DNA of 64,000 nt. It comes from Escherichia coli. GTDB taxonomy: Bacteria; Pseudomonadota; Gammaproteobacteria; Enterobacterales; Enterobacteriaceae. The stretch lies in the NCBI RefSeq assembly GCF_024502345.1, contig NZ_JALDNN010000001.1; one strand, given 5' to 3'. Below, piece by piece: positions 1 through 64,000 of this stretch. How positions within the stretch are numbered: the first letter of the stretch is position 1; every line of letters begins with the position of its first letter. The notes below the pieces were generated by a model, which worked only from the letters and a program-made list of their open reading frames with translations, ran no database searches and had not been told where the DNA came from. The position numbers and the translations under genes were made by a program.

Positions 1-9507: not shown

Positions 9508-9944
9508 GCCGTCACTTCCTCTATCCGGTTGGTATCAGCACGCACATCACTGTGCTCGCCCGTCCGGCAGGTGAGGCAGTAGCGCTCACCGTGGTAATCA
9601 CTGCCGCAGCCGTGACAGTGCCAGTCTGCGTAGAAAACCAGGGGACGGGCTTCCGGTACATAAGACTGCAGTTGCCGGATATGGCGGGTCTCCCTCACCC
9701 CGGGCTTTACATACGGGCAGTGCTGTCGACCGTTCTCCGAAAGCTTTGCTGCATGATGTTCAAACCACGGACGTTCGGTGTCGTATTCAGGATGGTACTG
9801 CAGGGCACTGGCACACAGATGGCAGCTGTAGCGGTCATACGGCGCGGTCTGCGCGGTTATGGCTCCCGTGAGACGGCCGTTGCCGTCCAGAGCCATAAAC
9901 GATTTTGCATACATAGTGGTACTCTCCTTACCGCCAGACGACAC
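9495..9944 (-). CDS. cysteine-rich protein, paralog of 9091..9507 (putative zinc-binding)
   Basis: RPWFEH, WHCHGCGSDYHGERYCLTCRTG; overlaps the downstream paralog by 13 nt. Confidence 0.5.
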   Translation of the reverse strand: MSSGGKESTTMYAKSFMALDGNGRLTGAITAQTAPYDRYSCHLCASALQYHPEYDTERPWFEHHAAKLSENGRQHCPYVKPGVRETRHIRQLQSYVPEARPLVFYADWHCHGCGSDYHGERYCLTCRTGEHSDVRADTNRIEEVTACAC

Positions 9945-10054
9945 GCAGGCGTCAGCCGTCCCGGTACGGGCAGCGTGGCAGGGTGAATGGCGGTTCAGTT
10001 ATGCGTTAGCGGGTCGGTACGGTTGGTGGTCGGCACCGGAATACAGAAAGGTTA

Positions 10055-10186
10055 CGGTTGTGCAGGTGCGTCGGTGGGTCTGAAACAAACGGGACAGGGT
10101 CTGGCGCCACAGTACTGTCGCCGGCAACGGGGACACGTCCAGCGAACCGGGATGGCCTGTGGCTGAGTGCGGCGTCGTTTTTCCAT
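10055..10186 (-). CDS. small zinc-ribbon protein (43 aa) just downstream of alpA
   Basis: Not in track. MEKRRRTQPQAIPVRWTCPRCRRQYCGARPCPVCF… ; a second copy sits at 30804..30917 with the same C-x2-C-R-R-x-Y-C-G-x2-P-C-P-x-C pattern. Confidence 0.4.
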
Positions 10187-10203
10187 TCAGATATCCTCCC
10201 TGC

Positions 10204-10443
10204 TCAGACGCCACGGGAATCAGCAATACGCTGCTGCATCCAGGCTTCCACCTCGCTTCTGCGCCAGCGGGAGCTGCGCCCCAGCTTGATGGGTTTCGGA
10301 AACAACCCGTCGCCAATCAGTTTGTAAAACCATTTGTCGGTCATCCCGGTAAACGTGGTGATAAAGGTCATGTCGATAAGCGGGTCCTGAGCTGAAAGCA
10401 GTGTGTCAGGGCTGGCATTAATATTCGTATTCAACGTGGTCAT
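10204..10443 (-). CDS. alpA: AlpA-family phage regulatory protein (HTH)
   Basis: …DPLIDMTFITTFTGMTDKWFYKLIGDGLFPKPIKLGRSSRWRRSEVEAWMQ… is the canonical AlpA sequence signature. Confidence 0.85.
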   Translation of the reverse strand: MTTLNTNINASPDTLLSAQDPLIDMTFITTFTGMTDKWFYKLIGDGLFPKPIKLGRSSRWRRSEVEAWMQQRIADSRGV

Positions 10444-10595
10444 GGTATTTTTCTCCCTCTGAGGATATGGCTATCGGGAGACGTCCGGTGGTGGTTGAAT
10501 CATGGGGTTACCGGTTCTCCTCAGAGGATAGGGGAACGTTGTAAAAAATTACCCGGCCCGCACAATCAGGCCTGATGAATCGAGATATGTCTGGC

Positions 10596-11201
10596 TCAGC
10601 CACGGCTGCAACCGAAGTTACGCTCACCGTCACCGGTGATTTTGGTCTCCAGCTTGGCTAAATAGGCCGCCTGCGACAGGGCCTGTTGCAGTTGAGCACC
10701 ATCGCCACGTGTCAACCATGAGACTGGACTCGCCGGGAAACGAGCCAGAACGGCATGCGCCTGTGCATCCACCTTCAGGGCGCTGCACCACGCTTGTTTA
10801 ATCATACCTGCAAGCGAATCCGGGTCTTTGTAATCTCCCGGTCCGCACCACGTATCGCGGTTCAGCAACAGCACCGCGTGGTAATGCTTCTTCCCTTTGA
10901 TTTCACCAAACTCCCGCGCCCAGATAAAACGCAGCGTGGTCGGCCAGACGCGTTTGCCCTCGCGACGTTGACGCGTCTGAAGGGCATCAATCCGGGCTTT
11001 CAGGGAATCGGTGAAGCGGGAGATAACAGCAGCATCGGTGGCCGCTGGCGTATCCGGCAGACGGAGGTCAACACGCAGGGCCAGTAAGCGGGTGTAAGCG
11101 TTAAGAGCGCAACTGAAGGTATCAGCGATGCGTTGCTGCCAGTAAGGGTCGTATGTGTAACTCATTAAAATGGACTCCGGTGGGTTATCGTTCATAACCA
11201 T
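10596..11201 (-). CDS. YagK/YfjJ-family (inovirus Gp2-like) protein
   Basis: …KRVWPTTLRFIWAREFGEIKGKKHYHAVLLLNRDTW… shared with the 38217..38948 paralog; true start may be the internal Met (MSYTYDPYWQ). Confidence 0.7.
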   Translation of the reverse strand: MVMNDNPPESILMSYTYDPYWQQRIADTFSCALNAYTRLLALRVDLRLPDTPAATDAAVISRFTDSLKARIDALQTRQRREGKRVWPTTLRFIWAREFGEIKGKKHYHAVLLLNRDTWCGPGDYKDPDSLAGMIKQAWCSALKVDAQAHAVLARFPASPVSWLTRGDGAQLQQALSQAAYLAKLETKITGDGERNFGCSRG

Positions 11202-11336
11202 TACCGGTGCTGTTAAAAAAAACTTATTGCCTTCAGCGAGTCCGCCAGTCGATCCCTCAGAGACGGCTGGCTTCAGTAAAATATCGTGGCTGGCAGAATG
11301 ATTGCGTAAAGGGTAATCGCCTCTCAGAAATCGGTT

Positions 11337-11762
11337 CTAATGCCGGGTGACCCGAAGGCTGCGAAAAAACAGTCTTCCCGTTAGACGATGGCGGGTACGC
11401 TTGACATAAGCGGCGTCAACGAGTTCATCGGGTGGCAAATCACGGGTGATATTACAAATCGTCGCCAGTGCTGTATCGGAGAGTTTAAAACTCCGTGACA
11501 AGGCGTAGTAATCCCCGGTTTTTTGGTTACTGATGTTATCGAATAACGCTCTGAAGAAATCCGTCTGTGAAGGTCTGCGGGCGTTGATAATTGCCTCTGT
11601 CGCTTCATCCCTGAATGTTACCTCCACCTCTTCCATCCCCAGTGAGCGAATGATCCCGGCAATGTCAGGCCAGTAGCGAAGATCGAAACTGTTAAGTCGC
11701 TGCAATTCTGGCTTACAGAAGCAGCTGAAGATTGCGATGCCCTTGTATTGACCTGGACCCAA
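11337..11762 (-). CDS. hypothetical protein (141 aa), possibly a gene fragment
   Basis: ORF in track; no confident family assignment. Confidence 0.3.
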   Translation of the reverse strand: MGPGQYKGIAIFSCFCKPELQRLNSFDLRYWPDIAGIIRSLGMEEVEVTFRDEATEAIINARRPSQTDFFRALFDNISNQKTGDYYALSRSFKLSDTALATICNITRDLPPDELVDAAYVKRTRHRLTGRLFFRSLRVTRH

Positions 11763-13311
11763 AATAGGTTGTGGTTACCCTGAAAAGCAAATATTACCCC
11801 AGAGGGATGTATATACCCGGGGCAAGAGCCCCTGTACCAGTCCCTCATTGCTGTCATGATATTATTACCCCGTTCAATAAGCCCGATAAATAATCGTTAT
11901 CGGGACTACTGCTAAAACGCCCTGTAACGCATCAGGAGCGCCATATTCATACTAACCACAGATTTCCACTATCGTGTTATTCAATGCGCTTATGCAGGCT
12001 CACAGGAAGCTATGGCGGTATAAGACACTACAGCGCTCAATTACTTATTAAATAGCTTGCGGTGATTACCAGGATAATCACCCTATTCCACGTCACCTCA
12101 ATCGGGTTATTCTGTTTACGATACAATCATGACTATTATCACCAACACGGATAATGCCCCGTTTACAGTCGTTACCAATGGCCTTGTTTACACATATCAA
12201 AAAACTTTCAGGGATAACGGGTCACCGTAGTATCTGTAACTGACAGGTATTGTAAGCGTCAATATCAGGCAGACAGAGCAATACCGACAGGCTTACTACA
12301 GGTTAGTTCACTGACTGAGCATTTAACGCTCATCACTAATACGCAGACCAGTAATAAACCATTGATACTCACCTGCTGATTTTCAGGCATGACCATTCAC
12401 CCAAAACGTTACTGTTAACCAGTAACCACCCTGTCGTTATGATTATTAGATTACTGATGTTAATCATCTTCACTTTTATCCTGACGAGGACTAGTCAATG
12501 GTAATATCGACTCAATTCAATTCTGTTTTCTTAATGATAGATTTTTAATGAGTGCTAAACATTCAGGTTGTGACTACATTGAATGGTGTATTTCTTACCT
12601 GATGGCAATGATTGCTCAATGGATACCATCCAATAGTACTATCCCCTTAGTGAATACCTTCAGATAATAATACCTCCCAGGCATAACCCACTTACTGATA
12701 ACACATCATCGATTACTGTTACAAATGATAAGACCCCTTCTTTAATATATTAATACCAATCCAACACGCCAGGCATAACAATAGCTATGAAGATAACCAC
12801 GCCAGACAGCACTTACCTACAACAAACGCCTGCATCAGTTACTCTGGAATTATCTTTTTTCAATAACATGAAAATAGACACCACGTCATATCAAATAACC
12901 TCAATCAAATTAACCCCGTATCATCACTGCCCGCAGAAGCCCTCAATCCTGATTATGAGCAACAAAATGGAAATACCTCATGGCAGCCCGACCTGATACC
13001 AGAAATGCCCCCTGAAGCGAACCAGGCACCATGATGGGGATGAAAACGAAAGCATGCAGGAGAACAAGATAACCTATTGAGACGATACTCATCCAGTAAA
13101 CAGAGAAGCATCTGAGAGATAAACAAAGAAAATGACAACTTTAAAACCATGGTAAAACCTTGTCAAAACCAGTATAAATCAACAATAAAACCTCACGATG
13201 ACTACCAGATGTGTTTTTAAGTGACGATAAAACCATCATCGTGATACTGTGTAGCTACAACAATCACCACCATAACCACTACTATGTAGTTTACGATTAC
13301 AGGTATCCACA

Positions 13312-14280
13312 ATGGTTGTACATTACGACAATGGCAGACAACATCTTATAAAAACCCGTGACCTGAGAGTCTGTGCTTTTTATGCCGGGTGGCTGGGTGT
13401 TAATAAAATAATTAACACCCGTGACATTCCTCACCAGGATGCAGAAAGTTGTCGACAGGCACTCAACAAACTGATTAATCAGTTCATACCGAATGCAGAA
13501 CAGCGGGCAAGACTTTTTTCTGATATGGAAACAGCCCGTGATGAAAACATCCTTCCGCTGGAAAGTTTTGACTGGCTAGAACAGGATGAACGGGCAACAT
13601 TCTGGTTATGGGCGTATATTTGCAAGGCCGGAGACTACGAACTTGGTATTGACAAACCAGCAAATGCAGAGTTCGGAAAGAACTGGTATCAGCGAATGAA
13701 TCTGAGTGTATCTCCGACAAGCCACCAGGAAAGAATTAATATTATCATCTCTTTTTTCGACAACATTATTATTCCGACCCCACCGGTAAATCATCTCAAG
13801 CGCCAGGTCATGGACAGGCTGAAAGACCAGTGGAAAAATATTTACAGCAAACCAGCTCCGCTGAAATGGTTACCTAATGAAGAAGACGCGGTACTGTGGG
13901 CATGGAACAGCCTCAAATCGCTTCAGGAAGAAAGAAATGCGCCCACTATCGGGCTCTCATTAAATATTTCAACGCCAGGAATGAGTACCTGGTTTACCCC
14001 CCTGAGTCATTCTGAACGCAATTTAGCCCTGCGCACGGCGATCGACTTATGGGACGATGCACCGGATACAAAGCGTTTATTCCTTCTGAACCTGAATAAA
14101 GCCTGGAACCAGCAAAAATTACGTCAGTCCCGTACCGATAAAAAAGCACTCAATACGTACCTGAAGAACGAAACAAAAACTCGACTGGACTTTATGGCAG
14201 AACGTAGCGGAGTTCGCATCAGTGATATGCTGGAAATGCTGATTAATGACCATTACCGAAAAACCTGTGGTGGTGAGTGA
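13312..14280 (+). CDS. hypothetical protein (322 aa), paralog of 40616..41503; follows a 1.4-kb G-poor non-coding region
   Basis: Shared FW.W block and similar length with the 40616 ORF; both divergent from a YagK-like gene. Confidence 0.55.
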   Translation: MVVHYDNGRQHLIKTRDLRVCAFYAGWLGVNKIINTRDIPHQDAESCRQALNKLINQFIPNAEQRARLFSDMETARDENILPLESFDWLEQDERATFWLWAYICKAGDYELGIDKPANAEFGKNWYQRMNLSVSPTSHQERINIIISFFDNIIIPTPPVNHLKRQVMDRLKDQWKNIYSKPAPLKWLPNEEDAVLWAWNSLKSLQEERNAPTIGLSLNISTPGMSTWFTPLSHSERNLALRTAIDLWDDAPDTKRLFLLNLNKAWNQQKLRQSRTDKKALNTYLKNETKTRLDFMAERSGVRISDMLEMLINDHYRKTCGGE

Positions 14281-14371
14281 GGGCTTTGCGCTAAAAACAA
14301 GGTGAGCGGAGGCAGTAATACAGACCAGAAATGACATTCAAAATAATTTCAGACCTATATTACCGGTGTGA

Positions 14372-14404
14372 GAACGGCAGCAGAAGTGCTGCCGTTTTGT
14401 TATT
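14372..14404 (+). terminator. putative rho-independent terminator
   Basis: Stem AACGGCAGC / GCTGCCGTT followed by TTGTTATTT. Confidence 0.5.
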
Positions 14405-14629
14405 TCACTCACGGAGGTTAATGTGTCCAGTAAGAACAAACGGGGTCCCGATACCCTGTTACCGTCGTTATTCCTTCTCCCGGGTCAACTGTCCCACAAA
14501 ATACCCGTGCGTATGCTTCTCGCGCTAAGTCACAGCTATGCTTTCTGTTCCGGTACCCAGGTCTCTCTGATACACGGTCCGCCAGCTCATGAAGGCGGCT
14601 ATTTATTGCCAGTAATAAGGGAGAAAGAA

Positions 14630-14926
14630 ATGCATTGTCCGAATTGCGGTTCGCAAAACATACGACTGCGCCATGTGGGTAAAAAGACGGGTGGGGTCAT
14701 TGGCGCAACAGCCGGAGGCATTGCCGGGCTTGAAGGAGCCTCCACCGGTGCGCTGATAGGTTCAGTCATTCCGGTTGTCGGTACGATAGCCGGAGGCCTC
14801 ATTGGTTTTCTGTCCGGCGCCTGTGCTGGTGCGGTGGCAGGCTCTCTGGCCGGAGAACAACTGGACGGTACCGTCTTTGATGAATACGGCTGCACGCAGT
14901 GCGAGCATATCTTCAGTGCACCGTAA
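14630..14926 (+). CDS. small zinc-ribbon / glycine-zipper membrane protein (98 aa)
   Basis: MHCPNCGSQNIRL… then Gly-rich TM segment (GGIAGLEGASTGALIGSVIPVVGTIAGGLIGFLSGACAGAVAG) and CTQCEH; start chosen at the internal Met with RBS GGGAGAAAG. Confidence 0.5.
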   Translation: MHCPNCGSQNIRLRHVGKKTGGVIGATAGGIAGLEGASTGALIGSVIPVVGTIAGGLIGFLSGACAGAVAGSLAGEQLDGTVFDEYGCTQCEHIFSAP

Positions 14927-15187
14927 CGTTAATAAGGGTCAGCCCATCCTGCACAAAGCCTGAGCCGCTGACCGTACTCGCTACGGCACGACTGATGACA
15001 GGGCGTGTCAGCATGCTGTCGTCATTTCAGCTACCTGGCACTAACCCTTTGTTAATTCTCCTGTTTACTGAAAGATGAATTTTACTTTTTCTTTTCCGCC
15101 ATTACGGGGGATGGACATAACGTGTCCCTCCCCGCCCGCATAATAACCGCATGAAATATCAACCTATTTATCGCACACGGAGCGTCC

Positions 15188-15916
15188 ATGCAACGACCCG
15201 ATGAAGAGGCCCGCTACGACCGGCTGGCCGTCAGATTGTCGGTCATTATCAGCCGGTTAATGGCCGGAGAAACGCTGACCCTTCAGACACTGTCCGGTGA
15301 GTTTGGTGTATCGATACGCACCCTGCGTCGTGACTTACATCAACGGCTGGTCCACCTCGACATTATCGGGGAGAACGGCACGTATCGGCTCAGTGAGAGC
15401 GCCACGCGTGATCACTCTCCGGGGGCCGTTTCCTTTGCCCGCAGTACCGGTATCGCACGCATTATCCCGTCGCAGAACCGGCAACTGATGCACCTGCTGA
15501 TGAATGAAACGGGCACCTCACCCTGCTTTATCTGGCACGACTTACCGCCAGCATGGACACAGGCTGACAGTTTTCATCGTCTGGCCGAAGCCATTTGTCA
15601 TCACCGGGTGGTCAGTCTGCTGGTCGGCGGTGTCCGTCACGATGAGCAGGAGCCTTACCGCCTGATTTACCGGCATCAGCACTGGTATCTGGTCGTCTGT
15701 TGCCGGGGGAGCCTTCGGGTGTTCCGGCTGGAAGACATTATCTCGGCCTCACTCTCAGAGCAAACCTTCCGTCGCCGGAGCGAAATCAGTTCGCTCATTA
15801 CTGAAGAGGGATTTATCAGCGCACTGCCCCACTTTCGCTTTATCAGTGATGTCATTCACACCTTCAGGGAACAACACCCTGAACATCCATCCAGACCCAA
15901 AGGAGTCAAATCGTGA
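15188..15916 (+). CDS. WYL-domain transcriptional regulator (YfjR-like)
   Basis: N-terminal HTH (GEFGVSIRTLRRDL) and W-Y-L signature (YRHQHWYLVVCCRGSLRVFRLEDI). Confidence 0.7.
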   Translation: MQRPDEEARYDRLAVRLSVIISRLMAGETLTLQTLSGEFGVSIRTLRRDLHQRLVHLDIIGENGTYRLSESATRDHSPGAVSFARSTGIARIIPSQNRQLMHLLMNETGTSPCFIWHDLPPAWTQADSFHRLAEAICHHRVVSLLVGGVRHDEQEPYRLIYRHQHWYLVVCCRGSLRVFRLEDIISASLSEQTFRRRSEISSLITEEGFISALPHFRFISDVIHTFREQHPEHPSRPKGVKS

Positions 15917-16179
15917 AACCTGTCGAAGGCCCTCTGCTGCTCTTCACCCTGATGTTGTCTGCCGTAACCCTGAGCGGCTGTGGCGACAAAAATGAACGCG
16001 AGTTTATCCGGGGATGCAAATCAGGCGGCGGTACTACCGCCGTCTGCGGATGTATCCGGGATGACCTCAAAACGAAATATACGCACGGGGAGCTGGAGAA
16101 AATGAACCAGCAATACGGTTATGTCCCCCCGCGCTTCATGGACAACATGCTGAGCGCTGCTCAGCAGTGCAGAAAATAA
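15913..16179 (+). CDS. putative lipoprotein (88 aa)
   Basis: Signal peptide with lipobox LSGC (…LMLSAVTLSGCGDK…). Confidence 0.6.
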   Translation: MKPVEGPLLLFTLMLSAVTLSGCGDKNEREFIRGCKSGGGTTAVCGCIRDDLKTKYTHGELEKMNQQYGYVPPRFMDNMLSAAQQCRK

Positions 16180-16191
16180 GGAAATCTGAAC

Positions 16192-16503
16192 ATGGCGCTT
16201 GTCATTAAATATTTCGCGATTGCCTTCGCCATCGCGCTTGTGGTCGTGCTGTTTAACGTGTTCGGGAGTACCGGCGAGATACGCAGTTTTGGTCAGGGAA
16301 TGGAATATCTGTTCTGGATGACGCTTGGGCCCGGAGCCGGTATGACGGTCGGTGCTGCTCTTCGACAATGGCTGATGCCGGATGCGGTATACACCCGCGA
16401 AGGAATGACCGGATTACTCAAGGCCCGTCTGTTCTGGCTTGTGGGCCCACAGTATATCGGCTGGCTGGCCGGACTTATCGTCGTGGGTAAACAACTCATG
16501 TAA
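16192..16503 (+). CDS. small inner-membrane protein
   Basis: Two or three hydrophobic helices; operon-like spacing. Confidence 0.5.
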   Translation: MALVIKYFAIAFAIALVVVLFNVFGSTGEIRSFGQGMEYLFWMTLGPGAGMTVGAALRQWLMPDAVYTREGMTGLLKARLFWLVGPQYIGWLAGLIVVGKQLM

Positions 16504-16549
16504 CACGGCTGCCCCCCAACAACATTTTTGACTGAGAAGGAAAAATACC

Positions 16550-17020
16550 ATGCGATTCATGCACGCCATCCTGTCAGCAGGATTACTGACCTTTGCCATC
16601 ACGGCACAGGCGGTCCCCAATATGTGGAGCAGTGGCTTCGGTATGGGCGTCACCGAGTACATCATCACCAGCCCGGAAAACGTGATGATGAACCTGAACT
16701 GCACCGGCAACCCTGACGACCAGAATATCCTGCAGCATCACGTCATGCTCACCCTGCCTGACGGCAGCGGTGCCGATTCACAGGATGAGAAAACCGCCAT
16801 CACCGTCGTCACGGATGACCAGACGTTCCCCCTGCCGTCCTCTCTGGGCTGGCGTAACGGCGACAACGCCTGGCTGTCGTTCATTGATGCCATCAGAAAA
16901 GCAACGTCGTTTGAGATTTACGTCAACGACAAACAGGTGGGGCACTTTACCCCTTCGGCTGGAAACGTTCACAAGGTTCTGGCTGATATGCCCGAATGCA
17001 CGACACTGACCGCCGGGTAA
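16550..17020 (+). CDS. secreted hypothetical protein
   Basis: N-terminal signal peptide (MRFMHAILSAGLLTFAITAQA). Confidence 0.55.
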   Translation: MRFMHAILSAGLLTFAITAQAVPNMWSSGFGMGVTEYIITSPENVMMNLNCTGNPDDQNILQHHVMLTLPDGSGADSQDEKTAITVVTDDQTFPLPSSLGWRNGDNAWLSFIDAIRKATSFEIYVNDKQVGHFTPSAGNVHKVLADMPECTTLTAG

Positions 17021-17068
17021 CCCGGCGCATCCCCGGTTTACAGCAAAATCAATCAAGGACAATACGAT

Positions 17069-17581
17069 ATGACCGACATTTCGACACTCAGCCAGCGACT
17101 GACGACGCCAACCCTGCATTTTGTTCTACTCACCGTCGCCACCTGCGGCATCTGGCCGTTACTGTGGCTGTACCGAAAACAGCAGATTATCAGCGACACC
17201 ACCGGATATCCGGTTTGCGGCAATCTGTTTATCATCTGGCTCGCCGTCTGTTTTGGGCTCGGACGACAGTTCGGCGTGATGGCCTCACCGGACCTGGCGG
17301 GCTACTACACGGGCAGCGATACACTGTTGGCCTTAAGCGGCATTCTGTCGCTCACCTGCGGCGTGATGTACATCGTCTGGGCCTTTAAGGCCAGAGCAGC
17401 ACTGCGACACTATGCGCTGAACACCTTCCGGTTTGACCTGAAGATGAATGCGTTTTATACCGTGGTGCTCAACGTCTTCTACATTACATACTGCATCAAC
17501 GATATGCCGCAGGCACTGGCGAAGCACCGCATTATTCATGGTCAGGCCCCTGTGCCGCCGGAGTCTCCGTCACCGCAGTAA
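17069..17581 (+). CDS. inner-membrane hypothetical protein
   Basis: Multiple TM helices. Confidence 0.55.
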   Translation: MTDISTLSQRLTTPTLHFVLLTVATCGIWPLLWLYRKQQIISDTTGYPVCGNLFIIWLAVCFGLGRQFGVMASPDLAGYYTGSDTLLALSGILSLTCGVMYIVWAFKARAALRHYALNTFRFDLKMNAFYTVVLNVFYITYCINDMPQALAKHRIIHGQAPVPPESPSPQ

Positions 17582-17663
17582 CGCAGCTCTCCTCTTATTA
17601 TCCGGCCGGGGCATTCCTGTGTGCCCCAGATTCATCCGGATCCCCCCTCTGAGATTTGACCCA

Positions 17664-17885
17664 ATGACATTACTGAAAATCGTGCTCAACACCCTGCGTC
17701 AGGTGCTGACGTGGTGCGCCAGCAGCCGGGCGCAGCAGTTTGTGGAAGACCACTTCCGCGAAGAAGGCTATGACGAAGACAGTATTTACATCGCCAGACA
17801 GGCGGCAACCCTGCTCGCAGGTGCCTTAATCACAGCGCTCATGGAACAGATACTGCAGCTTATTGCCACACACTTAACCCACTGA
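17664..17885 (+). CDS. hypothetical protein (73 aa)
   Basis: Start taken at the Met that does not overlap the upstream gene (track ORF 17448..17885 is a longer alternative). Confidence 0.4.
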
Positions 17886-17940
17886 TGCCCTGCTCACTGA
17901 GCGGGGCATTTTGTTTTATGCCATTCATCAGGAACTGAAT

Positions 17941-18174
17941 ATGCAAGTCACTGACGATACGTCGTTACCGCCAGGGCAATTCACCCGCCGACAGGCTGAA
18001 GCCGTGGTCACGCTTTACCACAACGTCACTATAGAAGATGACCAGGGTACGCACTTTCGGCTGGTTATTCGCGACAGCGAGGGGACGTTAATCTGGCGGG
18101 CCTGGAATTTTGAAGCCAGTGCCGGGGAATGGCTTAACCGCTATCTGCTCAGCCACGGGATCCCCAAACACTGA
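17941..18174 (+). CDS. DUF905-family protein (YkfF-like)
   Basis: …[38 protein letters not shown]… ; paralog of 44225..44458. Confidence 0.75.
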
Positions 18175-18206
18175 CACACCACAGCTTAACCCAATAGCGA
18201 CCACAC

Positions 18207-18247
18207 AAAAAAGCCATGCTCCCACAGGAGCATGGCTGTTTTGTTTA
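18207..18247 (+). terminator. putative rho-independent terminator
   Basis: Stem AAGCCATGCTCC / GGAGCATGGCT followed by GTTTTGTTT. Confidence 0.55.
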
Positions 18248-18277
18248 TGCCGTTAAATCAACAATAAGGAATTTACC

Positions 18278-18673
18278 ATGAGACTAGCCAGCCGCTTTGG
18301 ACGGACAAACCAGATCCGTCGCGATCGTCCGTTAACCCGCGAAGAACTGATGCAGGTCGTTCCCAGCGTATTCAGTGCAGATCGCCACGGTTCCAGGAGC
18401 GAAAAATACGCTTACATACCCACCATTACTCTGCTCGAAAATCTTCAACGCGAAGGCTTTGAACCCTTCTTCGCCTGCCAGTCACGCGTACGCGACCCTG
18501 ACCGCCGGGAGCACACCAAACATCTGCTGCGCCATCTTTGTAGACCGGAGAATGATGTTTGGATGAAAGCGAGTTTTGGTACCCTCATCATTGAGGGTAC
18601 CAACAGCAAAATACTCGGCGAATGCTATTGTCTAAGCACAGCGCCAAGCCTTAGCGGCACGAATAGTTGTTAA
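18278..18673 (+). pseudogene. DUF932-family (YafZ-like) gene, 3'-truncated after about 86 codons
   Basis: First 86 aa colinear with the intact paralog at 44557..45375; similarity ends near 18537, where unrelated sequence and the RM cassette begin. Confidence 0.75.
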
Positions 18674-18675
18674 CC

Positions 18676-21414
18676 TTACTCAGCTTTAGCAAACTGCTGG
18701 GTGAAGTAAGCCAATGAATTAGCTTCTTTTACGGCATCATGCGGAATGAGTAAGTATTTCCAAGGTTTGCCACCGTGCTGTGCAAGGTATTCACTGGCAT
18801 GACTACACCATTTCACACCACTGCGGGCTTTTTCGGTGACTTCCTCATTCCAACTGCCGTCTTGGTTTTGATGTTGAGTACTTTTAGTTTCAATCATCAA
18901 TACATAGTCGGCGGTTTCAGCAACGAAATCCGGCACGTATTCAGGATGCTCGCTACCGCGTTTGTAGTACATCTTGAATTGGCCTTTGGCAGGCTTAAAC
19001 CACTTCTCGCAGTCGCGTTCTAAAATCACCGCAAAACGGCGCTCAGTGTCTGAATCAAACTTTTGCAATGGGTATAGACAACGGCTAAAGCCGCCAAAGA
19101 GCATTTGTTTGATGCGACTGACATCGCGTACTGTATCACGGTAGCTTTGCACCGGCTGGTCTTGCGCTATGGTGTAAGCGCAGTCACGTAAGGTACTAAA
19201 GCCACTGCGTACATCGACGACGTACTCGGTTGCTTCTTCAAAGAAGTGGTTGTTCAGTTGCGCATGAATTAACTTCGCAATCGCATCACTCTGGTTTTGC
19301 AGAATGTTCTCAACCACATCGTCGTCGTTTTCAGCGGCCAGTGTATTGACAGCTTGAGTGGCTAGGTCAAACAAAAGTTCAGCTTGCTCGTCGTAAGGAA
19401 TATCGTCGTAATCGAACAGCTTCTTCAAAATATAGTTTTGTTTCACCGGCTCGTAGTTGCCCGAATCGCCTTCGCCACGAATGGTTTGGTGATTGTCTTG
19501 CAGGCTTTGTTGAATCAGAGTTCGGTCGATAGGTTTTAAACCTTTAATGGCAGCAATGTCCAAATCGAACGGGTGATAGCCGGTACGTACTTCACCTGAT
19601 GGTGAAACAATAATACGCGGAATATCTATGGTGTTATCCACCGTGAGCTGGGTGACTTGCTCAACAATCGCCGCAATATCCACCGATTCTTCAGTAAATA
19701 GCTCCCGTTGCTCTTGGGTTAACTGAGCTTTTACTTGTTCGGTGATCTGTGCTTTTACCTCAGTCGTTAACAATGCTTTGCTGGTCGGCGCATCGGTAGG
19801 GCGTGTTTGATATTGCTTGATCACGTCCAATGCAGCGCGGGCAACGGTTTGTTGGTTAGGCGTGGTATAAGTGGCTTTAGGTTCTTGTACCTCACGGTTA
19901 CCGTCTGCACCGGTTGCGGTTACACCTGAACCAGTCAGTTGCTGCTCTAGGTTCGATTTAACCTGCACACTTTGTTTGGTTACATCGTCTTCTGGGCGAT
20001 CTAATACGCGTGTTTTCAGGCGCAGTGGGTTATTCGGGTCGTTAGCCTCATCAACAATTTCTTGGAATTTGTCGTGCGCAACAATGCTCAGCGTATCGAC
20101 GGCTTCAACACCTGTACGTTTGCCATAAGGTAAACGCAAACCACGGCCAATTGACTGTTCAATTAGGGTTCTGGCGTTGGCTGCACGTAGTGGCACAATG
20201 GTGTACAGGTTAGTAACGTCCCAACCTTCTTTCAGCATGTTAACGTGAATGACGATCTCGGTTGGCTCATCGACATGCTCAACATTGAGCAGTGCTTGAA
20301 TAGTTTCTTCTTCTTTTTTACTGCTATCCACTTGAATGACTTTGCCACGGTAGCGGCCGTCAAACACTGTTTCAAGTTTGGTTAAAAGCTCTGCTGCATG
20401 CGTGGTATCACGGGCAATCACCAACATAAAAGGCTTAACTAACTTAGCATCGTTTTCATGTGCATAAGTGATTAAATCCACCTTGGTTTGCTCATGTAAA
20501 CGAATACCGTCCATTAACTTAATGGTTTCTAGTTCGTCTTTATCATATTGGCTGGCATCAAAGTTACGCTGAGTAACAACGGCAGGCTCTTTAACAAAAC
20601 CATCATCCATGGCACAGGCCAATGGGTAATCAATCACCACATTTTTAAAGTGCACAGGGCCACGACTTGATTCGGTAAATGGTGTGGCCGTTAGCTCTAA
20701 TGCGAATAGTGGATTAAGCTCATTGAGCGCACGCATACCGGCATCGGCACGATAGCGATGCGATTCGTCCATCAGCAGCACTAAGTCAGGTAAGTTCGAT
20801 AGATACTCAAAGTAGCTTTCGCCTAGGGTTTCCGCTAAACGCTTAATACGCGGGGCTTTGCCTCCACGTACTTCGGTGTTAATTTTCGCGATGTTAAACA
20901 CATTGATCCGAACCGAACCAAATAGATCGCCCATGACTTGTGCGCCGCGGCTCTCATAGTTATCACCGGTGATCACTTCTGGCGGTGCTAGCACAAAATC
21001 GGTAATGCCTTTAAACACGTACTTCGGTGAGGCGGGCGAGAAATCGCTGATCAGCTTTTCATAAATAGTCAGGTTAGGTGCCAACACAAAATAATTGCGA
21101 ATGCCATGTACCTGATACAAATAGGTAATAAACGCCCCCATCAAACGGGTTTTACCTACACCTGTTGCCAAGGCAAAACACAGTGAAGGAAAGTCACGTT
21201 CAAAATCGCTGAGCTTAGGAAACTGCGCTTTTAAGGTTTCTAATAGCTCCGGCACATCGCGTTTTGGGTTCAGTAGTTTGTGCTCAGAAGCACTAATCGC
21301 CACTGCCAACGCACGCAGCGAATCTTGCTGCGGCTGGCGTAAGCTTAAACGGCCAATAATATTATTAATGGCACGTAATTGGTCGGGTTTTAAGCTTGAT
21401 AAATCCATGGTCAT
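18676..21414 (-). CDS. Type III restriction enzyme Res subunit (SF2 helicase + PD-ExK endonuclease)
   Basis: Helicase motifs I ATGVGKT, II DESH, VI QSIGRGLR; C-terminal PD…ETK (YVPDFVAETADYVLMIETK); directly downstream of the Mod gene. Confidence 0.85.
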   Translation of the reverse strand: MTMDLSSLKPDQLRAINNIIGRLSLRQPQQDSLRALAVAISASEHKLLNPKRDVPELLETLKAQFPKLSDFERDFPSLCFALATGVGKTRLMGAFITYLYQVHGIRNYFVLAPNLTIYEKLISDFSPASPKYVFKGITDFVLAPPEVITGDNYESRGAQVMGDLFGSVRINVFNIAKINTEVRGGKAPRIKRLAETLGESYFEYLSNLPDLVLLMDESHRYRADAGMRALNELNPLFALELTATPFTESSRGPVHFKNVVIDYPLACAMDDGFVKEPAVVTQRNFDASQYDKDELETIKLMDGIRLHEQTKVDLITYAHENDAKLVKPFMLVIARDTTHAAELLTKLETVFDGRYRGKVIQVDSSKKEEETIQALLNVEHVDEPTEIVIHVNMLKEGWDVTNLYTIVPLRAANARTLIEQSIGRGLRLPYGKRTGVEAVDTLSIVAHDKFQEIVDEANDPNNPLRLKTRVLDRPEDDVTKQSVQVKSNLEQQLTGSGVTATGADGNREVQEPKATYTTPNQQTVARAALDVIKQYQTRPTDAPTSKALLTTEVKAQITEQVKAQLTQEQRELFTEESVDIAAIVEQVTQLTVDNTIDIPRIIVSPSGEVRTGYHPFDLDIAAIKGLKPIDRTLIQQSLQDNHQTIRGEGDSGNYEPVKQNYILKKLFDYDDIPYDEQAELLFDLATQAVNTLAAENDDDVVENILQNQSDAIAKLIHAQLNNHFFEEATEYVVDVRSGFSTLRDCAYTIAQDQPVQSYRDTVRDVSRIKQMLFGGFSRCLYPLQKFDSDTERRFAVILERDCEKWFKPAKGQFKMYYKRGSEHPEYVPDFVAETADYVLMIETKSTQHQNQDGSWNEEVTEKARSGVKWCSHASEYLAQHGGKPWKYLLIPHDAVKEANSLAYFTQQFAKAE

Positions 21415-21435
21415 TATAATTATCCTTATTAACCG

Positions 21436-23142
21436 TTAATCTTGCGCTGCATCGTCATCGGCAGACGCATCGTCAGTTAGGTTTGCCACGTTTAACGAAT
21501 AATCGTCCTGACCAAATTGGCACTTGTCTAAAATGGCTTTTGGCAGTTTTTTCAAGGTTAAATTGGTAAAACGACCTGGCTCGCAGCGAAATGCACCACA
21601 CATAACCAGTAAAGTTCGGTCACTGCCAACTTCTTCTGACAGCGCTTCTAATTTATCTACCGATAAGCTTTGTGTGGTGACATAAATATGATCCGTCTCG
21701 GTTGAATAACCGTGATCCCACCAATTCACTTCCGATGGCGCATAGGTAAAACCTTCCAGCTTACAAACGGCTTCGGCGAGCATTTCTGGGTTGTACTCTT
21801 TATTGATCACTTCCAAGCCAAACTTATCTTTCACAATTAAGGTCGGGGCAAGTTTGTAATAGCGGAAGCCACCGCCACCTTGCCAGTTTACAGACTTAGA
21901 AATACCACCTTGATCTTCGCCATCAATCACTTTTTGCAAGCGCGGGATAATATGGGTATGACAATGATCACCTAGCTCGACCGAGATCCAACGTCTTTTC
22001 ATCTTGTGAGCTACAGCAGCAGTAGTTCCCGAACCACCGAATGAATCAAAGACTAAATCGCCTTCTCGCGTACACATTTCGAAAATCCGCTTCAAAAGCG
22101 CTTCGGGTTTTTTTCCATTTTTGAAACTAACGCCGCCTTCATTTGCTATTCCATTCCAACTAATGTCAGTCCAAACATCAGTTATTAGTTCAGCAGGTTG
22201 CATCTCACCGTCAATTTCCAAAAGCCTATTGGAGTAAAAGACCATTTGCCTACCATTTGCGATATAAAAGCCTTCGACATCCTCATTTGGATGTACATAA
22301 ACCTTATCCCTATCTTTCTTTGACTTCTCGATAGTTTCTTTTCTCTTTATTTTAGCACCACCACCAATTGCAACGGATTGAAATACACGTTCTGCATTAT
22401 CAATTGCGAATTGTGCTAATTCATCATCAAATGTATCAGGCAGTTTTTTCTTGGCTTCTTTTGTATCTTTATAGCCATTGGCCTTTGCAAACGCATCGGC
22501 AATACCGCACCACGTCCAACTTTTATAATGGTCATCTGGGTTTAATAGATATTTGTTATATCCCGTATCATATCCTTTAGGTATATAGATTTTGTTAAGC
22601 GGTTTCTGGGTGCGATCTTTTGCGTATACAAGCAAAAAGTTTACTGTGGAGAAAACTGTGGCCCCTGTTGCCTTAAAGCCTGAAGGGTCATTTGTGGTCA
22701 TCGATATGGTATTTAACTGATTTGCACGACCAAAAATCTCGTCCATCAAAACTTTTAAATAAGCCATTTCGCAGTCATCTAAGTGAACGAATATTACTCC
22801 ATCATCACTTAGTAGATTACGAATTATTTCTAACCTATCCCTCATTAAGCCCAGCCAAATGGAATGCTCCAGACCATCATCATAGTGCTCAAAAGCACTT
22901 CCGGTATTGAATGGTGGGTCTATGTAAACACACTTCACTTTGCCTGCATATTCTTGCTCTAGCGCCTTCAATGCCAATAAGTTATCGCCAAAAATCAGTT
23001 TATTATCAAAAATATCGTTTTCGGTCACTTTTTGGCTGGCGTGATAAGACTTGCTCGGGTCTTCTAACAAAATGCGCGGCTCTAACTTTTTGCGCTCGTT
23101 TTTGCCTATCCAGGTCAGTTCTAATTTGGTTTTGCTCATCAT
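21436..23142 (-). CDS. Type III R-M Mod subunit (N6-adenine/N4-cytosine class DNA methyltransferase)
   Basis: Motif IV DPPFN and SAM motif FDSFGGSGTT; mod-res gene order with a 21-bp gap. Confidence 0.85.
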   Translation of the reverse strand: MMSKTKLELTWIGKNERKKLEPRILLEDPSKSYHASQKVTENDIFDNKLIFGDNLLALKALEQEYAGKVKCVYIDPPFNTGSAFEHYDDGLEHSIWLGLMRDRLEIIRNLLSDDGVIFVHLDDCEMAYLKVLMDEIFGRANQLNTISMTTNDPSGFKATGATVFSTVNFLLVYAKDRTQKPLNKIYIPKGYDTGYNKYLLNPDDHYKSWTWCGIADAFAKANGYKDTKEAKKKLPDTFDDELAQFAIDNAERVFQSVAIGGGAKIKRKETIEKSKKDRDKVYVHPNEDVEGFYIANGRQMVFYSNRLLEIDGEMQPAELITDVWTDISWNGIANEGGVSFKNGKKPEALLKRIFEMCTREGDLVFDSFGGSGTTAAVAHKMKRRWISVELGDHCHTHIIPRLQKVIDGEDQGGISKSVNWQGGGGFRYYKLAPTLIVKDKFGLEVINKEYNPEMLAEAVCKLEGFTYAPSEVNWWDHGYSTETDHIYVTTQSLSVDKLEALSEEVGSDRTLLVMCGAFRCEPGRFTNLTLKKLPKAILDKCQFGQDDYSLNVANLTDDASADDDAAQD

Positions 23143-23196
23143 TTCTGTGCTCTTATCTTGTGTTCGTTACTTAGCGTTATTATTCTACAGCAATCG

Positions 23197-25062
23197 CTAC
23201 GCAGGTTGTGCTTGGCGATTACTCGCTTGGGTGTTTTGCCCTTGTCGGCGTTGCGCTTGCTCGGCTAAGTAACTGAATAAATTCTGGTTGTGTGGGTCGT
23301 TCGCTTGAAGGCGTTCTTGTTTTGCTACAACTGCCGGGCTTTCTGCCAAGTTTAAATGGCTAATCCACACCGTTTGCATTAAACGTGCGGTATCGCCCAA
23401 GCGTTTGAAGTATGCGTGCGGCGCACTGCCTAATACTAATGCCGTAAAACTATCAAAAAATTGCTGACGAAGTTCATCAAAAGCGTGGCTGATTAATCTT
23501 TTAAATGCCGCTTGCTCGGTAATCTCAGGAGCCGTAATAGCGCCTTCAAACTGCGCCATTAATAGCGTGGTTATGCAGTAAGTAAAATGTCGATATACCA
23601 GTTTTTCTGGGCTTGGACTACTGCGCTCTGCGTTTGTACATAAGACTTGAATAGCCAGATAGCAGTTCACCGCGTTAATGGCGACGGCCCCCTGTAAATC
23701 TGTACTAAAAACGGCTTGGTACTCGGCACTTTCTTGGTTAGTGAATTTGCTTGGCTCTACTTTTAGCTGATAAGGCACGCGTACATCACCGTGCATACAG
23801 GCCAATGCTTTGGCCAAGGTGTCGATAGTAATGCTGCGAATACCCGCTGCTGCGCTTTGTTGTGGGCGGTAGAGATATTCAACACCAAACATTTTCATCT
23901 CTTGGCGCAAGCGTTCTTGGGTATCATCCAGCGCGGCAAAGTTGGCTAAATCGACCGGGTTTTGCAGGTTACGCGCTTTGGTTACTTGTTTGTGAAATGC
24001 ATCGTTACCCGTGTTGATAATGGTTACCATCACTTGAGCTTGGCTGATGTCTGCATTTGGGTTTTCACGCATAAACTGTGCAGCACTAGCAATGGTTTGT
24101 GCACCGTTAACGACGGACAGGCCATCGACTGCAACATGCTTGCTACCTGTGTGGCCTCTAATATTCCCTTTTGGTTTTACTGCATTGCCAACCAGAGTAA
24201 TGCCATTGTTAAGATAAATAAAATTTTCCGGCTCATGTAAAAGGGTGTCTTTAATCGCCCTATTTACCCCACGTCTGCCAGCACCAATAAAATAGCGAAT
24301 ATTTTTCTCGTAAAGTTTACGGTCATGAGTAGTGTGCAAGGCAATTAAATCGGTTAGCTTGGCGATACCAAATACGACTTTTCGTGGTTGTTCTTGCACT
24401 CGGAACTTATATACAGCGACACGCTCGTTTACCGTATCAACCGCATGTTCACTGCGAAGAGCCTGCTCAACATCGGTGGCGGTGTATTCTTGATATTCAG
24501 GTGCGATTTGCTCTTCACCTTCATCAATCAGCTCTTGGATCGCTGGTTGTAGGTAGTTTTGTGCTTGTATGGTAATGCCATTACCTGTGTATGCGACAAG
24601 CAGTTGAATTCTTTCGCACTCGTCTAATGCGGCTTCAATATTTGCTTGAAGGTTTTGAACATTTTGATTAAAGCGGTGAAATTGCTTGTTTAAAAGTAAC
24701 TTTACACCCTCAATAAAAGCCTGTGCTTCGCCCAATTGGAATTGCGCATCTTCCTTCATTTTTGACTGTACTAAGTACAGAGTCTGATCAGCTTCGTGAT
24801 AATAAATTGCATCAATACCATGGTCTTCATAGTCGTCCACCACAGCTTTTGCTGCGGTCACTACGTCTAAATCGAATTTTTGCTGTAGTACGAATGCGCT
24901 AAAAGCCCTGGAAATTTGCTTTTTAGGTTTATCTTCTCGCCCACCTTGCCCAAGCAATGGCGGTAAATGCGGCACAAAACGCTGCTGTAGCAGTTCTTTT
25001 AATAGGGTAAGAAATTGTGGTTGTAATGCTGCCAAGTGAGTTGTCCTTATTTTTATTGCCAA
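23197..25062 (-). CDS. large abortive-infection-like protein, tentatively AIPR family (621 aa)
   Basis: Size and context (between an Abi_2 gene and an RM system) and a remembered VVNGAQT-like block; family assignment from memory only. Start overlaps the upstream stop by 10 nt. Confidence 0.4.
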
Positions 25063-25994
25063 ATTGGCCGCGCTTGCCAGTCGGCTGGAAAGCCCATGCG
25101 GTCAATGTCTATTTGGTGATGATTTATCAATTGGATGAGTCGTTGCTTCCAGTGATGTTCACCACTGATCACATCCATGAGGTAGCCCAACATCACCAAG
25201 GTGTTATAAATTTTTCGTAAACGCCGGTCGCTATCGGGCAGGTTTTGCAAGCTTTGAATCAGTGCCGGTTCACCATGGCGTGGCAGTACCGTGGTTTTAA
25301 TAAAATCACGGTTCCATAGCCTAGAATGATGGGCACTTAAATTGCGCACTAGCGACAAATGCTCACAGAATGAGGTAAGAGTTTTTTCATCTAGGCCGTA
25401 GCTTTTGCTTATTACCTGGCGGTCGGCACGCAGCTTGATATTGCTGTACCAACAGGAAAGTTGCCCCATGGTTAACAGCTCAACACAGGCCCAAATAGGG
25501 GGTAGTGGCTCTTGATATTTTTGCGTAAGGTGCTTGATGAACTCTTCACGACTGCACTTTACCTCACCCGTGAGTTTGCCAAGGCTACTGGCGTATTCTA
25601 ATAAATCACCAAAGAGCTCTGGTTTTAAATGAGGGTGCGCGGTTTGGTATTTTTGGCTCAACTGATACGCAATTTGTGTGCGTAATGACACCTCAAAACG
25701 CTCGATGGCATCTAGCACTAACAAACGTAGTTCACGGTCGAAAACATATAGGCTTAGGACTTGGTCAAACTGAGTACCTGTGATAAACGTATGACTGGCA
25801 TGATCTTGCTCATAGGGCAAACAATAAGCCGCAAAACGATAGTAGTTCAGCTGTGCTAAGTAAAACTCAGCTTTCGGGACATCACTGATCACTAGGCCAC
25901 GTTGTTGCAACAAGCGTACTTGATCGCTAAAGCTTGTAGGGGGCTTGGTAAAAGCGACTTTAGGGACTGGTTTGCGGCTCATTTGACCTCCCAT
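25053..25994 (-). CDS. Abi_2-family (AbiD/AbiF-like) abortive infection protein
   Basis: 313 aa with N-terminal …[17 protein letters not shown]… signature, which I recall as typical of Abi_2 proteins. Confidence 0.55.
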
Positions 25995-26139
25995 GCAACA
26001 GAAGATCGAATTTTGCGGGCCCCAGAAACGAGTAACCCCTCACAGGGCGCTGATCTGACGGGTAGCGGGAGGGGTGTTGTTGCAGTGATCATAGCCCCAA
26101 ACTGAAAAAAGTCAATGCTGGCGTTGAAATTGATTGTCA

Positions 26140-29034
26140 TCATTGAACCGTCCACCCAATGGTAAATAGGGTCTCTTGGCTGGTTTTTTTATTCAGTTTG
26201 CCTTCTAAGCTTTCAATCAGCTGTTCGCGCTTTTCGTCCACTTCATCTTGTTTATCAAACAGTTCACGGCGGCTTTTATTGCGCTGACTTTCTAACTGGC
26301 GCTGCTGTTTTTGCAGGGCAAGTTTCTCTTCCAGGGTTGGAGCTATTTTGGCTTCGCGGCGTACTTGCTTGATTTGCTTATCAAGCTCTTTTATAGATTG
26401 TTCAAGCCCTTCTTTTAAATCGTCTGCCCAAGAATCTAACTTGTTTACCTCTTGCTCGAAGAAGCTGAGATTACGATCGTTAACTTGCTTTTCGATGCCT
26501 AGTCTCGACTGCTGTAACGCATGCTGCAGCGCATATTGATAGCCAGGATATAAGGCGGCAAGTTCTTGCTCACTTACTTCACTTTGCACACAGGCACTAA
26601 GCTGCATCAGCTTTTGCACGACTTCACTTGGTAGCGGATGACCATGTTCATCTTGCGCGGCGAACAATAAATGGTCTTCGCTACGCTCCAATGATTCGAC
26701 ACTAAATTTTTGTAGGCTTAGTACACCTGACAAACCCACTAAGGGTTCTAGCATACTGATTTTTGTTTGGTGGTTGCTGTAATCAAAAATTACGCTGGCA
26801 ATGGGTAATTCACGTTGAAGCGCGTTGCTGATCACCCATTCACCCAGCGGGTGGGTGATACGATACACATGGGCATTGGCTAGTTTACCGGTTTCAATAC
26901 TGCCGCTTTGCTGTCCTCGGCGTACAAGTTGGTAGCTACCTGTAGGAGCCTGATTGATACTTTGATTAAGCGTAAAACTATGGTTGCTTGGGTCAATGTC
27001 TGCGATAGCTGCAAGTTCATGCGTACTGAGTTGCCAGAACCAACGGCCTACTTTATCGAGGCGTTGCTGCGCGGCATCTAGCTGAATTTTGAGTAAGTCG
27101 TGAATATCTTCATCGAAATTTTCCAGCAGCAGTTGCTGGGTCTCGCGCATTTTTTGGTTGATGTCGGCTTCTAGCTCTTTTTGCAATTGATCAAAAGCTG
27201 CTTCTATTTCCGCCGGTTGCCGACAAGTCTCGTATATATTTTGGATGCGTTTTTCAAAATCAATACCAGATTCAATGCTGCCTAGCACATCGTCCGATGC
27301 ACCAAACACGCCATCGAACAGATGGAATTTTTCAGTCAGTAACTCTAAAACACGCTGATCGGCTTTGTTGGCTTCGTTGAGGAAGTTGATCACCACAACA
27401 TCAAATTGCTGCCCATAGCGGTGACAACGGCCAATACGTTGCTCTACTCGTTGTGGGTTCCATGGTAAGTCATAGTTAATAAGTAACGAACAGAACTGTA
27501 AGTTAACCCCTTCTGCAGCCGCTTCGGTTGCGATCATAACTTCGGCATGATGGCGGAAGTAATCAATTAGGGCAGTACGGCGGTCAATTTGCGGTGAACC
27601 ACTCACCTTATCACTACCTTGGTTTTCAGCTAACCACTGCTGATAAACTTTGGTTGCTTCTGGATGGTTATTGCTGCCACTAAAGGTGACTAATTTATCA
27701 GCAAAGCCATTCGCCTCGAGGAAACGAGCTAGGTATTCTTGCGTGCGCTTCGATTCGGTAAAAATAATGACTTTACGTGGCGCCCCCATTTCCTCCATTT
27801 TGGCAAACCCTTGATTAAGCGCCGTTAGCAAGGCTTGGGTTTTACTGTCGGTGGTAATGGATTTAGCCTGCTCGATATAATGCTCAAGCTCGGCTATTTC
27901 AGCATTGAGTAACTCAAAGTCAATATCACTCTCAGGGGTATTGCTTTGTGTTTCTTCTACATACTCGCTGTACTCTTCTCCTAAATCATCACTCTCAACA
28001 AGCTCACTGATAATATCGAGGTCCGATTTAGCCTGTACTTTCAAGTCAACCAATCGGCGCTTTATAGTTTCGAGTGTGTTGAGCACTGCGTGCGAACTAG
28101 ATGCTAATAGCTTTCTCAGTATAAGGCCGGTTAAATGACGTTGGCTCTTGGGTAGTGCATAGCTCTCGTCCTTTTCCAATAAGGCACTAATACTTTCGTA
28201 AAGTGCCATCTCAGCATTAGAGGGTGTAAACGGTACGGTGAGTGTTTGACGTTGGGTATAGCGGACGTATTCGAGTACATCTTTGCGCAAGGTACGCTGA
28301 ATAAACCCGGTAAGTCGTTTCTTTAAATGCCCTAGCGCACTTTCGTTATTGACAAAGTGTTGTTTGAAGCTTCGCTCATCGCCGAAGATTTGATCGTCGA
28401 TAATGGTTGAAAGTCCATACAATTCCATGAGCGAGTTTTGTAAGGGTGTTGCAGTAAGTAATAGCTTTTTACTGCCATCTAATGCGCGGCGTAGCGTTTG
28501 ACCCATTTTATTGCTGCTACGATGTGCATTACGTAGCTTGTGCGCTTCGTCGATGACGACAATATCCCATGGCTCTAGCATTAGCTGCGTTTCCATTCTC
28601 GCAGCATAGTGATAGGACATAATAGAAACGCAGTGATTAGCTAGCGGGTTAGTTTGACCATTGTTAACACTAATGCGCCACGTTTTTGCATCAAGCACTT
28701 GCGTTGGTAAATTAAACTTATCGCCCAATTCCTGCGCCCACTGGCGTCGCAATGACGCCGGGCAGATGATCAATATGCGGCGTTTACGCTCTGCCCAATA
28801 CTGTGACAGTACTAAGCCTGCTTCAATAGTTTTCCCTAAGCCCACTTCATCAGCGAGTACAACACCTTTGCTTAACGGGTTGTTGAGCGCAAAAAGTGCC
28901 GCATGAATTTGGTGCGGATTGAGATCAACACTGGCATCAAAAAGAGATTGAGACAATTTATCAACGCCATTTTCAGCGTGGCGAATGGTTAATTCCTGCG
29001 CAAAGTATTTTGCTTGATAATCAGTTATTACCAT
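26140..29034 (-). CDS. SNF2-family helicase (about 965 aa) with C-terminal coiled-coil-rich region
   Basis: Motifs I LADEVGLGKT, II VIDEAHKLRN, III LLLTATPLQN, VI QRIGRCHRYGQ. Start set at MVITDYQ (29034) so that overlap with the upstream HTH gene is 14 nt rather than 95. Confidence 0.85.
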   Translation of the reverse strand: MVITDYQAKYFAQELTIRHAENGVDKLSQSLFDASVDLNPHQIHAALFALNNPLSKGVVLADEVGLGKTIEAGLVLSQYWAERKRRILIICPASLRRQWAQELGDKFNLPTQVLDAKTWRISVNNGQTNPLANHCVSIMSYHYAARMETQLMLEPWDIVVIDEAHKLRNAHRSSNKMGQTLRRALDGSKKLLLTATPLQNSLMELYGLSTIIDDQIFGDERSFKQHFVNNESALGHLKKRLTGFIQRTLRKDVLEYVRYTQRQTLTVPFTPSNAEMALYESISALLEKDESYALPKSQRHLTGLILRKLLASSSHAVLNTLETIKRRLVDLKVQAKSDLDIISELVESDDLGEEYSEYVEETQSNTPESDIDFELLNAEIAELEHYIEQAKSITTDSKTQALLTALNQGFAKMEEMGAPRKVIIFTESKRTQEYLARFLEANGFADKLVTFSGSNNHPEATKVYQQWLAENQGSDKVSGSPQIDRRTALIDYFRHHAEVMIATEAAAEGVNLQFCSLLINYDLPWNPQRVEQRIGRCHRYGQQFDVVVINFLNEANKADQRVLELLTEKFHLFDGVFGASDDVLGSIESGIDFEKRIQNIYETCRQPAEIEAAFDQLQKELEADINQKMRETQQLLLENFDEDIHDLLKIQLDAAQQRLDKVGRWFWQLSTHELAAIADIDPSNHSFTLNQSINQAPTGSYQLVRRGQQSGSIETGKLANAHVYRITHPLGEWVISNALQRELPIASVIFDYSNHQTKISMLEPLVGLSGVLSLQKFSVESLERSEDHLLFAAQDEHGHPLPSEVVQKLMQLSACVQSEVSEQELAALYPGYQYALQHALQQSRLGIEKQVNDRNLSFFEQEVNKLDSWADDLKEGLEQSIKELDKQIKQVRREAKIAPTLEEKLALQKQQRQLESQRNKSRRELFDKQDEVDEKREQLIESLEGKLNKKTSQETLFTIGWTVQ

Positions 29035-29227
29035 CCAACACCCCTTTTCCTTGAGCTGCTTGCGTACTGATCCATTCTTCAAGATCGGATTGTTTAAAGC
29101 GCCAAGCATTGCCAACTTTAAAAGCAGGAATTTTATGTACCGCTGCTAGACGGTAAACAGTTCTCTCATTTACCTTCAAATACTCAGCTACTTCTTTAAT
29201 TGTCAGAACGGTATCAGTCATTTTCAC
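29021..29227 (-). CDS. small helix-turn-helix DNA-binding protein (excisionase/MerR-like HTH)
   Basis: LTIKEVAEYLKVNERTVYRLAAVHKIPAFKVGNAWRFKQSDLEEWI is a typical HTH_17-type pattern; overlaps the SNF2 start. Confidence 0.7.
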   Translation of the reverse strand: MKMTDTVLTIKEVAEYLKVNERTVYRLAAVHKIPAFKVGNAWRFKQSDLEEWISTQAAQGKGVLDGNN

Positions 29228-29433
29228 TCGGCCACTTTGAAAAGTGCGTCAATTATCTAATGCGAGTGTCAAAATAGTACAAATAAGTACATGAATCAAT
29301 CTTATTCGGCACTTGCCGGAGCTCCTTGGCTTTAATCCTCATCAATTTTAGGTACAGTTTTCAGGCTCGGGGATAAAGTATAAAGAATGTCGTACTGCCG
29401 CTGCCAGAGCAATATTCCCCCCTGCTGGTTGTA

Positions 29434-40615: not shown

Positions 40616-41503
40616 TTGTTAACTTCCTTGCATATTCGATTTCCATGTGATAGTGAAAATCACCAGAAGAGAATGCGATTGAGGCGTAATCAGATGAAAC
40701 AATATGAAGATGGTTATAACGTGAATGGATATAGCTGGGAAAATGAAACAATTGAGTATTTGTTGAATGATAAACAACTGACAGATAATCACATACCTGA
40801 ATGGGTTAAAAAAAATGAAATTGCAGCATTCTGGTTCTGGTTAGTTATAATTAACACAGATCCCAAACTCCTTGGGGTTCGTAATGAATTAGGGTTCAAT
40901 ACAGCCATGATGGGGCTGATTCCTGCGGGGAGTATACCCATAACAACAATTCCTTCAGATCATGAAATGAGACTGGATGTTATAAGCAAATGGATTAATG
41001 CATTAATCCTTGACAATCAATCAGATTGGTTCATCTCAACAATGCATCAAAACTGGCTGCAGATCGAAAAGAGAAACGAAGCCAAATGGCTTAAAAAGAA
41101 TACAGAACAACTCGAATGGGCATGGAAATATATCAATGCACGCATCCCGCACACGTATCTTTCCTGGTTTTATCCTGTAAGTGATAACGAAAGATACATT
41201 GCTATCGTAGTTTTACTAAAAATTTTATTCCCCGCAGATACACCATACTTACAGCAGCCAAAAGTACTTCACTATGGGGTTGCCGCAAAAGAAAAATTTT
41301 TCGACAAGATGCACAATGCATTCCGAAAACAGTTTACCGACGGAAAAAAAGATAAGCGGGTACAAATCAACGTTAAAATATCATCAGATGCAAAACGTAC
41401 TCTGGACAGACTGACCAGAGAACTGAAAACAACACAACAGGCTGTCCTGGAACATCTGATTCAGAACCACAGGCTGGTGATTCAGAACCACAGACTGGAT
41501 TAA
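40616..41503 (+). CDS. hypothetical protein (295 aa), paralog of 13312..14280; follows a 1.6-kb repeat-rich non-coding region
   Basis: Shared FW.W block; C-terminal basic segment (…KRVQINVKISSDAKRTLDRLTREL…) may be DNA-binding. Confidence 0.55.
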   Translation: MLTSLHIRFPCDSENHQKRMRLRRNQMKQYEDGYNVNGYSWENETIEYLLNDKQLTDNHIPEWVKKNEIAAFWFWLVIINTDPKLLGVRNELGFNTAMMGLIPAGSIPITTIPSDHEMRLDVISKWINALILDNQSDWFISTMHQNWLQIEKRNEAKWLKKNTEQLEWAWKYINARIPHTYLSWFYPVSDNERYIAIVVLLKILFPADTPYLQQPKVLHYGVAAKEKFFDKMHNAFRKQFTDGKKDKRVQINVKISSDAKRTLDRLTRELKTTQQAVLEHLIQNHRLVIQNHRLD

Positions 41504-42447
41504 CTTTCACCACTTCTGCTCCTGGCGATTTTCTTCTTTTGGTAGTGTCTCCTGGCTGCGGATATCAGATACTTTTCCGTCATTTTGTTGCAGAACTCTT
41601 CAATGTAGTTAATCATTTTCTGGTGTGCTTTCAGCTTTTCTTCCCCGGGGGACGCTTTCAGATAAATGTCCTCCTTTTCCACAAGCGCATTGACAAACTC
41701 CCCTAAACATCCCTGGTTATAAAGCGACGTGAAAAACAACACATCCCCCAGTCTCTCCAGTAACTGTGGTTTATCCCCGAAATGTTTTTTTATACTTTCA
41801 AAAGGTTTTCTATTTTCCGGATCAAAAAAAACACTTAATCCCAGTCGCTTATATTCCTGGTAAAAAAGTTCAAACGTCGGGGATGCTGAACGGCAAATAA
41901 ACGAAGACTGCGCCCATGGATTAAAATCTGTGACACGCCTCCCCTCCCGCACTTCCTGTCGTGTCAGCGGTGGTTCAGCAAACCAGGCGTCCAGCTCAGC
42001 CGAATCGTTATCCCTGCTCAAAACCTCATACAAACTGCCCGTGAACGGTTGAGCCGTTTGTTTTGTTGCTTCGCCTTCTGATTGTCTGAATCCATCCACT
42101 TTTCTCCGGATATTACGCGGAATCAGCATAAAAGGCGGGACATTAAGTGATAAACGTTTACCCGTCATGCGATACCATTGACCTACCTCAACCTTAATCC
42201 GTGTATCTGACCTTAGCTCAAGTGCCATTATGCTAAGCAGGTACAGATAACGCACCGTATAACGATTAAAATGTTTCTCCGGATCAAACGATTCGGACCG
42301 TTCTCCTCTGTACACGACTCTGCTGCGCTTCAGTATTCGCAGAGTATATTTCCAGGCCGGACTTTTACAAATGGCGGTAACTCTGGCCTTATTAACAATG
42401 TCGCGTAATGCATCAATCTGTTGTGCAGTCATCTCTTCCCTCCACAC
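41500..42447 (-). CDS. hypothetical protein (315 aa)
   Basis: Complete ORF convergent with the upstream gene; no confident family. Confidence 0.45.
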   Translation of the reverse strand: MWREEMTAQQIDALRDIVNKARVTAICKSPAWKYTLRILKRSRVVYRGERSESFDPEKHFNRYTVRYLYLLSIMALELRSDTRIKVEVGQWYRMTGKRLSLNVPPFMLIPRNIRRKVDGFRQSEGEATKQTAQPFTGSLYEVLSRDNDSAELDAWFAEPPLTRQEVREGRRVTDFNPWAQSSFICRSASPTFELFYQEYKRLGLSVFFDPENRKPFESIKKHFGDKPQLLERLGDVLFFTSLYNQGCLGEFVNALVEKEDIYLKASPGEEKLKAHQKMINYIEEFCNKMTEKYLISAARRHYQKKKIARSRSGES

Positions 42448-42538
42448 TTTGCCACTCCAGATTTTTTCACGCCCATATTACCTGAATGATAAACCGGATT
42501 AGTGTGATCCGGTTCAGTGAAATCAACAGGATACCGGT

Positions 42539-43423
42539 ATGTCATTCAGCCATTCTTCCCTCTCCGCACAAGTGAAATCATATCTGACGTTTCTTCCTGA
42601 AGAAATTCGCCAGAAAATCCTTGAACATCTCCACGGTGTTATTCATTACGAGCCCGTAATTGGCATTATGGGTAAATCCGGCACCGGCAAAAGCAGTCTG
42701 TGTAATGCCATTTTTCAGTCCCGTATCTGCGCCACGCATCCCCTGAACGGCTGCACCCGCCAGGCTCATCGTCTTACCCTGCAGCTCGGTGAACGCAGAA
42801 TGACGCTGGTCGATATGCCCGGCATTGGTGAGACACCGCAGCATGATCAGGAATACCGGGAGCTTTACCGTCAGTTACTGCCGGAACTGGATCTGATTAT
42901 CTGGATCCTGCGGGCTGATGAACGTGCGTATGCTGCTGATATTGCCATGCATCAGTTTTTACTGAATGAAGGTGCAGATCCCTCGCGTTTTCTGTTTGTT
43001 CTCAGCCATGCCGATCGCGTGTTTCCTGCTGAAGAATGGAACGACACAGAAAAATGCCCGTCCCGTCAGCAGGCGCTCTCACTGGCGACGGTGACAGCCC
43101 GGGTGGCAACCCTGTTCCCTTCATCATTTCCGGTACTCTCCGTTGCCGCACCTGTCGGCTGGAACCTTCCGGCGTTTGTGTCGCTGATGATCCACGCACT
43201 GCCACCACAGGCAACCAGTGCGGTTTATTCACATATCCGGGGGGAAAACCGCTCTGAACAGGCCCGGAAACACGCACAACAGACTTTTGGTGAAACCATC
43301 GGGAAAAGTTTTGACGACGCCGTTGCCCGTTTCAGTTTTCCGGCCTGGATGTTACAGCTTCTGCGCAAAACCCGGGACCGCATTATCCACCTGCTGGTCA
43401 CGCTGTGGGATCACCTGTTCTGA
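42539..43423 (+). CDS. YeeP/YfjP/YkfA-family GTPase
   Basis: G1 motif GIMGKSGTGKSSL, G3 DMPGIGE. Confidence 0.8.
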   Translation: MSFSHSSLSAQVKSYLTFLPEEIRQKILEHLHGVIHYEPVIGIMGKSGTGKSSLCNAIFQSRICATHPLNGCTRQAHRLTLQLGERRMTLVDMPGIGETPQHDQEYRELYRQLLPELDLIIWILRADERAYAADIAMHQFLLNEGADPSRFLFVLSHADRVFPAEEWNDTEKCPSRQQALSLATVTARVATLFPSSFPVLSVAAPVGWNLPAFVSLMIHALPPQATSAVYSHIRGENRSEQARKHAQQTFGETIGKSFDDAVARFSFPAWMLQLLRKTRDRIIHLLVTLWDHLF

Positions 43424-43541
43424 ACGCCCCGGAGTCCCCCGTGGCAACCGTATACCTTTACACGACAACGGATTACGGTAACCACTGCCGTATACCGTCT
43501 GTCATTATCAATAACACGCTCTTTAATTTCAGAGGTCAGTC

Positions 43542-44219
43542 ATGAATACCAGAATTCTTTTTCCCCTGCTGTTCACTGTGGCATCATTCTCCGCCTCCGC
43601 CGGCAACTGGGCTGTCAAAAACGGCTGGTGTCAGACCATGACGGAAGATGGTCAGGCGCTGGTAATGCTGAAAAATGGCACGATTGGTATTACCGGCCTG
43701 ATGCAGGGATGCCCGAATAGCGTACAGACGCTCCTGGGCAACCGTATCAGTATTAACGGTAACCTGATCCCCACATCACAAATGTGTAATCAGCAGACAG
43801 GATTCAGGGCTGTTGAGGTGGAAGTCGGACAGGCGCCGGAAATGGTCAAAAAAGCCGTTCACTCCATAGCAGAGCGTGATGTGTCAGTTTTACAGGCATT
43901 TGGTGTACGAATGGAATTCACCCGCGGTGATATGCTGAAGGTCTGTCCGAAATTTGTCACATCACTTGCCGGTTTTTCCCCGAAACAGACACCCGCCATT
44001 AATAAAGATTCCGTCCTGCAGGCTGCCCGGCAGGCATACGCCCGGGAATATGACGAGGAAACAACAGAAACCGCTGATTTTGGCTCTTACGAAGTAAAAG
44101 GCAATAAGGTTGAGTTTGAAGTATTCAATCCTGAAGACCGTGCGTACGACAAAGTGACCGTCACGGTTGGTGCTGACGGTAATGCCACCGGCGCCAGCGT
44201 TGAATTTATCGGAAAATAG
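43542..44219 (+). CDS. secreted hypothetical protein
   Basis: Signal peptide [20 protein letters not shown]. Confidence 0.55.
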
Positions 44220-44224
44220 CCGGT

Positions 44225-44458
44225 ATGTCGGACTGCCACCCTGTTTTATTGCCCGAAGGCCCTTTCTCACGCGAACAGGCGATGGCTGTCACAACAGCTT
44301 ACCACAATGTGCTTATTGAAGATGATCAGGGAACGCATTTCCGGCTGGTTATCCGCAATGCTGAAGGGCAGCTACGCTGGCGGTGCTGGAATTTTGAACC
44401 TGATGCCGGAAAACAGCTAAATCCGTATCTCGCCAGTGAGGGAATTCTCAGGCAATAA
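44225..44458 (+). CDS. DUF905-family protein (YkfF-like)
   Basis: …[38 protein letters not shown]… ; paralog of 17941..18174. Confidence 0.8.
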
Positions 44459-44480
44459 ACGTCTTCATTTCATCCATCAG

Positions 44481-44512
44481 GCCACGTCTTCTCCGGGAGA
44501 CGTGGCTTTTTC
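44481..44512 (+). terminator. putative rho-independent terminator
   Basis: Stem GCCACGTCT / AGACGTGGC followed by TTTTT. Confidence 0.6.
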
Positions 44513-44556
44513 ATTTATTACACCAGTAAATCTTAATCACCAATAAGGAGCAAATC

Positions 44557-45375
44557 ATGCGATTAGCAAGTCGTTTTGGTTATGCGAACCAGATACGCCG
44601 TGACCGCCCCTTAACTCGCGAAGAACTGATGCAGGTCGTCCCCAGCGTATTCGGGGAAAATAAGCACACATCCAGAAGCGAGAACTATACCTGGATCCCC
44701 ACCATCACCGTGCTGGAAAGCCTGCAGCGGGAAGGCTTTCAGCCCTTCTTTGCCTGCCAGACCCGCGTACGTGACCCGGGCCGCCGGGGGTATACCAAAC
44801 ACATGCTGCGTCTGCGCCATGACGGGGAGATAAACGGACAACATGTCCCTGAAATCATCCTACTGAACTCCCATGACGGTACCTCCAGCTACCAGATGCT
44901 GCCGGGTTACTTCAGGTTCGTCTGCCAGAACGGCTGCGTCTGTGGTCAGTCTCTGGGGGAAGTGCGTGTTCCACACCGGGGAAATGTGGTGGACAGAGTC
45001 ATTGAAGGGGCTTACGAGGTGGTGGGCGTGTTTGACCGGATTGAGGAAAAGCGTGATGCCATGCAGTCGCTGGTCCTGCCGCCACCGGCACGCCAGGCGC
45101 TGGCACAGGCGGCGCTGACTTACCGTTATGGTGACGAACATCAGCCCGTCACCACCGCTGACATTCTGACACCACGACGCAGGGAGGATTACGGTAAGGA
45201 CCTGTGGAGTGCTTATCAGACCATCCAGGAGAATATGCTGAAAGGCGGGATTTCCGGGCGCAGCGCAAAAGGAAAACGTATCCATACCCGGGCCATTCAC
45301 AGCATCGGTACCGACATTAAGCTCAATCGCGCATTGTGGGTGATGGCAGAAACGCTGCTGGAGAGCATGCGCTGA
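44557..45375 (+). CDS. DUF932-family protein (YafZ-like), intact copy
   Basis: 272 aa; N-terminal 86 aa nearly identical to the truncated 18278 copy. Confidence 0.8.
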   Translation: MRLASRFGYANQIRRDRPLTREELMQVVPSVFGENKHTSRSENYTWIPTITVLESLQREGFQPFFACQTRVRDPGRRGYTKHMLRLRHDGEINGQHVPEIILLNSHDGTSSYQMLPGYFRFVCQNGCVCGQSLGEVRVPHRGNVVDRVIEGAYEVVGVFDRIEEKRDAMQSLVLPPPARQALAQAALTYRYGDEHQPVTTADILTPRRREDYGKDLWSAYQTIQENMLKGGISGRSAKGKRIHTRAIHSIGTDIKLNRALWVMAETLLESMR

Positions 45376-45466
45376 TGCTGTTTCCCTGAAAGTACAGCCC
45401 TGACTCACGGCTGTACCAGTCTCCGGGCATTCTTCCATTCATTTACTTTTTATAAGGAATAACCTC

Positions 45467-45952
45467 ATGACAACCGTTTCGCATAATTCCACCACACCTT
45501 CTGTTTCCGTAACCGCTGCATCAGGGAATAACCCACCTCAGCTGGTTGCCACTCCCGTCCCTGATGAACAGTGCATCAGCTTCTGGCCGCAGCACTTTGG
45601 CCTCATTCCACAGTGGGTGACCCTGGAGCCCCGTATCTTCGGCTGGATGGACCGTCTGTGTGAAGACTACTGCGGTGGTATCTGGAATCTGTACACCCTG
45701 AACAACGGTGGGGCATTTATGGCACCCGAACCGGATGACGATGATGACGAAACATGGGTACTGTTCAATGCCATGAACGGTAACCGCGCTGAAATGAGTC
45801 CGGAAGCCGCCGGCATTGCTGCCTGTCTGATGACGTACAGTCATCATGCCTGTCGAACGGAGTGTTATGCCATGACGGTCCACTATTACCGGCTGCGGGA
45901 TTACGCCCTACAGCATCCGGAATGCAGCGCCATTATGCGCATCATCGACTGA
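45467..45952 (+). CDS. antirestriction protein (YfjX/YafX/KlcA-like)
   Basis: …FWPQHFGLIPQWVTLEPRIFGWMDRLCEDYCGGIWNLYTLNNGGAFMAP… is typical of the antirestriction family. Confidence 0.8.
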   Translation: MTTVSHNSTTPSVSVTAASGNNPPQLVATPVPDEQCISFWPQHFGLIPQWVTLEPRIFGWMDRLCEDYCGGIWNLYTLNNGGAFMAPEPDDDDDETWVLFNAMNGNRAEMSPEAAGIAACLMTYSHHACRTECYAMTVHYYRLRDYALQHPECSAIMRIID

Positions 45953-46444
45953 ATGGAGACAGGGACAATGCAGCAGCTTTCCTTTCTGCCCGGAGAGATG
46001 ACGCCCGGCGAGCGCAGTCTCATTCTGCGGGCCCTGAAAACCCTGGACCGCCATCTTCATGAACCCGGCGTGGCCTTCACCTCCACCCGTGCGGCACGGG
46101 AATGGCTGATTCTGAACATGGCGGGACTGGAGCGTGAAGAATTCCGGGTGCTGTATCTGAATAACCAGAATCAGCTGATTGCCGGTGAGACCCTCTTCAC
46201 AGGCACCATCAACCGCACGGAAGTCCATCCCCGGGAAGTGATTAAACGCGCCCTGTATCACAATGCCGCAGCCGTGGTGCTGGCACACAATCACCCGTCA
46301 GGTGAAGTCACACCCAGTAAGGCTGACCGCCTTATTACGGAACGTCTGGTACAGGCACTGGCCCTGGTGGATATCCGGGTGCCGGACCATCTGATAATCG
46401 GTGGCAGCCAGGTTTTCTCCTTTGCTGAACACGGTCTGCTTTAA
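45953..46444 (+). CDS. RadC-like JAB-domain protein (YeeS/YfjY/YkfG-like)
   Basis: JAMM motif …HNHPSGEVTPSKAD… . Confidence 0.85.
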   Translation: METGTMQQLSFLPGEMTPGERSLILRALKTLDRHLHEPGVAFTSTRAAREWLILNMAGLEREEFRVLYLNNQNQLIAGETLFTGTINRTEVHPREVIKRALYHNAAAVVLAHNHPSGEVTPSKADRLITERLVQALALVDIRVPDHLIIGGSQVFSFAEHGLL

Positions 46445-46512
46445 CCCGTCACCATCACAACCACATCACACTTGTTTTCACTTTTATCTTCTGTCTTCAG
46501 AGGTATCCCATC

Positions 46513-46734
46513 ATGAAAATTATCACCCGTGGTGAAGCCATGCGTATTCACCAACAGAATCCTGCATCCCGTCTTTTTCCGTTCTGTACCGGTAAGTACC
46601 GCTGGCACGGCAGTGCTGAAACGTATACCGGTCGTGAAGTGCAGGATATTCCCGGTGTGCTGGCCGTGTTTGCTGAACGCCGTAAGGACAGTTTTGGCCC
46701 GTATGTCCGGTTGATGAGCGTCACTCTGAACTGA
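46513..46734 (+). CDS. DUF987-family protein (YeeT/YkfH-like)
   Basis: MKIITRGEAMRIHQQNPASRLFPFCTGKYRWHGSAETYTGREVQDIPGVLAVFAERR… . Confidence 0.8.
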   Translation: MKIITRGEAMRIHQQNPASRLFPFCTGKYRWHGSAETYTGREVQDIPGVLAVFAERRKDSFGPYVRLMSVTLN

Positions 46735-46752
46735 GTCAGAAAGGGGATTCTG

Positions 46753-47784
46753 ATGAGCAGCATTATCACCACCACAGTGTATACGCTGGATGAACTTTCC
46801 TGCCCTTCTGCACGGGAAAAAGCCCGCGACTGGTACCGTGTGCACCATTCTGACAGCAACTGGTATGAAAACGTGTACGAGGACTTCAGGGCGGTCTGTG
46901 GCATTTTCGGAATTGACCTCCGCCAGCGCGTTTTCCGGCTCAGCAACGGCAGGTTTATGGAAGAGCCGTGCATCTGGTTCAGCGGATTCTGCAGCCAGGG
47001 GGACGGAGCCTGTTTTGAAGGACGCTGGCACTGGCAGTCAGCAACAGCCAGGAGGCTCCGGGAGTATGCCACACAGGACCATGAACTCCATCGTATCGCG
47101 GATGCCCTGCAGGCGGTGCAGAAACGTAACTTCTGGCAACTGCAGGCTGAAATCCACCACCGGGGACGTTACTGCCATCCGTACAGCATGGATATCACTG
47201 TTACCCGGAACAGTCCGACTGGTCAGGCTATGACAGCCGATGCGGAAGCCGCTGTCAGCGAAGCCCTGCGCGACCTGGCCTTCTGGTTGTACCGTCAGCT
47301 GGAAAACGAGTACGACAGGCTGACCTCTGATGCCGCTGTTGATGAGGCCCTTCTCATCAACGAATACACCTTCACCGAAGCCGGTCTGCGCGCCGGCTTA
47401 CCTGAGGACTTTATCGTGTCAGACAAACTCCATGAGACAAATTATCCCGACGACCATAACGACCGCCTCTGGTGGGGACTGCTCTGCACCGTGACGCCCT
47501 GTTTCGGGGCACGTCTGGTGCAGGAGGGTAACCGGTTGCATTACCTTGTCGACCGCGCCGGCATCAGAGGCCTGTTCAGCGATGCAGATGCGTACCACCT
47601 GGACCAGGCCTTTCCGCTGCTGATGAAACAACTGGAGCTCATGCTCACCAGCGGTGAACTGAATCCCCGCCATCAGCATACCGTGACACTGTATGCGAAG
47701 GGGCTGACCTGTGAAGCCGACACCCTCGGCTCCTGTGGTTACGTTTATCTGGCTGTTTATCCGACGCCCGAAACGAAAAAGTAA
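46753..47784 (+). CDS. 343-codon ORF: unknown 222-aa N-terminal region fused in frame to a CbeA/YeeU-type antitoxin domain (C-terminal about 122 aa)
   Basis: C-terminal part …DDHNDRLWWGLLCTVTPCFGARLVQEGNRLHYLVDRAGIRGLFSDADAYHLDQAFPLLMKQLELMLTSGELNPRHQHTVTLYAKGLTCEADTLGSCGYVYLAVYPTPE matches CbeA. A GTG at 47418 sits where K-12 cbeA has its ATG, so a 122-aa product from 47418 is also possible. Confidence 0.6.
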   Translation: MSSIITTTVYTLDELSCPSAREKARDWYRVHHSDSNWYENVYEDFRAVCGIFGIDLRQRVFRLSNGRFMEEPCIWFSGFCSQGDGACFEGRWHWQSATARRLREYATQDHELHRIADALQAVQKRNFWQLQAEIHHRGRYCHPYSMDITVTRNSPTGQAMTADAEAAVSEALRDLAFWLYRQLENEYDRLTSDAAVDEALLINEYTFTEAGLRAGLPEDFIVSDKLHETNYPDDHNDRLWWGLLCTVTPCFGARLVQEGNRLHYLVDRAGIRGLFSDADAYHLDQAFPLLMKQLELMLTSGELNPRHQHTVTLYAKGLTCEADTLGSCGYVYLAVYPTPETKK

Positions 47785-47873
47785 CTCTCCAGAATAACCT
47801 TCTACTCCGGCCTGGTGCTTTCACCACGCCACTTTTCCATTTTTCATCTCTGCATATCAGGAAAATCTTCAGT

Positions 47874-48251
47874 ATGAAAACATTACCTGTATTACCCGGG
47901 CAGGCGGCCAGTTCACGCCCGTCTCCGGTTGAAATCTGGCAGACACTGCTCACCCGACTGCTGGATCAGCACTACGGCCTTACGCTGAATGACACACCGT
48001 TCGCTGATGAACGTGTGATTGAGCAGCATATTGAGGCAGGCATTTCACTGTGCGATGCGGTGAACTTTCTCGTTGAAAAATACGCACTGGTACGTACCGA
48101 CCAGCCGGGATTCAGCGCCTGTACCCGTTCTCAGTTAATAAACAGTATTGATATCCTCCGGGCACGCCGGGCAACCGGCCTGATGACACGCGACAACTAC
48201 AGAACGGTAAATAACATTACCCTGGGTAAACATCCGGGGGCGAAACAATGA
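47874..48251 (+). CDS. cbtA: CbtA/YeeV-family type IV toxin
   Basis: MKTLPVLPGQAASSRPSPVEIWQTLLTRLLDQHYGLTLNDTPFADERVIEQHIEAGISLCDAVNFLVEKY… closely matches CbtA-family toxins. Confidence 0.85.
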   Translation: MKTLPVLPGQAASSRPSPVEIWQTLLTRLLDQHYGLTLNDTPFADERVIEQHIEAGISLCDAVNFLVEKYALVRTDQPGFSACTRSQLINSIDILRARRATGLMTRDNYRTVNNITLGKHPGAKQ

Positions 48252-48670
48252 AACTGGCCCTGACGCTGGAAGCCGACAGCATTAATGCGCAGGCGCTGAA
48301 CATGGGGCGCATTGTCGTTGACGTCGATGGTATTGAGCTCGCTGAACTGATTAACAAAGTCGCTGAAAACGGTTATTCACTCCGCGTGGTGGATGAACGT
48401 GACGCTACCGAAACACCGGCGACTTCTGCCAGCCCTCATCAGTTGCCGGAAGACAATACAGTGATACAGAGCGTGATGCCATTAACCACTGAAACAGCGC
48501 TGGATATCCTCATTGCGTGGCTGCAGGACAATATTGACTGCGAATCGGAAATTATCTTTGACAACAATGAGGACAAAACGGATTCGGCAGCACTGTTGCC
48601 CTGTATTGAACAGGCCAGGGAGGATATCCGTACCCTGCGCCAACTGCAGCTTCTGTACCAGAACCAGTGA
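48248..48670 (+). CDS. YeeW-like (DUF5983) protein
   Basis: Position just downstream of cbtA with 4-nt overlap; acidic 140-aa protein. Confidence 0.6.
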   Translation: MKLALTLEADSINAQALNMGRIVVDVDGIELAELINKVAENGYSLRVVDERDATETPATSASPHQLPEDNTVIQSVMPLTTETALDILIAWLQDNIDCESEIIFDNNEDKTDSAALLPCIEQAREDIRTLRQLQLLYQNQ

Positions 48671-48754
48671 GTCTTACTCACCAGACTTCATTCCACTGAC
48701 GCCAGCCTGAACAGGGCTGGCGTTTTCATTTATCTGCAAAAAGGAATATCGATT

Positions 48755-49597
48755 ATGTCTGAAATCACAGCCCCCCGTCCGGAAGTGGTCAACGGGCATA
48801 CGGACGTTATCTGTTCAACCAGTATCCGCCACATTCTGGCTGTACGAAAGAGTACGCTGCTGCAAATCGACACACTTACCCGGCAACTGGCAGAAATCTC
48901 AGCAATGACAGAAAGTATTGGCGGTAAAACCGCACTGGACTGGGCGATGAAACAGGATTTTCGCTGTGGTTGCTGGCTGATGGAAAAACCTGAAACGGCA
49001 ATGAAAGCCATCACCCGCAATCTCGATCGCGAAATCTGGCGTGACCTGATGCAACGTTCCGGGATGCTGTCATTAATGGATGCGCAGGCCCGTGAGACAT
49101 GGTACCGGTCACTGGAGCACGATAATTTTCCGGAAATCAGTGAAGCGAACATTCTGAGCACATTTGAACAACTACACCAGAATAAGGATGAGGTGTTTGA
49201 GCGAGGGGTGATCAACGTCTTCAGGGGACTGAACTGGAATTACAAAACCAATTGCCCCTGCAAATTTGGCAGTAAAATTATCGTCAACAACCTAGTGAGG
49301 TGGGACCGGTGGGGGTTTCATCTTATCACCGGGCAACAGACTGACCGACTCGTCGACCTGGAAAGAATGCTACATCTGTTCAGCGGCAAACCGATCCCCG
49401 ACAACCGGGAAAACATCACTATTCGTCTGGATGGTCACATCCAGTCCGTTCAGGGTAAAGAGCGCTATGAAGACGAGATGTTCATCATTAAATACTTTAA
49501 GAAGGGATCTGCACACATCACTTTCAAAAGGCTGGAACTGATTGACAGAATTAACGATATAATAGCCAGGTACTTTCCTTCTGTACTCTCAGCCTGA
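48755..49597 (+). CDS. DUF4942-family protein
   Basis: 280-aa ORF in the position usual for DUF4942 genes at the distal end of CP4-like islands; assignment from memory. Confidence 0.6.
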   Translation: MSEITAPRPEVVNGHTDVICSTSIRHILAVRKSTLLQIDTLTRQLAEISAMTESIGGKTALDWAMKQDFRCGCWLMEKPETAMKAITRNLDREIWRDLMQRSGMLSLMDAQARETWYRSLEHDNFPEISEANILSTFEQLHQNKDEVFERGVINVFRGLNWNYKTNCPCKFGSKIIVNNLVRWDRWGFHLITGQQTDRLVDLERMLHLFSGKPIPDNRENITIRLDGHIQSVQGKERYEDEMFIIKYFKKGSAHITFKRLELIDRINDIIARYFPSVLSA

Positions 49598-49707
49598 TCC
49601 CAAGTGTGATTCCCTTTCGATATCAAAAGGGACTGCGGGTATAATTGAGGGTACATTTTTAATCAAACCAAGTAAATTATATTAATATCAATATGATAAA
49701 AGAAATT

Positions 49708-49729
49708 TTCGATTCCGAGTCCGGCACCA
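49708..49729 (+). repeat. tRNA-Phe 3'-end remnant (island attR-like repeat)
   Basis: TTCGATTCCGAGTCCGGCACCA matches the last 22-23 nt of E. coli tRNA-Phe (one G fewer); upstream sequence is not tRNA-like. Confidence 0.7.
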
Positions 49730-49738
49730 AATTCATAT

Positions 49739-49766
49739 AAACGGACCTCCACGGAGGTCCGTTTTT
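49739..49766 (+). terminator. rho-independent terminator (tRNA-locus type)
   Basis: Stem AAACGGACCT / AGGTCCGTTT with the T-run GTTTTT. Confidence 0.65.
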
Positions 49767-49876
49767 CGTTTCAGGACGCCACGATTTAAGCGTTCTGCCG
49801 CCAAATCAATTCTACCGAACTCAACCAGATTCTCCCCACATCACCAGCAATTTGCGGGCATGGTAATGACTCCAAC

Positions 49877-50380
49877 TTATTGATAGTGTTTTATGTTCAG
49901 ATAATGCCCGATGACTTTGTCATGCAGCTCCACCGATTTTGAGAACGACAGCGACTTCCGTCCCAGCCGTGCCAGGTGCTGCCTCAGATTCAGGTTATGC
50001 CGCTCAATTCGCTGCGTATATCGCTTGCTGATTACGTGCAGCTTTCCCTTCAGGCGGGATTCATACAGCGGCCAGCCATCCGTCATCCATATCACCACGT
50101 CAAAGGGTGACAGCAGGCTCATAAGACGCCCCAGCGTCGCCATAGTGCGTTCACCGAATACGTGCGCAACAACCGTCTTCCGGAGCCTGTCATACGCGTA
50201 AAACAGCCAGCGCTGGCGCGATTTAGCCCCGACGTATCCCCACTGTTCGTCCATTTCCGCGCAGACGATGACGTCACTGCCCGGCTGTATGCGCGAGGTT
50301 ACCGACTGCGGCCTGAGTTTTTTAAATGGCGGAAAATCGTGTTGAGGCCAACGCCCATAATGCGGGCGGTTGCCCGGCAT
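49877..50380 (-). CDS. insB: IS1 InsB
   Basis: [16 protein letters not shown]…[15 protein letters not shown], near-identical to IS1 InsB. Confidence 0.95.
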
Positions 50381-50574
50381 CCAACGCCATTCATGGCCAT
50401 ATCAATGATTTTCTGGTGCGTACCGGGTTGAGAAGCGGTGTAAGTGAACTGCAGTTGCCATGTTTTACGGCAGTGAGAGCAGAGATAGCGCTGATGTCCG
50501 GCGGTGCTTTTGCCGTTACGCACCACCCCGTCAGTAGCTGAACAGGAGGGACAGCTGATAGAAACAGAAGCCAC
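50299..50574 (-). CDS. insA: IS1 InsA
   Basis: [48 protein letters not shown]… . Confidence 0.95.
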
Positions 50575-50704
50575 TGGAGCACCTCAAAAACACCATCATA
50601 CACTAAATCAGTAAGTTGGCAGCATCACCAATCATTCTTACTCCCTTTGAATTACCCGCCTCATCAGAGATAATGCTTAAGAAATTTGTCACACAAGGAA
50701 GCTG

Positions 50705-52336
50705 ATGAGACATTCATTGCCCTACCGCATGTTACGCAAACGTCCGATGAAATTGAGTACCACTGTGATCTTAATGGTCAGCGCGGTACTGTTCTCGGTG
50801 CTATTGGTGGTGCATCTGATTTACTTCTCGCAAATCAGTGATATGACGCGAGACGGGCTAGCCAACAAGGCACTGGCAGTGGCGCGTACTCTCGCCGACT
50901 CGCCGGAAATCCGTCAGGGCTTGCAGAAAAAACCGCAGGAGAGTGGCATCCAGGCCATCGCGGAAGCCGTGCGCAAACGCAACGATCTGCTGTTTATTGT
51001 CGTTACCGATATGCAAAGTCTTCGCTACTCGCATCCTGAAGCCCAGCGTATTGGTCAGCCATTTAAAGGTGATGACATCCTTAAAGCGCTGAATGGCGAA
51101 GAAAATGTCGCTATCAATCGCGGTTTTCTGGCGCAAGCTTTACGCGTATTTACTCCCATCTACGATGAAAATCATAAACAAATTGGCGTGGTGGCGATCG
51201 GCCTTGAGTTAAGCCGCGTGACCCAACAGATCAATGACAGTCGCTGGAGCATTATCTGGTCAGTATTATTTGGCATGCTGGTCGGACTGATTGGCACCTG
51301 CATTCTGGTTAAAGTACTGAAAAAAATCCTTTTCGGCCTGGAACCCTACGAAATCTCCACGCTGTTTGAGCAACGCCAGGCCATGTTGCAGTCTATCAAA
51401 GAAGGCGTCGTTGCCGTGGACGATCGCGGCGAGGTCACGCTGATCAACGATGCCGCACAAGAATTGCTGAATTACCGTAAGTCGCAGGACGATGAGAAAC
51501 TGTCGACGCTCAGCCACTCATGGTCACAGGTGGTAGATGTCTCGGAAGTGTTACGCGACGGTACGCCGCGCCGCGACGAAGAGATTACGATTAAAGACCG
51601 GCTATTACTGATCAACACCGTTCCGGTGCGCAGTAATGGCGTTATCATCGGTGCCATTTCAACCTTCAGGGACAAAACTGAAGTTCGTAAACTGATGCAG
51701 CGACTCGACGGTCTGGTCAACTATGCTGATGCACTTCGTGAACGATCCCACGAATTTATGAATAAATTGCATGTGATTCTCGGATTATTGCATCTGAAGA
51801 GTTATAAGCAGTTGGAAGATTACATTCTCAAAACAGCCAATAACTATCAGGAAGAGATTGGCTCTATGCTGGGTAAGATCAAATCTCCGGTTATCGCTGG
51901 TTTTTTAATCAGCAAGATTAACCGCGCGACCGATTTAGGCCATACGCTGATTTTAAACAGTGAAAGCCAGCTGCCAGACAGCGGCAGTGAGGACCAGGTC
52001 GCGACGCTGATTACCACATTGGGAAATCTGATAGAAAACGCGCTGGAAGCATTAGGGCCGGAACCCGGTGGCGAAATTAGCGTAACATTGCACTACCGTC
52101 ACGGCTGGCTGCACTGCGAAGTTAACGATGATGGACCGGGGATCGCACCCGACAAAATCGATCACATTTTTGACAAAGGTGTCTCGACAAAAGGAAGCGA
52201 GCGAGGCGTCGGTTTAGCACTTGTCAAACAACAGGTAGAAAATCTCGGCGGCAGCATCGCCGTGGAATCGGAACCCGGGATTTTCACACAATTTTTTGTC
52301 CAGATACCCTGGGACGGGGAGAGGTCGAACAGATGA
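50705..52336 (+). CDS. dcuS: C4-dicarboxylate sensor histidine kinase DcuS
   Basis: 543 aa; sequence and synteny with dcuR-dcuB-fumB as in E. coli. Confidence 0.95.
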   Translation: MRHSLPYRMLRKRPMKLSTTVILMVSAVLFSVLLVVHLIYFSQISDMTRDGLANKALAVARTLADSPEIRQGLQKKPQESGIQAIAEAVRKRNDLLFIVVTDMQSLRYSHPEAQRIGQPFKGDDILKALNGEENVAINRGFLAQALRVFTPIYDENHKQIGVVAIGLELSRVTQQINDSRWSIIWSVLFGMLVGLIGTCILVKVLKKILFGLEPYEISTLFEQRQAMLQSIKEGVVAVDDRGEVTLINDAAQELLNYRKSQDDEKLSTLSHSWSQVVDVSEVLRDGTPRRDEEITIKDRLLLINTVPVRSNGVIIGAISTFRDKTEVRKLMQRLDGLVNYADALRERSHEFMNKLHVILGLLHLKSYKQLEDYILKTANNYQEEIGSMLGKIKSPVIAGFLISKINRATDLGHTLILNSESQLPDSGSEDQVATLITTLGNLIENALEALGPEPGGEISVTLHYRHGWLHCEVNDDGPGIAPDKIDHIFDKGVSTKGSERGVGLALVKQQVENLGGSIAVESEPGIFTQFFVQIPWDGERSNR

Positions 52337-53052
52337 TCAATGTATTAATTATCGATGACGACGCAATGGTCGCGGAGCTGAATCGCCGATACGTAGCACA
52401 AATCCCAGGCTTTCAATGCTGTGGAACAGCCTCGACGCTGGAGAAAGCCAAAGAGATTATCTTCAATAGCGATACGCCTATCGACCTGATATTGCTCGAT
52501 ATCTATATGCAAAAAGAGAACGGGCTCGATTTACTGCCTGTCCTGCATAACGCGCGTTGCAAAAGTGATGTGATTGTCATCTCCTCCGCAGCCGATGCGG
52601 CAACCATTAAAGATTCGCTGCATTACGGTGTCGTGGATTACCTGATCAAACCCTTCCAGGCTTCCCGCTTTGAAGAGGCGCTCACCGGCTGGCGGCAAAA
52701 GAAAATGGCGCTGGAAAAACATCAGTATTATGACCAGGCCGAGCTTGATCAGTTAATCCACGGCAGCAGCTCCAACGAGCAGGATCCTCGTCGCTTGCCA
52801 AAAGGCTTAACGCCGCAGACGTTACGCACGCTGTGCCAGTGGATTGACGCGCATCAGGACTATGAGTTTTCAACCGACGAGCTGGCTAACGAGGTTAACA
52901 TCTCGCGTGTTTCCTGCCGTAAATACCTCATCTGGCTGGTCAACTGCCACATCTTGTTCACCAGTATCCATTATGGCGTCACGGGGCGTCCGGTTTACCG
53001 TTACCGTATTCAGGCAGAACACTACTCACTGCTGAAACAATATTGCCAATAA
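52333..53052 (+). CDS. dcuR: response regulator DcuR
   Basis: 239 aa receiver + HTH; overlaps dcuS stop by 4 nt. Confidence 0.95.
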   Translation: MINVLIIDDDAMVAELNRRYVAQIPGFQCCGTASTLEKAKEIIFNSDTPIDLILLDIYMQKENGLDLLPVLHNARCKSDVIVISSAADAATIKDSLHYGVVDYLIKPFQASRFEEALTGWRQKKMALEKHQYYDQAELDQLIHGSSSNEQDPRRLPKGLTPQTLRTLCQWIDAHQDYEFSTDELANEVNISRVSCRKYLIWLVNCHILFTSIHYGVTGRPVYRYRIQAEHYSLLKQYCQ

Positions 53053-53622
53053 CGGATCGCTGGTTATCTGTAAGTAATAATTATTACCGTAATGCAAAAT
53101 ATCCCTGGCACAAGTTACATCCTTCATCAGTAAAACTTGTGCCAGATCAAATATAATTATCCCTCCATCATCGTTAAAAATTAATATCTCTTCAGATGAA
53201 CGGTGTTTTTAATTTCAAAACGCTAACAAAAGTTAATTAACTATTATGTCACCCGCATTATGTGTATTTTTACCCACAAATGGGTAGATCAGATTAATCT
53301 TTAAACCTAATGATATCTGCCCTGAGAACAAAAAATAGACCGATAAATATCAATAAGATAACAGCAAACAAAACATTAACATCTGCGCAGTACAAACTAT
53401 AAACCCATCGCCAGAGAGTTTTTCTCTCTGAAAAAGCCGCTTATCACAGTGCATAAATTTGCCGCTGCTTTAATCAGCCAATATTTACTGTGAGGTATTT
53501 GCTAAAGCCGGTAACGACCAAACGGATATTTAGTCAGGCTCTGAAAACAGTTCATACAAAACAGAACGTGACTGTGATCTATTCAGCAAAAATTTAAATA
53601 GGATTATCGCGAGGGTTCACAC
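53053..53622 (+). promoter_or_regulatory. dcuB upstream regulatory region (AT-rich, 570 bp)
   Basis: Long AT-rich intergenic region before dcuB; in E. coli this region is known to carry DcuR/FNR/CRP-dependent control. Individual sites not mapped here. Confidence 0.4.
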
Positions 53623-54963
53623 ATGTTATTTACTATCCAACTTATCATAATACTGATATGTCTGTTTTATGGTGCCAGAAAGGGTGGTATCGCGCTGGGT
53701 TTATTAGGCGGTATCGGTCTGGTCATTCTGGTCTTCGTCTTCCACCTTCAGCCAGGTAAACCACCGGTTGATGTCATGCTGGTTATCATTGCGGTGGTGG
53801 CGGCATCGGCGACCTTGCAAGCTTCGGGCGGTCTTGATGTCATGCTGCAAATTGCCGAGAAGTTGCTGCGCCGCAACCCGAAATATGTCTCAATTGTCGC
53901 GCCGTTTGTGACCTGTACGCTGACCATTCTTTGCGGTACGGGTCATGTGGTTTACACCATTCTGCCGATCATCTACGACGTCGCCATTAAGAACAACATC
54001 CGTCCGGAACGTCCGATGGCGGCAAGTTCTATCGGTGCACAGATGGGGATTATCGCCAGTCCGGTGTCGGTTGCGGTCGTGTCTCTGGTTGCAATGCTGG
54101 GTAATGTCACCTTTGATGGTCGCCATCTTGAGTTCCTCGACCTGCTGGCAATCACCATTCCATCGACGTTAATCGGTATCCTGGCGATCGGTATCTTCAG
54201 CTGGTTCCGCGGTAAAGATCTGGATAAAGACGAAGAGTTCCAGAAATTCATCTCAGTACCGGAAAACCGTGAGTATGTTTACGGTGATACCGCGACGCTG
54301 CTCGATAAAAAACTGCCGAAAAGCAACTGGCTGGCAATGTGGATTTTCCTCGGTGCAATCGCTGTAGTCGCACTTCTTGGTGCTGATTCGGACCTGCGTC
54401 CATCCTTCGGCGGCAAACCGCTGTCGATGGTACTGGTTATTCAGATGTTTATGCTGCTGACCGGGGCGCTGATTATTATCCTGACCAAAACCAATCCCGC
54501 GTCTATCTCAAAAAACGAAGTCTTCCGTTCCGGTATGATCGCCATCGTGGCGGTGTACGGTATCGCATGGATGGCAGAAACCATGTTCGGTGCGCATATG
54601 TCTGAAATTCAGGGCGTACTGGGTGAAATGGTGAAAGAGTATCCGTGGGCCTATGCCATTGTTCTGCTGCTGGTTTCCAAGTTTGTAAACTCTCAGGCTG
54701 CGGCGCTGGCGGCGATTGTTCCGGTCGCGCTGGCGATCGGCGTTGATCCGGCATACATCGTGGCTTCAGCACCGGCTTGCTACGGTTATTACATCCTGCC
54801 GACTTATCCGAGCGATCTGGCAGCGATTCAGTTTGACCGTTCCGGCACCACCCACATCGGTCGCTTCGTCATCAACCACAGTTTTATTCTGCCGGGGTTG
54901 ATTGGTGTGAGCGTATCGTGCGTCTTCGGCTGGATCTTCGCCGCGATGTACGGGTTCTTATAA
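53623..54963 (+). CDS. dcuB: anaerobic C4-dicarboxylate transporter DcuB
   Basis: 446 aa polytopic membrane protein; conserved position. Confidence 0.95.
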
Positions 54964-54972
54964 ATGCACTTT

Positions 54973-55008
54973 GCGTGCCGCCCGTGACTACGCGGCACGC
55001 CATTTTCG
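54973..55008 (+). terminator. putative rho-independent terminator after dcuB
   Basis: Stem GCGTGCCGC / GCGGCACGC followed by CATTTTCG. Confidence 0.5.
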
Positions 55009-55040
55009 AATAACAAATACAGAGTTACAGGCTGGAAGCT

Positions 55041-56687
55041 ATGTCAAACAAACCCTTTATCTACCAGGCACCTTTCCCGATGGGGAAAGACAATACCGAA
55101 TACTATCTACTCACTTCCGATTACGTTAGCGTTGCCGACTTCAACGGCGAAACAATCCTGAAAGTGGAACCAGAAGCCCTGACTCTGCTGGCGCAGCAAG
55201 CCTTTCACGACGCTTCTTTCATGCTCCGCCCGGCACACCAGAAACAGGTTGCGGCTATTCTTCACGATCCAGAAGCCAGCGAAAACGACAAGTACGTGGC
55301 GCTGCAATTCTTAAGAAACTCCGAAATCGCCGCCAAAGGCGTGCTGCCGACCTGCCAGGATACCGGCACCGCGATCATCGTCGGTAAAAAAGGCCAGCGC
55401 GTGTGGACCGGTGGCGGTGATGAAGAAGCGCTGTCGAAAGGCGTCTATAACACCTATATCGAGGATAACCTGCGCTACTCGCAAAACGCGGCGCTGGACA
55501 TGTACAAAGAGGTCAACACCGGCACTAACCTGCCTGCACAAATCGACCTGTACGCGGTAGATGGCGATGAGTACAAATTCCTTTGCGTTGCGAAAGGCGG
55601 CGGCTCTGCCAACAAAACCTATCTCTACCAGGAAACCAAAGCCCTGCTGACTCCCGGCAAACTGAAAAACTTCCTCGTCGAGAAAATGCGTACCCTCGGT
55701 ACTGCAGCCTGCCCGCCGTACCATATCGCGTTTGTGATTGGCGGTACGTCTGCGGAAACCAACCTGAAAACCGTTAAGTTAGCAAGCGCTCACTATTACG
55801 ATGAACTGCCGACGGAAGGGAACGAACATGGTCAGGCGTTCCGCGATGTCCAGCTGGAACAGGAACTGCTGGAAGAGGCCCAGAAACTCGGTCTTGGCGC
55901 GCAGTTTGGCGGTAAATACTTCGCGCACGACATTCGCGTTATCCGTCTGCCACGTCACGGCGCATCCTGCCCGGTCGGCATGGGCGTCTCCTGCTCCGCT
56001 GACCGTAACATTAAGGCGAAAATCAACCGCGAAGGTATCTGGATCGAAAAACTGGAACACAATCCAGGTCAGTACATTCCACAAGAACTGCGCCAGGCCG
56101 GTGAAGGCGAAGCGGTGAAGGTCGACCTTAACCGCCCGATGAAAGAGATCCTCGCCCAGCTTTCGCAATATCCGGTTTCCACTCGTTTGTCGCTCACCGG
56201 CACCATTATTGTGGGTCGAGATATTGCACACGCCAAGCTGAAAGAGCTGATTGACGCCGGTAAAGAACTTCCGCAGTACATCAAAGATCACCCGATCTAC
56301 TACGCGGGTCCGGCGAAAACGCCTGCCGGTTATCCATCAGGTTCACTTGGCCCAACCACCGCAGGTCGTATGGACTCCTATGTGGATCTGCTGCAATCCC
56401 ACGGCGGCAGCATGATCATGCTAGCGAAAGGTAACCGCAGTCAGCAGGTTACCGACGCGTGTCATAAACACGGCGGCTTCTACCTCGGTAGCATCGGCGG
56501 TCCGGCGGCGGTACTGGCGCAGCAGAGCATCAAGCATCTGGAATGCGTCGCTTATCCGGAGCTGGGTATGGAAGCTATCTGGAAAATCGAAGTAGAAGAT
56601 TTCCCGGCGTTTATCCTGGTCGATGACAAAGGTAACGACTTCTTCCAGCAAATCGTCAACAAACAGTGCGCGAACTGCACTAAGTAA
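55041..56687 (+). CDS. fumB: class I fumarate hydratase FumB
   Basis: 548 aa; N-terminus [31 protein letters not shown]… . Confidence 0.95.
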
Positions 56688-56703
56688 CCTCTTCGGCCCA
56701 GCG

Positions 56704-56747
56704 CCTGGCAGCATGCTGCCAGGTGATCCCCCTGGGCCACCTCTTTT
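56704..56747 (+). terminator. inverted repeat / possible fumB terminator
   Basis: Perfect 20-bp palindrome CCTGGCAGCATGCTGCCAGG, downstream CTCTTTT. Confidence 0.4.
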
Positions 56748-56809
56748 GCGATTGTAATTTCACGCTTGCTGGTGAATAGTCAGTATTTTCCCTGACTTGC
56801 GAACTCACC

Positions 56810-57439
56810 ATGACCCGCACACTCAAGCCGTTAATTCTTAACACCGGCGCACTGGCGCTAACGTTAATCCTCATTTATACCGGCATTTCGGCCCATGACA
56901 AACTCACCTGGCTGATGGAAGTGACACCGGTGATTATTGTCATGCCGCTACTGCTTGCCACCGCGAAACGTTATCCGTTAACGCCGCTGCTCTATACGCT
57001 CATTTTCTTTCACGCCATCATCCTGATGGTCGGCGGACAATACACCTACGCGAAAGTCCCCGTTGGTTTTGAGGTGCAGGAATGGCTGGGGTTGAGCCGT
57101 AATCCGTATGACAAGCTGGGGCATTTTTTCCAGGGGCTGGTGCCTGCACTGGTGGCACGAGAGATCCTTGTGCGCGGGATGTACGTGCGCGGACGTAAAA
57201 TGGTGGCGTTTCTGGTCTGCTGCGTGGCGCTGGCGATAAGCGCGATGTATGAATTAATCGAGTGGTGGGCGGCGCTGGCAATGGGCCAGGGAGCGGATGA
57301 TTTTCTCGGCACCCAGGGCGACCAGTGGGACACGCAATCCGATATGTTCTGCGCGCTACTTGGCGCATTAACGACGGTGATATTCCTCGCTCGCTTTCAT
57401 TGCCGCCAGCTACGGCGCTTTGGCTTAATAACCGGATAA
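56810..57439 (+). CDS. yjdF: inner-membrane protein YjdF
   Basis: 209 aa; position between fumB and melB as in E. coli. Confidence 0.9.
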   Translation: MTRTLKPLILNTGALALTLILIYTGISAHDKLTWLMEVTPVIIVMPLLLATAKRYPLTPLLYTLIFFHAIILMVGGQYTYAKVPVGFEVQEWLGLSRNPYDKLGHFFQGLVPALVAREILVRGMYVRGRKMVAFLVCCVALAISAMYELIEWWAALAMGQGADDFLGTQGDQWDTQSDMFCALLGALTTVIFLARFHCRQLRRFGLITG

Positions 57440-57455
57440 CAACGTGCACTTTGTT

Positions 57456-57492
57456 GATGCCGGATGCGGCGTGAATTCCTTATCCGGTCTAC
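57456..57492 (+). repeat. REP (repetitive extragenic palindromic) element
   Basis: GATGCCGGATGCGGCGTGAATTCCTTATCCGGTCTAC matches the E. coli REP consensus. Confidence 0.7.
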
Positions 57493-57577
57493 AAAATTTG
57501 CAAATCCAAAGCATTCCATTAAGACGTGGCCTGATAAACATATCGCATCAGGCCATTTTCGTTAGCTATTGTCCACG

Positions 57578-58999
57578 TCAGGCTTTCACATCACTCACTG
57601 CACCGACCGGAATATCAGCATGAACAAGCTCGGGCGGTACTTTGCGATATTTATCCAGCAGATGAATCTGGATCCTGCGCAGCGTGTCGCCATTGAGGCG
57701 ATAGAAACGGAAGTAGAGAATCAGCGTTACCATGAAAAACAGAGTCGGTAGAGCAATCATAATAAACTGCATACCTAATAGGGCTTGCGTAGACTGTTCA
57801 ACATTCGGTACATAGCCAATCATCCCTAACACAACCGCAATGAAAAAAGCCGCAAAGGCTGAACCGCCCTTCACCACCATAGTCTGCACGGAGTAAGCGA
57901 TGCTTTCACAGCGTACGTGCAGTTTATATTCACCGTAATCAACGGTATCTGCCACCATGATGACCTGTAATACCCAGAAAAGCGCCGTTCCCACATTCAG
58001 CAAAATACCCGCAATCACAATGAGGACGACGTTGTGATAGCTCATTAATGCCATTAACAGGAGAACACCACAGCTTAACACCGGAAGAATAGATGCTCCG
58101 GCCCATAAAATGCGTCGGGATAATGATTTAACTAAGCGTGGGAAGAATACTAACGTCACCAGGTTAGCAGCTCCCGCATACGACAGATAATAGGGGAACA
58201 AATCCGCATCACCGATAACATATGAGAAATAATAGATAGCAAAGCCGGTAATAATGTTGCTGGCTACATTATAAGCAAGAGCCATACCCAAGAGGCATGA
58301 AAGCTGATCGTTTTTATAAATAAGCGCAACGATGGCTTTAAGTGTCAGATGGCTTCCTTCAGCAGACGGTTGATTGTCTGACGAAAAGACTTCATGCACA
58401 TTGCGCAGAGTGATGATGGTTGAAACAATAAAAAAGGCGATCAGTACCAGTGTGAACATCTGAAAGCCAAATCCCCGATCGCCACCGCCGACATAATTAA
58501 CAAATGGTAGCGTCACACCTGCCGTAACAAAGCCCGCCAGACTGGCAAAAAAACGCGGATAAGGAACCAGTTGTTCACGCTCACGTTTATCGAGCGTGAT
58601 GGTTGGAACCAGCGACCAGAAGGGAATATCCATAATGGTGTAAGTCATGCCCCAGAGGATGTAGGTCACGCAAACAAAGACAATCTGAGTAGTACCTTCA
58701 AACAGATGCGCACTAAAGAGGAGAAATAAGATTACAGAGTTTGCCAACGTACCGATCAGGATCCAGGGTTTGAACTTACCCCATCGCGATCGCGTAGCAT
58801 TTACAATCCATCCCATAATCGGATCGTTAATAGCATCCCAGATCCTCGCCACCAGAAACAAAGTACCGACCAAACCCACAGACAGCCCGACGACATCGGT
58901 GTAGTAATACATGAGGTACATATACACAATGCCGATCGCAAAATCCTTCCCGAACGCTCCAAATCCATAACTGAGTTTTGTAGTCATTGAAATGCTCAT
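57578..58999 (-). CDS. melB: melibiose:cation symporter MelB
   Basis: Start set at [20 protein letters not shown]… (473 aa); the track ORF begins 8 codons upstream. Confidence 0.95.
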
Positions 59000-59101
59000 A
59001 GGGTATCGGGTCGCTGTTACCAACGCCCGCCTTCTGTTATTGGTATCGTCAGAGGTGTGCGCCGGAATAAATCCCCCGGCGCAGTAGCGTTTAGTCGCGT
59101 T

Positions 59102-60457
59102 TTAACGGTGCAACCAGCCTGGCAGCCAGTCGCCGTGGGCGGCAATCAGGTCGTCAACAAGAGCATATATTTCGTCAATGCCCAGCACGGCGGCAGTATG
59201 CGGGTCCATCATCGCGGCGTGGTAAACACGGTCGCGATTTTCCGTAAGAATAGCTTCGGTCAGCAGCGTCTGTACGTTAATGTTGGTTTGCATCAGGGCG
59301 GCCAGATGCGAAGGTAGCGTACCGACTTTGGTCGGCTGAATGCCATTAGCATCAACCAGACAGGCTACTTCCACGCAACATCCTTGTGGCAGGTTATCAA
59401 TCAAACCATCGTTACGGACGTTGCCGTAAATCACACTCGGCTCGCCCGTCCAGATAGCGTTCATGATTGTGCTGGCATATTCCCGTGACGGTTTAATATC
59501 AATCCGGGAGGCGTTTTTATACTCCTCCAGCTCTTTATGCCAGTTCGCCAGCTGCTCGACGCAGCGTTTCGGGTACTCATCCAGCGGTACTTTATAACGC
59601 TCAATCAAATCCTCACGACCTGGCTTAATAAACCACGGTGTGTACTCAGCAAAATGTTCTGACGATTCCGTGACGAAATAGCCCAGCTTTTTGAACATTT
59701 CGTAGCGCACAATATTCTGGCAGCGAGTATTGCCATGAATATTCGGCTTCGGTGCCTGCCCTGCGTCATAAGCCGCCAGCAGTTCCGGGTAGAGATTCAC
59801 GTAACTGCCGTCGGCGGTTTTGCGCTCCAGCTCCAGGTAAAACGCCATATGGTTGATACCTGCGCAACGGTAACGCAGCGTAGCCGGGTCGATATTGAGG
59901 TCACGCGCCAGCTCTTCCGCCGTTCCCTGCACCGAATGGCACAGCCCGACCTGTTTGATATGCGGATAGCGGGCATACATCGCCCAGGTATTCATCGCCA
60001 TTGGGTTAACATAGTTGAGCATGGTGGCATCGGGGCAGACTTCCGTCATGTCCTCGCAAATTTGCCACAGATGCGGAATGGTACGTAGCGCGCGCATAAT
60101 ACCGCCCGGCCCCAACGTATCGGCAATGGTTTGTTCCAGACCATGCCGCTTACAGACCTCGAAATCAGTCACCGTGCAAGGTTCATAACCGCCAATCTGA
60201 AATGCCACCACGACAAAATCGGCATCCTCTAAGGCTTCTTTCTGTTGGGTGTGGCAGGTGATTTTGCCGCTGGCCCCTGCTGAATCCATCAGCTTACGCA
60301 CCACAATATGCGACTCTTCCAGGCGGGTGGGGTCAATGTCCATCAGGGCAATATGCGCCGTTTTCAGCGCCTCGCGATGGAACACATCACCAAGAATATT
60401 TTTAACGAAAATCGTCGAACCAGCGCCGATAAATGTAATTTTGGGTGCAGACATCAT
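59102..60457 (-). CDS. melA: alpha-galactosidase MelA
   Basis: 451 aa; MMSAPKITFIGAGSTIFVKNILGDVF… (NAD-binding GH4). Confidence 0.95.
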   Translation of the reverse strand: MMSAPKITFIGAGSTIFVKNILGDVFHREALKTAHIALMDIDPTRLEESHIVVRKLMDSAGASGKITCHTQQKEALEDADFVVVAFQIGGYEPCTVTDFEVCKRHGLEQTIADTLGPGGIMRALRTIPHLWQICEDMTEVCPDATMLNYVNPMAMNTWAMYARYPHIKQVGLCHSVQGTAEELARDLNIDPATLRYRCAGINHMAFYLELERKTADGSYVNLYPELLAAYDAGQAPKPNIHGNTRCQNIVRYEMFKKLGYFVTESSEHFAEYTPWFIKPGREDLIERYKVPLDEYPKRCVEQLANWHKELEEYKNASRIDIKPSREYASTIMNAIWTGEPSVIYGNVRNDGLIDNLPQGCCVEVACLVDANGIQPTKVGTLPSHLAALMQTNINVQTLLTEAILTENRDRVYHAAMMDPHTAAVLGIDEIYALVDDLIAAHGDWLPGWLHR

Positions 60458-60739
60458 GCAGATCTCCTGGCTTGCTTGAATAACTTCATCATGGCAGGCG
60501 AATCTGCAGAAAACCTCCGGCTTCCAGGTTGAGCATTCCCATAAACTCAGATCCTGCGTGAAGCAGCAGTAAATCTGAGTTTATGGGAATAATTTACCTG
60601 AAAAGCAGAGTTTTCGGCCTCATGATGCTCGGACACTCCCCTCGCCCCTCTGGGAAGAGGGTGAAAACCGTGCTCCCACTCGCAGTCATCCTCCCTCACT
60701 CCTGCCATAATTCTGATATTCCAGGAAAGAGAGCCATCC
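60458..60739 (+). promoter_or_regulatory. melR / melAB divergent promoter region
   Basis: Intergenic region between divergent melA and melR; known in E. coli to hold MelR and CRP sites (not individually mapped here). Confidence 0.5.
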
Positions 60740-61648
60740 ATGAATACAGATACGTTTATGTGCAGCAGCGACGAAAAACAGACCCGCAGCCCGCTGTCGC
60801 TGTATTCGGAATACCAGCGGATGGAGATTGAGTTTCGCGCACCGCATATCATGCCCACCAGCCACTGGCATGGTCAGGTCGAAGTGAATGTGCCTTTCGA
60901 TGGCGATGTGGAATACCTGATCAACAATGAAAAAGTGAATATCAATCAGGGTCATATCACGCTGTTCTGGGCCTGTACACCGCACCAACTAACAGATACC
61001 GGAACCTGTCAGAGCATGGCGATTTTTAATCTGCCGATGCATCTGTTTCTCTCCTGGCCGCTGGATAAAGACCTGATTAACCACGTCACTCACGGCATGG
61101 TGATCAAATCACTGGCCACACAGCAACTTAGCCCGTTTGAAGTGCGCCGCTGGCAGCAGGAATTAAACAGTCCGAACGAGCAAATTCGCCAGCTCGCCAT
61201 TGATGAAATTGGCCTGATGCTCAAGCGATTTAGCCTCTCTGGCTGGGAACCGATTCTGGTCAATAAAACCTCGCGCACACACAAAAACAGCGTCTCGCGC
61301 CATGCGCAATTTTATGTTAGCCAGATGCTGGGCTTTATTGCCGAAAACTATGATCAGGCGCTGACCATCAACGATGTGGCTGAGCACGTCAAACTTAACG
61401 CCAACTATGCAATGGGGATATTCCAGCGGGTCATGCAATTGACGATGAAACAGTACATTACCGCGATGCGCATCAACCACGTTCGCGCGTTACTGAGCGA
61501 TACCGATAAAAGTATTCTCGATATTGCCCTGACGGCAGGCTTTCGTTCAAGTAGTCGTTTTTACAGCACGTTCGGCAAATATGTCGGCATGTCGCCGCAA
61601 CAATACCGCAAACTTAGCCAACAGCGCCGCCAGACGTTTCCCGGCTAA
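60740..61648 (+). CDS. melR: AraC-family melibiose operon activator MelR
   Basis: 302 aa; C-terminal AraC-type HTH. Confidence 0.95.
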   Translation: MNTDTFMCSSDEKQTRSPLSLYSEYQRMEIEFRAPHIMPTSHWHGQVEVNVPFDGDVEYLINNEKVNINQGHITLFWACTPHQLTDTGTCQSMAIFNLPMHLFLSWPLDKDLINHVTHGMVIKSLATQQLSPFEVRRWQQELNSPNEQIRQLAIDEIGLMLKRFSLSGWEPILVNKTSRTHKNSVSRHAQFYVSQMLGFIAENYDQALTINDVAEHVKLNANYAMGIFQRVMQLTMKQYITAMRINHVRALLSDTDKSILDIALTAGFRSSSRFYSTFGKYVGMSPQQYRKLSQQRRQTFPG

Positions 61649-61846
61649 AGACGATATCAGTATCAGCCAAAAAAATAGTTTAGCCGTCGATAATAAGCAG
61701 TGAAAATAATTTAAAATAATCACATAACGCATTGTTTATAAAAATAAATATTTCAAAAATGTTTGTTTTTCACGCGCTTTACAGCCCGAAAAGGCCGGAA
61801 GATACTTGCCCGCAACGAAGATTCCTTCATAACCGGGTAAGCAATG

Positions 61847-64000: not shown

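Follow-up and report, generated by a model that had tools for sequence, protein, structure and literature searches.

Two short ORFs in a 64,000-nt stretch of Escherichia coli DNA (the window) are almost certainly real protein-coding genes, and the product of each is very probably a homologue of the Zn_ribbon_11 domain (PF11682), judging from sequence comparison. Both ORFs come directly after genes for AlpA-family regulators. The best overall explanation of the data, favoured here with modest confidence, is a real gene for a basic, stand-alone Zn_ribbon_11-type protein that follows alpA and acts with AlpA. The family would then consist of strongly basic zinc-ribbon proteins of 30-60 aa, encoded in YagK/YfjJ-AlpA modules on the genomic islands and megaplasmids of Enterobacterales.

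Small ORFs at the ends of alpA genes

The window contains two modules in which a small ORF follows alpA. The features of these two junctions are:

10204..10443, minus strand: alpA1, AlpA-family regulator gene (79 aa), directly 5' of ORF1
10194..10200, minus strand: Shine-Dalgarno (SD) sequence GGGAGGA of ORF1, 7 nt 5' of the ATG, read from sequence
10052..10186, minus strand: ORF1 (small gene 1), stop codon included, 44 codons, MEKRRRTQPQAIPVRWTCPRCRRQYCGARPCPVCFRPTDAPAQP
30914..31144, minus strand: alpA2, AlpA-family regulator gene of module 2, PGAP CDS WP_032216528.1 in identical records
30922..30929, minus strand: SD-like sequence ACGAGGAG of ORF2, within the final alpA2 codons, read from sequence
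30804..30917, minus strand: ORF2 (small gene 2), 37 codons, MKRVVMPVRCQCAKCRRWYCGNQPCPWCWRHSRSSFC

An earlier first-pass annotation of this DNA gave the length of ORF2 correctly as 37 codons, but counted 43 codons for ORF1 where there are 44. It also located ORF1 correctly, but its span of 10055..10186 left out the stop codon. The motif that it described as common to the two ORFs, PVR-x2-C-x2-C-RR-x-YCG-x2-PCP-x-C, matches both exactly. The predicted proteins each have a net charge of +8, with a pI of 10.7 for ORF1 and 9.7 for ORF2. Codon 10 of ORF2 (30889..30891) is TGT, encoding Cys, whereas TGG, encoding Trp, is found there in nearly all relatives, the position being conserved in at least 90% of the family; with Cys at this near-invariant Trp position, the window copy of ORF2 may be slightly impaired. 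The AlpA1 protein matches Phage_AlpA (PF05930, E 1.6e-8) and HTH_17 (PF12728, E 1.4e-5) in Pfam, and PGAP labels it either “AlpA family transcriptional regulator” or “helix-turn-helix transcriptional regulator”. AlpA2 is 68% identical to AlpA1 (tblastn).

The association with alpA was examined in a way that avoids circularity, by back-translating the invariant core of the small protein into a degenerate pattern, in which 22 bases are fixed, and scanning public collections for it. The pattern was matched at least 120 times in metagenome contigs and once in 2.9 million viral contigs. Among the 121 motif-anchored matches listed, 119 have alpA directly upstream of the small ORF, and one of the exceptions is at a contig end. 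The 119 listed loci encode 63 distinct proteins, and the small ORF starts with ATG in 110 of them. The place right after alpA is constant, whereas all other neighbours vary. The small gene is thus essentially always linked to alpA, in the same operon. Conversely, the small ribbon accompanies only some AlpA clades, being found at 21-25 of 80 alpA1-related loci.

The spacing of the two genes fits translational coupling. ORF1 starts 17 nt past the alpA1 stop codon, whereas the ATG of ORF2 overlaps the alpA2 stop codon as ATGA. This overlap, already reported in the first-pass annotation, turns out to be the commonest arrangement: relative to the end of the alpA stop codon, the start lies at -4 in 70 and at +17 in nine of the 119 loci listed, and starts range from 10 nt before to 17 nt after that point. 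The SD-like site ACGAGGAG is conserved at ORF2-type loci, and most ORF1 orthologues have a similar purine-rich site 5' of the start. The frame of the small ORF relative to alpA differs between lineages, which argues for a separate cistron set for translational coupling and not for a read-through extension of alpA. This layout, with an overlapping or abutting start and an SD in or just past the 3' end of alpA, suggests that ribosomes terminating on alpA should initiate at the small ORF. AlpA and the ribbon would then be made together.

A further arrangement occurs at five Kosakonia-type loci (L011, L108, L137, L182 and L192), where the small gene lacks an ATG, GTG or TTG start. At the expected position there is a conserved ATA, 7 nt past GGGGAG and immediately after the alpA UGA. 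This position suggests that the ATA is a weak near-cognate start or a termination-reinitiation site. The two genes are joined in frame in some sequences. In P0005 (locus L213, 30..320), known from a single contig, the alpA stop codon is lost, while P0028 and the 104-aa proteins P0024, P0026 and P0032 (loci L214 and L215, 2501..2815) are fused through deletions that remove the AlpA C-terminal helix. At two other loci, L110 and L190, the ribbon is fused to the next gene, which is YagK/YfjJ-like, giving products of 250 and 234 aa.

Conservation, distribution and annotation of the small gene

A search for relatives of AlpA1, with one genome per species, returned 80 loci in Enterobacterales. Just after alpA, 21 of these loci, which represent about 14 genera, have a small ORF whose core reads W-x-C-x2-C-x-R-x-Y-C-G-x2-P-C-P-x-C, and four more loci have decayed remnants of it. 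Carrier genera include Siccibacter, Citrobacter, Kosakonia, Hafnia, Yokenella, Trabulsiella, Klebsiella, Mixta, Rosenbergiella and Serratia. The proteins are 36-60% identical overall; their invariant residues are four Cys, one Arg and one Gly, and a Trp and a Tyr are nearly invariant. Given that the core recurs after alpA in so many genera and metagenome contigs, the likeness of ORF1 and ORF2 goes far beyond chance. The frame is therefore kept downstream of alpA elsewhere, in agreement with the view of the first-pass annotation that the two ORFs are real genes.

A comparison of substitution rates, which that annotation proposed for the two copies, was run across the family, and it points to purifying selection in the frame of the small ORF only. 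Over a core of 25 codons, 19 unique sequences give a pS of 0.74, which is near saturation, and a pN of 0.22, for a pN/pS of about 0.3; these ratios are indicative rather than exact, since the sequences were picked by motif and shared ancestry is uncorrected. Column entropy in the same core is 12, 15 and 32 at codon positions 1, 2 and 3, respectively. Four of the other five frames have a ratio of at least 1, and the fifth, an antisense frame that shares third positions, is interrupted by stop codons in 11 of the 19 sequences. The same frame-specific pattern is seen when the ORF1-type and ORF2-type subfamilies are taken separately.

It has to be considered whether translation of the ORF, and not the peptide, is what matters, with ribosomes covering the mRNA and preventing polarity on downstream genes. 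This cis-acting role would suit the close coupling of the ORF to alpA and the stretch of about 110-160 nt, itself untranslated, that separates the ORF from the next gene. It is nevertheless highly improbable, because four Cys, the Arg and the Gly are invariant and the Trp and Tyr nearly so, with a low pN/pS at synonymous sites that are near saturation, and because terminator-like elements are not above shuffled expectation.

There is likewise very little probability that there is no functional gene at all, and that the ORF arose by chance over a conserved DNA or RNA element or is a decaying relic of a duplicated Zn_ribbon_11 segment. Gene finders almost never call the ORF, and several copies are frameshifted, truncated or without a start codon. 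Broken copies include a frameshift (L084), a deletion (L086), a nonsense mutation at codon 4 (L103), a frameshift near the start (L012), an internal stop (L137) and a stop at the last Cys (L076). However, variation is concentrated at third codon positions in the small-ORF frame only, and about 14 genera retain both the frame and the Cys core at a protein identity of 36-60%. Moreover, the Cys core is intact in all nine E. coli copies that were picked irrespective of annotation, with alleles of 30, 37 and 50-51 aa. An RNA element was looked for with Rfam at both ORF sites, where no family matched, and a terminator or attenuator was looked for with consensus scans, which gave no more sites than shuffled sequence.

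Two other ORFs that overlap the small genes were considered and rejected:

30646..31026 in the window (1144..1296 in L085), minus strand: hydrophobic peptide frame, +1 relative to ORF2, called by PGAP in some strains
9987..10166 in the window (4021..4200 in L216), plus strand: antisense 59-aa ORF WP_131334065.1, a PGAP “hypothetical protein”

The hydrophobic peptide over ORF2 (MPALVLW...LVLATLPLIFLL, WP_152950218.1) has a pN/pS of 2.15 and a stop codon in L089, and so behaves as non-coding. The antisense ORF over ORF1, called by PGAP on Klebsiella megaplasmids, has a pN/pS of about 2.2, which indicates that it is non-coding; it is a mis-call that arose because the real small gene was missed.

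Records with 100% identity to the window have no PGAP annotation for either ORF1 or ORF2, and PGAP calls at the ORF2-type locus include a frameshifted product (WP_000831962.1) and a deletion variant (WP_001342704.1), both wrong. The small-ribbon family is seen just 44 times in protein collections, and many of these entries were called since a frameshift or fusion had lengthened them. A few short entries, from Serratia, Citrobacter and E. albertii, are already assigned to PF11682 or named “putative zinc ribbon protein”. At the DNA level, ORF2-like sequence is found in 2,579 of 5,426 complete E. coli genomes, with one to 7 copies each, and the carriers include O157:H7, O104:H4 and O111 strains; most of the matches listed have no annotated feature beneath them. 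A tblastn search with the small protein against 50,697 phage records gave no match.

The peptide strings were also looked for in the ribosome-profiling supplements for O157:H7 Sakai (Hücker et al. 2017) and were absent from them. In Sakai SpLE1 (L212, NC_002695.2 1429236..1429692), AT-rich sequence replaces alpA and the small ORF, while ECs_1376 and ECs_1377, homologues of the genes downstream of ORF2, are kept. An intact O157 copy of the small gene (as in L087) lies elsewhere in the genome than SpLE1.

Sixteen plasmids, 213-477 kb in size and found in Klebsiella, Raoultella, Citrobacter and E. coli, encode the ORF1 protein with 100% identity. Of 23 ORF1-matching plasmids, 16 are typed as conjugative, one example being an IncFIB/IncHI1B NDM-1 plasmid. 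Module 1 as a whole (7767..11762) shares its WP accessions with plasmid NZ_CP095633.1 (L216), of the Klebsiella IncFIB/IncHI1B NDM-1 megaplasmids. The proteins in common are a hypothetical protein, a Gp2-like protein, AlpA, two DUF7828-Zn_ribbon_11 proteins, a YagK/YfjJ protein and a DUF2913 protein. The identical accessions indicate that module 1 moves between chromosomes and plasmids.

The island around the small gene is of the CP4-44/CP4-57 type, with DUF932, antirestriction, RadC, YeeU/CbtA and DUF4942 genes. A defence cluster (18676..29115, minus strand) separates the two modules and immediately follows module 2, downstream of it on the same strand. It encodes a type III restriction enzyme (912 aa), a methyltransferase (568 aa), an AbiU-like protein (621 aa), AbiD (313 aa) and a DrmD-like SNF2 helicase (991 aa). 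A 131-aa ORF at 18278..18673 corresponds in position to an 819-nt DUF932 gene in a colinear reference genome, so the defence cluster appears to truncate the DUF932 gene. Between the Gp2-like gene and alpA1 there is a terminator-like hairpin (10555..10572, minus strand), GGCCTGATTGTGCGGGCC followed by a T-rich tail; it could be relevant if this AlpA antiterminates, though such sites are not above the shuffled count. Elsewhere in the window, a group II intron RNA domain (1910..1996, minus strand; Rfam RF00029, 64.9 bits) adjoins a 507-aa ORF (2000..3523, minus strand), which is probably the intron reverse transcriptase/maturase because a related locus annotates ltrA.

Relationship to Zn_ribbon_11 and other small zinc proteins

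Evidence for the relationship to Zn_ribbon_11 came from several profile comparisons. In a Pfam scan of 21 family members, PF11682 is the sole family that recurs, with six of the 21 at E <= 1e-3 (best 3.2e-6) and 17 at E <= 0.1, and no other Pfam family reaches 1e-3; ORF1 on its own matches weakly (E 0.027), so that the profile match holds for the family while the copies in the window stay below threshold. When the alignment of small proteins was compared by hhalign with 25 C-terminal ribbons of DUF7828 proteins from the same loci, the match extended over 25 ungapped columns with an E of 1.7e-5 and a probability of 78%. The small proteins and the fused Zn_ribbon_11 domains have in common the spacing W-x-C-x2-C-x3-Y-x-G-x3-C-x2-C and the same invariant columns. 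The “zinc-ribbon” label applied to the two ORFs in the first-pass annotation is backed by this homology.

Wider searches returned few relatives. A profile search of 1.84 billion representative proteins found 29 at E <= 1e-3, about 20 of which belong to the small-ribbon family or are fusion or frameshift artefacts. Another protein, P0055, is of the DUF7828 type and has a ribbon close to the small ORF, making it a bridging sequence. With ORF1 as a single query against 5.8 billion proteins, only a frameshifted 61-aa variant was recovered, and relatives emerged when an alignment was used. Neither peptide had a significant match in NCBIfam, PHROGs or PDB sequences, the sole PHROG match having an E of 0.51. 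No mention of PF11682, DUF7828 or the peptide strings, and no description of the YagK/YfjJ-AlpA module, was found in the searchable literature.

Two paralogous Zn_ribbon_11 domains are encoded in module 1:

9118..9228, minus strand: Zn_ribbon_11 domain at the C-terminus of the DUF7828 protein 9091..9507
9543..9626, minus strand: Zn_ribbon_11 domain at the C-terminus of a second DUF7828 protein, ORF 9495..9944

Both proteins match PF25165 and PF11682, the latter with E 2e-18 over residues 94-130 for 9091..9507 and E 8.8e-11 over residues 107-134 for 9495..9944, for which PGAP places the start at 9914. The two genes (both on the minus strand) are tandem paralogues that overlap by 13 nt. The DUF7828 N-terminal domain of their products has a CxxC...PWFEH motif, and presumably resembles the N-terminal zinc element of CoiA-like proteins.

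The small proteins resemble PF11682 members in the spacing of Cys, Trp, Tyr and Gly, and their genes are found in common operons with genes for DUF7828-Zn_ribbon_11 proteins. They differ from them in several respects. The usual architecture places PF11682 C-terminal to DUF7828 in proteins of 130-150 aa, whereas the small proteins have 30-61 aa and no DUF7828. They add a conserved fifth Cys (Y-C-G), a P-C-P motif and an invariant Arg. They are also strongly basic, with a mean net charge of +8.2 (range +5 to +12) at about 43 aa, in contrast to about 0 for fused Zn_ribbon_11, and their genes have a fixed place directly after alpA. A few stand-alone members are already named “putative zinc ribbon protein” in RefSeq and UniRef. 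The stand-alone, basic, alpA-linked ribbon is a distinctive form of a known domain family, and its gene is a genuine one that has been missed.

The homology raises the main rival explanation, namely that the small protein reproduces in free form the ribbon that ends the neighbouring DUF7828 proteins, and competes for or shares the target of that ribbon independently of AlpA. Free and fused ribbons are homologous with identical spacing, and a DUF7828-Zn_ribbon_11 gene is directly downstream at 14 of 16 ORF1-type loci. Such a gene is likewise downstream at 18 of 22 loci with the small ORF, compared with about 22 of 60 loci that lack the small ORF (Fisher p = 4e-4). While these associations are consistent with mimicry of the fused domain, they do not extend to ORF2-type loci, the great majority in E. 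coli, where a DUF7828-Zn_ribbon_11 gene is downstream in 0 of 76 and upstream in 10 of 54. In addition, the charge of +8 on the free ribbons, with the fused ribbons neutral, suggests different surfaces, and the invariant neighbour is alpA, not the DUF7828 gene. Mimicry of this kind is accordingly rather improbable.

The AlphaFold model of the small ribbon is of moderate confidence, with a mean pLDDT of 67 and 75-78 in the core, and contains a beta-hairpin knuckle with strands at residues 15-17 and 24-26. Four Cys are invariant, and a putative Cys4 zinc-ribbon fold, with two CxxC knuckles on a beta-hairpin that would bind one zinc ion, accords with this model. Foldseek searches against the PDB gave generic zinc-ribbon likenesses only, with E > 5. 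The ribosomal proteins bL32, bL33 and uS14 and the rubredoxin knuckles are basic, of similar size, and have two CxxC knuckles on a beta-hairpin; they are the best matches but not significant, at E 0.4 or worse by sequence and above 5 with Foldseek.

Among small zinc proteins of mobile elements, P2 Ogr and P4 Delta are Cys4 zinc transcription activators of satellite and helper phages of Enterobacterales. The elements that bear them also carry AlpA/Vis-type genes, and Ogr and Delta turn on the operons of the element through RNA polymerase. By analogy, the small ribbon might work in a similar way. The Cys spacing differs, however, with no sequence relationship, and scanning ORF1 and each of the 21 family members against Pfam gave no match to the Ogr_Delta profile.

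Possible roles of the ribbon alongside AlpA

AlpA proteins of other elements provide the context for the favoured reading, that of a ribbon acting with AlpA. AlpA of E. coli PICIs activates PICI operons (PMC6092414), and AlpA of Pseudomonas aeruginosa is an antiterminator that binds RNA polymerase (PMC7969949, PMC9371919). Across the systems of PICI AlpA, P. aeruginosa AlpA and P4 Vis, AlpA switches on an adjacent operon or promotes excision (PMC6092414, PMC7969949, PMC9371919). A small zinc-ribbon partner is not mentioned in the accessible text of these reports, where the PF05930 regulators act alone.

In the proposed mechanism, four of the five conserved Cys would hold one zinc ion, and the arginine-rich surface and tail would bind nucleic acid or RNA polymerase. 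When the island switch fires, the ribbon would join AlpA and either activate or antiterminate the downstream operon or promote excision. Such a role, in which the small protein binds DNA, RNA or RNA polymerase and works with AlpA in regulation, is the most plausible one but is put forward tentatively. A stronger form of this proposal, in which the ribbon is an obligatory second subunit of this AlpA clade and the switch is a complex of the AlpA winged helix and a basic ribbon that contacts DNA, RNA or RNA polymerase, is unlikely. An AlphaFold model of AlpA joined to the ribbon through a linker, made with a paired alignment of 30 AlpA-linker-ribbon sequences, gave a pLDDT of about 90 for AlpA and an unchanged value of about 75 for the ribbon, with a pTM of 0.41. 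It contains no sign of an interface, and it gives support neither way.

The small protein may instead act apart from AlpA, as a basic zinc protein directed against a component of the host, a phage or a rival element, for example as an inhibitor or anti-defence protein, with its place after alpA serving co-induction only. The lack of a predicted AlpA interface would be in keeping with this, as would the carriage of the gene as cargo of mobile islands and conjugative megaplasmids and the location of module 2 directly upstream of the defence cluster. An independent effector would not be expected to hold a fixed place right after alpA while other neighbours are variable, or to occur fused to AlpA, and PADLOC-type and PHROG families gave no match. 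This alternative is therefore given a low probability.

The finding has consequences for annotation and for the interpretation of AlpA function. A conserved gene is omitted by standard annotation in about half of complete E. coli genomes and in NDM-type Klebsiella megaplasmids. A simple rule recovers it, namely an ORF with the Cys motif no more than 20 nt from the alpA stop codon, which makes a case for better small-gene calling. Deletion of alpA, or a polar insertion in it, would also remove the coupled small protein, so that phenotypes could be misassigned. If the ribbon were indeed an obligatory subunit, studies of AlpA from Enterobacterales islands would have missed a component, its gene being invisible to annotation, and its presence could explain why AlpA homologues behave differently across elements, in excision, activation or antitermination.

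What the first reader, a model, noticed from the sequence alone, without database searches (positions are those of the whole stretch)
11860..13311. Long G-depleted non-coding regions with short direct repeats (also 32600..33700 and 38950..40615)
Three intergenic tracts of 1.1 to 1.6 kb lack long ORFs and are strongly G-poor on the strand read towards the adjacent 300-aa paralog (13312, 40616) or away from a YagK-like gene. The 39840..40020 segment has iteron-like repeats (ACGTGTAT / ATGTGTAT / ACACTTAGTA…). They could be replication or transfer origins, H-NS-silenced regulatory DNA or long non-coding RNAs.
Basis: seen in the sequence. Interest (0 to 1): 0.5.

Follow-up and report, generated by a model that had tools for sequence, protein, structure and literature searches.

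The report
Island control regions beside nickase genes
The three long gene-free, G-poor stretches are the big intergenic control regions of three neighbouring CP4-type genomic islands, each starting at a gene for an HUH-type DNA-nicking enzyme, so they may hold the site where that enzyme starts copying or moving the island, though this is untested.

Summary
The tracts (11763-13311, 32598-~33650, 38949-40693) have no conserved ORF and contain three of the four most G-poor 300-nt windows of the 64 kb. The T3 repeats are real and vary in copy number between strains.

The tracts are not homologous to each other, apart from one 13-nt box (ACTCTGGAATTAT) shared by T1 and T3. This box occurs once, on the same strand, in every related locus from several genera.

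The tracts are mosaics:
- About 1-1.2 kb of fast-evolving spacer travels with the nickase gene and ends at the box or a similar conserved end.
- In T1 and T3, a further 0.45-0.55 kb is the upstream region of a gene for a putative ribbon-helix-helix (RHH) DNA-binding protein, with 11-bp-phased repeats.

I found no Rfam match, no conserved RNA structure, no DnaA boxes and no long hairpins.

Best reading (about 0.4): a cis-acting origin or nick region combined with divergent promoter/operator DNA. Rivals are a purely regulatory H-NS/Rho-silenced leader, or a largely neutral spacer. Moderately interesting; function unproven.

The parts
11763..13311 (.). Tract T1: ORF-free, G-poor intergenic region. 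It lies between the leftward module (141-aa ORF 11337-11762, HUH gene 10596-11201) and the rightward 322-aa gene.
   Evidence: homologous tracts in 5+ genera
10596..11201 (-). YagK/YfjJ ('inovirus Gp2') gene of island 1, with HUH (HYHAVL) and YLAK motifs intact.
12740..12767 (+). T1 block A, CTTTAATATATTAATACCAATCCAACAC. It is near-invariant across Enterobacteriaceae T1-type loci and lies ~75 nt upstream of the box.
12841..12853 (+). Conserved 13-nt box ACTCTGGAATTAT (T1 copy).
12935..13045 (+). T1 blocks C and D (CCTGATTnTGAGCAAC ... GAAGCGAACCAGGCACCATGATGGGG), conserved among the closer T1-type loci.
13143..13234 (+). Five AAAACC repeats. The first three are phased at 11 bp. They lie ~80-170 nt upstream of the 322-aa gene.
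   Evidence: conserved in 12 loci
13186..13311 (+). Promoter/operator-like segment with GACTACCAGAT, GTGAC, CTAC and GTAGTTT motifs. It is conserved as primary sequence out to Morganella, Yersinia and Providencia, with no conserved RNA fold.
13312..14280 (+). 322-aa protein with a conserved C-terminal domain that matches ribbon-helix-helix (RepB-RCR_reg / CopB-like) models only weakly.
32031..32597 (-). YagK/YfjJ gene of island 2, with HAHAVF and YLAK motifs intact.
32598..33650 (.). Tract T2, inherited together with its HUH gene in other E. coli. It is G-poor at 32770-33300 and C-poor to the right of that.
33390..33505 (+). T2 purine-rich GAGTGA-type repeats. In a relative (L028) this region is expanded into a (GGAGAAGGT)n microsatellite.
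33506..33539 (+). Conserved right end of the T2 module (AGTATAATAATAGTAATAAACCTAAATTAAAAAC). To its right, related loci carry different cargo.
33650..33751 (+). IS21-family end, abutting an istA remnant. It is not part of the native tract.
38217..38948 (-). YagK/YfjJ gene of island 3 (243 aa). Motifs HYHVIL and YLVK are intact. Pfam gives YagK_YfjJ_C plus REP_ORF2-G2P. The AF2 model matches HUH nickase domains.
38949..40140 (.). T3 left module. It travels with the HUH gene in all relatives, including strains 536 and CFT073. It is A+C-rich and G-poor, and ends just after the box.
39823..40009 (+). Repeat array of 7 x A[CT][GA]TGTA and 6 x CTTA[GAC]T units. Copy number varies between strains.
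40022..40045 (+). T3 block A (CCGACATTCTCAACATCTTCAGAC), invariant in the T3 family, ~77 nt upstream of the box. A sigma-70-like match lies just upstream at 39992-40020.
40098..40119 (+). 9-bp hairpin TCTGCTCTG-AAAA-CAGAGCAGA directly before the box. It looks like a terminator, is only semi-conserved within the T3 family, and is absent from the T1 family.
40123..40135 (+). Conserved 13-nt box ACTCTGGAATTAT (T3 copy). It marks the boundary after which relatives carry different cargo.
40141..40693 (.). T3 right module: the upstream region of the paralogous 269-aa gene. It is conserved only in loci that carry that gene.
40502..40540 (+). Four GAATAG repeats at exact 11-bp spacing, ~150 nt upstream of the ATG at 40694.
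40694..41503 (+). Distant paralog (20% identity) of the 322-aa protein. The start is corrected from 40616 to 40694.

Best explanation
**What the tracts are.** Each tract is the large intergenic control region of a CP4-57/CP4-6-type integrative island. In these islands a leftward AlpA and YagK/YfjJ module faces a rightward module encoding DUF932, antirestriction, RadC and CbtA/CbeA.

**Composite structure.**
- *Part 1* is about 1-1.2 kb of ORF-free, A+C-rich, G-poor DNA inherited together with the YagK/YfjJ gene. Its bulk evolves quickly. It ends in short invariant elements: block A plus the box ACTCTGGAATTAT in T1 and T3, and a different conserved AT-rich end in T2. In T3 these are preceded by a copy-number-variable repeat array.
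- *Part 2* (T1 and T3 only) is the 0.45-0.55 kb upstream region of a putative ribbon-helix-helix DNA-binding protein gene. It carries 11-bp-phased direct repeats and CTAC/GTAG operator-like motifs.

**Proposed mechanism.**
- Shown here: YagK/YfjJ has the fold and the catalytic motifs of an HUH single-strand nickase.
- Inferred: its target lies in the conserved block A/box region at the far end of its own upstream module.
- Inferred: after the island is excised, nicking there would start rolling-circle-type copying or single-strand mobilisation. The AT-rich, weakly structured spacer would provide easily melted DNA and house the divergent promoters.
- Inferred: the RHH-type protein binds the phased repeats to control the rightward operon.
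- Inferred: the G depletion is a strand-composition signature, not a sequence element. It has the same sign as the skew at synonymous sites of the nickase genes.
For: **HUH nickase**
- HYH/HAH and YLxK motifs are conserved in 26 of 31 family members.
- Pfam gives YagK_YfjJ_C at 1e-35 and REP_ORF2-G2P at 1.3e-7.
- PHROG gives weak hits to replication initiators.

**Linkage of tract and nickase gene**
- 18 intact genes abut an ORF-free gap of 850 nt or more.
- The T3 left module and T2 stay with the gene while the DNA beyond them changes.
- The window's one paralog that lacks both catalytic motifs (8449-9015) has no tract.

**Conserved site**
- The box is the only T1-T3 similarity (E=0.006).
- With up to 3 mismatches, a 17-nt pattern spanning the box (ACTCTGGAATTATYTTT) finds 3 window matches against 0.33 expected; 0 of 100 shuffles reach 3.
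- It is found once, on the same strand, in every T1- or T3-type locus, from Escherichia, Hafnia, Siccibacter, Superficieibacter, Tenebrionibacter and Pectobacterium. Variants with 1-2 mismatches occur in Morganella, Yersinia, Serratia and Rouxiella.
- In the variants the ACTCTG half stays invariant while the -10-like half does not. This argues against a plain promoter.

**Other support**
- The T3 repeats next to the box exceed chance.
- 11-bp-phased repeats lie upstream of both RHH-type genes.
- The + strand A>T and C>G skew also appears at 4-fold sites of the three nickase genes, but not of the rightward genes.
Against: - There is no biochemical, replication or transfer evidence.
- The box is not in a conserved hairpin. 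A hairpin exists only in the T3 family.
- Iteron-like repeats are absent from T1-type tracts.
- T2 lacks the box.
- In T1-type Enterobacteriaceae loci one or two genes separate the nickase gene from the tract.
- 1-1.7 kb is far longer than known rolling-circle origins.
- Most of the tract diverges faster than 3rd codon positions of the adjacent gene (84-89% against 91-95% identity) and is full of indels.
- An ordinary core-genome regulatory region (dcuR-dcuB) is just as G-poor.
- Counts of singleton substitutions show no significant strand asymmetry.
- The RHH assignment rests on weak HMM hits (E about 1e-3 to 1e-4), and the fold search was uninformative.
Confidence: 0.4

Rival explanations
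1. The tracts are purely regulatory DNA. They would be long divergent promoter regions and 5' leaders, kept silent by H-NS because they are AT-rich and by Rho because the + strand RNA would be C-rich, G-poor and unstructured. The box, block A and the phased repeats would be binding sites for AlpA, the RHH-type protein or host factors. The nickase would act elsewhere or not at all.
For: - The tracts are 60-64% A+T.
- C exceeds G by 2.5- to 3-fold over 300-400 nt.
- The dcuR-dcuB regulatory region of the core genome has the same composition.
- The last ~180 nt before the 322-aa gene is conserved as primary sequence without RNA structure.
- 11-bp-phased repeats are present.
- TGGAATTAT within the box resembles an extended -10 element. 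This is my reading of the sequence.
- In T3 a promoter-like site and a terminator-like hairpin bracket ~100 nt. This resembles AlpA-type antitermination cassettes, a comparison from my own knowledge and not tested here.
- An H-NS/StpA-like gene lies in the island at 34809-35249.
Against: - Box variants in Yersinia, Serratia and Rouxiella (AGTTAT, AGTTAC, AATTAC) lose the key -11A or -7T while ACTCTG stays invariant.
- The box persists in loci where the RHH-type gene is replaced by a convergent gene.
- Promoter-like matches in the tracts are fewer than in shuffles: 2-3 found against ~6 expected.
- No expression, ChIP or Rho-inhibition data were available.
Confidence: 0.3
2. The tracts are mostly neutral spacer. 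This would be decayed or never-functional AT-rich DNA at the junction between the conserved island core and variable cargo, tolerated because nothing essential lies there. Only the ~100-200 nt next to each flanking gene would function, as ordinary promoters. The skew would be a mutational by-product.
For: - The tracts diverge faster than neighbouring synonymous sites and carry many indels.
- Microsatellite expansions occur in relatives L022 and L028.
- IS elements are inserted in or next to the tracts: IS3 in CFT073 and IS21 in T2.
- The left ~800 nt of T1 barely aligns between genera.
- Different cargo follows the same module.
Against: - Length (~0.9-1.7 kb) and G-poor composition are kept across genera even where the sequence is not.
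- The box and block A are invariant inside otherwise unalignable DNA, at a fixed spacing of ~75-100 nt.
- GATC is under-represented in T1-type tracts: 5 observed against ~23 expected.
Confidence: 0.2
3. The tracts encode non-coding RNA. This could be a long RNA, or a ~100-nt small RNA running from block A to the box.
For: - In T3 a sigma-70-like site (39992-40020) is followed ~80 nt later by a hairpin and a U-rich stretch.
- That segment folds better than shuffles, with z = -4.0 as DNA.
- The box is followed by a T-run in most loci.
Against: - No Rfam family matches even at E<=1.
- RNAalifold finds almost no shared structure and no informative covariation in the T1 family, the T3 family or the RHH leader.
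- The T1 block A-box segment folds no better than shuffles, with z = +1.05.
- Sequence turnover is high.
Confidence: 0.07

Closest known systems
Origins of HUH-endonuclease replicons. Examples are the rolling-circle dso of pMV158/pC194-type plasmids, filamentous-phage gpII origins, and parvovirus/AAV and CRESS-virus Rep origins.
   Same: - A small HUH/Tyr nickase gene has a non-coding region directly upstream.
- In T3, short direct repeats lie next to a hairpin and a conserved short sequence, the usual layout of Rep-binding repeats plus a nick site.
- The region is AT-rich.
   Different: - The tract is 5-10 times longer than those origins.
- The candidate site lies ~1.1 kb from the gene.
- The hairpin is not conserved outside the T3 family, and the repeats are not found in the T1 family.
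- The element is a 15-40 kb chromosomal island with a tyrosine integrase, not a small replicon.
- Nicking has not been demonstrated.
- I recalled resemblances of block A to the f1 (TTCTTTAATA) and pC194/phiX174 nick regions from memory. These are leads only.
CP4-57, CP4-6 and CP4-44 'cryptic prophages' of E. coli K-12, related pheV/pheU/selC pathogenicity islands (CFT073, 536, SRL), and Pseudomonas IntY/AlpA/Gp2-like islands.
   Same: - The gene set is the same: AlpA, YagK/YfjJ, GTPase, DUF932, antirestriction, RadC, DUF987 and CbeA/CbtA.
- The T3-type tract is itself present in CFT073 and 536.
- The Pseudomonas islands also carry a core 'inovirus Gp2-like' gene and have no known transfer machinery.
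   Different: - K-12's own copies have lost or never had the tract-plus-RHH arrangement.
- In the papers I searched, none of the hits I examined assigned a role to the intergenic tract, the box or YagK/YfjJ.
parC/ParR-type centromeres and RHH operator arrays (R1 parC, CopG, omega).
   Same: Direct repeats phased at one helical turn (11 bp) lie upstream of a gene whose product has an RHH-like C-terminus. In many loci an NTPase gene follows.
   Different: - There are only 3-5 repeats.
- The NTPase is an Era/EngA-like GTPase, not ParM or ParA, and it lies downstream of the DNA-binding gene.
- The RHH assignment is weak.
Long H-NS- and Rho-silenced leaders of horizontally acquired genes, and long core regulatory regions such as dcuR-dcuB.
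   Same: The DNA is AT-rich, C exceeds G on the sense strand, it is unstructured and it is several hundred nt long.
   Different: - The most G-poor part of T3 lies in the module linked to the divergent nickase gene. It is not in the leader of the rightward gene.
- No transcription data are available.

Membership tests
HUH-endonuclease (rolling-circle or relaxase-type) origin | Cognate HUH endonuclease with HUH metal-binding motif and catalytic Tyr encoded next to the site | tested here: met
   - HYH/HAH and YLxK motifs.
- Pfam REP_ORF2-G2P at 1.3e-7.
- The gene abuts T2 and T3. For T1 it lies one small ORF away.
HUH-endonuclease (rolling-circle or relaxase-type) origin | Short conserved nick sequence presented in or beside a conserved inverted repeat | tested here: inconclusive
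   - A conserved 13-nt box and block A exist.
- A 9-bp hairpin precedes the box only in the T3 family.
- There is none in the T1 family.
- T2 lacks the box.
HUH-endonuclease (rolling-circle or relaxase-type) origin | Direct repeats (Rep-binding sites) adjacent to the nick region | tested here: inconclusive
   - Significant in T3: 7 copies, reached by 0 of 40 shuffles.
- Not significant in nine T1-type loci.
HUH-endonuclease (rolling-circle or relaxase-type) origin | Site-specific nicking and nickase-dependent replication or transfer | not testable with these tools
   This needs biochemistry and genetics.
Iteron-type theta plasmid origin | 17-22-bp iterons in regular phase, DnaA box(es), and an adjacent RepA/pi-type initiator | tested here: not met
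   - The repeat units are 7-9 nt at irregular spacing of 19-48 nt.
- There are no DnaA boxes in any tract.
- The neighbouring initiator-like gene is of HUH type, not RepA type.
F-type single-stranded DNA promoter (Frpo/ssi) of plasmid leading regions | Long (~300 nt) imperfect inverted repeat that folds into a promoter-bearing hairpin | tested here: not met
   - There is no long inverted repeat in T1 or T3. Only 22-nt palindromes are present. T2 has one 88-nt arm pair at 70% identity.
- Folding of the T1 box region is no better than shuffles.
Structured non-coding RNA (Rfam family or new) | Match to a covariance model, or a conserved secondary structure with compensatory changes | tested here: not met
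   - No Rfam hit at E<=1; the only hit at gathering score is a group II intron elsewhere in the window.
- No informative covariation.
Rho-utilisation (rut) region or Rho-dependent attenuator | C-rich, G-poor, unstructured RNA segment of 80 nt or more | tested here: met
   - 12623-12922 has G 9.7%; the 100-nt windows spanning it have C 25-29%.
- 39188-39487 has G 10.7%; the overlapping 100-nt windows have C 22-32%.
- Only composition was tested. Whether a transcript crosses these segments is unknown.
Rho-utilisation (rut) region or Rho-dependent attenuator | Rho-dependent termination of a mapped transcript | not testable with these tools
   No transcriptome or bicyclomycin data are held.
RHH repressor operator / ParR-parC-like array | Ribbon-helix-helix DNA-binding protein encoded next to the repeats | tested here: inconclusive
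   - NCBIfam RepA/CopB-like hit at E=1.3e-4.
- Pfam RepB-RCR_reg at E=0.0026, with 13 of 19 members at E<=0.1.
- The fold search was uninformative.
RHH repressor operator / ParR-parC-like array | Direct repeats phased at about one helical turn | tested here: met
   - AAAACC at 13143, 13154 and 13165.
- GAATAG at 40502, 40513, 40524 and 40535.

The most novel reading that the evidence does not exclude
YagK/YfjJ proteins would be the dedicated HUH nickases of the very widespread CP4-type islands. These islands are found in Enterobacterales, with Gp2-like relatives in Pseudomonas. The block A / ACTCTGGAATTAT region would be their previously unrecognised origin. Nicking there would let an excised island, or even a tandemly integrated one, replicate by rolling circle or be exported as single-stranded DNA. 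That would explain how 'cryptic prophages' and pathogenicity islands lacking any known transfer genes spread. It would also explain why variable defence and virulence cargo accumulates exactly at that boundary.
Probability: 0.22. Interest if true: 0.72.

Novelty: new variant of a known kind. Interest (0 to 1): 0.45.

Why it matters
CP4-57-like islands and their relatives carry virulence, resistance and anti-phage cargo in a large share of E. coli, Klebsiella, Salmonella and related genomes. T3-type tracts alone are in 1878 of 5426 complete E. coli genomes. How these islands replicate or move after excision is unknown. A nickase plus a conserved candidate target site gives a concrete, testable mechanism. 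It also gives a short marker (the box) for the core/cargo boundary. If the regions instead prove to be only H-NS/Rho-silenced leaders, the result is ordinary, but it still explains the odd composition.

Tried and rejected
- **Homology among the three tracts.** blastn with word size 7 finds nothing but the 19-nt box match.
- **Known RNA families.** None match, at gathering thresholds or at E<=1.
- **Conserved RNA structure.** None in the block A-box unit or the RHH leader.
- **Hidden or decayed genes.** Six-frame translations of five T1-type loci show no shared reading frame. The ~100-aa minus-strand ORFs in two loci are unrelated to each other.
- **Frpo-like long hairpins.** Absent.
- **DnaA boxes and IHF sites.** Not enriched.
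- **A common 'ATAGTAWYAWACC' motif at the T2 and T3 module ends.** I derived this post hoc and it is not significant: 8 of 100 shuffles reach the observed count.
- **Strand-asymmetric mutation.** Singleton substitutions in seven T3 homologues give G>A at 0.111 against C>T at 0.088 per site, which is not significant.
- **Scan of IMG/VR for the box.** It returned 120 chance hits, none carrying a Gp2-like or RHH-type gene.
- **Phage database.** The only hit is an unverified 4.5-kb contig holding a Gp2-like gene, which was not informative.
- **K-12 as a model.** CP4-6 and CP4-57 lack the tract arrangement, so no K-12 data apply.
- **Conjugative 'leading region' analogy.** I considered this from my own knowledge and did not adopt it. 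The rightward genes point away from the tract. Leading-region genes of F- and I-type plasmids are, as I recall, transcribed towards oriT from the transferred strand.
- **Fold of the 322-aa protein.** There is no informative structural match.
- **Literature.** The searches returned nothing I could link to the tract, the box or YagK/YfjJ function.
Full report
**Setting**

The window is E. coli-type chromosome: dcuS, dcuR, dcuB and fumB lie at 50.7-56.7 kb. It carries three adjacent islands of the CP4-57/CP4-6 kind.

RefSeq annotation of identical or near-identical DNA shows the same layout each time:
- A leftward module holds an AlpA-like HTH gene, small hypothetical genes and a YagK/YfjJ ('inovirus Gp2 family') gene.
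- A long unannotated gap follows.
- A rightward module holds a ~300-aa hypothetical gene, then a GTPase, an HTH/WYL regulator, DUF905, DUF932, antirestriction, RadC, DUF987 and CbeA/CbtA.

**Checking the observation**

All three tracts lack ORFs of 100 aa or more.

- G content on the + strand is 15.8% (T1), 18.7% (T2) and 16.6% (T3), against 23.6% for the window. A is 34-38%.
- Across all 300-nt windows of the 64 kb (mean G 23.6%, sd 4.0), the lowest, second-lowest and fourth-lowest lie in T1 (9.7%), T3 (10.7%) and T2 (12.0%).
- The third-lowest is the ordinary dcuR-dcuB regulatory region. This is a useful reminder that long regulatory regions can look like this.
- The depletion is patchy. The right half of T2 is C-poor instead, and the T3 repeat zone is simply AT-rich.
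- The repeats at 39823-40009 are real: seven A[CT][GA]TGTA units interleaved with six CTTA[GAC]T units. They exceed chance, since 0 of 40 shuffles reach seven copies.
- T1 begins at about 11763.
- T3 ends at 40693, because the paralog starts at the ATG at 40694, as annotated in relatives.
- The last ~100 nt of T2 is an IS21 end.

**Are the tracts related to each other?**

Not as sequences. Sensitive blastn among them gives only a 19-nt T1-T3 match (E=0.006).

- That match is the box ACTCTGGAATTAT, at 12841 and 40123. With up to 3 mismatches, a 17-nt pattern spanning it (ACTCTGGAATTATYTTT) finds 3 matches in the window against 0.33 expected, and no shuffle reaches 3.
- The box occurs exactly once, on the same strand, in every T1-type or T3-type locus I fetched.
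- These include Hafnia, Siccibacter, Superficieibacter, Tenebrionibacter, Pectobacterium, E. albertii and many E. coli.
- Variants with one or two mismatches occur in Morganella, Yersinia, Serratia and Rouxiella.
- About 75-100 nt upstream sits a second invariant block. In T1 it is CTTTAWTATATTAWTACCAATCCAACAC. In T3 it is CCGACATTCTCAAYATCTTCAGAC.

**Comparative anatomy**

*T3-type tracts.*
- They occur in 1878 of 5426 complete E. coli genomes at 75-95% identity and are almost never annotated.
- Aligning seven of them shows that the first ~1190 nt (38949-40140) always accompany the nickase gene and stop just after the box.
- Beyond the box, some strains have the paralog's upstream region and gene. 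Others, including strain 536, have a different convergent gene.
- The repeat array differs by whole units between strains. One relative carries microsatellite expansions.

*T2.*
- It behaves the same way. Positions 1-956 stay with its YagK/YfjJ gene.
- A TIR gene, a sugar kinase or an IS follows in different strains.
- The module ends in a conserved AT-rich stretch (33506-33539) rather than the box.

*T1-type tracts.*
- I retrieved them through the 322-aa protein family.
- They keep their length (~0.9-1.7 kb), their lack of ORFs and their G-poor composition across genera.
- Their left ~800 nt barely aligns. Conservation is confined to block A, the box, two further blocks, and above all the last ~180 nt before the ATG.

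*Rate of change.*
- The T3 left module is 84-89% identical between strains whose adjacent nickase genes are 91-95% identical at third codon positions. It is also full of indels.
- So most of the tract is under little sequence constraint.

**What flanks the tracts**

*The nickase.*
- The YagK/YfjJ proteins have an HUH motif (HYHVILLL, or HAHAVF) and a YL(A/V)K motif. 26 of 31 family members in my loci keep both.
- Pfam gives YagK_YfjJ_C (1e-35) and REP_ORF2-G2P (1.3e-7). PHROGs gives weak hits to replication initiators.
- I therefore regard the HUH nickase assignment as shown.
- The window's fourth paralog (8449-9015) has lost both motifs and has no tract.
- 18 intact genes abut a gap of 850 nt or more. 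In T1-type Enterobacteriaceae loci, however, one or two genes intervene.

*The ~300-aa proteins.*
- The 322-aa and 269-aa proteins are distant paralogs (20% identity, E=9e-10).
- Their C-terminus is highly conserved.
- It matches ribbon-helix-helix replication-regulator models only weakly. The fold search added nothing.

*Repeats upstream of the ~300-aa genes.*
- Upstream of each gene, ~150 nt from the ATG, are direct repeats phased at 11 bp: AAAACC in T1 and GAATAG in T3.
- T1 also has CTAC/GTAG motifs that are conserved as sequence, not as RNA structure.

**What the tracts are not**

- They match no Rfam family, even at E<=1.
- They show no conserved RNA fold or covariation.
- They hold no shared reading frame.
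- They have no DnaA box or IHF enrichment.
- They have no long inverted repeat of the Frpo kind.
- Iteron-like repeats upstream of the box are significant only in the T3 family.
- The hairpin before the box exists only there too. The T1 box region folds no better than shuffles.

**The G depletion**

- On the + strand the tracts are A>T and C>G.
- The same sign appears at 4-fold degenerate sites of the three nickase genes: A against T is 0.28-0.36 against 0.08-0.14, and C>G. It does not appear in the rightward genes.
- So the skew belongs to the nickase-linked unit and to its sense (-) strand, which is T- and G-enriched.
- This fits a strand-asymmetric pressure on that unit. The pressure could be transcription of a long leftward leader, or repeated single-stranded exposure of that strand.
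- Singleton substitution counts are too few to show an asymmetry, and codon preference could contribute.
- Read rightward, the RNA would be a strong Rho-loading substrate by composition.

**Interpretation**

The best-supported reading treats each tract as the island's control region.
- It contains the candidate target of the HUH nickase (block A and the box, plus repeats in T3) at the boundary between core and cargo.
- It also contains promoter/operator DNA for the divergent operons.
- The nickase identity, the linkage and the conserved box are shown.
- That the box region is the nick site, and that the RHH-type protein binds the phased repeats, are inferences.

The main rival is that everything is ordinary regulation, as an H-NS/Rho-silenced leader, with the box being a promoter or factor site.
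- TGGAATTAT looks like an extended -10 element.
- However, the natural variants destroy the critical -10 positions while keeping ACTCTG.
- The box also survives where the rightward gene has been replaced.

A third view is that the bulk is neutral spacer at a cargo hotspot. This fits the fast turnover. It does not explain the conserved length and composition, or the invariant blocks.

I give these readings about 0.4, 0.3 and 0.2, with about 0.07 for an RNA gene.

**Literature**

- Searches returned nothing I could link to a function for YagK/YfjJ, the tract or the box.
- A preprint on Pseudomonas islands lists an 'inovirus Gp2-like' gene among core genes of islands that lack known transfer machinery and are moved by a jumbo phage (10.1101/2024.08.29.610337).
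- So the class is recognised but its mechanism is open.

**Verdict**

Part of it is clearly functional DNA, but function is inferred, not shown.

It is a new variant of a known kind: an HUH-nickase-associated control or origin region inside a known island family. Interest is moderate. It would be considerably higher if nicking at the box were demonstrated.

Noticed in passing
window 18676-29115 (- strand): The cargo of the first island is a defence cluster. It comprises a type III restriction enzyme and methyltransferase, AbiU-like and AbiD-like proteins, and a DrmD/BrxH-like SNF2 helicase.
   Followed up: partly
window 53053-53622: The dcuR-dcuB intergenic region of the core genome is as G-poor as the island tracts: 11% G at 53109-53408. 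It serves as a natural control showing that long regulatory regions can have this composition.
   Followed up: partly
window 8449-9015 (-): This YagK/YfjJ paralog has lost both the HUH motif (ECKMVL) and the catalytic-Tyr motif. It is not next to a long tract. Similar motif-less copies occur in L005, L006 and L013.
   Followed up: partly
window 11763-13311 and homologues L004-L007: GATC (Dam/MboI) sites are under-represented in T1-type tracts: 0, 1, 2, 0 and 2 sites against ~3.5-5.6 expected in each. T2 and T3 have normal counts.
   Followed up: partly
window 1910-1996 and 2000-3523 (-): The group II intron domain V/VI region (Rfam RF00029, 64.9 bits) lies next to its reverse transcriptase/maturase ORF.
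   Followed up: no
window 34809-35249 (-): An H-NS/StpA-like nucleoid protein gene lies inside the island, between IS remnants. It may bear on silencing of the AT-rich tracts.
   Followed up: no
window 41457-41498: A perfect-looking 21-bp tandem duplication (TGATTCAGAACCACAGACTGG x2, 95% match) sits at the 3' end of the 269-aa paralog. It gives a repeated ...QNHRL... C-terminal tail.
   Followed up: no
L022 (E. coli Br_112_kylling) ~1801-2992 and L028 (E. coli KGu016) ~3800-3900: Microsatellite-like expansions occur inside the tracts of relatives: (CACAAAC)n and (AAACTC)n in a T3-type tract, and (GGAGAAGGT)n in a T2-type tract.
   Followed up: no
L026 (E. coli K-12 CP4-6) 31199-31211: A box-like sequence, ACTCTGCAATTAG (2 mismatches), lies 250 nt upstream of yagK in the expected orientation. 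This could be a relic or chance.
   Followed up: no
window 11000-15000: T1 is 100% identical (99.9% in one record) in 16 large (213-477 kb) plasmids of Klebsiella, Raoultella, Citrobacter and E. coli. It is present in only 3 of 5426 complete E. coli genomes, so this island moves between plasmids and chromosomes.
   Followed up: partly
L003 (CFT073) 7338-8551: In CFT073 an IS3-family element is inserted ~190 nt downstream of the box, between the nickase-linked module and the paralog gene.
   Followed up: no

Follow-up and report, generated by a model that had tools for sequence, protein, structure and literature searches.

The open reading frame of 98 residues that runs on the plus strand from ATG 14630 to TAA 14924-14926 is a genuine gene on which purifying selection acts, and by sequence comparison its product founds a large unnamed family. 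The gene lies in a 64,000-nucleotide stretch of Escherichia coli DNA (assembly GCF_024502345.1, contig NZ_JALDNN010000001.1), which is called the window throughout. Its product (translation MHCPNCGSQNIRLRHVGKKTGGVIGATAGGIAGLEGASTGALIGSVIPVVGTIAGGLIGFLSGACAGAVAGSLAGEQLDGTVFDEYGCTQCEHIFSAP) is probably a small, membrane-inserted protein, in which two terminal CxxC pairs flank a pair of glycine-zipper helices, and for which membrane activity or toxicity is plausible.

Reading frame, start and family

Substitutions in the window and four homologous loci amount to 0.097, 0.085 and 0.378 per site at the first, second and third codon positions of the 98-residue frame. The coding sequence recurs, 100% identical and annotated, in E. 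coli and plasmid records, and RefSeq uses the 98-residue form (WP_009652512.1, labelled 'membrane protein' or 'glycine zipper family protein'). The initial annotation had given the gene its own ribosome-binding site, and indeed a Shine-Dalgarno sequence precedes the ATG (Table 1); the equivalent sequence is AGGGAG or AGGAGAG in four homologous loci (L003-L006) and AAGGA or AAGGAG in three others (L007, L014 and L016). An antisense frame at 14599..14895 shares its wobble positions with the plus frame, so that the codon-position test cannot tell the two apart; it was rejected as a shadow ORF, since the invariant cysteine motifs and the ribosome-binding site occur in the plus frame only.

The frame stays open upstream as far as GTG 14423, which yields the 167-residue ORF that is the choice of many gene callers. 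This longer ORF is a leader ORF fused to the gene by chance, and it carries no coding signature. That the true product should be the 167-residue protein is extremely improbable, even though a strong, invariant GGAGG lies ahead of the GTG, the frame runs open into the main ORF in both the window and L004, and predictions of 167-169 residues exist for seven homologs. The leader ORF is open over at least 63 codons in all five loci; the probability of its staying open by chance is 0.16-0.20 per lineage. Its substitution rates (0.31, 0.26 and 0.26 by codon position, against 0.10, 0.09 and 0.38 for the core) lack third-position bias, and owing to single-base indels at the junction its frame with respect to the main ORF varies among the homologs, all three being represented: it ends in a TAA that lies 16 nt 5' of the main ATG in L003 and L005, overlaps the main ORF out of frame in L006, and uses other frames in P0006 and P0020. 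Distant homologs begin 2-5 residues ahead of the first cysteine, and the extension to the longest ORF is most often 4 residues (29 of 80 metagenomic loci).

A search of 1.84 billion proteins with the family profile gave 930 matches at E<=1e-3, 324 at E<=1e-10 and 4 at E<=1e-30, nearly all of them full length, the 930 being representatives of clusters at 50% identity. The family is characterised by a length of about 95-110 residues, by being encoded on mobile elements, and by a signature that consists of CPxC, basic residues, two Gly-zipper helices with a Pro turn, and LDxxV(L/F)D(N/E)YxCxxCxHxF, all of which apply to the window protein. No entry covering the family was found in Pfam, NCBIfam, PADLOC or the PDB, and all that scans of Pfam, NCBIfam, PADLOC and PHROG returned were sub-threshold matches to half a domain, or compositional ones. 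No defence model of PADLOC-DB v2 matches the 98-residue protein; the neighbouring regulator alone matches, to WYL models. Full-text literature searches, which included DUF932, CP4-57/yfjR and leading-region anti-defence, returned no description of a split zinc-ribbon/glycine-zipper family. Decayed alleles are frequent among the close homologs (P0010, P0012, P0014-P0016, P0018, P0022 and L003). JGI names P0006 and P0021 as HVO_2753 / former DUF1610 zinc-finger proteins; PF07754 and NF041909 do not match the window protein, and are weakly matched by 5 and 2 of 136 family members, respectively. The name TraT (PF05818), which appears in some records, is wrong (E = 0.19; 11.9 against 31 bits; no lipobox).

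Table 1. Features of the gene, its leader region and the DUF932 remnant in the window
Feature	Position	Strand	Remarks
Leader hairpin 1	14371..14398	+	Perfect 10-bp inverted repeat 14373-82 / 14387-96, then TTTTGTTATTT; terminator-like (terminator scan)
Leader-ORF Shine-Dalgarno GGAGG, invariant	14413..14417	+	5 nt 5' of GTG 14423, inside invariant block TTATTTCACTCACGGAGGTTAA
Leader ORF, 69 codons from GTG 14423	14423..14629	+	In-frame fusion with the main ORF in the window allele
Leader hairpin 2 and T-rich tract	14579..14607	+	CCGCC 14579-83 / GGCGG 14594-98, then TATTTATT; terminator- or attenuator-like
Shine-Dalgarno AGGGAG	14618-14623	+	6 nt 5' of ATG 14630
98-residue zinc-ribbon/glycine-zipper CDS (predicted architecture)	14630..14926	+	ORF, codon-position bias, identical CDS, family
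N-terminal zinc knuckle CPNC (predicted), residues 3-6	14636..14647	+	Conservation, sub-threshold HMMs, AF2
Glycine-zipper helix 1 (predicted), residues ~17-44	14678..14761	+	G17/21/25/29, G36/40/44; conserved E35
Uncharged short turn SVIPVV	14762..14779	+	Contains conserved Pro48
Glycine-zipper helix 2 (predicted), residues 51-75	14780..14854	+	Gly 51, 55, 59, 63, 67, 71, 75; most hydrophobic stretch
C-terminal zinc knuckle CTQC (predicted), residues 88-91	14891..14902	+	Inside conserved motif LDxxVFDEYxCxxCxHxF
DUF932 remnant, first 85 residues	18278..18532	+	Truncated in the window

A predicted split zinc ribbon around a glycine-zipper hairpin

The CPNC and CTQC pairs that the initial annotation had pointed out stand up well. 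All four cysteines (C3, C6, C88 and C91) are invariant in an alignment of 136 sequences, in which D79 is invariant too and P4 and F95 are conserved in at least 90%. The CPNC knuckle gives sub-threshold matches to the zinc models Zn_ribbon_PaaD, TFIIB, NrdR and IS1/IS1595, residues 85-96 give partial matches to Zn_ribbon_8 / FmdB, and partial zinc-ribbon HMM matches occur in 45 of the 136 members. AF2 predicts that the termini make a three-stranded sheet, with a pLDDT of about 80 at residues 1-10 and of about 70 at strands 85-88 and 94-96. Judged from the sequence, the two CxxC pairs may coordinate a single zinc. The knuckles are 81 residues apart and are aligned as half-sites only (16 against 34.4 and 14.3 against 31.3 bits), and a contiguous zinc ribbon of ~30-50 residues above model threshold was not found with Zn_ribbon_8/FmdB, TIGR02605 and related models.

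The long, Gly-rich hydrophobic segment with GxxxG repeats, likewise noticed at the outset, resolves into two GxxxG-periodic helices. The G-x3-G starts number twelve, six in each helix (residues 17, 21, 25, 29, 36 and 40; 51, 55, 59, 63, 67 and 71), and these motifs are in register on the two helices, which are joined by the turn, as expected of Gly-zipper proteins. Basic residues (R12, R14, K18 and K19) precede helix 1, and P48 of the turn is conserved in at least 90% of the 136 sequences. The glycines at 51, 55, 63, 67, 71 and 75 are invariant or nearly so, those at 29, 71 and 75 being invariant in all 136. Glycine makes up 30% of residues 20-75, and Gly, Ala, Ser and Thr together 64%. Helix 2 has sub-threshold matches to Gly-zipper_Omp, YMGG and Rick_17kDa_Anti, and PF13488 is matched at E<=0.01 by 52 of the 136 members; for the Gly-zipper Pfam models tested (PF13488, PF05433 and PF13441) the scores are below gathering (16.6 against 25, 15.8 against 24.2 and 14.9 against 28.9 bits).

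Kyte-Doolittle hydropathy, taken over 19 residues, exceeds 1.6 for stretches starting at residues 39-57, with a maximum of 1.98, and helix 2 is above this threshold over ~35 residues. Family-wide the median is 1.76, and 83% of the members reach at least 1.6. The net charges in the family (N-flank +2.5, loop ~0, C-flank -2.0) are compatible with a hairpin in the inner membrane whose two ends are cytoplasmic. In the long forms of the family (P0070 and P0086) an extra N-terminal transmembrane helix is followed by KRR and a linker, which would again place the zinc knuckle in the cytoplasm. Helix 1 is weakly hydrophobic (0.8-1.2) and carries the conserved Glu35, so that full membrane insertion is not assured. 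Homologs that are periplasmic structural proteins, the outcome that would have counted against the initial annotation, are not what we see: the 98-residue sequence, which begins MHCPNCGSQN, has no signal peptide or lipobox, and thus does not belong with lipoproteins of the SlyB/Pcp/17-kDa antigen type.

The AF2 model has the layout strand/helix/helix/strand/strand, of which only the two termini reach a pLDDT of ~70-82; the mean is ~56 with both the 10-sequence and the 136-sequence alignment, the middle region stays below 50, and the helix at 17-43 is of low confidence. A Foldseek search of the PDB with this model gave no match better than E = 6.9, and a sequence profile search of the PDB gave nothing, the best being HypA at E = 0.67. 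A soluble or peripheral zinc-ribbon protein, with a Gly/Ala/Ser-rich middle that is flexible or self-associating (e.g. in fibrils or condensates), would suit the poor hydropathy of helix 1 and its glutamate, the low model confidence in the middle and the 17% of the family that never reach 1.6. We nevertheless consider such a protein very improbable, given the hydropathy of helix 2, the positive-inside charge pattern with its uncharged turn, the in-register Gly periodicity as in membrane glycine-zipper hairpins (sub-threshold Rick_17kDa_Anti and Gly-zipper_Omp), and the RefSeq label, which is also 'membrane protein'.

Leader region and genomic setting

The gene had been described as following a terminator, which holds in part: terminator-like hairpins do lie upstream, but the strong one (hairpin 1) is ~230 nt away, and the near one (hairpin 2, ~30 nt upstream of the main start codon) is weaker. 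Hairpin 1 is part of a conserved module that starts at ~14338 regardless of the upstream gene; in two different upstream contexts the homology begins at ACATTCAAAA, and the region 14340-14422 diverges by 0.03-0.11 per site. Hairpin 2 is weak in the window allele (5 bp) and has 7-9 bp in the homologs; RNAalifold gives it 7 pairs, 5 of them with compensatory changes (window, L003-L007, L014 and L016). In the beta-proteobacterial-type subfamily a terminator-like hairpin occurs within 100 nt upstream in 14 of 72 loci, against 5.8% of random windows, which restricts the terminator claim to the enterobacterial relatives.

Folding of the leader RNA is better than that of shuffled controls (z = -1.96), and pairing with the Shine-Dalgarno sequence is predicted within it; covariation support for long-range leader helices comes from 5 related sequences only. 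No sigma-70 promoter passed the scan, and Rfam yielded no antisense RNA or leader family, and nothing within the leader. A search for the leader elsewhere in E. coli gave the same three genomes only, and it is therefore not a regulatory module shared with other islands.

Homologs are carried on integrative islands of the integrase/AlpA/YagK-YfjJ type and on large (conjugative) plasmids. The homolog neighbourhoods place the gene in the early rightward operon of AlpA/integrase-type islands, usually as its first gene and directly beside DUF932. A typical order is integrase (+), YagK/YfjJ (-), AlpA (-), the glycine-zipper gene, DUF932 (+), YqaJ (+), a Gp3-like recombination directionality factor (RDF, +) and RadC (+). 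Among the metagenomic loci with room for it, DUF932 lies downstream in 56 of 62, typically after a gap of ~125 nt, and it is directly adjacent in six further contexts. In the close relatives the order is the glycine-zipper gene, WYL, four small envelope genes, DUF905, DUF932, antirestriction and RadC. A P4-type integrase adjoins the gene in L014, L015, L016 and L018, and in L021 and L022 the RadC stop codon overlaps its start. DUF932 is truncated in the window and intact at the equivalent position in L001, L002 and L004-L006; it is absent within 5 kb in L007, L008-L010 and L014-L018, and the second island of the window has DUF932 without a glycine-zipper gene.

We rejected the WYL regulator as a dedicated partner, since it is missing from L003, L007 (truncated HTH only) and L008-L018; where present it is 52% identical, while the flanking genes are 80-97% identical. 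No antitoxin-like or defence partner is conserved beside the gene across the homolog loci. A full-length homolog is found in none of 50,697 phage records and IMG/VR has one locus, and these counts led us to reject a phage origin. In the neighbourhood of the gene are antirestriction genes and a Type III restriction-modification (RM)/Abi block, and a CbtA/YeeU toxin-antitoxin pair is present in the same island type.

Candidate functions and likeness to known systems

The explanation that we favour, tentatively and with somewhat less than an even chance of being right, is that a cytoplasmic Cys4 ribbon clamps an inner-membrane glycine-zipper hairpin, and that oligomers of the protein perturb the membrane once the early operon of the island is switched on. 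The N- and C-terminal knuckles would join in the cytoplasm into one zinc ribbon, stapling both ends of an N-in/C-in hairpin with a tiny periplasmic turn, and through its long glycine zippers the protein would assemble with itself into a homo-oligomeric ring or pore-like structure. Upon derepression of the early operon this assembly may perturb or permeabilise the cytoplasmic membrane, in a 'kil'-like or membrane-effector role together with DUF932. In the enterobacterial clade the structured leader (5' hairpin, leader ORF, hairpin ~30 nt before the start, and anti-Shine-Dalgarno pairing) would hold expression down; the leader ORF would be translated though its sequence is unconstrained, and the ribosomes translating it would be required for opening the main ribosome-binding site and for read-through. 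Glycine zippers mediate membrane insertion and permeabilisation in, for instance, the T6SS effector Tde1, according to PMC10240207. A lethal pore-former that heads a conserved operon without an identified immunity partner would be unusual.

The protein might instead be a non-toxic anchor or adaptor, in which the zinc ribbon is a cytoplasmic docking module and the zipper hairpin does no more than tether it to the inner membrane. While the island is being excised, transferred or established it would recruit DUF932 there, or DNA-processing proteins of the island such as YqaJ, RDF and RadC. The tight same-strand adjacency to DUF932, in either order and across distant subfamilies, the overlap with RadC, the behaviour of the gene as island backbone and not as variable cargo, and the lack of an evident immunity or antitoxin partner all speak for such a role. 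We still hold it to be unlikely: DUF932 is not found within 5 kb of many members, the second island of the window has DUF932 by itself, and in the window the glycine-zipper gene is intact beside a truncated DUF932. The seven in-register glycines of helix 2, with their extreme conservation, moreover suggest helix packing or oligomerisation beyond anchoring. The boldest reading, which we rate as rather unlikely, is that the split ribbon is a zinc- or thiol-redox-sensitive clamp on a glycine-zipper channel. With DUF932 it would form a hitherto unrecognised two-gene membrane module that opens the early operon in integrase/AlpA/YagK-YfjJ islands, a class that is very widespread, and controls the host membrane state or DNA traffic (induction, transfer, establishment), and that in the enterobacterial clade is switched by a translation-coupled leader attenuator.

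An exclusion or immunity protein would block the entry of phage or conjugative DNA at the inner membrane, perhaps by intercalating with glycine-zipper segments of tape-measure or tail proteins. In line with this, the zipper matches phrog_16692 (6e-10), phrog_1047 (a tail-associated lysin, 7e-8) and the tape-measure families phrog_23574 and phrog_794; the island-edge position by the integrase in L014, L016 and L018 is typical of moron/exclusion genes, and the antirestriction and RM/Abi genes are close by. These matches, however, involve no more than the low-complexity, Gly-rich part and may reflect composition, PADLOC gives no match, the family is essentially absent from phages, and it is not obvious what a cytoplasmic zinc ribbon would do in exclusion, so that we regard this function as decidedly unlikely.

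The resemblance to small membrane-active toxins or stress proteins that the initial annotation had proposed survives as regards architecture, since the split Cys4 site and the zipper hairpin are conserved; nothing marks the gene as a toxin-antitoxin or stress gene, with neither a conserved antitoxin partner nor a PADLOC match nor an Rfam RNA. We find it quite improbable that the protein acts by itself as the small membrane toxin of a type I-like, RNA-controlled toxin-antitoxin module, or that it is a small membrane protein induced by stress. The appeal of such a reading lies in a small, hydrophobic protein with frequent decayed alleles, in the CbtA/YeeU pair of the same island type, and in a long structured leader in which an upstream ORF overlaps or enters the main ORF and the Shine-Dalgarno sequence is predicted to be sequestered, which recalls control of the hok/mok type. 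Yet 98 residues, two helices and a predicted zinc site are outside the known size and design of type I toxins (less than ~60 residues, a single transmembrane helix and an antisense RNA); a promoter or terminator for an antisense RNA was not detected, nor was an Rfam family, an undescribed sRNA being possible. There is no conserved protein antitoxin and the neighbours vary (WYL, a CI-like repressor, a PD-(D/E)XK nuclease, DUF932), the leader ORF is limited to the enterobacterial clade, and the gene is island-borne, outside the core stress regulon.

Enterobacterales and Burkholderiales very commonly carry CP4-57-like islands or the integrative elements and mega-plasmids related to them, and to our knowledge the conserved 'backbone' genes of these elements (DUF932, DUF905, RadC and others) are still without known function. 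What is new here is a large family, with at least 930 clusters when grouped at 50% identity, that has no Pfam or NCBIfam model, and a predicted design in which a single zinc site is built from both ends of a membrane hairpin. If the protein is membrane-active, it would give a handle on the effect of the islands on their host upon induction or fresh acquisition, and would put right some annotation errors that keep recurring ('TraT', 'DUF1610 RNA-binding protein' and the 167-residue start); if it is a passive anchor, it adds only modestly to the small membrane proteins on record.

With the Gly-zipper clan (PF05433, PF13488 and PF13441; e.g. SlyB/Pcp) the protein has in common two GxxxG-periodic, Gly/Ala-rich helices with a short turn, a weak but membrane-compatible hydrophobicity and an expected self-association of the zipper; it differs in its flanking CxxC knuckles, in having no lipobox, and in its predicted cytoplasmic origin and inner-membrane insertion. 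The likeness to TraT (PF05818) is restricted to a stretch rich in Gly, where residues 22-80 align with profile positions 78-132, whereas TraT is a lipoprotein of ~240 residues, so that the present protein is less than half as long, with unrelated termini. The Cys4 zinc ribbons (FmdB/Zn_ribbon_8 PF09723, TIGR02605; TFIIS/TFIIB; IS1/IS1595) share two CPxC/CxxC knuckles on beta-hairpins; known zinc ribbons are contiguous and span ~30-45 residues, whereas the predicted ribbon of the 98-residue protein is split by a hydrophobic glycine zipper of ~80 residues. Small membrane toxins and 'kil' functions resemble it in being small products of mobile-element genes, with a core that is hydrophobic or a glycine zipper, and with a structured leader that contains an upstream ORF and is predicted to occlude the Shine-Dalgarno sequence. 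The type I toxins Hok/Mok and TisB are about half as long, and the 98-residue protein is set apart from them by its two helices, its predicted zinc site and its DUF932 operon, an antisense RNA not having been found. Finally, the glycine zipper is what likens the protein to the T6SS effector Tde1 (PMC10240207).

The 98-residue product and its family

GlyZip, the gene for a small zinc-ribbon/glycine-zipper protein, runs on the plus strand from an ATG to a TAA and encodes 98 residues. The initial annotation had described CPNC and CTQC pairs combined with a Gly-rich GxxxG segment, which is borne out by the open reading frame, the motif positions and the hydropathy; the ribosome-binding site it had proposed is indeed present, as AGGGAG 6 nt upstream of the ATG. 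CPNC occupies residues 3-6 and CTQC residues 88-91, and the hydrophobic stretch between them is rich in Gly and Ala, with GxxxG motifs starting at residues 17, 21, 25, 29, 36 and 40, and again at 51, 55, 59, 63, 67 and 71. In the second helix Gly recurs at every fourth position between residues 51 and 75, and the Kyte-Doolittle score exceeds 1.6 in 19-residue windows starting at residues 39-57.

The frame is open back to a GTG at 14423, and the resulting long form (167-169 aa; 167 aa in the window) is picked by most automatic gene callers, making it the rival candidate for the true product. When the window was compared with homologous loci (two Yokenella, one Hafnia, one Superficieibacter), codon positions 1/2/3 of the 98-codon core showed 0.097/0.085/0.378 substitutions per site, a clear coding signature, whereas the 69-codon extension showed no such bias (0.31/0.26/0.26). 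Moreover, single-base indels at the junction place the main ORF in all three frames relative to the extension, varying by strain, and in two enterobacterial relatives (L003 and L005) the upstream frame ends in a TAA 16 nt before the GlyZip ATG. Distant homologs start 2-5 residues ahead of the first Cys, and RefSeq annotates the 98-aa form (WP_009652512.1) as 'membrane protein' or 'glycine zipper family protein'. Together, the unbiased extension, the shifting junction, the starts of the distant homologs and the RefSeq form argue that the 98-aa protein is the selected product. In the window allele, ribosomes initiating at the GTG would incidentally yield a 167-aa fusion. An antisense ORF (14599-14895) was rejected as the Pro/Ala shadow that Gly-rich genes usually cast, and it lacks the conserved Cys motifs; the codon test is unable to exclude it because its wobble positions are shared with the plus frame.

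A profile (A1) of close homologs and one distant homolog, searched against 1.84 billion representative proteins, matched 930 at E<=1e-3 and 324 at E<=1e-10, nearly all end to end. The 152 domain matches inspected follow one plan: CPxC, a basic patch ((G)RK), two glycine-zipper helices with a GP/P turn, and the acidic motif (L/I)Dxx(V/I)(L/F)(D/N)(N/E)YxCxxCxHxF. C3, C6, C88 and C91 are invariant in a 136-sequence alignment. No model in Pfam, NCBIfam or PADLOC covers the module; Pfam and NCBIfam scans yielded nothing beyond half-matches, all below threshold, to Gly-zipper and zinc-ribbon models, and PHROG matches were confined to the Gly-rich part, their targets being the hydrophobic segments of tape-measure and tail proteins. 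A PDB sequence search returned no relative. AlphaFold2 predicted a strand/helix/helix/strand/strand layout (mean pLDDT 56, about 70-82 at the two termini only), and a fold search with this model gave no informative match. Source names of the homologs are 'hypothetical protein', 'TraT' or 'DUF1610 RNA-binding', the latter two being wrong, and searches of the full-text literature turned up no account of this family. The protein represents a large unnamed family carried by mobile elements.

Genomic context

GlyZip resides in a CP4-57-like island. Its minus strand carries, upstream, DUF2913, YagK/YfjJ, two zinc-ribbon paralogs, AlpA and an inovirus-Gp2-like gene; the plus strand reads 322-aa gene, GlyZip, HTH-WYL regulator, four small envelope proteins, DUF905, DUF932, antirestriction gene, RadC and YeeU/CbtA. 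The gene order is identical in Yokenella, Hafnia and Superficieibacter. The locus occurs in 3 of the 5,426 complete E. coli genomes and recurs at 100% identity on 16 large plasmids, most of them conjugative and most from Klebsiella (pKPN1481-1, the one inspected, was typed IncFIB/IncHI1B).

Six other contexts hold more distant homologs (34-57% identity) that directly adjoin DUF932, the order of the two genes varying, with PD-(D/E)XK, YqaJ, Gp3-like RDF or RadC genes nearby. Others adjoin a P4-type integrase, and a Salmonella island with a homolog carries integrase, methylase, DUF3987 and AlpA. Among 80 metagenomic loci of the largest subfamily, 62 had enough downstream sequence, and in 56 of these DUF932 lies immediately 3' on the same strand, typically after about 125 nt; the recurrent order is Integrase+ YagK/YfjJ- AlpA- [GlyZip] DUF932+ YqaJ+ RDF+ RadC+. 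The family is essentially absent from phage genome collections, so that a phage gene was rejected. Given this recurrent order and the DUF932 adjacency, GlyZip is a backbone-like first gene of the rightward operon of islands. The neighbourhood of the homologs offers no recognisable toxin-antitoxin or defence pair. Of the earlier reading, the structural observation stands, and the label of toxin or stress protein is supported in part.

The WYL regulator was rejected as a dedicated partner, since most distant contexts lack it and its identity is low where it does occur. It is ~52% identical to its counterpart in L004-L006, the enterobacterial close relatives, against 80-97% for the flanking genes; it has been exchanged or evolves fast. 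A DUF4234 homolog (44% identity; L015, 3211-3756) lies 1.3 kb 3' of a distant GlyZip homolog, in an otherwise different context.

Features of the window around GlyZip and beyond
Feature	Coordinates	Strand	Remarks
Group II intron match	1910-1996	-	Rfam RF00029, 64.9 bits
507-aa ORF	2000-3523	-	adjoins RF00029 match
Paired paralogous 'putative zinc ribbon protein' genes	9094-9914	-	138 and 139 aa, ~33% mutual identity; upstream of GlyZip within island
Leader hairpin 1	14371-14398		perfect 10-bp hairpin, then T-run; terminator scan and repeat search
GlyZip	14630-14926	+	98 aa
HTH-WYL regulator	15188-15916	+	
Four small predicted envelope proteins	15913-17581	+	3' of WYL gene; 88-aa lipoprotein-like, 103-aa membrane, 156-aa secreted, DUF4234
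DUF932, first island	18278-18532	+	cut off after residue 85
Defence block	18676-29115	-	directly beyond DUF932 remnant
Type III restriction ResIII helicase	18676-21414	-	
N6/N4 methylase	21436-23142	-	
AIPR	23197-25062	-	
Abi_2	25053-25994	-	
SNF2-family helicase	26140-29115	-	
Second, diverged CP4-57-like island copy	30260-48233		
GTPase, second island	42539-43423		
DUF932, second island	44557-45375		

The defence block is absent from L001 and L002, two homologous loci with intact DUF932. The second island holds YagK/YfjJ-like, AlpA and inovirus-Gp2-like genes, a distant relative of the 322-aa gene, the GTPase, DUF905, DUF932, antirestriction, RadC, YeeU and CbtA, and no homolog of GlyZip. 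A 57% identical homolog with the same upstream hairpin was found in L007 (CACSKA010000002.1, labelled Chryseobacterium sp. 18061), within an enterobacterial-type island with P4-like integrase and DUF2913. In a Bacteroidota genome such an island looks misplaced; it could reflect contamination or mislabelling of the assembly, or horizontal acquisition.

Proposed topology and function

The protein has no signal peptide. Net charge in the family is +2.5 before helix 1, about 0 in the inter-helix turn and about -2.0 after helix 2, and in long variants (e.g. in Burkholderia pseudomallei) the first knuckle is preceded by an extra N-terminal transmembrane helix, KRR and a long linker. The four invariant Cys at opposite chain ends would make sense only if both termini lay on one face of the membrane, the reducing one. 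The most economical arrangement is an inner-membrane helical hairpin (N-in/C-in) with its cytoplasmic ends stapled by one putative Cys4 zinc ribbon.

The best-supported account is that of a small inner-membrane protein in which a zinc ribbon, built from both termini, would clamp a glycine-zipper hairpin. The long in-register zippers would favour homo-oligomeric packing, and the assembly, acting together with DUF932, would likely perturb or permeabilise the membrane while the early operon of the island is on; any toxicity is likewise putative. The adjacent DUF932 also fits a passive membrane tether for that protein. Alternatively, and with lower probability, GlyZip may be an exclusion protein or a type I-like toxin, for which the leader is relevant. 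A soluble protein is less probable still, hydropathy of at least 1.6 being reached by 83% of family members, and the 167-aa form is the least probable.

The leader

Homology among the enterobacterial loci starts at ~14338, independent of upstream gene content. No sigma-70 consensus promoter passed the promoter scan; ATGACA-19 nt-TATATT (14331-14361), read by eye, is a weak candidate. Beyond the first hairpin, an invariant GGAGG-N5-GTG opens a leader ORF whose frame stays open for at least 63 codons in all five loci, with a chance probability of 0.07-0.17 from base composition and 0.16-0.20 per lineage from observed divergence; the peptide itself is unconstrained and lacks a coding signature. 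About 30 nt upstream of the GlyZip start codon comes a second hairpin with a T-rich tract behind it; this hairpin has compensatory changes in 5 of 7 pairs and is kept in the more distant L007, L014 and L016 (proteins 49-57% identical). Terminator-like hairpins are not a general feature of the beta-type subfamily (14/72 loci vs 5.8% background).

Compared with shuffled sequences, the leader RNA folds more stably (z = -1.96). An anti-SD pairing of TTCCTTCTCCC (14471-81) with GGGAGAAAGAA (14619-29) is predicted. Pairing between the main ribosome-binding site and a pyrimidine tract upstream of it was predicted by RNAalifold as well as by a simple repeat search, with thin covariation among five related sequences. 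Expression in the enterobacterial clade thus appears restrained and probably translation-coupled. GlyZip is a variant of two known kinds, the glycine-zipper small membrane proteins and the zinc ribbons, and its leader is reminiscent of a translation-coupled attenuator or of hok/mok.

Follow-up and report, generated by a model that had tools for sequence, protein, structure and literature searches.

We analyzed a stretch of 64,000 nucleotides of Escherichia coli DNA, which we call the window, and which contains two gene pairs that each consist of a DUF905 gene followed by a DUF932 gene. The first DUF905 gene (YkfF-like) lies on the plus strand at positions 17941-18174 (Pfam PF06006, E-value 5.4e-35) and corresponds to WP_009652474.1 in E. 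coli EH09-18-41 (EH09). It is followed by an open reading frame of 131 amino acids (18278-18673, plus strand, from the ORF listing) that starts as DUF932. Only codons 1-85 of this frame (18278-18533) belong to DUF932; they align to profile positions 2-52 of 227 in Pfam PF06067 and match the intact EH09 protein at 85/85 amino acids. The DUF932 homology stops at 18531-18533, i.e., at codon 85, and the last 45 codons (18534-18673, plus strand) are unrelated read-through DNA from downstream of a res gene. This out-of-context tail recurs identically in 2014C-3011 and APEC E16002, where it is located 3' of res, and neither alignment nor Pfam detected DUF932 similarity in it. A scan for promoters and terminators around the junction found hairpins on both sides of DUF905 only, and none at the joint.

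The second pair is complete. Its DUF905 gene (YkfF-like) is at 44225-44458 on the plus strand (PF06006, E-value 1.2e-31; PDB entry 2HJJ, YkfF, E-value 1e-28), and its DUF932 gene (44557-45375, plus strand) encodes 272 amino acids that cover profile positions 1-227 of 227 in PF06067 (E-value 9e-51). A PDB sequence search with DUF932 gave no match, i.e., there is no solved relative that is detectable by sequence. The collection has the exact protein of this second DUF932 copy in 85 indexed blocks, and among the matches listed 6 of 6 are in pheU or pheV islands. An earlier note on this DNA had described two same-strand pairs about 26 kb apart, the first with a truncated DUF932 and the second with an intact one. 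Both parts of this description are borne out: the ORFs are exactly where the note placed them, all are on the plus strand, the copies are 26,279 bp apart, and the Pfam coverage (2-52 versus 1-227 of 227) agrees with a first copy that is cut after codon 85.

The DNA that ends inside the first DUF932 gene (6114-18533, plus strand) consists of cargo and backbone of a CP4-like island, which we call island A. A megablast search of 5,426 complete E. coli genomes showed that 6114-18533 matches an island of E. coli EH09-18-41 (15001-27420 of that locus) at 99.95% over 12,421 nucleotides, and that 8790-18533 is 100% identical to plasmid pMB18312_1. In EH09-18-41 and pMB18312_1, the order of genes is DUF905, an intact DUF932 of 272 amino acids, antirestriction, RadC, DUF987, YeeU/CbtA, DUF5983, DUF957 and DUF4942. 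In EH09 the island is located at pheV (gsp flank), not at pheU. The island A side occurs in only three records among the 5,426 genomes, and both records inspected (EH09-18-41 and pMB18312_1) have an A-type module of their own after it, not a B-type module. In the window, the 3' module from antirestriction to DUF4942 is missing after the first pair. A tblastn search with the intact A-type DUF932 recovered residues 1-85 at 18278-18532 with 100% identity, and found no second A-type copy of residues 86-272 in the window, where only the second DUF932 gene matches, at 71% amino acid identity. To the left, positions 1-6146 hold pieces of IS3, IS30 and IS66 together with a group II intron reverse transcriptase (ltrA), and form the left border of the island A segment; many E. 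coli chromosomes and plasmids match this cluster at 97-99%.

Immediately beyond the truncated DUF932 is a series of minus-strand genes. Those encoding a type III restriction subunit (Res helicase, 912 amino acids, 18676-21414; PADLOC REase_III, E-value 9e-191, and Pfam ResIII) and a type III methyltransferase (Mod, 568 amino acids, 21436-23142; PADLOC MTase_III, E-value 7e-285, and Pfam N6_N4_Mtase) are adjacent, which identifies a type III restriction-modification system. They are accompanied by genes for an AIPR/AbiU-like protein (23197-25062; Pfam AIPR, E-value 1e-38, and PADLOC AbiU, E-value 1e-37), an Abi_2/AbiD-like protein (25053-25994; Pfam Abi_2, E-value 2e-51, and PADLOC AbiD, E-value 3e-71), a DrmD-like SNF2 helicase (26140-29115; PADLOC DrmD, E-value 2e-208, and Pfam SNF2-rel_dom and Helicase_C) and a small HTH_17/mad1-like regulator of 68 amino acids (29021-29227; Pfam HTH_17, E-value 2e-19, and PADLOC mad1, E-value 3e-10). 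With the start that PGAP assigns in relatives, the SNF2 helicase has 964 amino acids and its gene ends at about 29034. PADLOC and Pfam thus confirm the earlier note's defence cassette between the pairs. The small HTH regulator is annotated as 'mads1' by PGAP in relatives, and a full MADS system was considered and rejected: among the mad models, mad1 alone matched, by this 68-amino-acid protein, and the other cassette proteins match models of type III restriction-modification, AbiU/AIPR, AbiD and DrmD, not further mad genes.

In 34 E. coli genomes there is a defence cassette that matches the region from 18524 to about 29376 at 99.8-99.9%. Normally it adjoins the integrase at the start of such islands; w264 and 2014C-3011 have it near the island's 5' end, with about 4 kb between it and the tRNA and integrase. 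Other contexts are selC islands, an IS66-flanked site in APEC and, for res/mod, Salmonella and Klebsiella plasmids. In 2014C-3011 the right end of the cassette is another deletion joint, and no tRNA-Sec-derived repeat was found there.

Several further observations concern variation in the cassette. The res/mod segment at 18524-21993 is 97.5% identical on Salmonella plasmids; 32 plasmid records match it, mostly from Salmonella and Klebsiella and mostly conjugative, and these plasmid-borne copies imply that plasmids and chromosomal islands exchange the type III system. Cassettes of the 2014C-3011 type lack about 1.2 kb of the AIPR gene (window positions 23837-25016), so that a hypothetical protein of 206 amino acids (24674-25294 of the 2014C-3011-type locus) takes the place of one of 612; the cassette therefore has AIPR-plus and AIPR-minus forms. 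In the metagenome contig ZHAN20-1 scaffold_618 (10399-13135), which has the same junction as the window, res is split into ORFs of 565 and 362 amino acids while mod is intact, and this sequence suggests a natural loss of restriction subunit function.

The remainder of the locus is a second island, island B (29354-49861, plus strand), which is of the pheU type. It comprises backbone, cargo and a complete 3' module, and is 93.6-96.9% identical to the pheU island of E. coli M159-1. After the second DUF932 gene, the rest of the conserved module (45467-49597) is complete and was identified with Pfam, all on the plus strand: antirestriction (45467-45952), RadC (45953-46444), DUF987 (46513-46734), CbeA (46753-47784), CbtA (47874-48251), DUF5983 (48248-48670) and DUF4942 (48755-49597). 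The CbeA ORF is 343 amino acids long with the CbeA domain at residues 240-338 only, and relatives are annotated at this locus with a separate upstream hypothetical gene and an antitoxin of 122 amino acids. Within the cargo, a minus-strand ORF of 292 amino acids (37011-37889) is called 'restriction endonuclease' in M159-1 and had no Pfam or PADLOC match at an E-value below 1e-5.

The island ends in an attR site at 49708-49729 (plus strand), 111 nucleotides past DUF4942. This site, TTCGATTCCGAGTCCGG-CACCA, is a copy of the 3' end of tRNA-Phe, compared to which it is one G short; the same 17-mer is present at the tRNA-Phe gene and the attR of M159-1. It is the only copy in the window, with no second att copy found between the repeats. 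No tRNA gene or integrase ORF was seen within the window, and the left end of the island is outside it; in M159-1, w264 and 2014C-3011, the tRNA and a P4-type tyrosine integrase are at the other end of the island.

On the far side of attR, a single IS1 (49862-50629 and flanks) adjoins dcuS. Compared to the M159-1 pheU region, about 10.7 kb is gone, comprising an integrase remnant, cadC-cadB-cadA, dtpC, lysU, ghoST, yjdJ and yjdI, and the sequence suggests that the lysine decarboxylase locus was lost in association with IS1. Layouts with tRNA-Phe, IS1 and dcuS are found in some complete E. coli genomes. Farther along, at 60511-60614, there is an imperfect inverted repeat with 42-nucleotide arms that are 79% complementary and a spacer of 20 nucleotides.

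We next consider how the two pairs are related. A repeat search reported them as a two-copy direct family with a spacing of 26,279 nucleotides, and blastp between the copies gave E-values of 7e-47 for DUF932 and 1e-31 for DUF905, so the pairs are homologous and their similarity is not due to chance. The level of this similarity is lower than the earlier note had supposed. Its 'high identity' over the first 86 DUF932 codons overstates what is a moderate resemblance, namely 67/86 amino acids, or 194/254 nucleotides (76.4%) in register and without gaps over codons 1-85. The DUF905 copies agree at 48/77 amino acids and at 63% of nucleotides in an ungapped comparison, and both genes together have about 77% identity over 526 nucleotides in a gapped alignment. 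The longest perfect runs between the copies are 23, 12 and 9 nucleotides, where the 12-nucleotide run follows the 23-nucleotide block after one mismatch.

The islands themselves are diverged as well. Upstream of the pairs, islands A and B have colinear, diverged homologues that encode YagK/YfjJ, an AlpA-like HTH protein and a Gp2-like protein. This colinear backbone homology includes a second diverged direct repeat (10211-10386 and 30924-31099, 77% identity, spacing 20,713 nucleotides), which falls within the AlpA-like HTH genes of the two islands. Full A-type and B-type 3' modules are 68-76% identical in nucleotides, which argues that no duplication occurred in situ. The shared gene order and orientation of the pairs might seem to favor a segmental duplication inside this chromosome, with the first copy decaying later. 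However, each copy has much closer relatives elsewhere (99.95% to EH09 for A and 93.6-93.8% to M159-1 for B) than the 76% that connects them to each other, and the genes that flank the two pairs differ. The parentage of each copy thus refutes a duplication, to which we assign practically no probability.

To locate the point at which the two parentages meet, we aligned the window with EH09, 2014C-3011 and APEC E16002. The window tracks island A through ...ACATCTGCTGCGCC, to position 18533, and tracks the cassette lineage from CTGCTGC(A)CCATCTTTGT, from position 18524. The fusion junction (18524-18533) therefore consists of a microhomology of 10 nucleotides, CTGCTGC(G/A)CC, recognized by alignment and sequence, that is common to the DUF932 gene of island A and to the DNA downstream of the cassette's res gene. 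2014C-3011 and APEC E16002 match the window only from 18524; leftwards, at least 93 nucleotides are unrelated and lead towards a gene for a hypothetical protein of 176 amino acids. Because the leftward DNA in the cassette lineages is unrelated, the breakpoint is specific to the lineage of the window.

The junction persists across samples. At least 24 contigs, which represent at least 8 samples, have the identical chimeric ORF of 131 amino acids. Each of the 8 places listed for it is from a different sample, and the match to the window there is 99.8-100% over as much as 20 kb spanning the junction. Since the junction is unchanged in all of these contigs, it is inherited and stable. The fusion of A, cassette and B was found in metagenome and Logan contigs, and its lineage has been seen only in ENA and Logan data; the combination is absent from all 5,426 complete E. 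coli genomes searched.

The range of contexts in which the cassette occurs (selC islands, the IS66-flanked APEC site and, for res/mod, the Salmonella and Klebsiella plasmids) could suggest that it is a mobile unit that was inserted into the intact DUF932 gene of a single island. After an insertion of this kind, one would expect the rest of DUF932 to follow beyond the cassette, yet residues 86-272 of the A-type protein are missing, and we found neither terminal inverted repeats nor a target-site duplication bounding the cassette. These absences point to an illegitimate, microhomology-mediated deletion, not to a cassette insertion. Moreover, in other genomes the cassette lineage runs past the breakpoint of the window, and on its right the cassette passes without a break into the backbone of island B; APEC E16002 shows the same, with an uninterrupted match of 97.8% to 18524-33525. 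The missing part of DUF932, the lack of repeats and the unbroken backbone largely refute the insertion of a mobile cassette, which we regard as highly improbable.

We consider it probable that the pairs are paralogous backbone genes of two old, diverged CP4-like island lineages that were fused by an old microhomology deletion, and that they are a stable by-product of island accretion. According to this proposal, each pair would mark where the conserved 3' module begins in one of two deeply diverged, tRNA-associated CP4-like islands (with P4-type integrases); the order of this module is DUF905, DUF932, antirestriction, RadC, DUF987, CbeA/CbtA, DUF5983 and DUF4942. Islands A and B would have been positioned head-to-tail at pheU (tRNA-Phe) in an E. 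coli-type chromosome, with the upstream island A at first complete. One illegitimate deletion at the microhomology would then have brought codon 85 of A's DUF932 next to the sequence immediately 3' of the type III res gene, at the integrase-proximal end of the downstream island B. With this deletion, the remaining module genes of A, the internal att site and the integrase region of B would have been lost, and the resulting composite island with its defence cassette would be expected to be stable.

It is important to distinguish the parts of this history. The mosaic parentage, like the junction, is read directly from the alignments, and the absence of the 3' part of A's DUF932 and the recurrence of the junction in many samples are likewise observed. 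The tandem A-B ancestor at pheU is what we infer, since the composite island extends leftwards beyond the window, and so is the extent of the deleted DNA. The presence of one att copy in the window, with none between the repeats, fits the deletion model. In APEC E16002 the DUF4942 end of one island is located directly before another integrase, and such an arrangement is a tandem array. Against the proposal, we found no genome with an undeleted A-B tandem, and in EH09 island A occupies pheV instead of pheU.

A very different role for the pairs would be that of recombinogenic direct repeats, between which RecA-dependent crossovers regularly delete the 26-kb interval and thereby generate cassette-plus and cassette-minus subpopulations. 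The earlier note had proposed that a crossover would delete everything in between, and the geometry does allow this: the repeats are direct and in register, and the interval of 26.3 kb includes the cassette. With the same orientation and a gap-free register over codons 1-85, an in-register crossover would remove 26,279 nucleotides and rebuild an intact, hybrid DUF932 gene, and the perfect block of 23 nucleotides, with 12 more past a single mismatch, is at the lower limit of usable length for RecBCD/RecA. The substrate is the part of the proposal that does not hold up. The note had itself named too low a nucleotide identity as what would speak against recombination, and the alignment, at about 76%, essentially gives such a value.

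According to PMC8918686, RecA recombination in bacteria depends on perfectly matched minimal efficient processing segments (MEPS) of up to about 30 bp, and where mismatch repair is proficient, as opposed to cells that lack MutS/MutL, a divergence of about 20% makes it at least 10^4-fold less frequent. The single 23-nucleotide block of the pairs equals this minimum or falls short of it. This barrier of mismatch repair against homeologous repeats has been described before (Shen & Huang 1986; Rayssiguier et al. 1989, as reviewed in PMC8918686). For repeats to be recombinogenic, one would look for an identity of roughly more than 90% over some hundreds of bases, and for several perfect blocks that reach the length of the MEPS (about 23-30 bp). 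Instead, the window has 76.4% over only 254 nucleotides (and 63% in DUF905), with one block of 23 nucleotides followed by runs of 12 and 9. In their divergence of about 24% and their single MEPS-sized block, the pairs resemble known homeologous direct repeats, and the rate expected for them is taken from the literature. The low identity and the single block make them very poor RecA substrates, and a deletion by homologous recombination, while geometrically possible, would be expected to be very rare.

Other evidence also disfavors regular deletion. The junction is unchanged in the contigs described above, and of the three complete-genome records with the island A side, the two inspected have their own A-type module. 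We looked up three predicted hybrid DUF932 proteins (crossover after amino acid 10, 55 or 62, a set that includes the product of the block of 23 plus 12 nucleotides), and none was indexed; this exact-match search has low power, as it covers 3 of about 12 possible products. A hybrid DUF932 would differ from the second copy by less than 7%, and so would be hidden inside 90% clusters. It can also be reasoned that the loss of Mod along with Res may be counter-selected. The negative results among these points are of low power; taking all of them together, we think it very unlikely that the pairs act as recombinogenic repeats.

A weaker version, in which homeologous deletion happens rarely and particularly in mutS/mutL mutators, has in our estimation a small chance of being correct. 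A related and very unlikely idea is that such rare homeologous or RecA-independent deletion (in mutators or under SOS) could serve as a heritable switch that sheds the cassette of type III restriction-modification, Abi and SNF2 genes along with 15 kb of island B cargo. If this were true, the switch would rebuild an intact hybrid DUF932 and would offer a built-in way to lose a costly defence.

Several diverged, paralogous copies of the module per chromosome are normal for the CP4 family, and mosaic or tandem islands are commonplace as well. The same conserved module is found in the E. coli K-12 cryptic elements CP4-6 (ykfF/yafZ/yafX/ykfG...), CP4-44 (yeeP-yeeS-yeeT-yeeU-yeeV) and CP4-57 (yfjP-yfjQ...yfjX-yfjY-yfjZ-ypjF), which share with the window DUF905 (YkfF), DUF932 (YafZ/YfjQ), antirestriction, RadC, DUF987 and the CbeA/CbtA toxin-antitoxin genes, as well as an upstream GTPase and a tRNA-derived att repeat. 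Unlike in the CP4 elements, there are here two copies in one composite island, 26 kb apart, one of which was cut by a microhomology deletion and fused to a defence cassette.

YkfF/YafZ and the CP4-44 genes have been discussed previously, and mosaic tRNA-linked islands carry genes for YkfF/YafZ, KlcA-type antirestriction, YeeU/YeeV and the inovirus Gp2 family (PMC6174562). The pheU, pheV and selC islands of E. coli and STEC are similar to our locus in their tRNA linkage and mosaic make-up, and island B matches the pheU and pheV islands of many strains. The difference from these known islands is the combination of A, cassette and B, which none of the complete E. coli genomes has. The locus is thus a further case of the well-known, ordinary mosaicism of islands.

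The truncated DUF932 gene is accordingly best regarded as the scar of a fusion between two islands, not as a recombination device, and the main value of this finding is for annotation. Amino-acid-level repeats in island backbones should be checked for nucleotide identity before they are called deletion-prone. As to the island itself, the scar dates a deletion that would have removed an integrase and an internal att site, and that probably locked the defence cassette into a composite island that can no longer be separated.

What the first reader, a model, noticed from the sequence alone, without database searches (positions are those of the whole stretch)
18530..18680. Left junction of the cassette: truncated DUF932 and a 10-bp perfect palindrome
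Similarity to the intact DUF932 copy ends after …HTKHLLR (about 18537). The following about 140 bp contain GGTACCCTCA-TCAT-TGAGGGTACC (18577..18600) and end at the Res stop. The hairpin has no T-run, so it is not an obvious terminator and may be a recombination or insertion scar.
Basis: seen in the sequence. Interest (0 to 1): 0.4.

Follow-up and report, generated by a model that had tools for sequence, protein, structure and literature searches.

The report
Island fusion joint with inherited palindrome
In an E. coli genomic island, a gene of unknown function was cut short and joined, at ten bases of chance similarity, to the tail of a gene from another mobile element that carries a phage-defence cassette; the palindrome beside the joint arrived with that element and is not a scar of the event.

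Summary
DUF932 ends abruptly at 18533. The palindrome has 12-bp arms (18576-18587 and 18592-18603, loop TCAT), and no T-run follows it on either strand.

Bases 12200-18533 are 100% identical to an E. coli island with an intact DUF932. Bases 18524 onward are 99.6-99.8% identical to a type III restriction-modification and Abi cassette found at other loci in at least 27 E. coli genomes, and in Pantoea, Proteus, Methylophaga and Methyloprofundus. The two parents overlap at CTGCTGC(G/A)CC, a 9-of-10 microhomology. There is no filler DNA, no duplication and no IS end. The rest of DUF932 is absent from the window. This is therefore an illegitimate-recombination fusion of two islands, not an insertion.

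The 140 bp after the joint are the last 46 codons of a conserved convergent ORF. That ORF is a backbone gene of yicC-integrating islands mobilised by SXT/R391 elements, and it is fused in frame here. The palindrome is an inherited hairpin of that gene's 3' end. It shows compensatory arm changes and a loop inversion, and it lies 3 nt from an older backbone/cargo boundary. Its function is unknown.

This is ordinary island mosaicism and of low interest.

The parts
18278..18533 (+). 5' fragment of a DUF932 gene: codons 1-85 plus one base. Its own RBS and start codon are intact.
   Evidence: Pfam PF06067 matches residues 37-86 to profile positions 2-52 of 227. Bases 12200-18533 are 100% identical to E. 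coli EH09-18-41, where the gene is an intact 272-aa ORF.
18524..18533 (.). Crossover microhomology CTGCTGCGCC (joint J1). The DUF932 parent reads CTGCTGCGCC and the cassette-side parent reads CTGCTGCACC.
   Evidence: Three-way alignment A2. The megablast hits overlap at query positions 325-334. A stretch of at least 10 bp with at most one mismatch spanning a random joint of the two parents has P of about 2.7e-4.
18534..18673 (+). Last 46 codons (H..C, then stop) of a conserved 226-249-aa ORF. This ORF is a backbone gene of yicC-type mobilizable genomic islands. Here it is fused in frame to DUF932.
   Evidence: The intact 238-aa ORF is present in Pantoea L013. The ORF stays open with in-frame 15-nt and 36-nt indels, and dN/dS is 0.16-0.21 overall (tail 0.12-0.22). 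The family has 119 members.
18278..18673 (+). Chimeric 131-aa ORF: DUF932 residues 1-85 plus 46 residues of the island ORF tail. Probably non-functional.
   Evidence: ORF list. The exact protein is found on 24 contigs from independent samples, and all ten fetched contigs carry the identical 201-bp joint.
18576..18603 (.). Perfect palindrome TTGGTACCCTCA-TCAT-TGAGGGTACCAA. It extends imperfectly to 18574-18605 as TTTT...AACA.
   Evidence: It is conserved in all copies of this flank. Covariation with other island variants is shown.
18604..18607 (.). Older module boundary (J2). Island-backbone homology ends 3 nt after the palindrome (GGTACCAAC|AGCAAAA). The Res-cassette-specific sequence begins here.
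   Evidence: Alignment A5. Other islands continue into a different conserved 'element 2'.
18676..21414 (-). Type III restriction subunit (Res, 912 aa). Its stop codon is 2 nt from the stop of the chimeric ORF.
   Evidence: Pfam ResIII. PADLOC REase_III, E = 9e-191. 97-99% aa identity in Pantoea, Methylophaga and Methyloprofundus.
21436..23142 (-). Type III methyltransferase (Mod, 568 aa).
   Evidence: Pfam N6_N4_Mtase. PADLOC MTase_III, E = 7e-285.
23197..25994 (-). AIPR/AbiU-like gene (23197-25062) and AbiD/Abi_2 gene (25053-25994), embedded in the cassette.
26140..29227 (-). DrmD-like SNF2 helicase (26140-29115) and MAD1-like excisionase-family HTH (29021-29227).
   Evidence: RefSeq annotates the HTH as mads1 in L002 and L003.
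29357..29376 (.). Right edge of the cassette. A cassette-free island (L004) becomes homologous from 29357. The selC-island copy (L002) stops at 29376. The shared 20-mer is GTTTTCAGGCTCGGGGATAA. There is no counterpart of the palindrome here.

Best explanation
SHOWN. The site is a derived fusion joint between two unrelated mobile-element segments inside the pheU island of an E. coli.

- The left parent is a CP4-57-like island arm (...DUF905, DUF932...). It is identical to one found next to yghD in strain EH09-18-41.
- The right parent is a fragment of a yicC-type mobilizable genomic island (the MGIVflInd1 family, mobilised by SXT/R391 elements). This fragment consists of a conserved backbone ORF of unknown function, followed on the opposite strand by cargo.
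- The cargo is: Res, Mod, AIPR, AbiD, a DrmD-like SNF2 helicase and a MAD1-like HTH.

The two parents were joined at CTGCTGC(G/A)CC, 9 of 10 shared bases. The join removed DUF932 codons 86-272. It also removed the first ~192 codons of the backbone ORF and everything that lay between the two genes.

INFERRED. The mechanism was microhomology-mediated illegitimate recombination. The most likely event was a deletion between two islands lying in tandem or nested at tRNA-Phe. The fusion happens to be in frame, because both parents read Leu-Leu-Arg/His across the overlap. It gives a 131-aa chimera that is probably inert.

SHOWN. The palindrome played no part in this event. It is an inherited feature of the 3' end of the backbone ORF. 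It is found in these islands whatever their cargo (type I restriction-modification, Mrr, retron-like RT, type III restriction-modification). The outer GGTACC hexamers are constant and always 12 nt apart. The inner arms co-vary: CTCA/TGAG versus GTAA/TTAC.

INFERRED, WEAK. The palindrome most likely acts as a stem-loop in the sense transcript of the backbone ORF. There it would be a 3'-end stabilising or insulating hairpin between convergent transcription units. It is not an intrinsic terminator.
For: Parentage:
- Window 12200-18533 matches L001 at 100%.
- Window 18524-23840 and 25016-29376 match L002 at 99.8-99.9%.
- Every base at the joint is accounted for by one parent or the other.

The joint is derived:
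- In L002, L003, L013, L010, L011, L008 and ten metagenome copies, the cassette-side sequence continues leftward past the breakpoint ('ctagcgctgctgcacc...') into the backbone ORF.
- None of 5426 complete E. coli genomes has the joint. The chimeric protein nevertheless occurs on 24 contigs from independent samples, so the joint is real and specific to one lineage.

It is not an insertion:
- The DUF932 3' part is absent from the window.
- There is no flanking repeat.

Microhomology: P of about 2.7e-4.

The 140 bp are coding:
- The ORF is intact in diverged copies and its indels are in frame.
- dN/dS is 0.16-0.21.

Island identity:
- Family members sit in the arrangement rph-yicC | int - 112-aa ORF - ... 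- ORF - cargo.
- This matches the published description of the yicC islands (PMC4542580 section 20; PMC5704250).

Palindrome:
- 96.9% of stem cells are paired.
- Three pairs changed on both sides, and there is one G.U pair.
- It is present with non-type-III cargo.
Against: - The parental arrangement, with the two islands side by side, was not found. Deletion as opposed to some other illegitimate exchange is therefore inferred.
- All sampled close relatives of the cassette side have A where the window has G (18531). Strictly perfect microhomology is then only 2 bp (CC), which alone has P of about 0.16.
- The name of the backbone ORF in the literature (possibly cds4) could not be checked.
- For hairpin function, the stem carries mismatches in some lineages (L056, L057). 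The covariation rests on about two independent events. No 3'-end or expression data exist.
- The same palindrome type also occurs inside an unrelated ORF family and in one intergenic site. A simple 'transcript-end hairpin' does not explain that.
Confidence: 0.8

Rival explanations
1. First reader's reading. The defence cassette was inserted into DUF932, and the palindrome is a scar or recombination site left by that insertion.
For: DUF932 is abruptly truncated next to the cassette. The palindrome lies within 50 bp of the break and is not a terminator.
Against: - The palindrome and its flanks pre-exist in at least 27 E. coli genomes and four other genera that lack the fusion.
- There is no second half of DUF932 in the window.
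- There is no matching repeat at the right edge.
- The cassette-side sequence natively extends about 1 kb further left.
Confidence: 0.03
2. The palindrome is a recombination-prone or recombinase-recognised site at which mobilizable islands exchange cargo. On this reading the older boundary J2, 3 nt from the palindrome, was made there, and the related palindromes elsewhere are footprints of the same process.
For: - Backbone homology ends exactly 3 nt after the palindrome in the Res-type islands.
- The outer GGTACC hexamers are constant and 12 nt apart, with variable inner arms.
- The same inner-arm variants recur in unrelated contexts: GACAT/ATGTC in V. cholerae L044 and in Ilyobacter L059, and CTCA/TGAG in L006, L007 and L009.
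- A loop inversion shows that the DNA or its replication intermediates form the hairpin.
Against: - In most islands the backbone continues 110-170 bp past the palindrome before the cargo starts. The palindrome is therefore not the general boundary.
- Only one copy is present per island, with no partner site at the other cargo edge.
- No candidate recombinase is linked to it.
Confidence: 0.15
3. The palindrome is a transcription terminator, possibly bidirectional, separating the convergent backbone ORF and Res operon.
For: It lies between convergent units. It forms a strong stem of about -23 to -24 kcal/mol on both strands. Res homologues in other contexts are followed by ordinary terminator hairpins.
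Against: - No U-tract follows it on either strand. A T-run precedes it and an A-run follows it.
- The terminator scan does not call it, although it does call the hairpin at 18212-18237.
- It lies inside a conserved ORF.
Confidence: 0.08
4. The palindrome is an operator for a dimeric DNA-binding protein of the cassette (for example the MAD1-like HTH), or a paired recognition site for the type III enzyme.
For: It is a perfect dyad with constant spacing of the two GGTACC hexamers.
Against: The same element occurs in islands whose cargo lacks both the MAD1-like protein and type III restriction-modification, carrying instead type I restriction-modification, Mrr or a retron-like RT. It lies at a 3' end, far from any promoter.
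Confidence: 0.05

Closest known systems
yicC-integrating mobilizable genomic islands mobilised by SXT/R391 elements (MGIVflInd1 family; Daccord et al., as summarised in PMC4542580 and PMC5704250)
   Same: Homologues of the ORF whose tail lies at 18534-18673 sit in islands at the 3' end of yicC, next to a tyrosine integrase. Those islands carry variable type I or type III restriction-modification cargo. The hosts are the same genera named in the literature: Vibrio, Alteromonas, Pseudoalteromonas and Methylophaga.
   Different: The window holds only a fragment: 46 codons of one backbone ORF plus one cargo cassette. It has no island integrase and no yicC. The region upstream of the ORF, which may hold oriT, is also missing. 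The fragment is embedded in an E. coli tRNA-Phe island. The palindrome and 'element 2' are not mentioned in the papers I could read.
CP4-57 / CP4-6-like tRNA-associated islands of E. coli (DUF905-DUF932-antirestriction-RadC-YeeU/CbtA arm)
   Same: The left parent, and the second complete copy at 42.5-49.7 kb, have exactly this gene order. The attR copy of tRNA-Phe lies at 49708-49729.
   Different: One copy of the arm is cut inside DUF932 and continues into foreign DNA.
Microhomology-mediated illegitimate recombination (deletion) junctions
   Same: There is an abrupt switch between two identifiable parents, a 9-of-10-bp overlap, and no filler, target duplication or IS end.
   Different: The overlap carries one mismatch relative to all sampled relatives of one parent. 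The parental configuration was not recovered.
Intrinsic terminators and REP-like 3' stem-loops
   Same: A GC-containing perfect stem-loop lies at the 3' end of a gene, between convergent units.
   Different: There is no U-tract. The flanking T and A runs are on the 'wrong' sides. The element lies within coding sequence, and it does not have the multi-copy distribution of REP elements.
Hairpin-loop inversions at perfect palindromes (template-switch mutations)
   Same: The window's loop TCAT is the exact reverse complement of the ATGA found in otherwise 97-99% identical copies (Proteus L011, L029) and in V. metschnikovii L050.
   Different: Here the inversion lies in an ORF and changes Asn-Asp to Ile-Ile.

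Membership tests
Insertion scar / terminal repeat of an inserted cassette | A matching direct or inverted repeat at the other end of the inserted segment | tested here: not met
   The palindrome is unique in the window with up to 3 mismatches allowed. No shared repeat links 18400-18760 and 29100-29500. The right-edge 20-mer is single-copy.
Insertion scar / terminal repeat of an inserted cassette | The feature is absent from copies of the cassette that are not inserted at this site | tested here: not met
   It is present, with identical flanks, in at least 27 E. coli genomes at selC and other loci, and in Pantoea, Proteus, Methylophaga, Methyloprofundus and ten metagenome contigs.
Insertion scar / terminal repeat of an inserted cassette | The interrupted target gene resumes on the far side of the insert | tested here: not met
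   No match to EH09 DUF932 beyond codon 85 exists anywhere in the window, apart from the 70%-identical paralogue at 44.3-45.4 kb.
Microhomology-mediated illegitimate recombination joint | An abrupt switch between two identifiable parental sequences, with every base accounted for | tested here: met
   Identity is 100% to L001 up to 18533 and 99.6-99.8% to L002 and others from 18524.
Microhomology-mediated illegitimate recombination joint | Short sequence identity shared by both parents at the crossover, beyond chance | tested here: met
   CTGCTGC(G/A)CC, 9 of 10 bases; P of about 2.7e-4 in 2 million random joints. Perfect identity is only 2 bp if the mismatch is taken as the limit.
Intrinsic (Rho-independent) terminator | A stable GC-containing stem-loop | tested here: met
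   A 12-bp perfect stem, -23 to -24 kcal/mol in a 61-nt context, z of about -4.8.
Intrinsic (Rho-independent) terminator | A U-tract immediately 3' of the stem | tested here: not met
   AACAGCAAAA follows on the plus strand and AAAACTCGC on the minus strand. The scan does not call it.
yicC-type mobilizable genomic island (SXT/R391-mobilised) | Integration at the 3' end of yicC with a cognate tyrosine integrase | tested here: not met
   This is met in related loci L041-L053. The window has neither yicC nor that integrase next to the fragment, so only a fragment is present.
yicC-type mobilizable genomic island (SXT/R391-mobilised) | A conserved backbone gene adjacent to variable restriction-modification cargo | tested here: met
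   The 46-codon tail at 18534-18673 belongs to the 119-member ORF family that occupies that position in the islands. Type III restriction-modification cargo is named in PMC4542580.
yicC-type mobilizable genomic island (SXT/R391-mobilised) | An oriT about 63% identical to that of SXT | not testable with these tools
   No SXT sequence was available. The conserved ~450 bp upstream of the ORF in the islands is a candidate, but it is deleted in the window.
DUF932 (PF06067) protein | A full-length domain (profile of 227 positions) | tested here: not met
   Only profile positions 2-52 are matched. The intact orthologue is 272 aa.
Type III restriction-modification system (cassette context) | Adjacent Res (ResIII helicase-nuclease) and Mod (N6/N4 methyltransferase) genes | tested here: met
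   Pfam and PADLOC hits. Enzymatic activity was not tested.
Known RNA family (Rfam 15) | A covariance-model match over the palindrome region | tested here: not met
   No hit covers 18534-18680 even at E up to 5. There are none at the gathering threshold in island loci L041, L044 and L050.

The most novel reading that the evidence does not exclude
The GGTACC-N12-GGTACC dyad, often flanked by TTTT and AAAA, may be a distinct functional nucleic-acid element of defence-associated mobile DNA and not a by-product of coding sequence.

It occurs in three settings:
(i) at the 3' end of the backbone ORF of the yicC islands;
(ii) as a free intergenic copy beside restriction-modification cargo in a V. cholerae island (L044);
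(iii) inside the ORF of a very large 337-aa 'DNA-binding protein' family that accompanies Fic/Doc and restriction-modification genes.

The same inner-arm variants are shared among these settings. In the 337-aa family, amino-acid pairs co-vary as reverse-complementary codons: Leu..Glu, Val..Tyr and Val..Asp. The element could be a fragile or recombinogenic site that shapes cargo boundaries, or a regulatory RNA or DNA hairpin embedded in coding sequence.
Probability: 0.15. Interest if true: 0.5.

Novelty: new member of a known kind. Interest (0 to 1): 0.2.

Why it matters
For this window the result is mainly corrective. The 'cassette' was not inserted into DUF932, and its palindrome is not a scar. 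Cassette boundaries should therefore not be drawn from this joint.

The result also documents three things:
- how a defence cassette from marine SXT/R391-mobilised islands has been carried, as a fragment, into E. coli tRNA islands at several loci;
- how island mosaics arise by microhomology joins;
- that a conserved hairpin with co-varying arms marks the 3' end of an uncharacterised backbone gene of those islands.

If the palindrome proved to be a recombination or regulatory element shared with the 337-aa family, it would offer a way to study how defence cargo turns over. That reading is speculative.

Tried and rejected
- Matching repeat at the right junction: none found.
- Terminator reading: rejected because no U-tract follows the stem.
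- Known RNA family: no Rfam hit.
- Extra tRNA or att copies that would mark a tandem-island boundary: no tRNA gene in the window, and a single tRNA-Phe 3'-end copy at 49708.
- Homologous recombination between DUF932 paralogues: rejected. The sequence to the left of the break in the cassette parent is an unrelated ORF with no Pfam, NCBIfam or PADLOC family.
- Plain 'Res 3' UTR': rejected.
  - The region is the tail of a conserved convergent ORF.
  - Res homologues in Glaciecola, Vibrio and Shewanella lose homology about 40 nt before the Res stop.
  - Those homologues have other sequence downstream of Res.
- The tail as a remnant of a 337-aa-family gene: tblastn finds only the 16 residues spanning the palindrome (E 0.2-0.8). 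Nothing is found around the L044 palindrome either. Not supported.
- Operator for cassette proteins or a type III recognition pair: rejected, because the palindrome occurs with unrelated cargo.
- Naming the backbone ORF: cds8 is excluded, because it is a DUF927 protein (PMC7449626). cds4 is possible but could not be checked.
- Selection bias in the genome-wide palindrome scan: that scan selected for an intact stem. I repeated the sampling with a flank pattern outside the stem. The stem was still invariant in all ten additional homologous copies.
Full report
OBSERVATION

The ORF at 18278-18673 begins as a DUF932 protein; Pfam PF06067 matches only profile positions 2-52 of 227. Against the intact paralogue in the same window (44557-45375), the first 256 nt are 76% identical and 67 of 85 residues match. 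After ...HTKHLLR only 3 of 46 residues match.

The palindrome GGTACCCTCA-TCAT-TGAGGGTACC lies at 18578-18601, one base right of the stated coordinates. Its perfect arms are 12 bp long: 18576-18587 and 18592-18603. It is unique in the window and is the window's longest perfect hairpin. None of 60 Markov simulations reached a 12-bp stem, and none of 100 shuffles matched the pattern. No T-run follows it on either strand. TTTT precedes it and AACA follows it. The terminator scan ignores it while calling the hairpin at 18212-18237. Rfam has no match.

THE JOINT (J1)

A megablast of 18200-18760 against 5426 complete E. coli genomes found no genome containing the whole stretch.
- Three records match 18200-18533 at 100%, and in them DUF932 is intact.
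- At least 27 others match 18524-18760 at 99.6%, under the 3' end of a 'DEAD/DEAH box helicase', which is the Res gene.

Window 12200-18533, and further left to 6114, is identical to an island next to yghD in strain EH09-18-41. Window 18524-23840 and 25016-29376 are 99.8-99.9% identical to a selC island of strain 2014C-3011.

The three-way alignment shows both parents reading CTGCTGC(G/A)CC at 18524-18533. Every base is accounted for. There is no filler, no duplication and no IS end. A shared stretch of at least 10 bp with at most one mismatch at a random joint of these two parents has a probability of about 2.7e-4. If the A/G mismatch is taken as the limit, the perfect overlap is only CC.

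The chimeric 131-aa protein is found exactly on 24 contigs from independent runs and metagenomes, and all ten fetched contigs carry the identical 201-bp joint. The joint is therefore real and confined to one lineage.

NOT AN INSERTION

- The 3' two-thirds of this DUF932 copy are absent from the window.
- The right edge of the cassette has no copy of the palindrome and no matching repeat.
- The cassette-free relatives of the two flanks are different islands (EH09 on the left, YSP8-1 on the right), so no empty site joins them.
- In strains 2014C-3011 and CUPF09, the cassette-side sequence continues about 1 kb leftward past the window's breakpoint.
- The same leftward continuation is seen in Pantoea, Proteus, Methylophaga, Methyloprofundus and ten metagenome contigs.

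The window's joint is thus a later event that cut into a pre-existing unit.

WHAT THE 140 BP ARE

In Pantoea sp. ARC607 a 238-aa ORF runs on the strand opposite to Res. It passes through the palindrome and stops 2 nt from the Res stop codon. In copies diverged by 13-15%, the ORF stays open and its indels are 15 and 36 nt long, both in frame. dN/dS is 0.16-0.21 overall and 0.12-0.22 for the tail. The E. coli copies at selC and in CUPF09 carry a CGA-to-TGA nonsense mutation at codon 177. That mutation explains why the region looks intergenic there.

The window's chimeric ORF reads the same frame. DUF932 residues 1-85 are followed by His193-Cys238 of this ORF. Both parents encode Leu-Leu-Arg/His across the overlap.

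The ORF family has 119 detected members in Vibrio, Alteromonas, Pseudoalteromonas, Marinomonas, Methylophaga, Proteus, Salmonella and E. coli. Its genomic context is constant: rph, yicC, a 416-aa tyrosine integrase, a 112-aa ORF, a variable segment, this ORF, then variable defence cargo on the opposite strand. The cargo is type I restriction-modification, Mrr, a retron-like RT or a PD-(D/E)XK protein.

This matches the published mobilizable genomic islands that integrate at the 3' end of yicC and are mobilised by SXT/R391 elements. Those islands have a small conserved core and variable type I or type III restriction-modification DNA (PMC4542580 section 20; PMC5704250). The ORF is not cds8, which is a DUF927 protein (PMC7449626). 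It may be cds4, but I could not check that.

The cassette comprises a MAD1-like HTH, a DrmD-like SNF2 helicase, AbiD, an AIPR protein, Mod and Res. Its Res is 97% identical in Methylophaga and Methyloprofundus, which implies recent horizontal spread.

THE PALINDROME

In a sample chosen by a flank pattern outside the stem, the stem is invariant in all copies, whereas the flanks vary. Family members with other cargo have a second version at the same place: TTTT GGTACC GTAA CTCA TTAC GGTACC AAAA.
- The outer hexamers are the same in both versions.
- The 12-nt spacing is the same.
- The inner arms are changed on both sides.

On a seven-sequence alignment, 96.9% of stem cells pair, three pairs changed on both sides, and one is G.U. 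A common variant, GGTGCC in the 5' arm, keeps pairing only in the ORF-sense RNA. This is a weak hint of an RNA-level role. Some lineages carry mismatches, so the constraint is not absolute.

The loop is ATGA in Proteus, in one gut-metagenome copy and in V. metschnikovii, and ATAA in the marine copies. In E. coli and Pantoea it is TCAT, the exact reverse complement of ATGA. This is a hairpin-loop inversion.

In most islands the backbone continues 110-170 bp beyond the ORF into a second conserved element. In the Res-type islands, backbone homology stops 3 nt after the palindrome. This is an older boundary, J2, at about 18606. Res homologues in Glaciecola, Vibrio and Shewanella diverge about 40 nt before the Res stop and have ordinary hairpins downstream.

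Because the palindrome occurs with cargo that lacks MAD1 and type III restriction-modification, it is not an operator or recognition site of this cassette.

MECHANISM

Shown: two parents, a 9-of-10-bp overlap, and loss of the intervening DNA.

Inferred: a microhomology-mediated illegitimate recombination, most simply a deletion between islands lying together at tRNA-Phe. The second, complete island arm and the attR copy of tRNA-Phe are still present.

The function of the hairpin is unknown. My best guess is a stem-loop of the ORF-sense transcript at the interface of convergent units. Recombination-site, terminator and operator readings are ranked lower, for the reasons given under the rival explanations.

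AN UNRESOLVED SIDE OBSERVATION

The genome-wide scan for the stem also hit unrelated loci. In Psychrobacter and a Methylophaga MAG, the dyad lies inside a 337-aa 'DNA-binding protein' gene upstream of a Fic/Doc gene. There it has 13-15-bp arms and the same TTTT/AAAA flanks. That family has more than 6600 homologues. Its GT-x4-GT-K motif shows residue pairs that are reverse-complement-compatible: Leu..Glu 23, Val..Tyr 5 and Val..Asp 3. Asp..Asp, with 53 cases, is not compatible.

A 52%-identical homologue in Ilyobacter lies directly downstream of a type III Res. It has GGTACCGACAT-AG-ATGTCGGCACC. Those are the same inner arms as an intergenic palindrome in V. cholerae island L044. No wider homology to that family surrounds the island or window palindromes. 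I could not obtain more DNA to test this further.

VERDICT

The 'scar' interpretation is refuted, while a real joint exists. This is ordinary genomic-island mosaicism with an inherited, conserved hairpin. Interest is low, and the only open thread is the wider distribution of the GGTACC-N12-GGTACC dyad.

Noticed in passing
window 49708-50727: The 3' end of tRNA-Phe (attR copy, 49708-49729) is followed by IS1 (49862-50629). The core chromosome then resumes 77 nt upstream of dcuS. The ~10.7 kb that normally lie between pheU and dcuS (cadC, cadB, cadA, dtpC, lysU, ghoST, yjdJ, yjdI) are missing. This is an IS1-associated loss of the lysine decarboxylase locus.
   Followed up: partly
L007 5981-6012; L009 11072-11097; L006 2784-2817; L059 about 1780-1806; L044 7040-7063: The same GGTACC-N12-GGTACC dyad occurs inside a very large 337-aa 'DNA-binding protein' family that sits next to Fic/Doc genes, and in Ilyobacter next to a type III Res. 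It also occurs as a free intergenic copy in a V. cholerae island. In the protein family, residue pairs co-vary as reverse-complementary codons (L..E, V..Y, V..D).
   Followed up: partly
window 18588-18591, compared with L011 341-344, L029 and L050: The 4-nt loop of the palindrome is inverted (TCAT versus ATGA) between otherwise 97-99% identical copies. This changes the encoded Asn-Asp to Ile-Ile, and is the signature of hairpin-mediated template switching.
   Followed up: yes
L002 14962-14964; L003 15962-15964: E. coli copies of the island backbone ORF carry a CGA-to-TGA nonsense mutation at codon 177. RefSeq therefore annotates a 176- or 192-aa hypothetical protein, and the palindrome appears intergenic.
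   Followed up: yes
window 23840-25016: The AIPR gene is intact (621 aa) in the window. It carries a ~1.18-kb internal deletion in the selC-island copy of strain 2014C-3011, where it is annotated as a 206-aa hypothetical protein. CUPF09 and MB46 have IS1 insertions and Abi gene fragments instead.
   Followed up: partly
window 21436-23142, compared with L008, L010 and L013: Mod is only 60-85% identical between copies whose Res, AbiD and SNF2 proteins are 96-99% identical. This is consistent with swapping of the target-recognition region of the type III methyltransferase.
   Followed up: no
window 29357-29376: The 20-mer GTTTTCAGGCTCGGGGATAA is shared by three kinds of locus. These are the cassette-bearing islands, the selC-island copy whose downstream flank differs, and a cassette-free island whose upstream flank differs. 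It is single-copy in each. The likely explanation is a cargo/backbone boundary at 29356/29357 plus a deletion endpoint 20 bp further on in the selC copy.
   Followed up: partly
L041 6712-6811; L047 (two copies, at about +10..+109 and +506..+635 from the ORF stop); L050; L044: A second conserved non-coding element lies downstream of the backbone ORF in most yicC islands (GAGTAACCCCTC..GGGCGCTGATCTAACGGGTAGCGGGAGGGGTGTTGTTGGTGCGATTTTAATAT). It has variable tetranucleotides in a small hairpin and gives no Rfam hit. It is duplicated in one Tara contig and absent from the Res-type islands and from the window.
   Followed up: partly
L002 14005-14434; L013 8440-8868: E. coli and Pantoea copies retain ~370-430 bp upstream of the backbone ORF. 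This region is conserved among the yicC islands and is a candidate for their SXT-like oriT. It is deleted in the window.
   Followed up: no
L029 about 10400-10440; protein P0134: There are further independent breakpoints in the same backbone ORF. A gut-metagenome contig diverges inside its 3' third. A 141-aa protein fuses an integrase fragment to the ORF's C-terminal part. The region is repeatedly rearranged.
   Followed up: no
window 1424-6146: A cluster of a group II intron (RT/maturase, 2000-3523), IS30 (4674-5825) and IS3 fragments bounds the left end (6114) of the segment that is identical to the EH09-18-41 island.
   Followed up: no
window 18212-18237: A perfect 11-bp hairpin with T-runs on both sides lies between the DUF905 gene and DUF932. 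It is terminator-like in both directions. Weak sub-threshold Rfam hits here (Thr_leader, STnc310) are probably chance.
   Followed up: no

Follow-up and report, generated by a model that had tools for sequence, protein, structure and literature searches.

The six-gene block on the minus strand of the Escherichia coli window (the whole stretch of 64,000 nucleotides analysed here, from contig NZ_JALDNN010000001.1) is a mobile Type III restriction-modification (R-M) system joined by a DISARM-like SNF2 motor and two swappable abortive-infection (Abi) passengers. We consider it highly probable that the block is a two-layer mobile module, in which a SNF2-Mod-Res frame, with an optional HTH gene, encloses a cargo slot that holds Abi_2 and AIPR.

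Gene content and composition of the cassette

A sequence-only reading of this DNA had listed six co-directional minus-strand genes, and six intact ORFs lie where it placed them, in the order HTH, SNF2, Abi_2, AIPR, Mod and Res. All six family assignments were reproduced by HMM searches with Pfam and PADLOC. SNF2, Res, Mod and Abi_2 have kept intact catalytic motifs, and near-identical E. coli copies are annotated with no pseudogene flags. The genes are closely spaced: 21 nt separate Res from Mod, 54 nt Mod from AIPR and about 157 nt Abi_2 from SNF2, while the SNF2 start and the HTH gene overlap by 14 nt. The distance between AIPR and Abi_2 is 17 nt, or becomes a 10-nt overlap if the longer ORF is used.

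The GC content is 0.448 within the cassette and higher on either side, at 0.537 to the left and 0.518 to the right. GC3 showed the same tendency: the cassette genes have 0.30-0.48, and the left-flank ORFs, together with the intact DUF932 paralog at 44557, have 0.63-0.73. The foreign, AT-richer composition proposed earlier is thus borne out. The proposed accessory status also holds, because the cassette was present in only 24 of 5,426 complete E. coli genomes. No single system name for the six-gene block was found in the searched libraries or literature. What would have spoken against the earlier reading, a named six-gene system or core DNA lacking a composition shift, was therefore not what we found.

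The HTH gene (29021..29227, minus strand) encodes a small protein of 66-68 aa of the excisionase/MerR HTH_17 type. It reached the NCBIfam MAD1 model (81.9 bits, cut-off 80) and also matched the excisionase-family model TIGR01764 (62.5 bits) and PADLOC mad1 (3e-10); the NCBI pipeline labels it 'mads1'. Of 62 related loci, only 19 have a homologous HTH ORF adjoining the start of SNF2. This protein is probably an operon regulator that is optional across the family. Upstream of it lies a non-coding leader (29228..29376, minus strand), delimited by the extent of DNA shared with other copies: it is common to other genera up to 29356 and to an E. coli selC island up to 29376.

The SNF2-family ATPase (26140..29034, minus strand, 964 aa) has its annotated start at 29034, and the longest ORF spans 26140-29115. 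It matched Pfam SNF2-rel_dom (2e-34) and Helicase_C (1e-16) as well as PADLOC DrmD (2e-208). The NCBIfam scores stayed below their cut-offs, with 697 bits for DrmD_b (cut-off 950) and 304 bits over the full length for DrmD (cut-off 610). The PADLOC HmaA model matched weakly (1.7e-56). The motifs GLGKT, DEAH and QRIGRCHR are present; of 56 full-length ORFs of this SNF2 family, 55 retain motifs I, II and VI intact. These features suggest an active ATPase under selection, predicted to be of the dsDNA-translocase type. Its nearest solved relative is RapA. The helicase core is followed by a C-terminal beta-rich domain and then by a long coiled-coil hairpin (predicted model of the C-terminal part, pLDDT 85.9), and the same C-terminal fold occurs in SNF2 proteins of about 950 aa from many phyla.

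The Mod gene (21436..23142, minus strand) encodes a beta-class N6-adenine methyltransferase of 568 aa, which matched PADLOC MTase_III along residues 1-568 (944 bits, 7e-285). DPPF (motif IV) at residue 75 lies ahead of FGGSGT (motif I) at residue 368. The Res gene (18676..21414, minus strand, 912 aa) encodes an SF2 ATPase with a C-terminal PD-ExK nuclease; it matched PADLOC REase_III (634 bits, 9e-191) and Pfam ResIII (1e-19). Its motifs are GVGKT, DESH, QSIGRGLR and PD...ETK at residues 836-852 (pattern match from 828). The pair has the marks of a Type III system: a Mod with motif IV before motif I and a central target-recognition region, and directly downstream of mod a Res combining SF2 and PD-ExK parts. 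The sequence-only reading had called it canonical, a description that does not fit Res, which lies outside the EcoP15I/StyLTI family: against the Res equivalog of that family (NCBIfam PRK15483) it scored 30.9 bits, below the cut-off of 564. No simple-sequence repeats suggestive of phase variation were found.

The first passenger (25053..25982, minus strand, 309 aa) is a predicted HEPN RNase of the Abi_2/AbiD family, with the annotated start at 25982 and a longest ORF of 25053-25994. It matched Pfam PF07751 (4.6e-51) and PADLOC AbiD (3.4e-71), and carries the HEPN R-x4-H motif as RNLSAH at residue 213. The second passenger (23197..25035, minus strand, 612 aa; longest ORF 23197-25062) is an AIPR-family, AbiU(i)-like protein, whose start at 25035 was taken as the position matching the annotated start in identical E. 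coli copies. It matched Pfam PF10592 (3.7e-38, residues 251-539), PADLOC AbiU (1.4e-37, residues 47-535) and MzaE (6.5e-11).

In the gap between SNF2 and Abi_2, a promoter-like site, TTGACT-16-TATGAT (26088..26115, minus strand), scored best in a promoter scan (10/12). The number of such sites in the region was not above that in shuffles, and the scan gave no functional promoter or terminator assignment in the region. The site could conceivably serve as a promoter of the passenger genes.

The SNF2-Mod-Res frame and its cargo slot

Related loci were sampled by two routes, from the C-terminal domain of SNF2 and from plasmid matches of Res. Clade A was defined by SNF2 proteins at least 61% identical to that of the window. 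All 26 species loci of clade A with at least 7.5 kb of downstream sequence carry this Mod and this Res on the same strand and in the same order. All five plasmid loci examined whose Res is only 42-47% identical (Aeromonas, Deinococcus, Sphingopyxis, Roseomonas and Ketogulonicigenium) also have SNF2 upstream. The Ketogulonicigenium locus is a minimal form in which SNF2, Mod and Res abut and the slot is empty. In 26 loci of the sister clade B, whose SNF2 proteins are 53-60% identical, SNF2 is followed by a large Mod and then by a large Res. The arrangement spans Gammaproteobacteria to Deinococcus and one Planctomycetaceae genome; in two loci (L045 and L068) Res was absent within 6-7 kb. Among distant SNF2 relatives, one stands alone and another lies beside a different helicase/nuclease/C5-methylase set. 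The SNF2 of the window, which had been described as a stand-alone helicase, is instead the regular partner of Mod and Res in the 26 species loci and the five distant plasmid loci. On these comparisons SNF2, Mod and Res appear to form a conserved frame, and the block does not look like four unrelated systems. SNF2 and Res do not always diverge in step: in Shewanella (locus L019), Res is 95% and SNF2 73% identical, so that the frame must recombine internally.

The interval between SNF2 and Mod behaves as a cargo slot for differing defence genes, judging from its contents in relatives. These include AIPR alone, Abi_2 with AIPR, Abi_2 alone, an OLD-family nuclease, PD-T4-4 A and B, HEC-06, an SMC/LmuB-like ATPase, RhuM, an AAA protein with DUF4276, AIPR with HTH and VapC, and an HTH protein of the XRE/HigA type that matched PD-Lambda-2_B best in PADLOC; several slot ORFs of relatives had no family match. 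Cargo is present in 26 of 26 clade A loci and 12 of 26 clade B loci, and consists mostly of Abi-type nuclease or NTPase effectors. Abi_2 is missing from relatives whose frames are otherwise 70-86% identical, and the AIPR gene is missing from a 95%-identical Methylophaga frame, while in the copies of Shiga-toxin E. coli it carries an internal deletion. The two Abi genes are interchangeable passengers rather than a fixed part of the cassette. With this turnover they fit the published pattern of embedded defence genes (bioRxiv 10.1101/2024.01.29.577857).

A second variable part lies within mod. Its central segment (22064..22855, minus strand), the target-recognition region, is replaced between otherwise near-identical cassettes. 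In the Proteus cassette, Mod is 63% identical, whereas every other protein is 97-100% identical. The centre of mod was unalignable and both its sides were alignable in the Proteus, Pantoea, Methylophaga, Methyloprofundus, Vibrio, Alteromonas and Shewanella cassettes. The target-recognition segment is thus swapped between cassette copies.

Type III R-M systems hemimethylate an asymmetric site and cleave DNA in an ATP-dependent manner when two inversely oriented sites are unmethylated. For this clade we infer restriction, the methylation site and Abi activity as follows. Mod would recognise a short asymmetric site and methylate an adenine in one of its strands; as the central mod segment is exchanged, each allele would have a different site. 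Mod-Res complexes would act on unmethylated incoming DNA, where the ATPase of Res would provide long-range communication and its PD-ExK domain would cut, by analogy with EcoP15I and the sister system EcoR22I. Abi_2 and AIPR would form a second, abortive-infection layer, presumably transcribed with the frame. With low confidence, we suggest that SNF2 may act as an accessory motor, broadening or protecting restriction, for instance by stripping bound proteins or by counteracting some anti-restriction factors.

Mobility and the DUF932 junction

The cassette is one horizontally mobile module that is rare in E. coli. Cassettes of five other genera are 89-98% identical to window positions 18524-29356, the centre of mod excepted. 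The cassette is the only cargo of the selC integrase island; IncFIB multidrug-resistance plasmids of Salmonella carry it as well, and so do islands of Shiga-toxin E. coli. Vibrio and Marinobacter copies adjoin integrases or AlpA.

Here the cassette sits where two CP4-type islands have been joined illegitimately. The left flank contains the first 85 codons of a DUF932 gene (18278..18533, plus strand), whose ORF extends to 18673 through sequence unrelated to the family. Compared with the intact paralog at 44557-45375, the ORF 18278-18673 is 79% identical over residues 1-85, and the similarity then ends. The junction was placed by a three-way comparison of the window with the intact-DUF932 island of E. 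coli EH09-18-41 and with the cassette of other genomes (L001/L076). The window is the same as the former as far as base 18533 and as the latter starting at base 18524. The exact junction is therefore 18524..18533, a 10-nt microhomology of both parents, ctgctgc[g/a]cc, in which 9 of 10 bases are alike. The truncation of DUF932 proposed earlier is confirmed, with the cut after codon 85. The further proposal, that the cassette replaced the 3' part of this gene, stands only as to the truncation: the cassette was not inserted into DUF932. The two islands were joined illegitimately, and the cassette's own downstream flank, which continues in all other copies examined, was lost in the process. The right flank is a module of YagK/inovirus-Gp2, zinc-ribbon and DNA-binding-protein genes.

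Relation to known systems and competing explanations

Silas et al. noted a drmD-like SNF2 beside mod and res in EcoR22I of E. coli ECOR22, and have shown that mod and res alone restrict phage and kill the cell if T7 Ocr is present. Its SNF2 was not required for lambda-vir restriction or for Ocr-triggered death, and transposon suppressors fell in mod and res only (bioRxiv 10.1101/2023.04.06.535777). The association of SNF2 with a Type III mod/res pair is already known from this example, and the cassette is not a new kind of system. Because SNF2 is dispensable for both EcoR22I phenotypes, it is genomic linkage alone that assigns it to the frame. EcoR22I resembles the window in the order SNF2, Mod, Res, in its location on a mobile element, in an SNF2 of the same family with the same C-terminal domain, in an N6-adenine Mod with PF01555-type motifs, and in a Res that joins an SF2 ATPase to a C-terminal PD-(D/E)xK nuclease. 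However, its Mod (about 1021 aa) and Res (about 1125 aa) differ from those of the window (568 and 912 aa) and belong to other subfamilies with other PADLOC models, and the HTH and two embedded Abi genes are peculiar to the window. EcoR22I probably belongs to clade B, as judged from protein length and the positions of D1024 and D1043. The enterobacterial clade B Res of 1125 aa has its PD at D1024 and its DxK at D1043, the residues mutated in EcoR22I res*. The Mod of the window was 26-41% identical to clade B loci over 14-66% of its length, and tblastn at E 1e-8 gave no match of its Res to clade B loci.

Classical Type III systems (EcoP15I, EcoP1I and StyLTI) share with the window a mod upstream of res, a beta-class Mod and a PD-ExK Res. 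The Res of the window is only distantly related to theirs, and its family regularly has an SNF2 partner and a cargo slot inside the locus; EcoP15I and EcoP1I are not known to have either. Small systems nested between the genes of a DNA-modification-based system are likewise seen in 'guilt by embedding' loci. Embedded co-oriented defence genes are common in Hma, BREX, DISARM and Type I R-M loci (10.1101/2024.01.29.577857; PMC12839542; PMC11232893). The cargo families shared with those surveys are HEC-01, -03, -04 and -06, PDC-S02, PDC-S05 and OLD-type nucleases, although SNF2-linked Type III R-M was not analysed there as a host (bioRxiv 10.1101/2024.01.29.577857). The passengers resemble lactococcal AbiD/AbiF (Abi_2 to AbiD, 3e-71) and AbiU (AIPR to AbiU, 1e-37). 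AbiU was first described as a pair of a nuclease-like AbiUi and a HEPN protein AbiUii (PMC13064643), which parallels the HEPN and AIPR pair of the cassette. However, the HEPN protein here is of the Abi_2 family and not AbiUii, and Abi_2 and AIPR occur apart in relatives, unlike the paired AbiU.

That the six genes are obligate components of a single system, whether new or a variant of MADS or DISARM, is extremely improbable. The genes are co-directional and tightly spaced, they move as a block among enterobacteria, the HTH bears the NCBI name 'mads1', and DrmD models are the best for SNF2. However, Abi_2, AIPR and HTH are each missing in close relatives, and both DrmD models are below their cut-offs. 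Class 1 DISARM (drmD-drmMI-drmA-drmB-drmC) also has SNF2 first, an adenine methyltransferase and an SF2 helicase-type effector, whereas the window has a Type III Mod instead of DrmMI. The complete PADLOC match lists of Res, AIPR and Abi_2 contain no DrmA, DrmB (DUF1998) or DrmC (PLD), and none was found in the cassette; we therefore rejected DISARM as its identity. In MADS (mad1-8), MAD6, MAD7 and MAD8 are mandatory in the authors' model, and MAD1 is an accessory 'widespread regulator' whose deletion affected defence little. MAD2-8 had no match among all matches of Res, AIPR, Abi_2 and HTH and the best 25 of Mod and SNF2. MADS was rejected too, since those matches include only the accessory MAD1, just above its cut-off, and none of the mandatory MAD6-8. 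The Hma/DUF499-centred, BREX-related systems combine a DUF499 ATPase (HmaC) with the SNF2 helicase and a methylase; no HmaC/DUF499-like gene was found in the cassette.

It could also be supposed that this is an ordinary defence island, in which Type III R-M, AbiD, AIPR/AbiU and an orphan SNF2 with HTH came to lie side by side by accumulation at a hotspot. Every part matches a separately described family, EcoR22I needs its SNF2 neither to restrict nor for Ocr-triggered death, passengers are gained and lost between relatives, and a promoter-like site stands ahead of Abi_2. This explanation is nevertheless very unlikely, because the order, strand and tight spacing of SNF2, Mod and Res recur throughout the clade A and plasmid loci, a minimal abutting three-gene form exists, the passengers are always inside the frame and never beside it, and the whole block moves between genera with identical ends. 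The opposite supposition, that SNF2 is an obligatory third subunit of a distinct three-component ATP-dependent R-M class whose Mod-Res would be inactive or intolerable alone, seems doubtful. The near-universal linkage in the sampled clades and the motifs kept in nearly all SNF2 ORFs agree with it; the C-terminal domain with its long coiled coil could be a docking module, and the gene position equals that of drmD in class 1 DISARM. Yet EcoR22I mod and res alone gave both phenotypes, with suppressors only in these two genes, and SNF2 and Res recombine apart in Shewanella.

A tentative possibility, to which we give somewhat more credit, is that the embedded Abi genes guard the frame, being silenced by Mod-Res or SNF2 and freed upon phage anti-restriction. 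The cargo is found in every clade A locus and in fewer than half of the clade B loci, of which EcoR22I itself carries out Ocr-triggered death, and it is mostly of the Abi effector type. A parallel is PrrC in the EcoprrI Type I R-M locus; PrrC is nearly always embedded in Type I R-M (10.1101/2024.01.29.577857). This evidence is correlative, however; the same cargo families (AbiD, PD-T4-4 and OLD) act alone elsewhere, and the Ketogulonicigenium slot is empty. Going further, the slot of this clade might be a functional docking slot and more than a recombination hotspot, with the 'anti-anti-restriction' suicide response, performed by EcoR22I on its own, outsourced to whatever effector occupies the slot, and SNF2 coupling restriction failure or phage inhibitors to its release, which we think rather unlikely.

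If the two-layer module is correct, a whole Type III-like branch comes with a DISARM-type SNF2 motor, and this cassette and EcoR22I would offer two tractable contrasts for finding its role. The embedding rule would extend to Type III frames, giving another place to look for new defence genes. The docking idea, if true, would turn SNF2-Mod-Res into a general platform that accepts plug-in abortive-infection modules. Both Salmonella multidrug-resistance plasmids and islands of Shiga-toxin E. coli carry the cassette, which may therefore affect how clinically relevant strains respond to phage and take up DNA.

Genes and composition of the cassette

All six minus-strand ORFs were present in the window where the sequence-only reading had placed them: HTH (29021-29221/29227, 66-68 aa), SNF2 (26140-29034, 964 aa), Abi_2 (25053-25982, 309 aa), AIPR (23197-25035, 612 aa), Mod (21436-23142, 568 aa) and Res (18676-21414, 912 aa). 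The starts are those annotated in near-identical E. coli copies, and the spacing between genes runs from a 14-nt overlap up to 157 nt. The HMM check with Pfam, PADLOC and NCBIfam recovered the family proposed for each protein. The catalytic motifs are intact in SNF2 (GLGKT, DEAH, QRIGRCHR) and in Res (GVGKT, DESH, QSIGRGLR and a C-terminal PD...ETK), as are DPPF and, behind it, FGGSGT in Mod and the HEPN motif RNLSAH in Abi_2.

The suspected compositional break was also found. The GC content of the cassette is 0.448, while the left flank has 0.537 and the right flank 0.518; its GC3 values are 0.30-0.48, as opposed to 0.63-0.73 in the ORFs of the left flank and in the DUF932 paralog that is intact. 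The finding made from sequence alone is real and well described. Outside the cassette, three low-GC patches (0.36-0.40; 12000-13500, 32500-34000 and 34500-35500) suggest that the islands contain more segments of foreign origin. On its right, the window ends in core DNA (cadA-lysU-dcuS-fumB-adiA, 99.2% identity), which identifies the host as E. coli.

A promoter and terminator scan of the cassette gave no more sites than shuffled sequences did, and its operon structure therefore stays inferred. The repeat search detected no terminal direct or inverted repeats delimiting a transposon-like unit, and no simple-sequence tracts pointing to phase variation were seen in mod. Within 29250-29300, in the leader upstream of the HTH gene, there are a palindrome of the form GTAC-N6-GTAC (minus strand: gtacttatttgtac) and a short tandem of AAATAGTAC, which could serve the HTH protein as an operator.

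Junctions and spread of the cassette

The ORF at 18278 had been read as a truncated DUF932 gene, and it indeed resembles the intact paralog (44557-45375) over 85 residues (79% identity) and not beyond. E. coli EH09-18-41 has the same left island with 100% identity as far as window base 18533, followed there by an intact DUF932 gene and then by antirestriction, radC and YeeU/CbtA genes. In all cassette-bearing genomes, the match to the window begins at base 18524. This base is not the cassette's own end, because the alignment showed that the junction is specific to the window and that the native flank continues elsewhere. A three-way alignment placed ctgctgc[g/a]cc, common to both parents, at the joint, and the native downstream flank of the cassette runs on past this position in every other copy examined. 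The joint of the window is thus an illegitimate one, formed at a microhomology of 10 nt, rather than an insertion of the cassette into DUF932. Among 5,426 complete genomes of E. coli, not one has this joint. Upstream, the common DNA ends at 29356 relative to other genera and at 29376 relative to the E. coli selC island.

At 44557-48670, the window has a second module of a CP4-type island, which is complete. Its intact DUF932 gene (272 aa) was checked directly; the other ORFs, assigned by their sizes and order, sit where the EH09-18-41 island has its antirestriction, RadC and YeeU/CbtA toxin-antitoxin genes. The window therefore holds two related islands in tandem, with the cassette at their joint.

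At least 80% of the block is present in no more than 24 of the 5,426 E. coli genomes. It forms the sole cargo of a tRNA-Sec integrase island, between the integrase and setC, in CFSAN004176 and in Shiga-toxin strains. One selC copy (locus L083, from the Shiga-toxin-type strain E. coli 2014C-3011) has, at 8674-9294, an internally deleted AIPR gene with a 206-aa remnant, and the other five genes are intact; the same form occurs in the strains SMN013SH2, SMN152SH1, SMN197SH3 and OkiPb01679, also of Shiga-toxin type. TUM1881 carries the cassette between IS66 copies and the YagK/zinc-ribbon module that also flanks it in the window.

A Res with 99% identity is encoded on 15 Salmonella plasmids; among them are multidrug-resistance plasmids of IncFIB type that carry floR, tet(A) and aph. 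On the one examined, the conjugative IncFIB plasmid pR18.1595_113k of Salmonella London (L077, 3724-13739), the cassette adjoins these resistance genes, an inserted IS256 separates SNF2 from the Abi gene, and AIPR has been lost. The upstream neighbour of the cassette in Proteus and Methylophaga (L006 6552-7661; L008 5840-7660) is similar to the Cch1-type replicative helicase of SCCmec. This neighbour suggests that the cassette is carried at one end of small integrative elements, which may replicate themselves.

The block over window 18524-29356 has 89-98% nucleotide identity in Proteus faecis, Pantoea, Catenovulum, Methylophaga and Methyloprofundus, and in all five copies the central 0.7 kb of mod is replaced relative to the window. 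The target-recognition domain of Type III Mod proteins lies between methyltransferase motifs IV and I. Since the swapped segment has this location, the recognition site most likely varies from one mod allele to another.

The SNF2-Mod-Res frame and its cargo slot

We searched one genome per species (GTDB representatives) with an alignment of the C-terminal 330 residues of SNF2 and obtained 69 loci. Among relatives with an SNF2 61-99% identical to that of the window (clade A), each of the 26 loci that extend 7.5 kb or more downstream has the Mod and Res subfamilies of the window, with strand and gene order unchanged. The linkage was also examined from the Res side, in five of the eight full-length plasmid Res homologues with 42-47% identity; SNF2 lay upstream of Res in all five (Aeromonas, Deinococcus, Sphingopyxis, Roseomonas and Ketogulonicigenium). 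Ketogulonicigenium has the minimal form, in which SNF2, Mod and Res abut with no gene between them. In relatives with an SNF2 53-60% identical (clade B, 26 loci), SNF2 precedes a Mod of 1021 aa and a Res of 1114-1125 aa; these two proteins match other Type III models derived from REBASE. Of the full-length ORFs of the SNF2 family, 55 of 56 retain intact ATPase motifs.

At greater distance the linkage to Mod and Res is looser: at two loci, no Res was found within 6-7 kb, and one remote relative stands alone. The metagenome contig L086 (475-13917) encodes a distant SNF2 relative of 1480 aa that is longer by about 500 residues at its C-terminus. Behind it come a 316-aa ORF, a 1872-aa DEAD/YjiV_N helicase, a PDDEXK_1 nuclease, an HhH-GPD glycosylase and a C5 DNA methylase, a different modification-linked context of the same SNF2 family. 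The family of the C-terminal domain counts 1,807 cluster representatives (E ≤ 1e-10).

The interval between SNF2 and Mod, here called the cargo slot, always measures 0.76-4 kb in clade A, and its content is variable. It holds AIPR alone at eight loci, Abi_2 with AIPR at seven loci and in the window, and Abi_2 alone in Methylophaga, where the frame is 95% identical. Other loads are an OLD-family nuclease (L014, L018), PD-T4-4 A and B (L031, L035), an XRE/HigA-type HTH protein whose best PADLOC match is PD-Lambda-2_B (L023, L026), HEC-06 (L027), an SMC/LmuB-like ATPase (L032), RhuM (L005), an AAA ATPase with DUF4276 (Aeromonas), and AIPR with HTH and VapC (Deinococcus). A further slot, between Mod and Res, is present at nine clade-A loci, mostly of Methylococcales; at two of these, it contains a protein matched in PADLOC by pAgo and SIR2-fusion models only, and a PDC-S02 nuclease. 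In clade B, 12 of 26 loci carry cargo (HEC-01A/B, HEC-03A/B, HEC-04, HEC-06, PDC-S05). An HTH gene abuts the SNF2 start at only 19 of 62 loci. Because of this and the changing slot content, Abi_2, AIPR and HTH are dispensable passengers or accessories, and SNF2-Mod-Res is the invariant part.

Three slot ORFs had poor annotation: a 252-aa ORF in L025 (3524-4282) with no match in PADLOC or NCBIfam, a 184-aa ORF in L046 (14030-14584) with no match in PADLOC, and a 527-aa ORF in L080 (4603-6186) annotated as hypothetical only. By the logic of embedding, they are candidates for new defence genes. In Vibrio fluvialis (L002, 3077-9541), a BrxR-type WYL regulator stands directly upstream of HTH-SNF2-AIPR-Mod-Res; two large upstream ORFs of 1160 and 657 aa, without Pfam match, could be an undescribed defence pair.

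Known systems and the role of SNF2

Several named systems were considered. The NCBI name 'mads1' of the HTH protein suggests MADS, which is rejected: only the accessory MAD1-type HTH matches, and the mandatory MAD6-8 do not appear among the matches of the six proteins (for Mod and SNF2, the best 25). DISARM is rejected, as DrmA, DrmB and DrmC are absent and both DrmD models score under the cut-off, and so is Hma/BR, as the cassette has no DUF499 ATPase. The EcoP15I/StyLTI Res family is likewise rejected, at 31 bits against a cut-off of 564. No named system joining SNF2, Type III, AIPR and Abi_2 was found in the literature searched. The original description of AbiU, from lactococci, is of a pair, one protein nuclease-like and the other a HEPN protein (PMC13064643), which parallels the Abi_2 and AIPR of the cassette.

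Silas et al. have studied EcoR22I, the Type III R-M system of E. coli ECOR22 (bioRxiv 10.1101/2023.04.06.535777). They noted a drmD-like SNF2 beside its mod and res, and found that mod and res alone restrict unmodified lambda-vir and cause cell death upon expression of Ocr, an anti-restriction protein of T7, and that transposon suppressors fell in mod and res only; D1024A/D1043A is their nuclease-dead mutant. Among the clade-B proteins, the 1125-aa Res of Salmonella, Enterobacter, Serratia and Pectobacterium has its PD aspartate at 1024 and its DxK aspartate at 1043. From this coincidence we infer that EcoR22I belongs to clade B.

Judging from the protein families and EcoR22I, Mod would hemimethylate an asymmetric site, and Mod-Res would cut unmethylated DNA through the Res ATPase and PD-ExK nuclease. 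Abi_2, a predicted HEPN RNase, and AIPR would form an added abortive layer expressed from the same strand. The closest solved structure to SNF2 is RapA; the C-terminus of SNF2 comprises a confidently modelled beta-rich domain and a long coiled-coil hairpin, and fold searches with the C-terminal domain gave no functional lead. SNF2 might be an obligatory third subunit of the enzyme. However, the EcoR22I result shows that in the sister clade basic restriction works without SNF2. We therefore consider an obligatory subunit unlikely and prefer an ancillary role.

Payne et al. reported that embedded, co-oriented defence genes are frequent in Hma, BREX, DISARM and Type I R-M; the slot families HEC and PDC come from their work, and Type III was not among the hosts they analysed (bioRxiv 10.1101/2024.01.29.577857). 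The parts of the cassette were known before, and the principle behind their arrangement has been noticed on two recent occasions, as SNF2 adjoining Type III mod/res and as defence genes embedded in modification systems. What is new is a separate subfamily of Mod and Res that goes with this SNF2 family in different phyla, its constant cargo slot, and this load of Abi_2 and AIPR. Cargo is always present in clade A, whereas it is often missing in clade B, of which one enzyme, EcoR22I by the above assignment, itself carries out Ocr-triggered death. This correlation may mean that clade A delegates an Ocr-type death response to embedded effectors, like PrrC in the EcoprrI locus.

Follow-up and report, generated by a model that had tools for sequence, protein, structure and literature searches.

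Cas13 is thought to derive from the AbiF family. The AbiF systems described so far pair a toxin with an RNA and are self-contained (PMC12373285, PMC12737573), as seen in PbAbiF, whose complex with its ncRNA has been deposited as PDB 8VZ6 (PMC12737573), and in C. difficile, where RCd22 is the RNA antitoxin of AbiF (PMC12373285). HEPN RNase genes are also found between the subunit genes of restriction-modification (R-M) operons, as in PrrC-EcoprrI (PMC3710099), in which PrrC is silenced via protein contact with the R-M partner. The AIPR family, in turn, is defined by its R-M operon context (PMC2292703). A precedent for the adjacency of AIPR and HEPN genes comes from lactococcal AbiU, where an AIPR-family protein (AbiUi) lies beside a HEPN protein (AbiUii) that modulates it (PMC13064643). 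Type III R-M systems of the EcoP15I type, finally, canonically consist of mod and res only.

In the window, a 64,000-nt stretch of Escherichia coli DNA, an Abi_2 gene and an AIPR gene lie side by side on the minus strand. Our preferred reading, to which we give a probability of roughly 0.7, is that the locus holds two nested defence units, namely an AbiF-type toxin/RNA cassette inserted in a host operon of the order (HTH)-SNF2-AIPR-Mod-Res. Both units are already known kinds of thing.

The protein of the putative cassette is encoded at 25053..25982 (minus strand) and comprises 309 amino acids. It matches Pfam Abi_2 over model positions 2-184 of 184 (E-value 4.6e-51), so that the family assignment of the first-pass annotation is borne out by profile search, and it also matches the PADLOC AbiD model (3e-71). 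Alignment with PbAbiF (PDB 8vz6_A) runs end to end, residues 8-309 against 4-300, with an E-value of 6e-51. The HEPN R-x4-H motif is present as R213-N-L-S-A-H218; R213 and H218 align to the catalytic residues R210 and H215 of PbAbiF, and R213, N214 and H218 are invariant in 26 homologues. Judged by sequence, the Abi_2 gene is the AbiF-type toxin of a toxin/RNA-antitoxin cassette, and we predict its product to be a HEPN RNase toxin of the Abi_2/AbiF family.

The spacer between SNF2 and Abi_2 contains a sigma-70-like promoter, TTGACT-16 nt-TATGAT (26088..26115, minus strand), which matches the consensus at 10/12 positions and is the best such match within 22900..29500. From an inferred transcription start, this promoter is predicted to drive both Abi_2 and an RNA element that precedes it. 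In many unrelated Abi_2 loci, too, the RNA is preceded at the same place by a TTGnnn...TAnAAT pair.

The RNA element itself, at 26021..26083 (minus strand), is a predicted abiF-type structured RNA, a putative cis-encoded antitoxin and leader. It comprises a 5' AACAACA tail, the helices P1 (ACCCCUC/GAGGGGU) and P2 (CGCU/AGCG), an asymmetric 3' bulge and a U-rich tail. The element was first found by nhmmer on the upstream regions of homologous loci and then tied to Rfam family RF03085 via intermediate members. A covariance model (R1) built without window-like sequences recovers 26083..26021 at 32.1 bits (E-value 2e-6) as the sole significant match in the 64 kb. The structure is supported by covariation: across 46 sequences 94.5% of the cells are paired, double changes occur in 8 of the 11 pairs and none of 500 shuffles scores as high, while RNAalifold returns the same helices as the consensus. 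Folded on its own, the window RNA does not exceed shuffles in stability (z +0.96), and its MFE structure differs from the consensus helices; the support for the RNA structure is thus purely comparative.

Homologous copies of the RNA reach 48.7 (L105), 45.2 (L097 and L101) and 38.0 bits (L089) against RF03085, above its gathering threshold of 37, and eight further copies score 27-35 bits. For the window copy, no abiF (RF03085) match was obtained at E<=10 when 24900..26400 and 25975..26145 were scanned with Rfam; the copy is therefore a divergent relative and not a member by the Rfam cutoff. It is a variant with a longer P2 loop, and the 37-nt Rfam model misses it. The element is located upstream of 82 of the 84 Abi_2 genes with upstream sequence (73/80 by nhmmer alone) and at none of four AIPR-only loci. 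The constant, near-universal companion of Abi_2 is this upstream RNA, and not AIPR.

Compared with the known AbiF/AbiFr systems (PbAbiF 8VZ6, C. difficile AbiF-RCd22, RF03085), the window cassette shares a full-length homologue with the catalytic R and H kept, and a promoter-proximal structured RNA directly upstream whose U-rich tail resembles the RCd22 terminator. It differs in that RCd22 has two motifs while the window RNA is a single copy, and in that the cassette, known here from its sequence, resides in a Type III-like restriction operon rather than a prophage lysis module.

We then consider the junction between Abi_2 and the downstream AIPR gene, for which the first-pass annotation had claimed a 10-nt overlap, with an ATG at 25062..25060, and hence translational coupling. 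Two adjoining minus-strand ORFs are indeed present, 25994..25053 (313 aa maximal) and 25062..23197 (621 aa maximal). The RefSeq start of the Abi_2 ORF is 25982, giving the 309 residues, and 25994 is an alternative upstream ATG. On direct reading of the sequence, however, the codon 25062..25060 is TTG and not ATG, and represents merely the furthest-upstream possible start of the AIPR ORF. A start at the TTG codon 25035..25033 (MAALQ...) is instead supported by each of the 18 homologues in the alignment (53-93% identity, 597-612 aa), and the RefSeq product is annotated with 612 residues. An AAGGA ribosome-binding site is located at 25048..25044, 8 nt before TTG 25035. With this start and ribosome-binding site, Abi_2 and AIPR do not overlap and are separated by a gap of 17 nt (25052..25036); the stop and start codons are apart and AIPR has its own SD, so that the claimed coupling is not supported.

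The spacer with its AAGGA site (25036..25052, minus strand) recurs, together with the TTG start, after the SNF2 stop codon in AIPR-only loci. In L011 an identical 17-nt spacer precedes AIPR, where the upstream gene is SNF2 and not Abi_2, indicating that the tight spacing is a trait of the AIPR 5' end and not of Abi_2/AIPR pairing. No terminator is predicted between Abi_2 and AIPR; the two genes are therefore very likely co-transcribed in this locus, and functional cross-talk between them is conceivable.

A translationally coupled two-protein Abi module that merely adjoins a Type III R-M unit would be compatible with two genes on the same strand, 17 nt apart and with no predicted terminator between them, and would find a precedent in the AIPR protein and modulating HEPN protein of lactococcal AbiU (PMC13064643). 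The entire cassette, the pair included, is also kept in 24 E. coli genomes, in Proteus, Pantoea, Catenovulum and Nitrincola and in metagenomic bins. Apart from the missing overlap and the supposed ATG, which reads TTG and lies ahead of the actual start codon, it is the distribution of the two genes that makes such a module very improbable. Of 21 informative species-level loci with an AIPR orthologue, 7 carry Abi_2; it is absent from L011 despite an AIPR protein 89% identical to that of the window, and occurs in 0/27 distant AIPR loci as judged with a clade-specific Abi_2 HMM. Conversely, AIPR is found at a single one of 40 metagenomic loci with Abi_2 relatives and downstream sequence.

Abi_2 relatives are situated mostly inside Type I R-M operons or alone, with some beside other defence genes, and members of the clade to which the Abi_2 protein belongs usually lie between hsdM and hsdS or beside hsdR. 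The closest relatives of this protein, L005 and L006 (88% and 84% identity), are solitary among housekeeping genes. Natural E. coli variants point in the same direction: in five genomes a 1,178-bp deletion destroys AIPR while an intact Abi_2 (99.7% identical) is kept. In four E. coli genomes AIPR is absent and the Abi_2 allele is frameshifted. Moreover, a promoter and an RNA partner belong to Abi_2 itself, and AIPR is coupled to SNF2 wherever Abi_2 is absent. The co-occurrence data thus largely refute a conserved two-component module, an outcome that the first-pass annotation had itself taken to speak against its proposal. What stands of that proposal are the two adjacent genes, their families and the R-M context; the overlap, the coupling and the conserved module do not.

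The AIPR gene at 23197..25035 (minus strand) encodes a 612-residue protein with a TTG start and an N-terminal restriction-endonuclease-like domain. Pfam AIPR matches over model positions 1-304 of 308 (3.7e-38), and this second family assignment is likewise confirmed by profile search; PADLOC AbiU matches with 1.4e-37. In fold comparison the protein shows a FokI-like nuclease fold, with D...QxK in the restriction-endonuclease-like domain. A PDB sequence search with the AIPR profile found nothing, and fold comparison alone was informative. The nuclease-like fold, which has likewise been reported for lactococcal AbiU (PMC13064643), suggests that the AIPR protein is a nuclease. Consistent with the definition of its family, AIPR lies within an R-M operon, both in the window and in those orthologous loci whose flanking sequence suffices.

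The likeness to lactococcal AbiU consists of the PADLOC AbiU match, the FokI-like fold as for AbiUi (PMC13064643) and the adjoining HEPN gene. In contrast, lactococcal AbiUii belongs to a HEPN family other than Abi_2, AbiU lies outside any SNF2-Mod-Res operon, and the HEPN gene of the window is positioned upstream, is dispensable and is usually absent in orthologous loci.

The genes flanking the pair show that both ride with a Type III-like R-M unit, as had been proposed, with a SNF2 helicase gene on one side and a Type III Mod/Res pair on the other. The first gene of the operon (29021..29221, minus strand; mads1/MAD1 in RefSeq) encodes a small helix-turn-helix (HTH) protein of 66 aa, which scores 82 bits with NCBIfam antiphage_MADS1 (cutoff 80) and 62.6 bits with an excisionase-family HTH model. 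It overlaps the SNF2 start by 14 nt, and the HTH-to-SNF2 overlap (-8 to -14 nt) is kept in other loci. The SNF2-family helicase (26140..29034, minus strand) comprises 964 aa from the RefSeq start, with a maximal ORF to 29115, and matches PADLOC DrmD with 693 bits; SNF2 is upstream of AIPR in 17 AIPR-orthologue loci. The Type III Mod DNA methyltransferase (21436..23142, minus strand; 568 aa) matches PADLOC MTase_III over its full length with 944 bits and follows AIPR in every orthologous locus with downstream sequence, except for the truncated L026. The last gene (18676..21414, minus strand) encodes a Type III Res-like SF2 helicase of 912 aa with a C-terminal PD...E-x-K nuclease motif (PADLOC REase_III, 634 bits). 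This motif, PDF-x13-E(T/P)K, is present in 24/24 aligned orthologues.

Like Type III R-M systems of the EcoP15I type, the operon contains both Mod and Res, the latter an SF2 helicase with PD...ExK. It departs from the canonical two-gene composition by a conserved SNF2, AIPR and the small HTH gene, and by overlapping junctions in several lineages. Three other known systems were considered and rejected. For MADS, in which MAD6-8 are mandatory (10.1101/2023.03.30.534895), only the HTH protein passes a MAD model (MAD1), and MAD6, MAD7 and MAD8 are not among the operon proteins; no mad family was found for the five large proteins (for SNF2 and Mod among the best 25 PADLOC families) or among the RefSeq neighbours. 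For DISARM, the SNF2 protein scores 697 bits with NCBIfam DISARM_DrmD_b, below the cutoff of 950, and the operon has no DrmA, DrmB or DrmC. For MZA, the MzaE match reaches 48 bits against a cutoff of 1050 and is confined to AIPR residues 246-350. PADLOC and NCBIfam contain no model that names the SNF2-AIPR-Mod-Res operon, and no named system combining SNF2, AIPR and Type III components was found in the literature searched, of which the coverage is incomplete.

The architecture is conserved over a wide range: AIPR orthologues with 36-99% identity have SNF2 before them and Mod and Res after them, in Gamma-, Zeta- and Alphaproteobacteria, Planctomycetes, Verrucomicrobia and Acidobacteria. Scans of viral contigs gave one locus with the SNF2 query and none with the Abi_2 query, and the plasmid collection gave no match. 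In 10 insert-free loci the SNF2-to-AIPR spacing is -4 to +17 nt; the distant lineages L028-L034 show 4-nt overlaps at AIPR/Mod and Mod/Res, in L029 also at SNF2/AIPR. The ancestral arrangement is one in which SNF2 and AIPR are tightly or translationally coupled. Elsewhere, the same operon carries other toxin-like passengers (RhuM, Fic, HNH, YhcG, TrlF/Ppl-like).

The loci were gathered by an AIPR-seeded search, which supports the statement that AIPR is always in this operon and not the converse that the operon always has AIPR. The same or similar backbones without AIPR are represented by L067 and by E. coli variants that lack the gene or have a deletion in its place. These AIPR-less backbones, the readiness of the operon junctions to accept many passengers and the function of lactococcal AbiU without an R-M system (PMC13064643) could mean that AIPR is a mere passenger, inserted long ago at the SNF2/Mod junction without being a functional part of SNF2-Mod-Res. 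We consider this doubtful. The AIPR clade holds the same position in at least five phyla, in distant lineages its gene overlaps Mod by 4 nt, as Mod does Res (and SNF2 does AIPR in L029), and AIPR diverges in parallel with SNF2, Mod and Res, the bit scores of all four declining jointly across loci. In addition, the AIPR-less E. coli variants look degenerate (IS1, frameshift or deletion), and L067 and the E. coli IS1 variant are the only ones that resemble the same backbone lacking AIPR. At the Abi_2-only loci L007/L008 and L070/L071, Mod and Res are not orthologous (46-96 bits), and these loci thus represent different SNF2-linked systems; an alternation of Abi_2 and AIPR in one slot of one backbone accordingly holds only in part. 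AIPR is probably a long-standing, integral component of the host operon.

A bolder view, which we put forward tentatively and regard as clearly less probable than its opposite, takes SNF2-AIPR-Mod-Res as a distinct, unnamed four-component restriction-type system of at least five phyla. Here the system would depend on AIPR as a subunit whose translation is coupled to that of the SNF2 motor, its junctions would serve as a landing pad for toxin cassettes, and in the E. coli lineage of the window the AbiF promoter and terminator-like RNA would in addition re-wire the expression of AIPR-Mod-Res. If this re-wiring is true, a toxin-antitoxin switch is linked to a restriction system.

Could all six genes in this lineage then be wired into one multi-layer system? 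AbiF would be a PrrC-like second line, restrained or triggered via the R-M/AIPR proteins as well as the RNA, and the terminator-like RNA would also gate expression of AIPR-Mod-Res. HEPN proteins in R-M operons have been proposed to be PrrC-like (PMC3710099), and the HEPN RNase gene of the window does lie between R-M subunit genes; the Abi_2 clade is overwhelmingly found within operons for R-M or another kind of defence, the insertion has separated SNF2 from AIPR-Mod-Res by a hairpin with a U tail and a new promoter, and many toxin-like passengers (those listed above) occur in the same operon elsewhere. Yet the Abi_2 and RNA cassette is found in many unrelated contexts, even alone among housekeeping genes, and hence appears to need no specific protein partner. 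Unlike PrrC, AbiF has its own RNA antitoxin and also occurs without an R-M neighbour; there is no evidence of Abi_2 co-evolution with AIPR or Res, and AbiF systems in the literature stand on their own as pairs of toxin and RNA (PMC12373285, PMC12737573). We therefore regard the wiring of all six genes as unlikely.

Under the preferred reading of two nested units, the host operon would act as a restriction system in which Mod marks host DNA and Res, with its SF2 motor and PD-ExK nuclease, attacks unmodified DNA, aided by the SNF2 motor and the nuclease-like AIPR protein. The guest would be a mobile AbiF-type cassette, inserted directly past the SNF2 stop codon and consisting of its own sigma-70 promoter, the abiF-type RNA of about 60 nt and the Abi_2/AbiF HEPN RNase. 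As in PbAbiF/AbiFr and C. difficile AbiF/RCd22, this RNA is predicted to bind and silence the AbiF dimer, and its U-tailed hairpin may also curb read-through. Loss of the RNA induced by phage would then free the RNase and abort the infection. The insertion site of the cassette explains why Abi_2 and AIPR are adjacent, and their adjacency is thus not evidence for a two-protein machine.

The locus shows more generally that adjacency and an apparent overlap do not make a two-component system. It also suggests how defence operons are built, with a self-sufficient AbiF toxin/RNA cassette hopping between restriction operons and, in this case, landing between SNF2 and AIPR, two genes whose translation is otherwise coupled. 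Because the proteobacterial variant of the abiF-type RNA is missed by the current Rfam model, such Abi_2 genes will be labelled 'orphan' toxins by annotation pipelines. The SNF2-AIPR-Mod-Res operon, finally, is widespread and conserved and provides a defined context for testing the function of the AIPR protein.

The six genes lie in one string on the minus strand, comprising an HTH gene (66 aa, 29221..29021), an SNF2 helicase gene (29034..26140), the Abi_2 gene (25982..25053 in RefSeq, with an alternative ATG at 25994), the AIPR gene (23197..25035), a Type III Mod gene (23142..21436) and a Type III Res-like helicase gene (21414..18676). Both family assignments of the first-pass annotation are borne out by Pfam (Abi_2 at 4.6e-51, AIPR at 3.7e-38); PADLOC names the two proteins AbiD and AbiU, respectively. 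The window corresponds to a chromosomal island of E. coli adjoining tRNA-Phe, and the Abi_2-AIPR pair, with a 100% match to NZ_CM149867.1, is found in 24 of 5,426 complete genomes of the species. Within about 15 kb on each side of the operon this island (locus L001) carries a tyrosine integrase, a fimbrial operon, IS remnants, Phd/Doc and CbtA/YeeU toxin-antitoxin pairs, and ArdA with other anti-restriction genes.

Translational coupling of the pair had been proposed from an overlap of the Abi_2 stop with an AIPR start at ATG 25062..25060. The bases at this position are TTG, merely the most upstream codon at which the ORF could begin. All 18 AIPR homologues analysed (53-93% identity) begin where TTG 25035..25033 lies in the window gene (MAALQ...), a codon that is preceded by AAGGA 8 nt 5' and yields the 612-aa product of RefSeq. 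Thus, Abi_2 and AIPR are separated by 17 nt. Among loci lacking Abi_2, the same 17-nt spacer and TTG start recur directly after the stop codon of SNF2, and the tight spacing is a property of AIPR's own translation-initiation region. The last Abi_2 codons, TGG CAA TAA (window 25050-25062), share TGGCAAT with the SNF2 3' end of the AIPR-only loci L003, L011 and L016 (alignment A5), which may represent microhomology at the 3' junction of an insertion.

Co-occurrence was analysed from both sides and does not support a two-gene module. A scan with the AIPR alignment, using one genome per species, gave 53 loci, whose ORFs were searched with the six window proteins and the Abi_2 HMM. In every orthologous locus (AIPR 36-99% identical) with enough flank, from Gamma-, Zeta- and Alphaproteobacteria, Planctomycetes, Verrucomicrobia and Acidobacteria, AIPR is followed by Mod and Res, and in most SNF2 lies upstream. 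Abi_2 is present in only 7 of the 21 loci with informative upstream sequence (L009, L010, L012-L015, L025) and is missing from L011, where AIPR is 89% identical; two further look-ups gave HTH-SNF2-AIPR-Mod-Res, again without Abi_2. Among distant AIPR relatives none of 27 loci has an Abi_2 match, a weaker count since the HMM is clade-specific. The distance between SNF2 and AIPR is -4 to +17 nt in loci without an insert, while loci with Abi_2 have gaps of 157-217 nt before it and 11-17 nt after it. Adjacent genes overlap by 4 nt at the AIPR/Mod and Mod/Res junctions of the distant lineages (L028-L034), and in L029 also at SNF2/AIPR.

From the Abi_2 side, an alignment scan of metagenomes gave 80 loci, 40 of them with at least 1.5 kb downstream, and AIPR follows in a single one of these 40 (L066). 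Where large neighbours were annotated, most of these Abi_2 genes sit inside Type I R-M operons, between hsdM and hsdS in three loci (L082, L124, L134) and adjoining hsdM, hsdS or hsdR in others. Also encoded beside Abi_2 are a Type III Res, Dpd/Druantia-type helicases, PD-Lambda-4, a SIR2 protein and a GmrSD-like protein. This habit is known for Abi2/AbiD/AbiF HEPN genes (PMC3710099). The nearest relatives, 88% and 84% identical, stand alone, with housekeeping or flagellar genes around them. A 67%-identical relative lies in the context HTH-SNF2-Abi_2-MTase-Res, lacking AIPR, with Mod and Res non-orthologous to those of the window (46-96 bits).

Natural variants were examined in the 29 complete E. 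coli genomes with the backbone. Abi_2 and AIPR are both present in 24. A 1,178-bp deletion in five genomes reduces AIPR to a 206-aa C-terminal remnant while Abi_2 (99.7% identical), Mod and Res are intact; therefore AIPR is dispensable for cellular tolerance of Abi_2. Four genomes carry SNF2, IS1, a frameshift-split 67%-identical Abi_2 allele, Mod and Res, with AIPR absent, and one has HTH and SNF2 only.

The real partner of Abi_2 is the abiF-type RNA upstream, a predicted antitoxin. The Abi_2 profile matches PDB 8VZ6 at E 7e-67, and the window protein aligns with this entry over its whole length, placing R213/H218 on the catalytic R210/H215. This structure shows PbAbiF in complex with the ncRNA that acts as its antitoxin (PMC12737573); in C. 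difficile, too, AbiF is under the control of an upstream RNA, RCd22, which holds the Rfam abiF motif (PMC12373285). Within the window's SNF2-Abi_2 spacer lies the best sigma-70 match of the region, a predicted promoter at 26115..26088 (-) (TTGACT, 16 nt, TATGAT). Nucleotide-level conservation of the stretch just 3' of the -10 box extends to the upstream regions of Abi_2 genes whose surroundings differ widely (73 of 80, nhmmer). Alignment of 46 distinct copies gives two helices, P1 of 7 bp and P2 of 3-4 bp, also predicted by RNAalifold, with 94.5% of cells paired and compensatory changes at 8 of 11 pairs. None of 500 shuffles reached the observed covariation, and values were much lower with the partners slid.

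A covariance model built from 24 divergent members, none window-like, has a single significant match in the 64-kb window, at 26083..26021 (-) (32.1 bits, E about 2e-6). It matches directly 5' of Abi_2 in 82 of 84 loci with upstream sequence and in none of four AIPR-only loci. An Rfam scan of the window stretch gave no match to this RNA; four other copies reach the RF03085 gathering score (L105, 48.7 bits; L097 and L101, 45.2; L089, 38.0) and others fall just under it. Folded singly, the window RNA shows no unusual stability and an MFE structure unlike the consensus. In this fold a conserved CUGGGG just 3' of the U-rich tail can pair with the P1 5' strand (26015-26030 and 26066-26072, -); it might provide an alternative pairing of anti-terminator-like kind, or be no more than the ribosome-binding site of shorter-leader loci. 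Some Abi_2 loci have two abiF-like copies (L094 2546-2723; L127 4139-4343; L109 1259 and 2568), those of L094 and L127 in tandem, recalling the two motifs of RCd22.

The simplest reading is nesting, in which a conserved SNF2-AIPR-Mod-Res operon has received, immediately 3' of its SNF2 stop codon, a mobile AbiF cassette made up of promoter, RNA and toxin. By analogy with published AbiF systems, the RNA would keep the RNase silent, and infection would become abortive once the RNA is lost in its course. Judging from its domains, the host operon may restrict DNA in a methylation-dependent manner, with additional motor and nuclease subunits. Other lineages have other passengers at its junctions: RhuM (Pfam 3e-111) and an HNH protein between SNF2 and AIPR (L019 8970-10001; L028 4521-6146), and between Mod and Res a Fic protein (L024 3668-4792), a YhcG/DUF1016 nuclease (L023 13416-14555) or a TrlF/Ppl-like ATPase with a 417-aa protein (L021 7047-11122). 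Two Verrucomicrobial loci encode a ~210-aa protein between SNF2 and AIPR (L030 8596-9228; L028 3860-4495) with the common C-terminal motif FDKVDDS(I/V)FNDQN; an NCBIfam scan of the L030 copy gave no match.

The AIPR protein has a FokI-like nuclease fold, and its GxDA...Q-x-K motif is kept even in remote AIPRs; similarity to FokI has likewise been reported for lactococcal AbiU in a recent review (PMC13064643). As all Res orthologues have their own PD-x13-ExK motif besides the nuclease-like motif of AIPR, the operon codes for motor proteins and nuclease-like domains, two of each. Two AIPR homologues (P0046, P0047; 72-74% overall identity) are near-identical to the window protein over the C-terminal half and strongly divergent across residues ~60-300, a stretch comprising the nuclease-like and middle region (alignment A1), which suggests recombination or diversifying selection in the N-terminal part. 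Mod bit scores in L001, L009, L012, L013 and L015 lie between 737 and 1297, with SNF2 and Res ~99% identical (about 2050-2130 bits); this looks like a swap of the target-recognition domain, i.e. a change of specificity.

AbiF with its abiF RNA is already known, as are HEPN Abi genes (PMC3710099) and AIPR (PMC2292703) within R-M operons. Among named systems, MADS was rejected, a MAD1-like HTH being the sole common component, and DISARM and MZA were rejected on NCBIfam profile scores. A literature search, not exhaustive, found no published name for SNF2-AIPR-Mod-Res. What may be new, at a modest level, is a divergent abiF-type RNA variant missed by Rfam's model and the insight that SNF2-AIPR-Mod-Res forms a widely conserved operon without a name.
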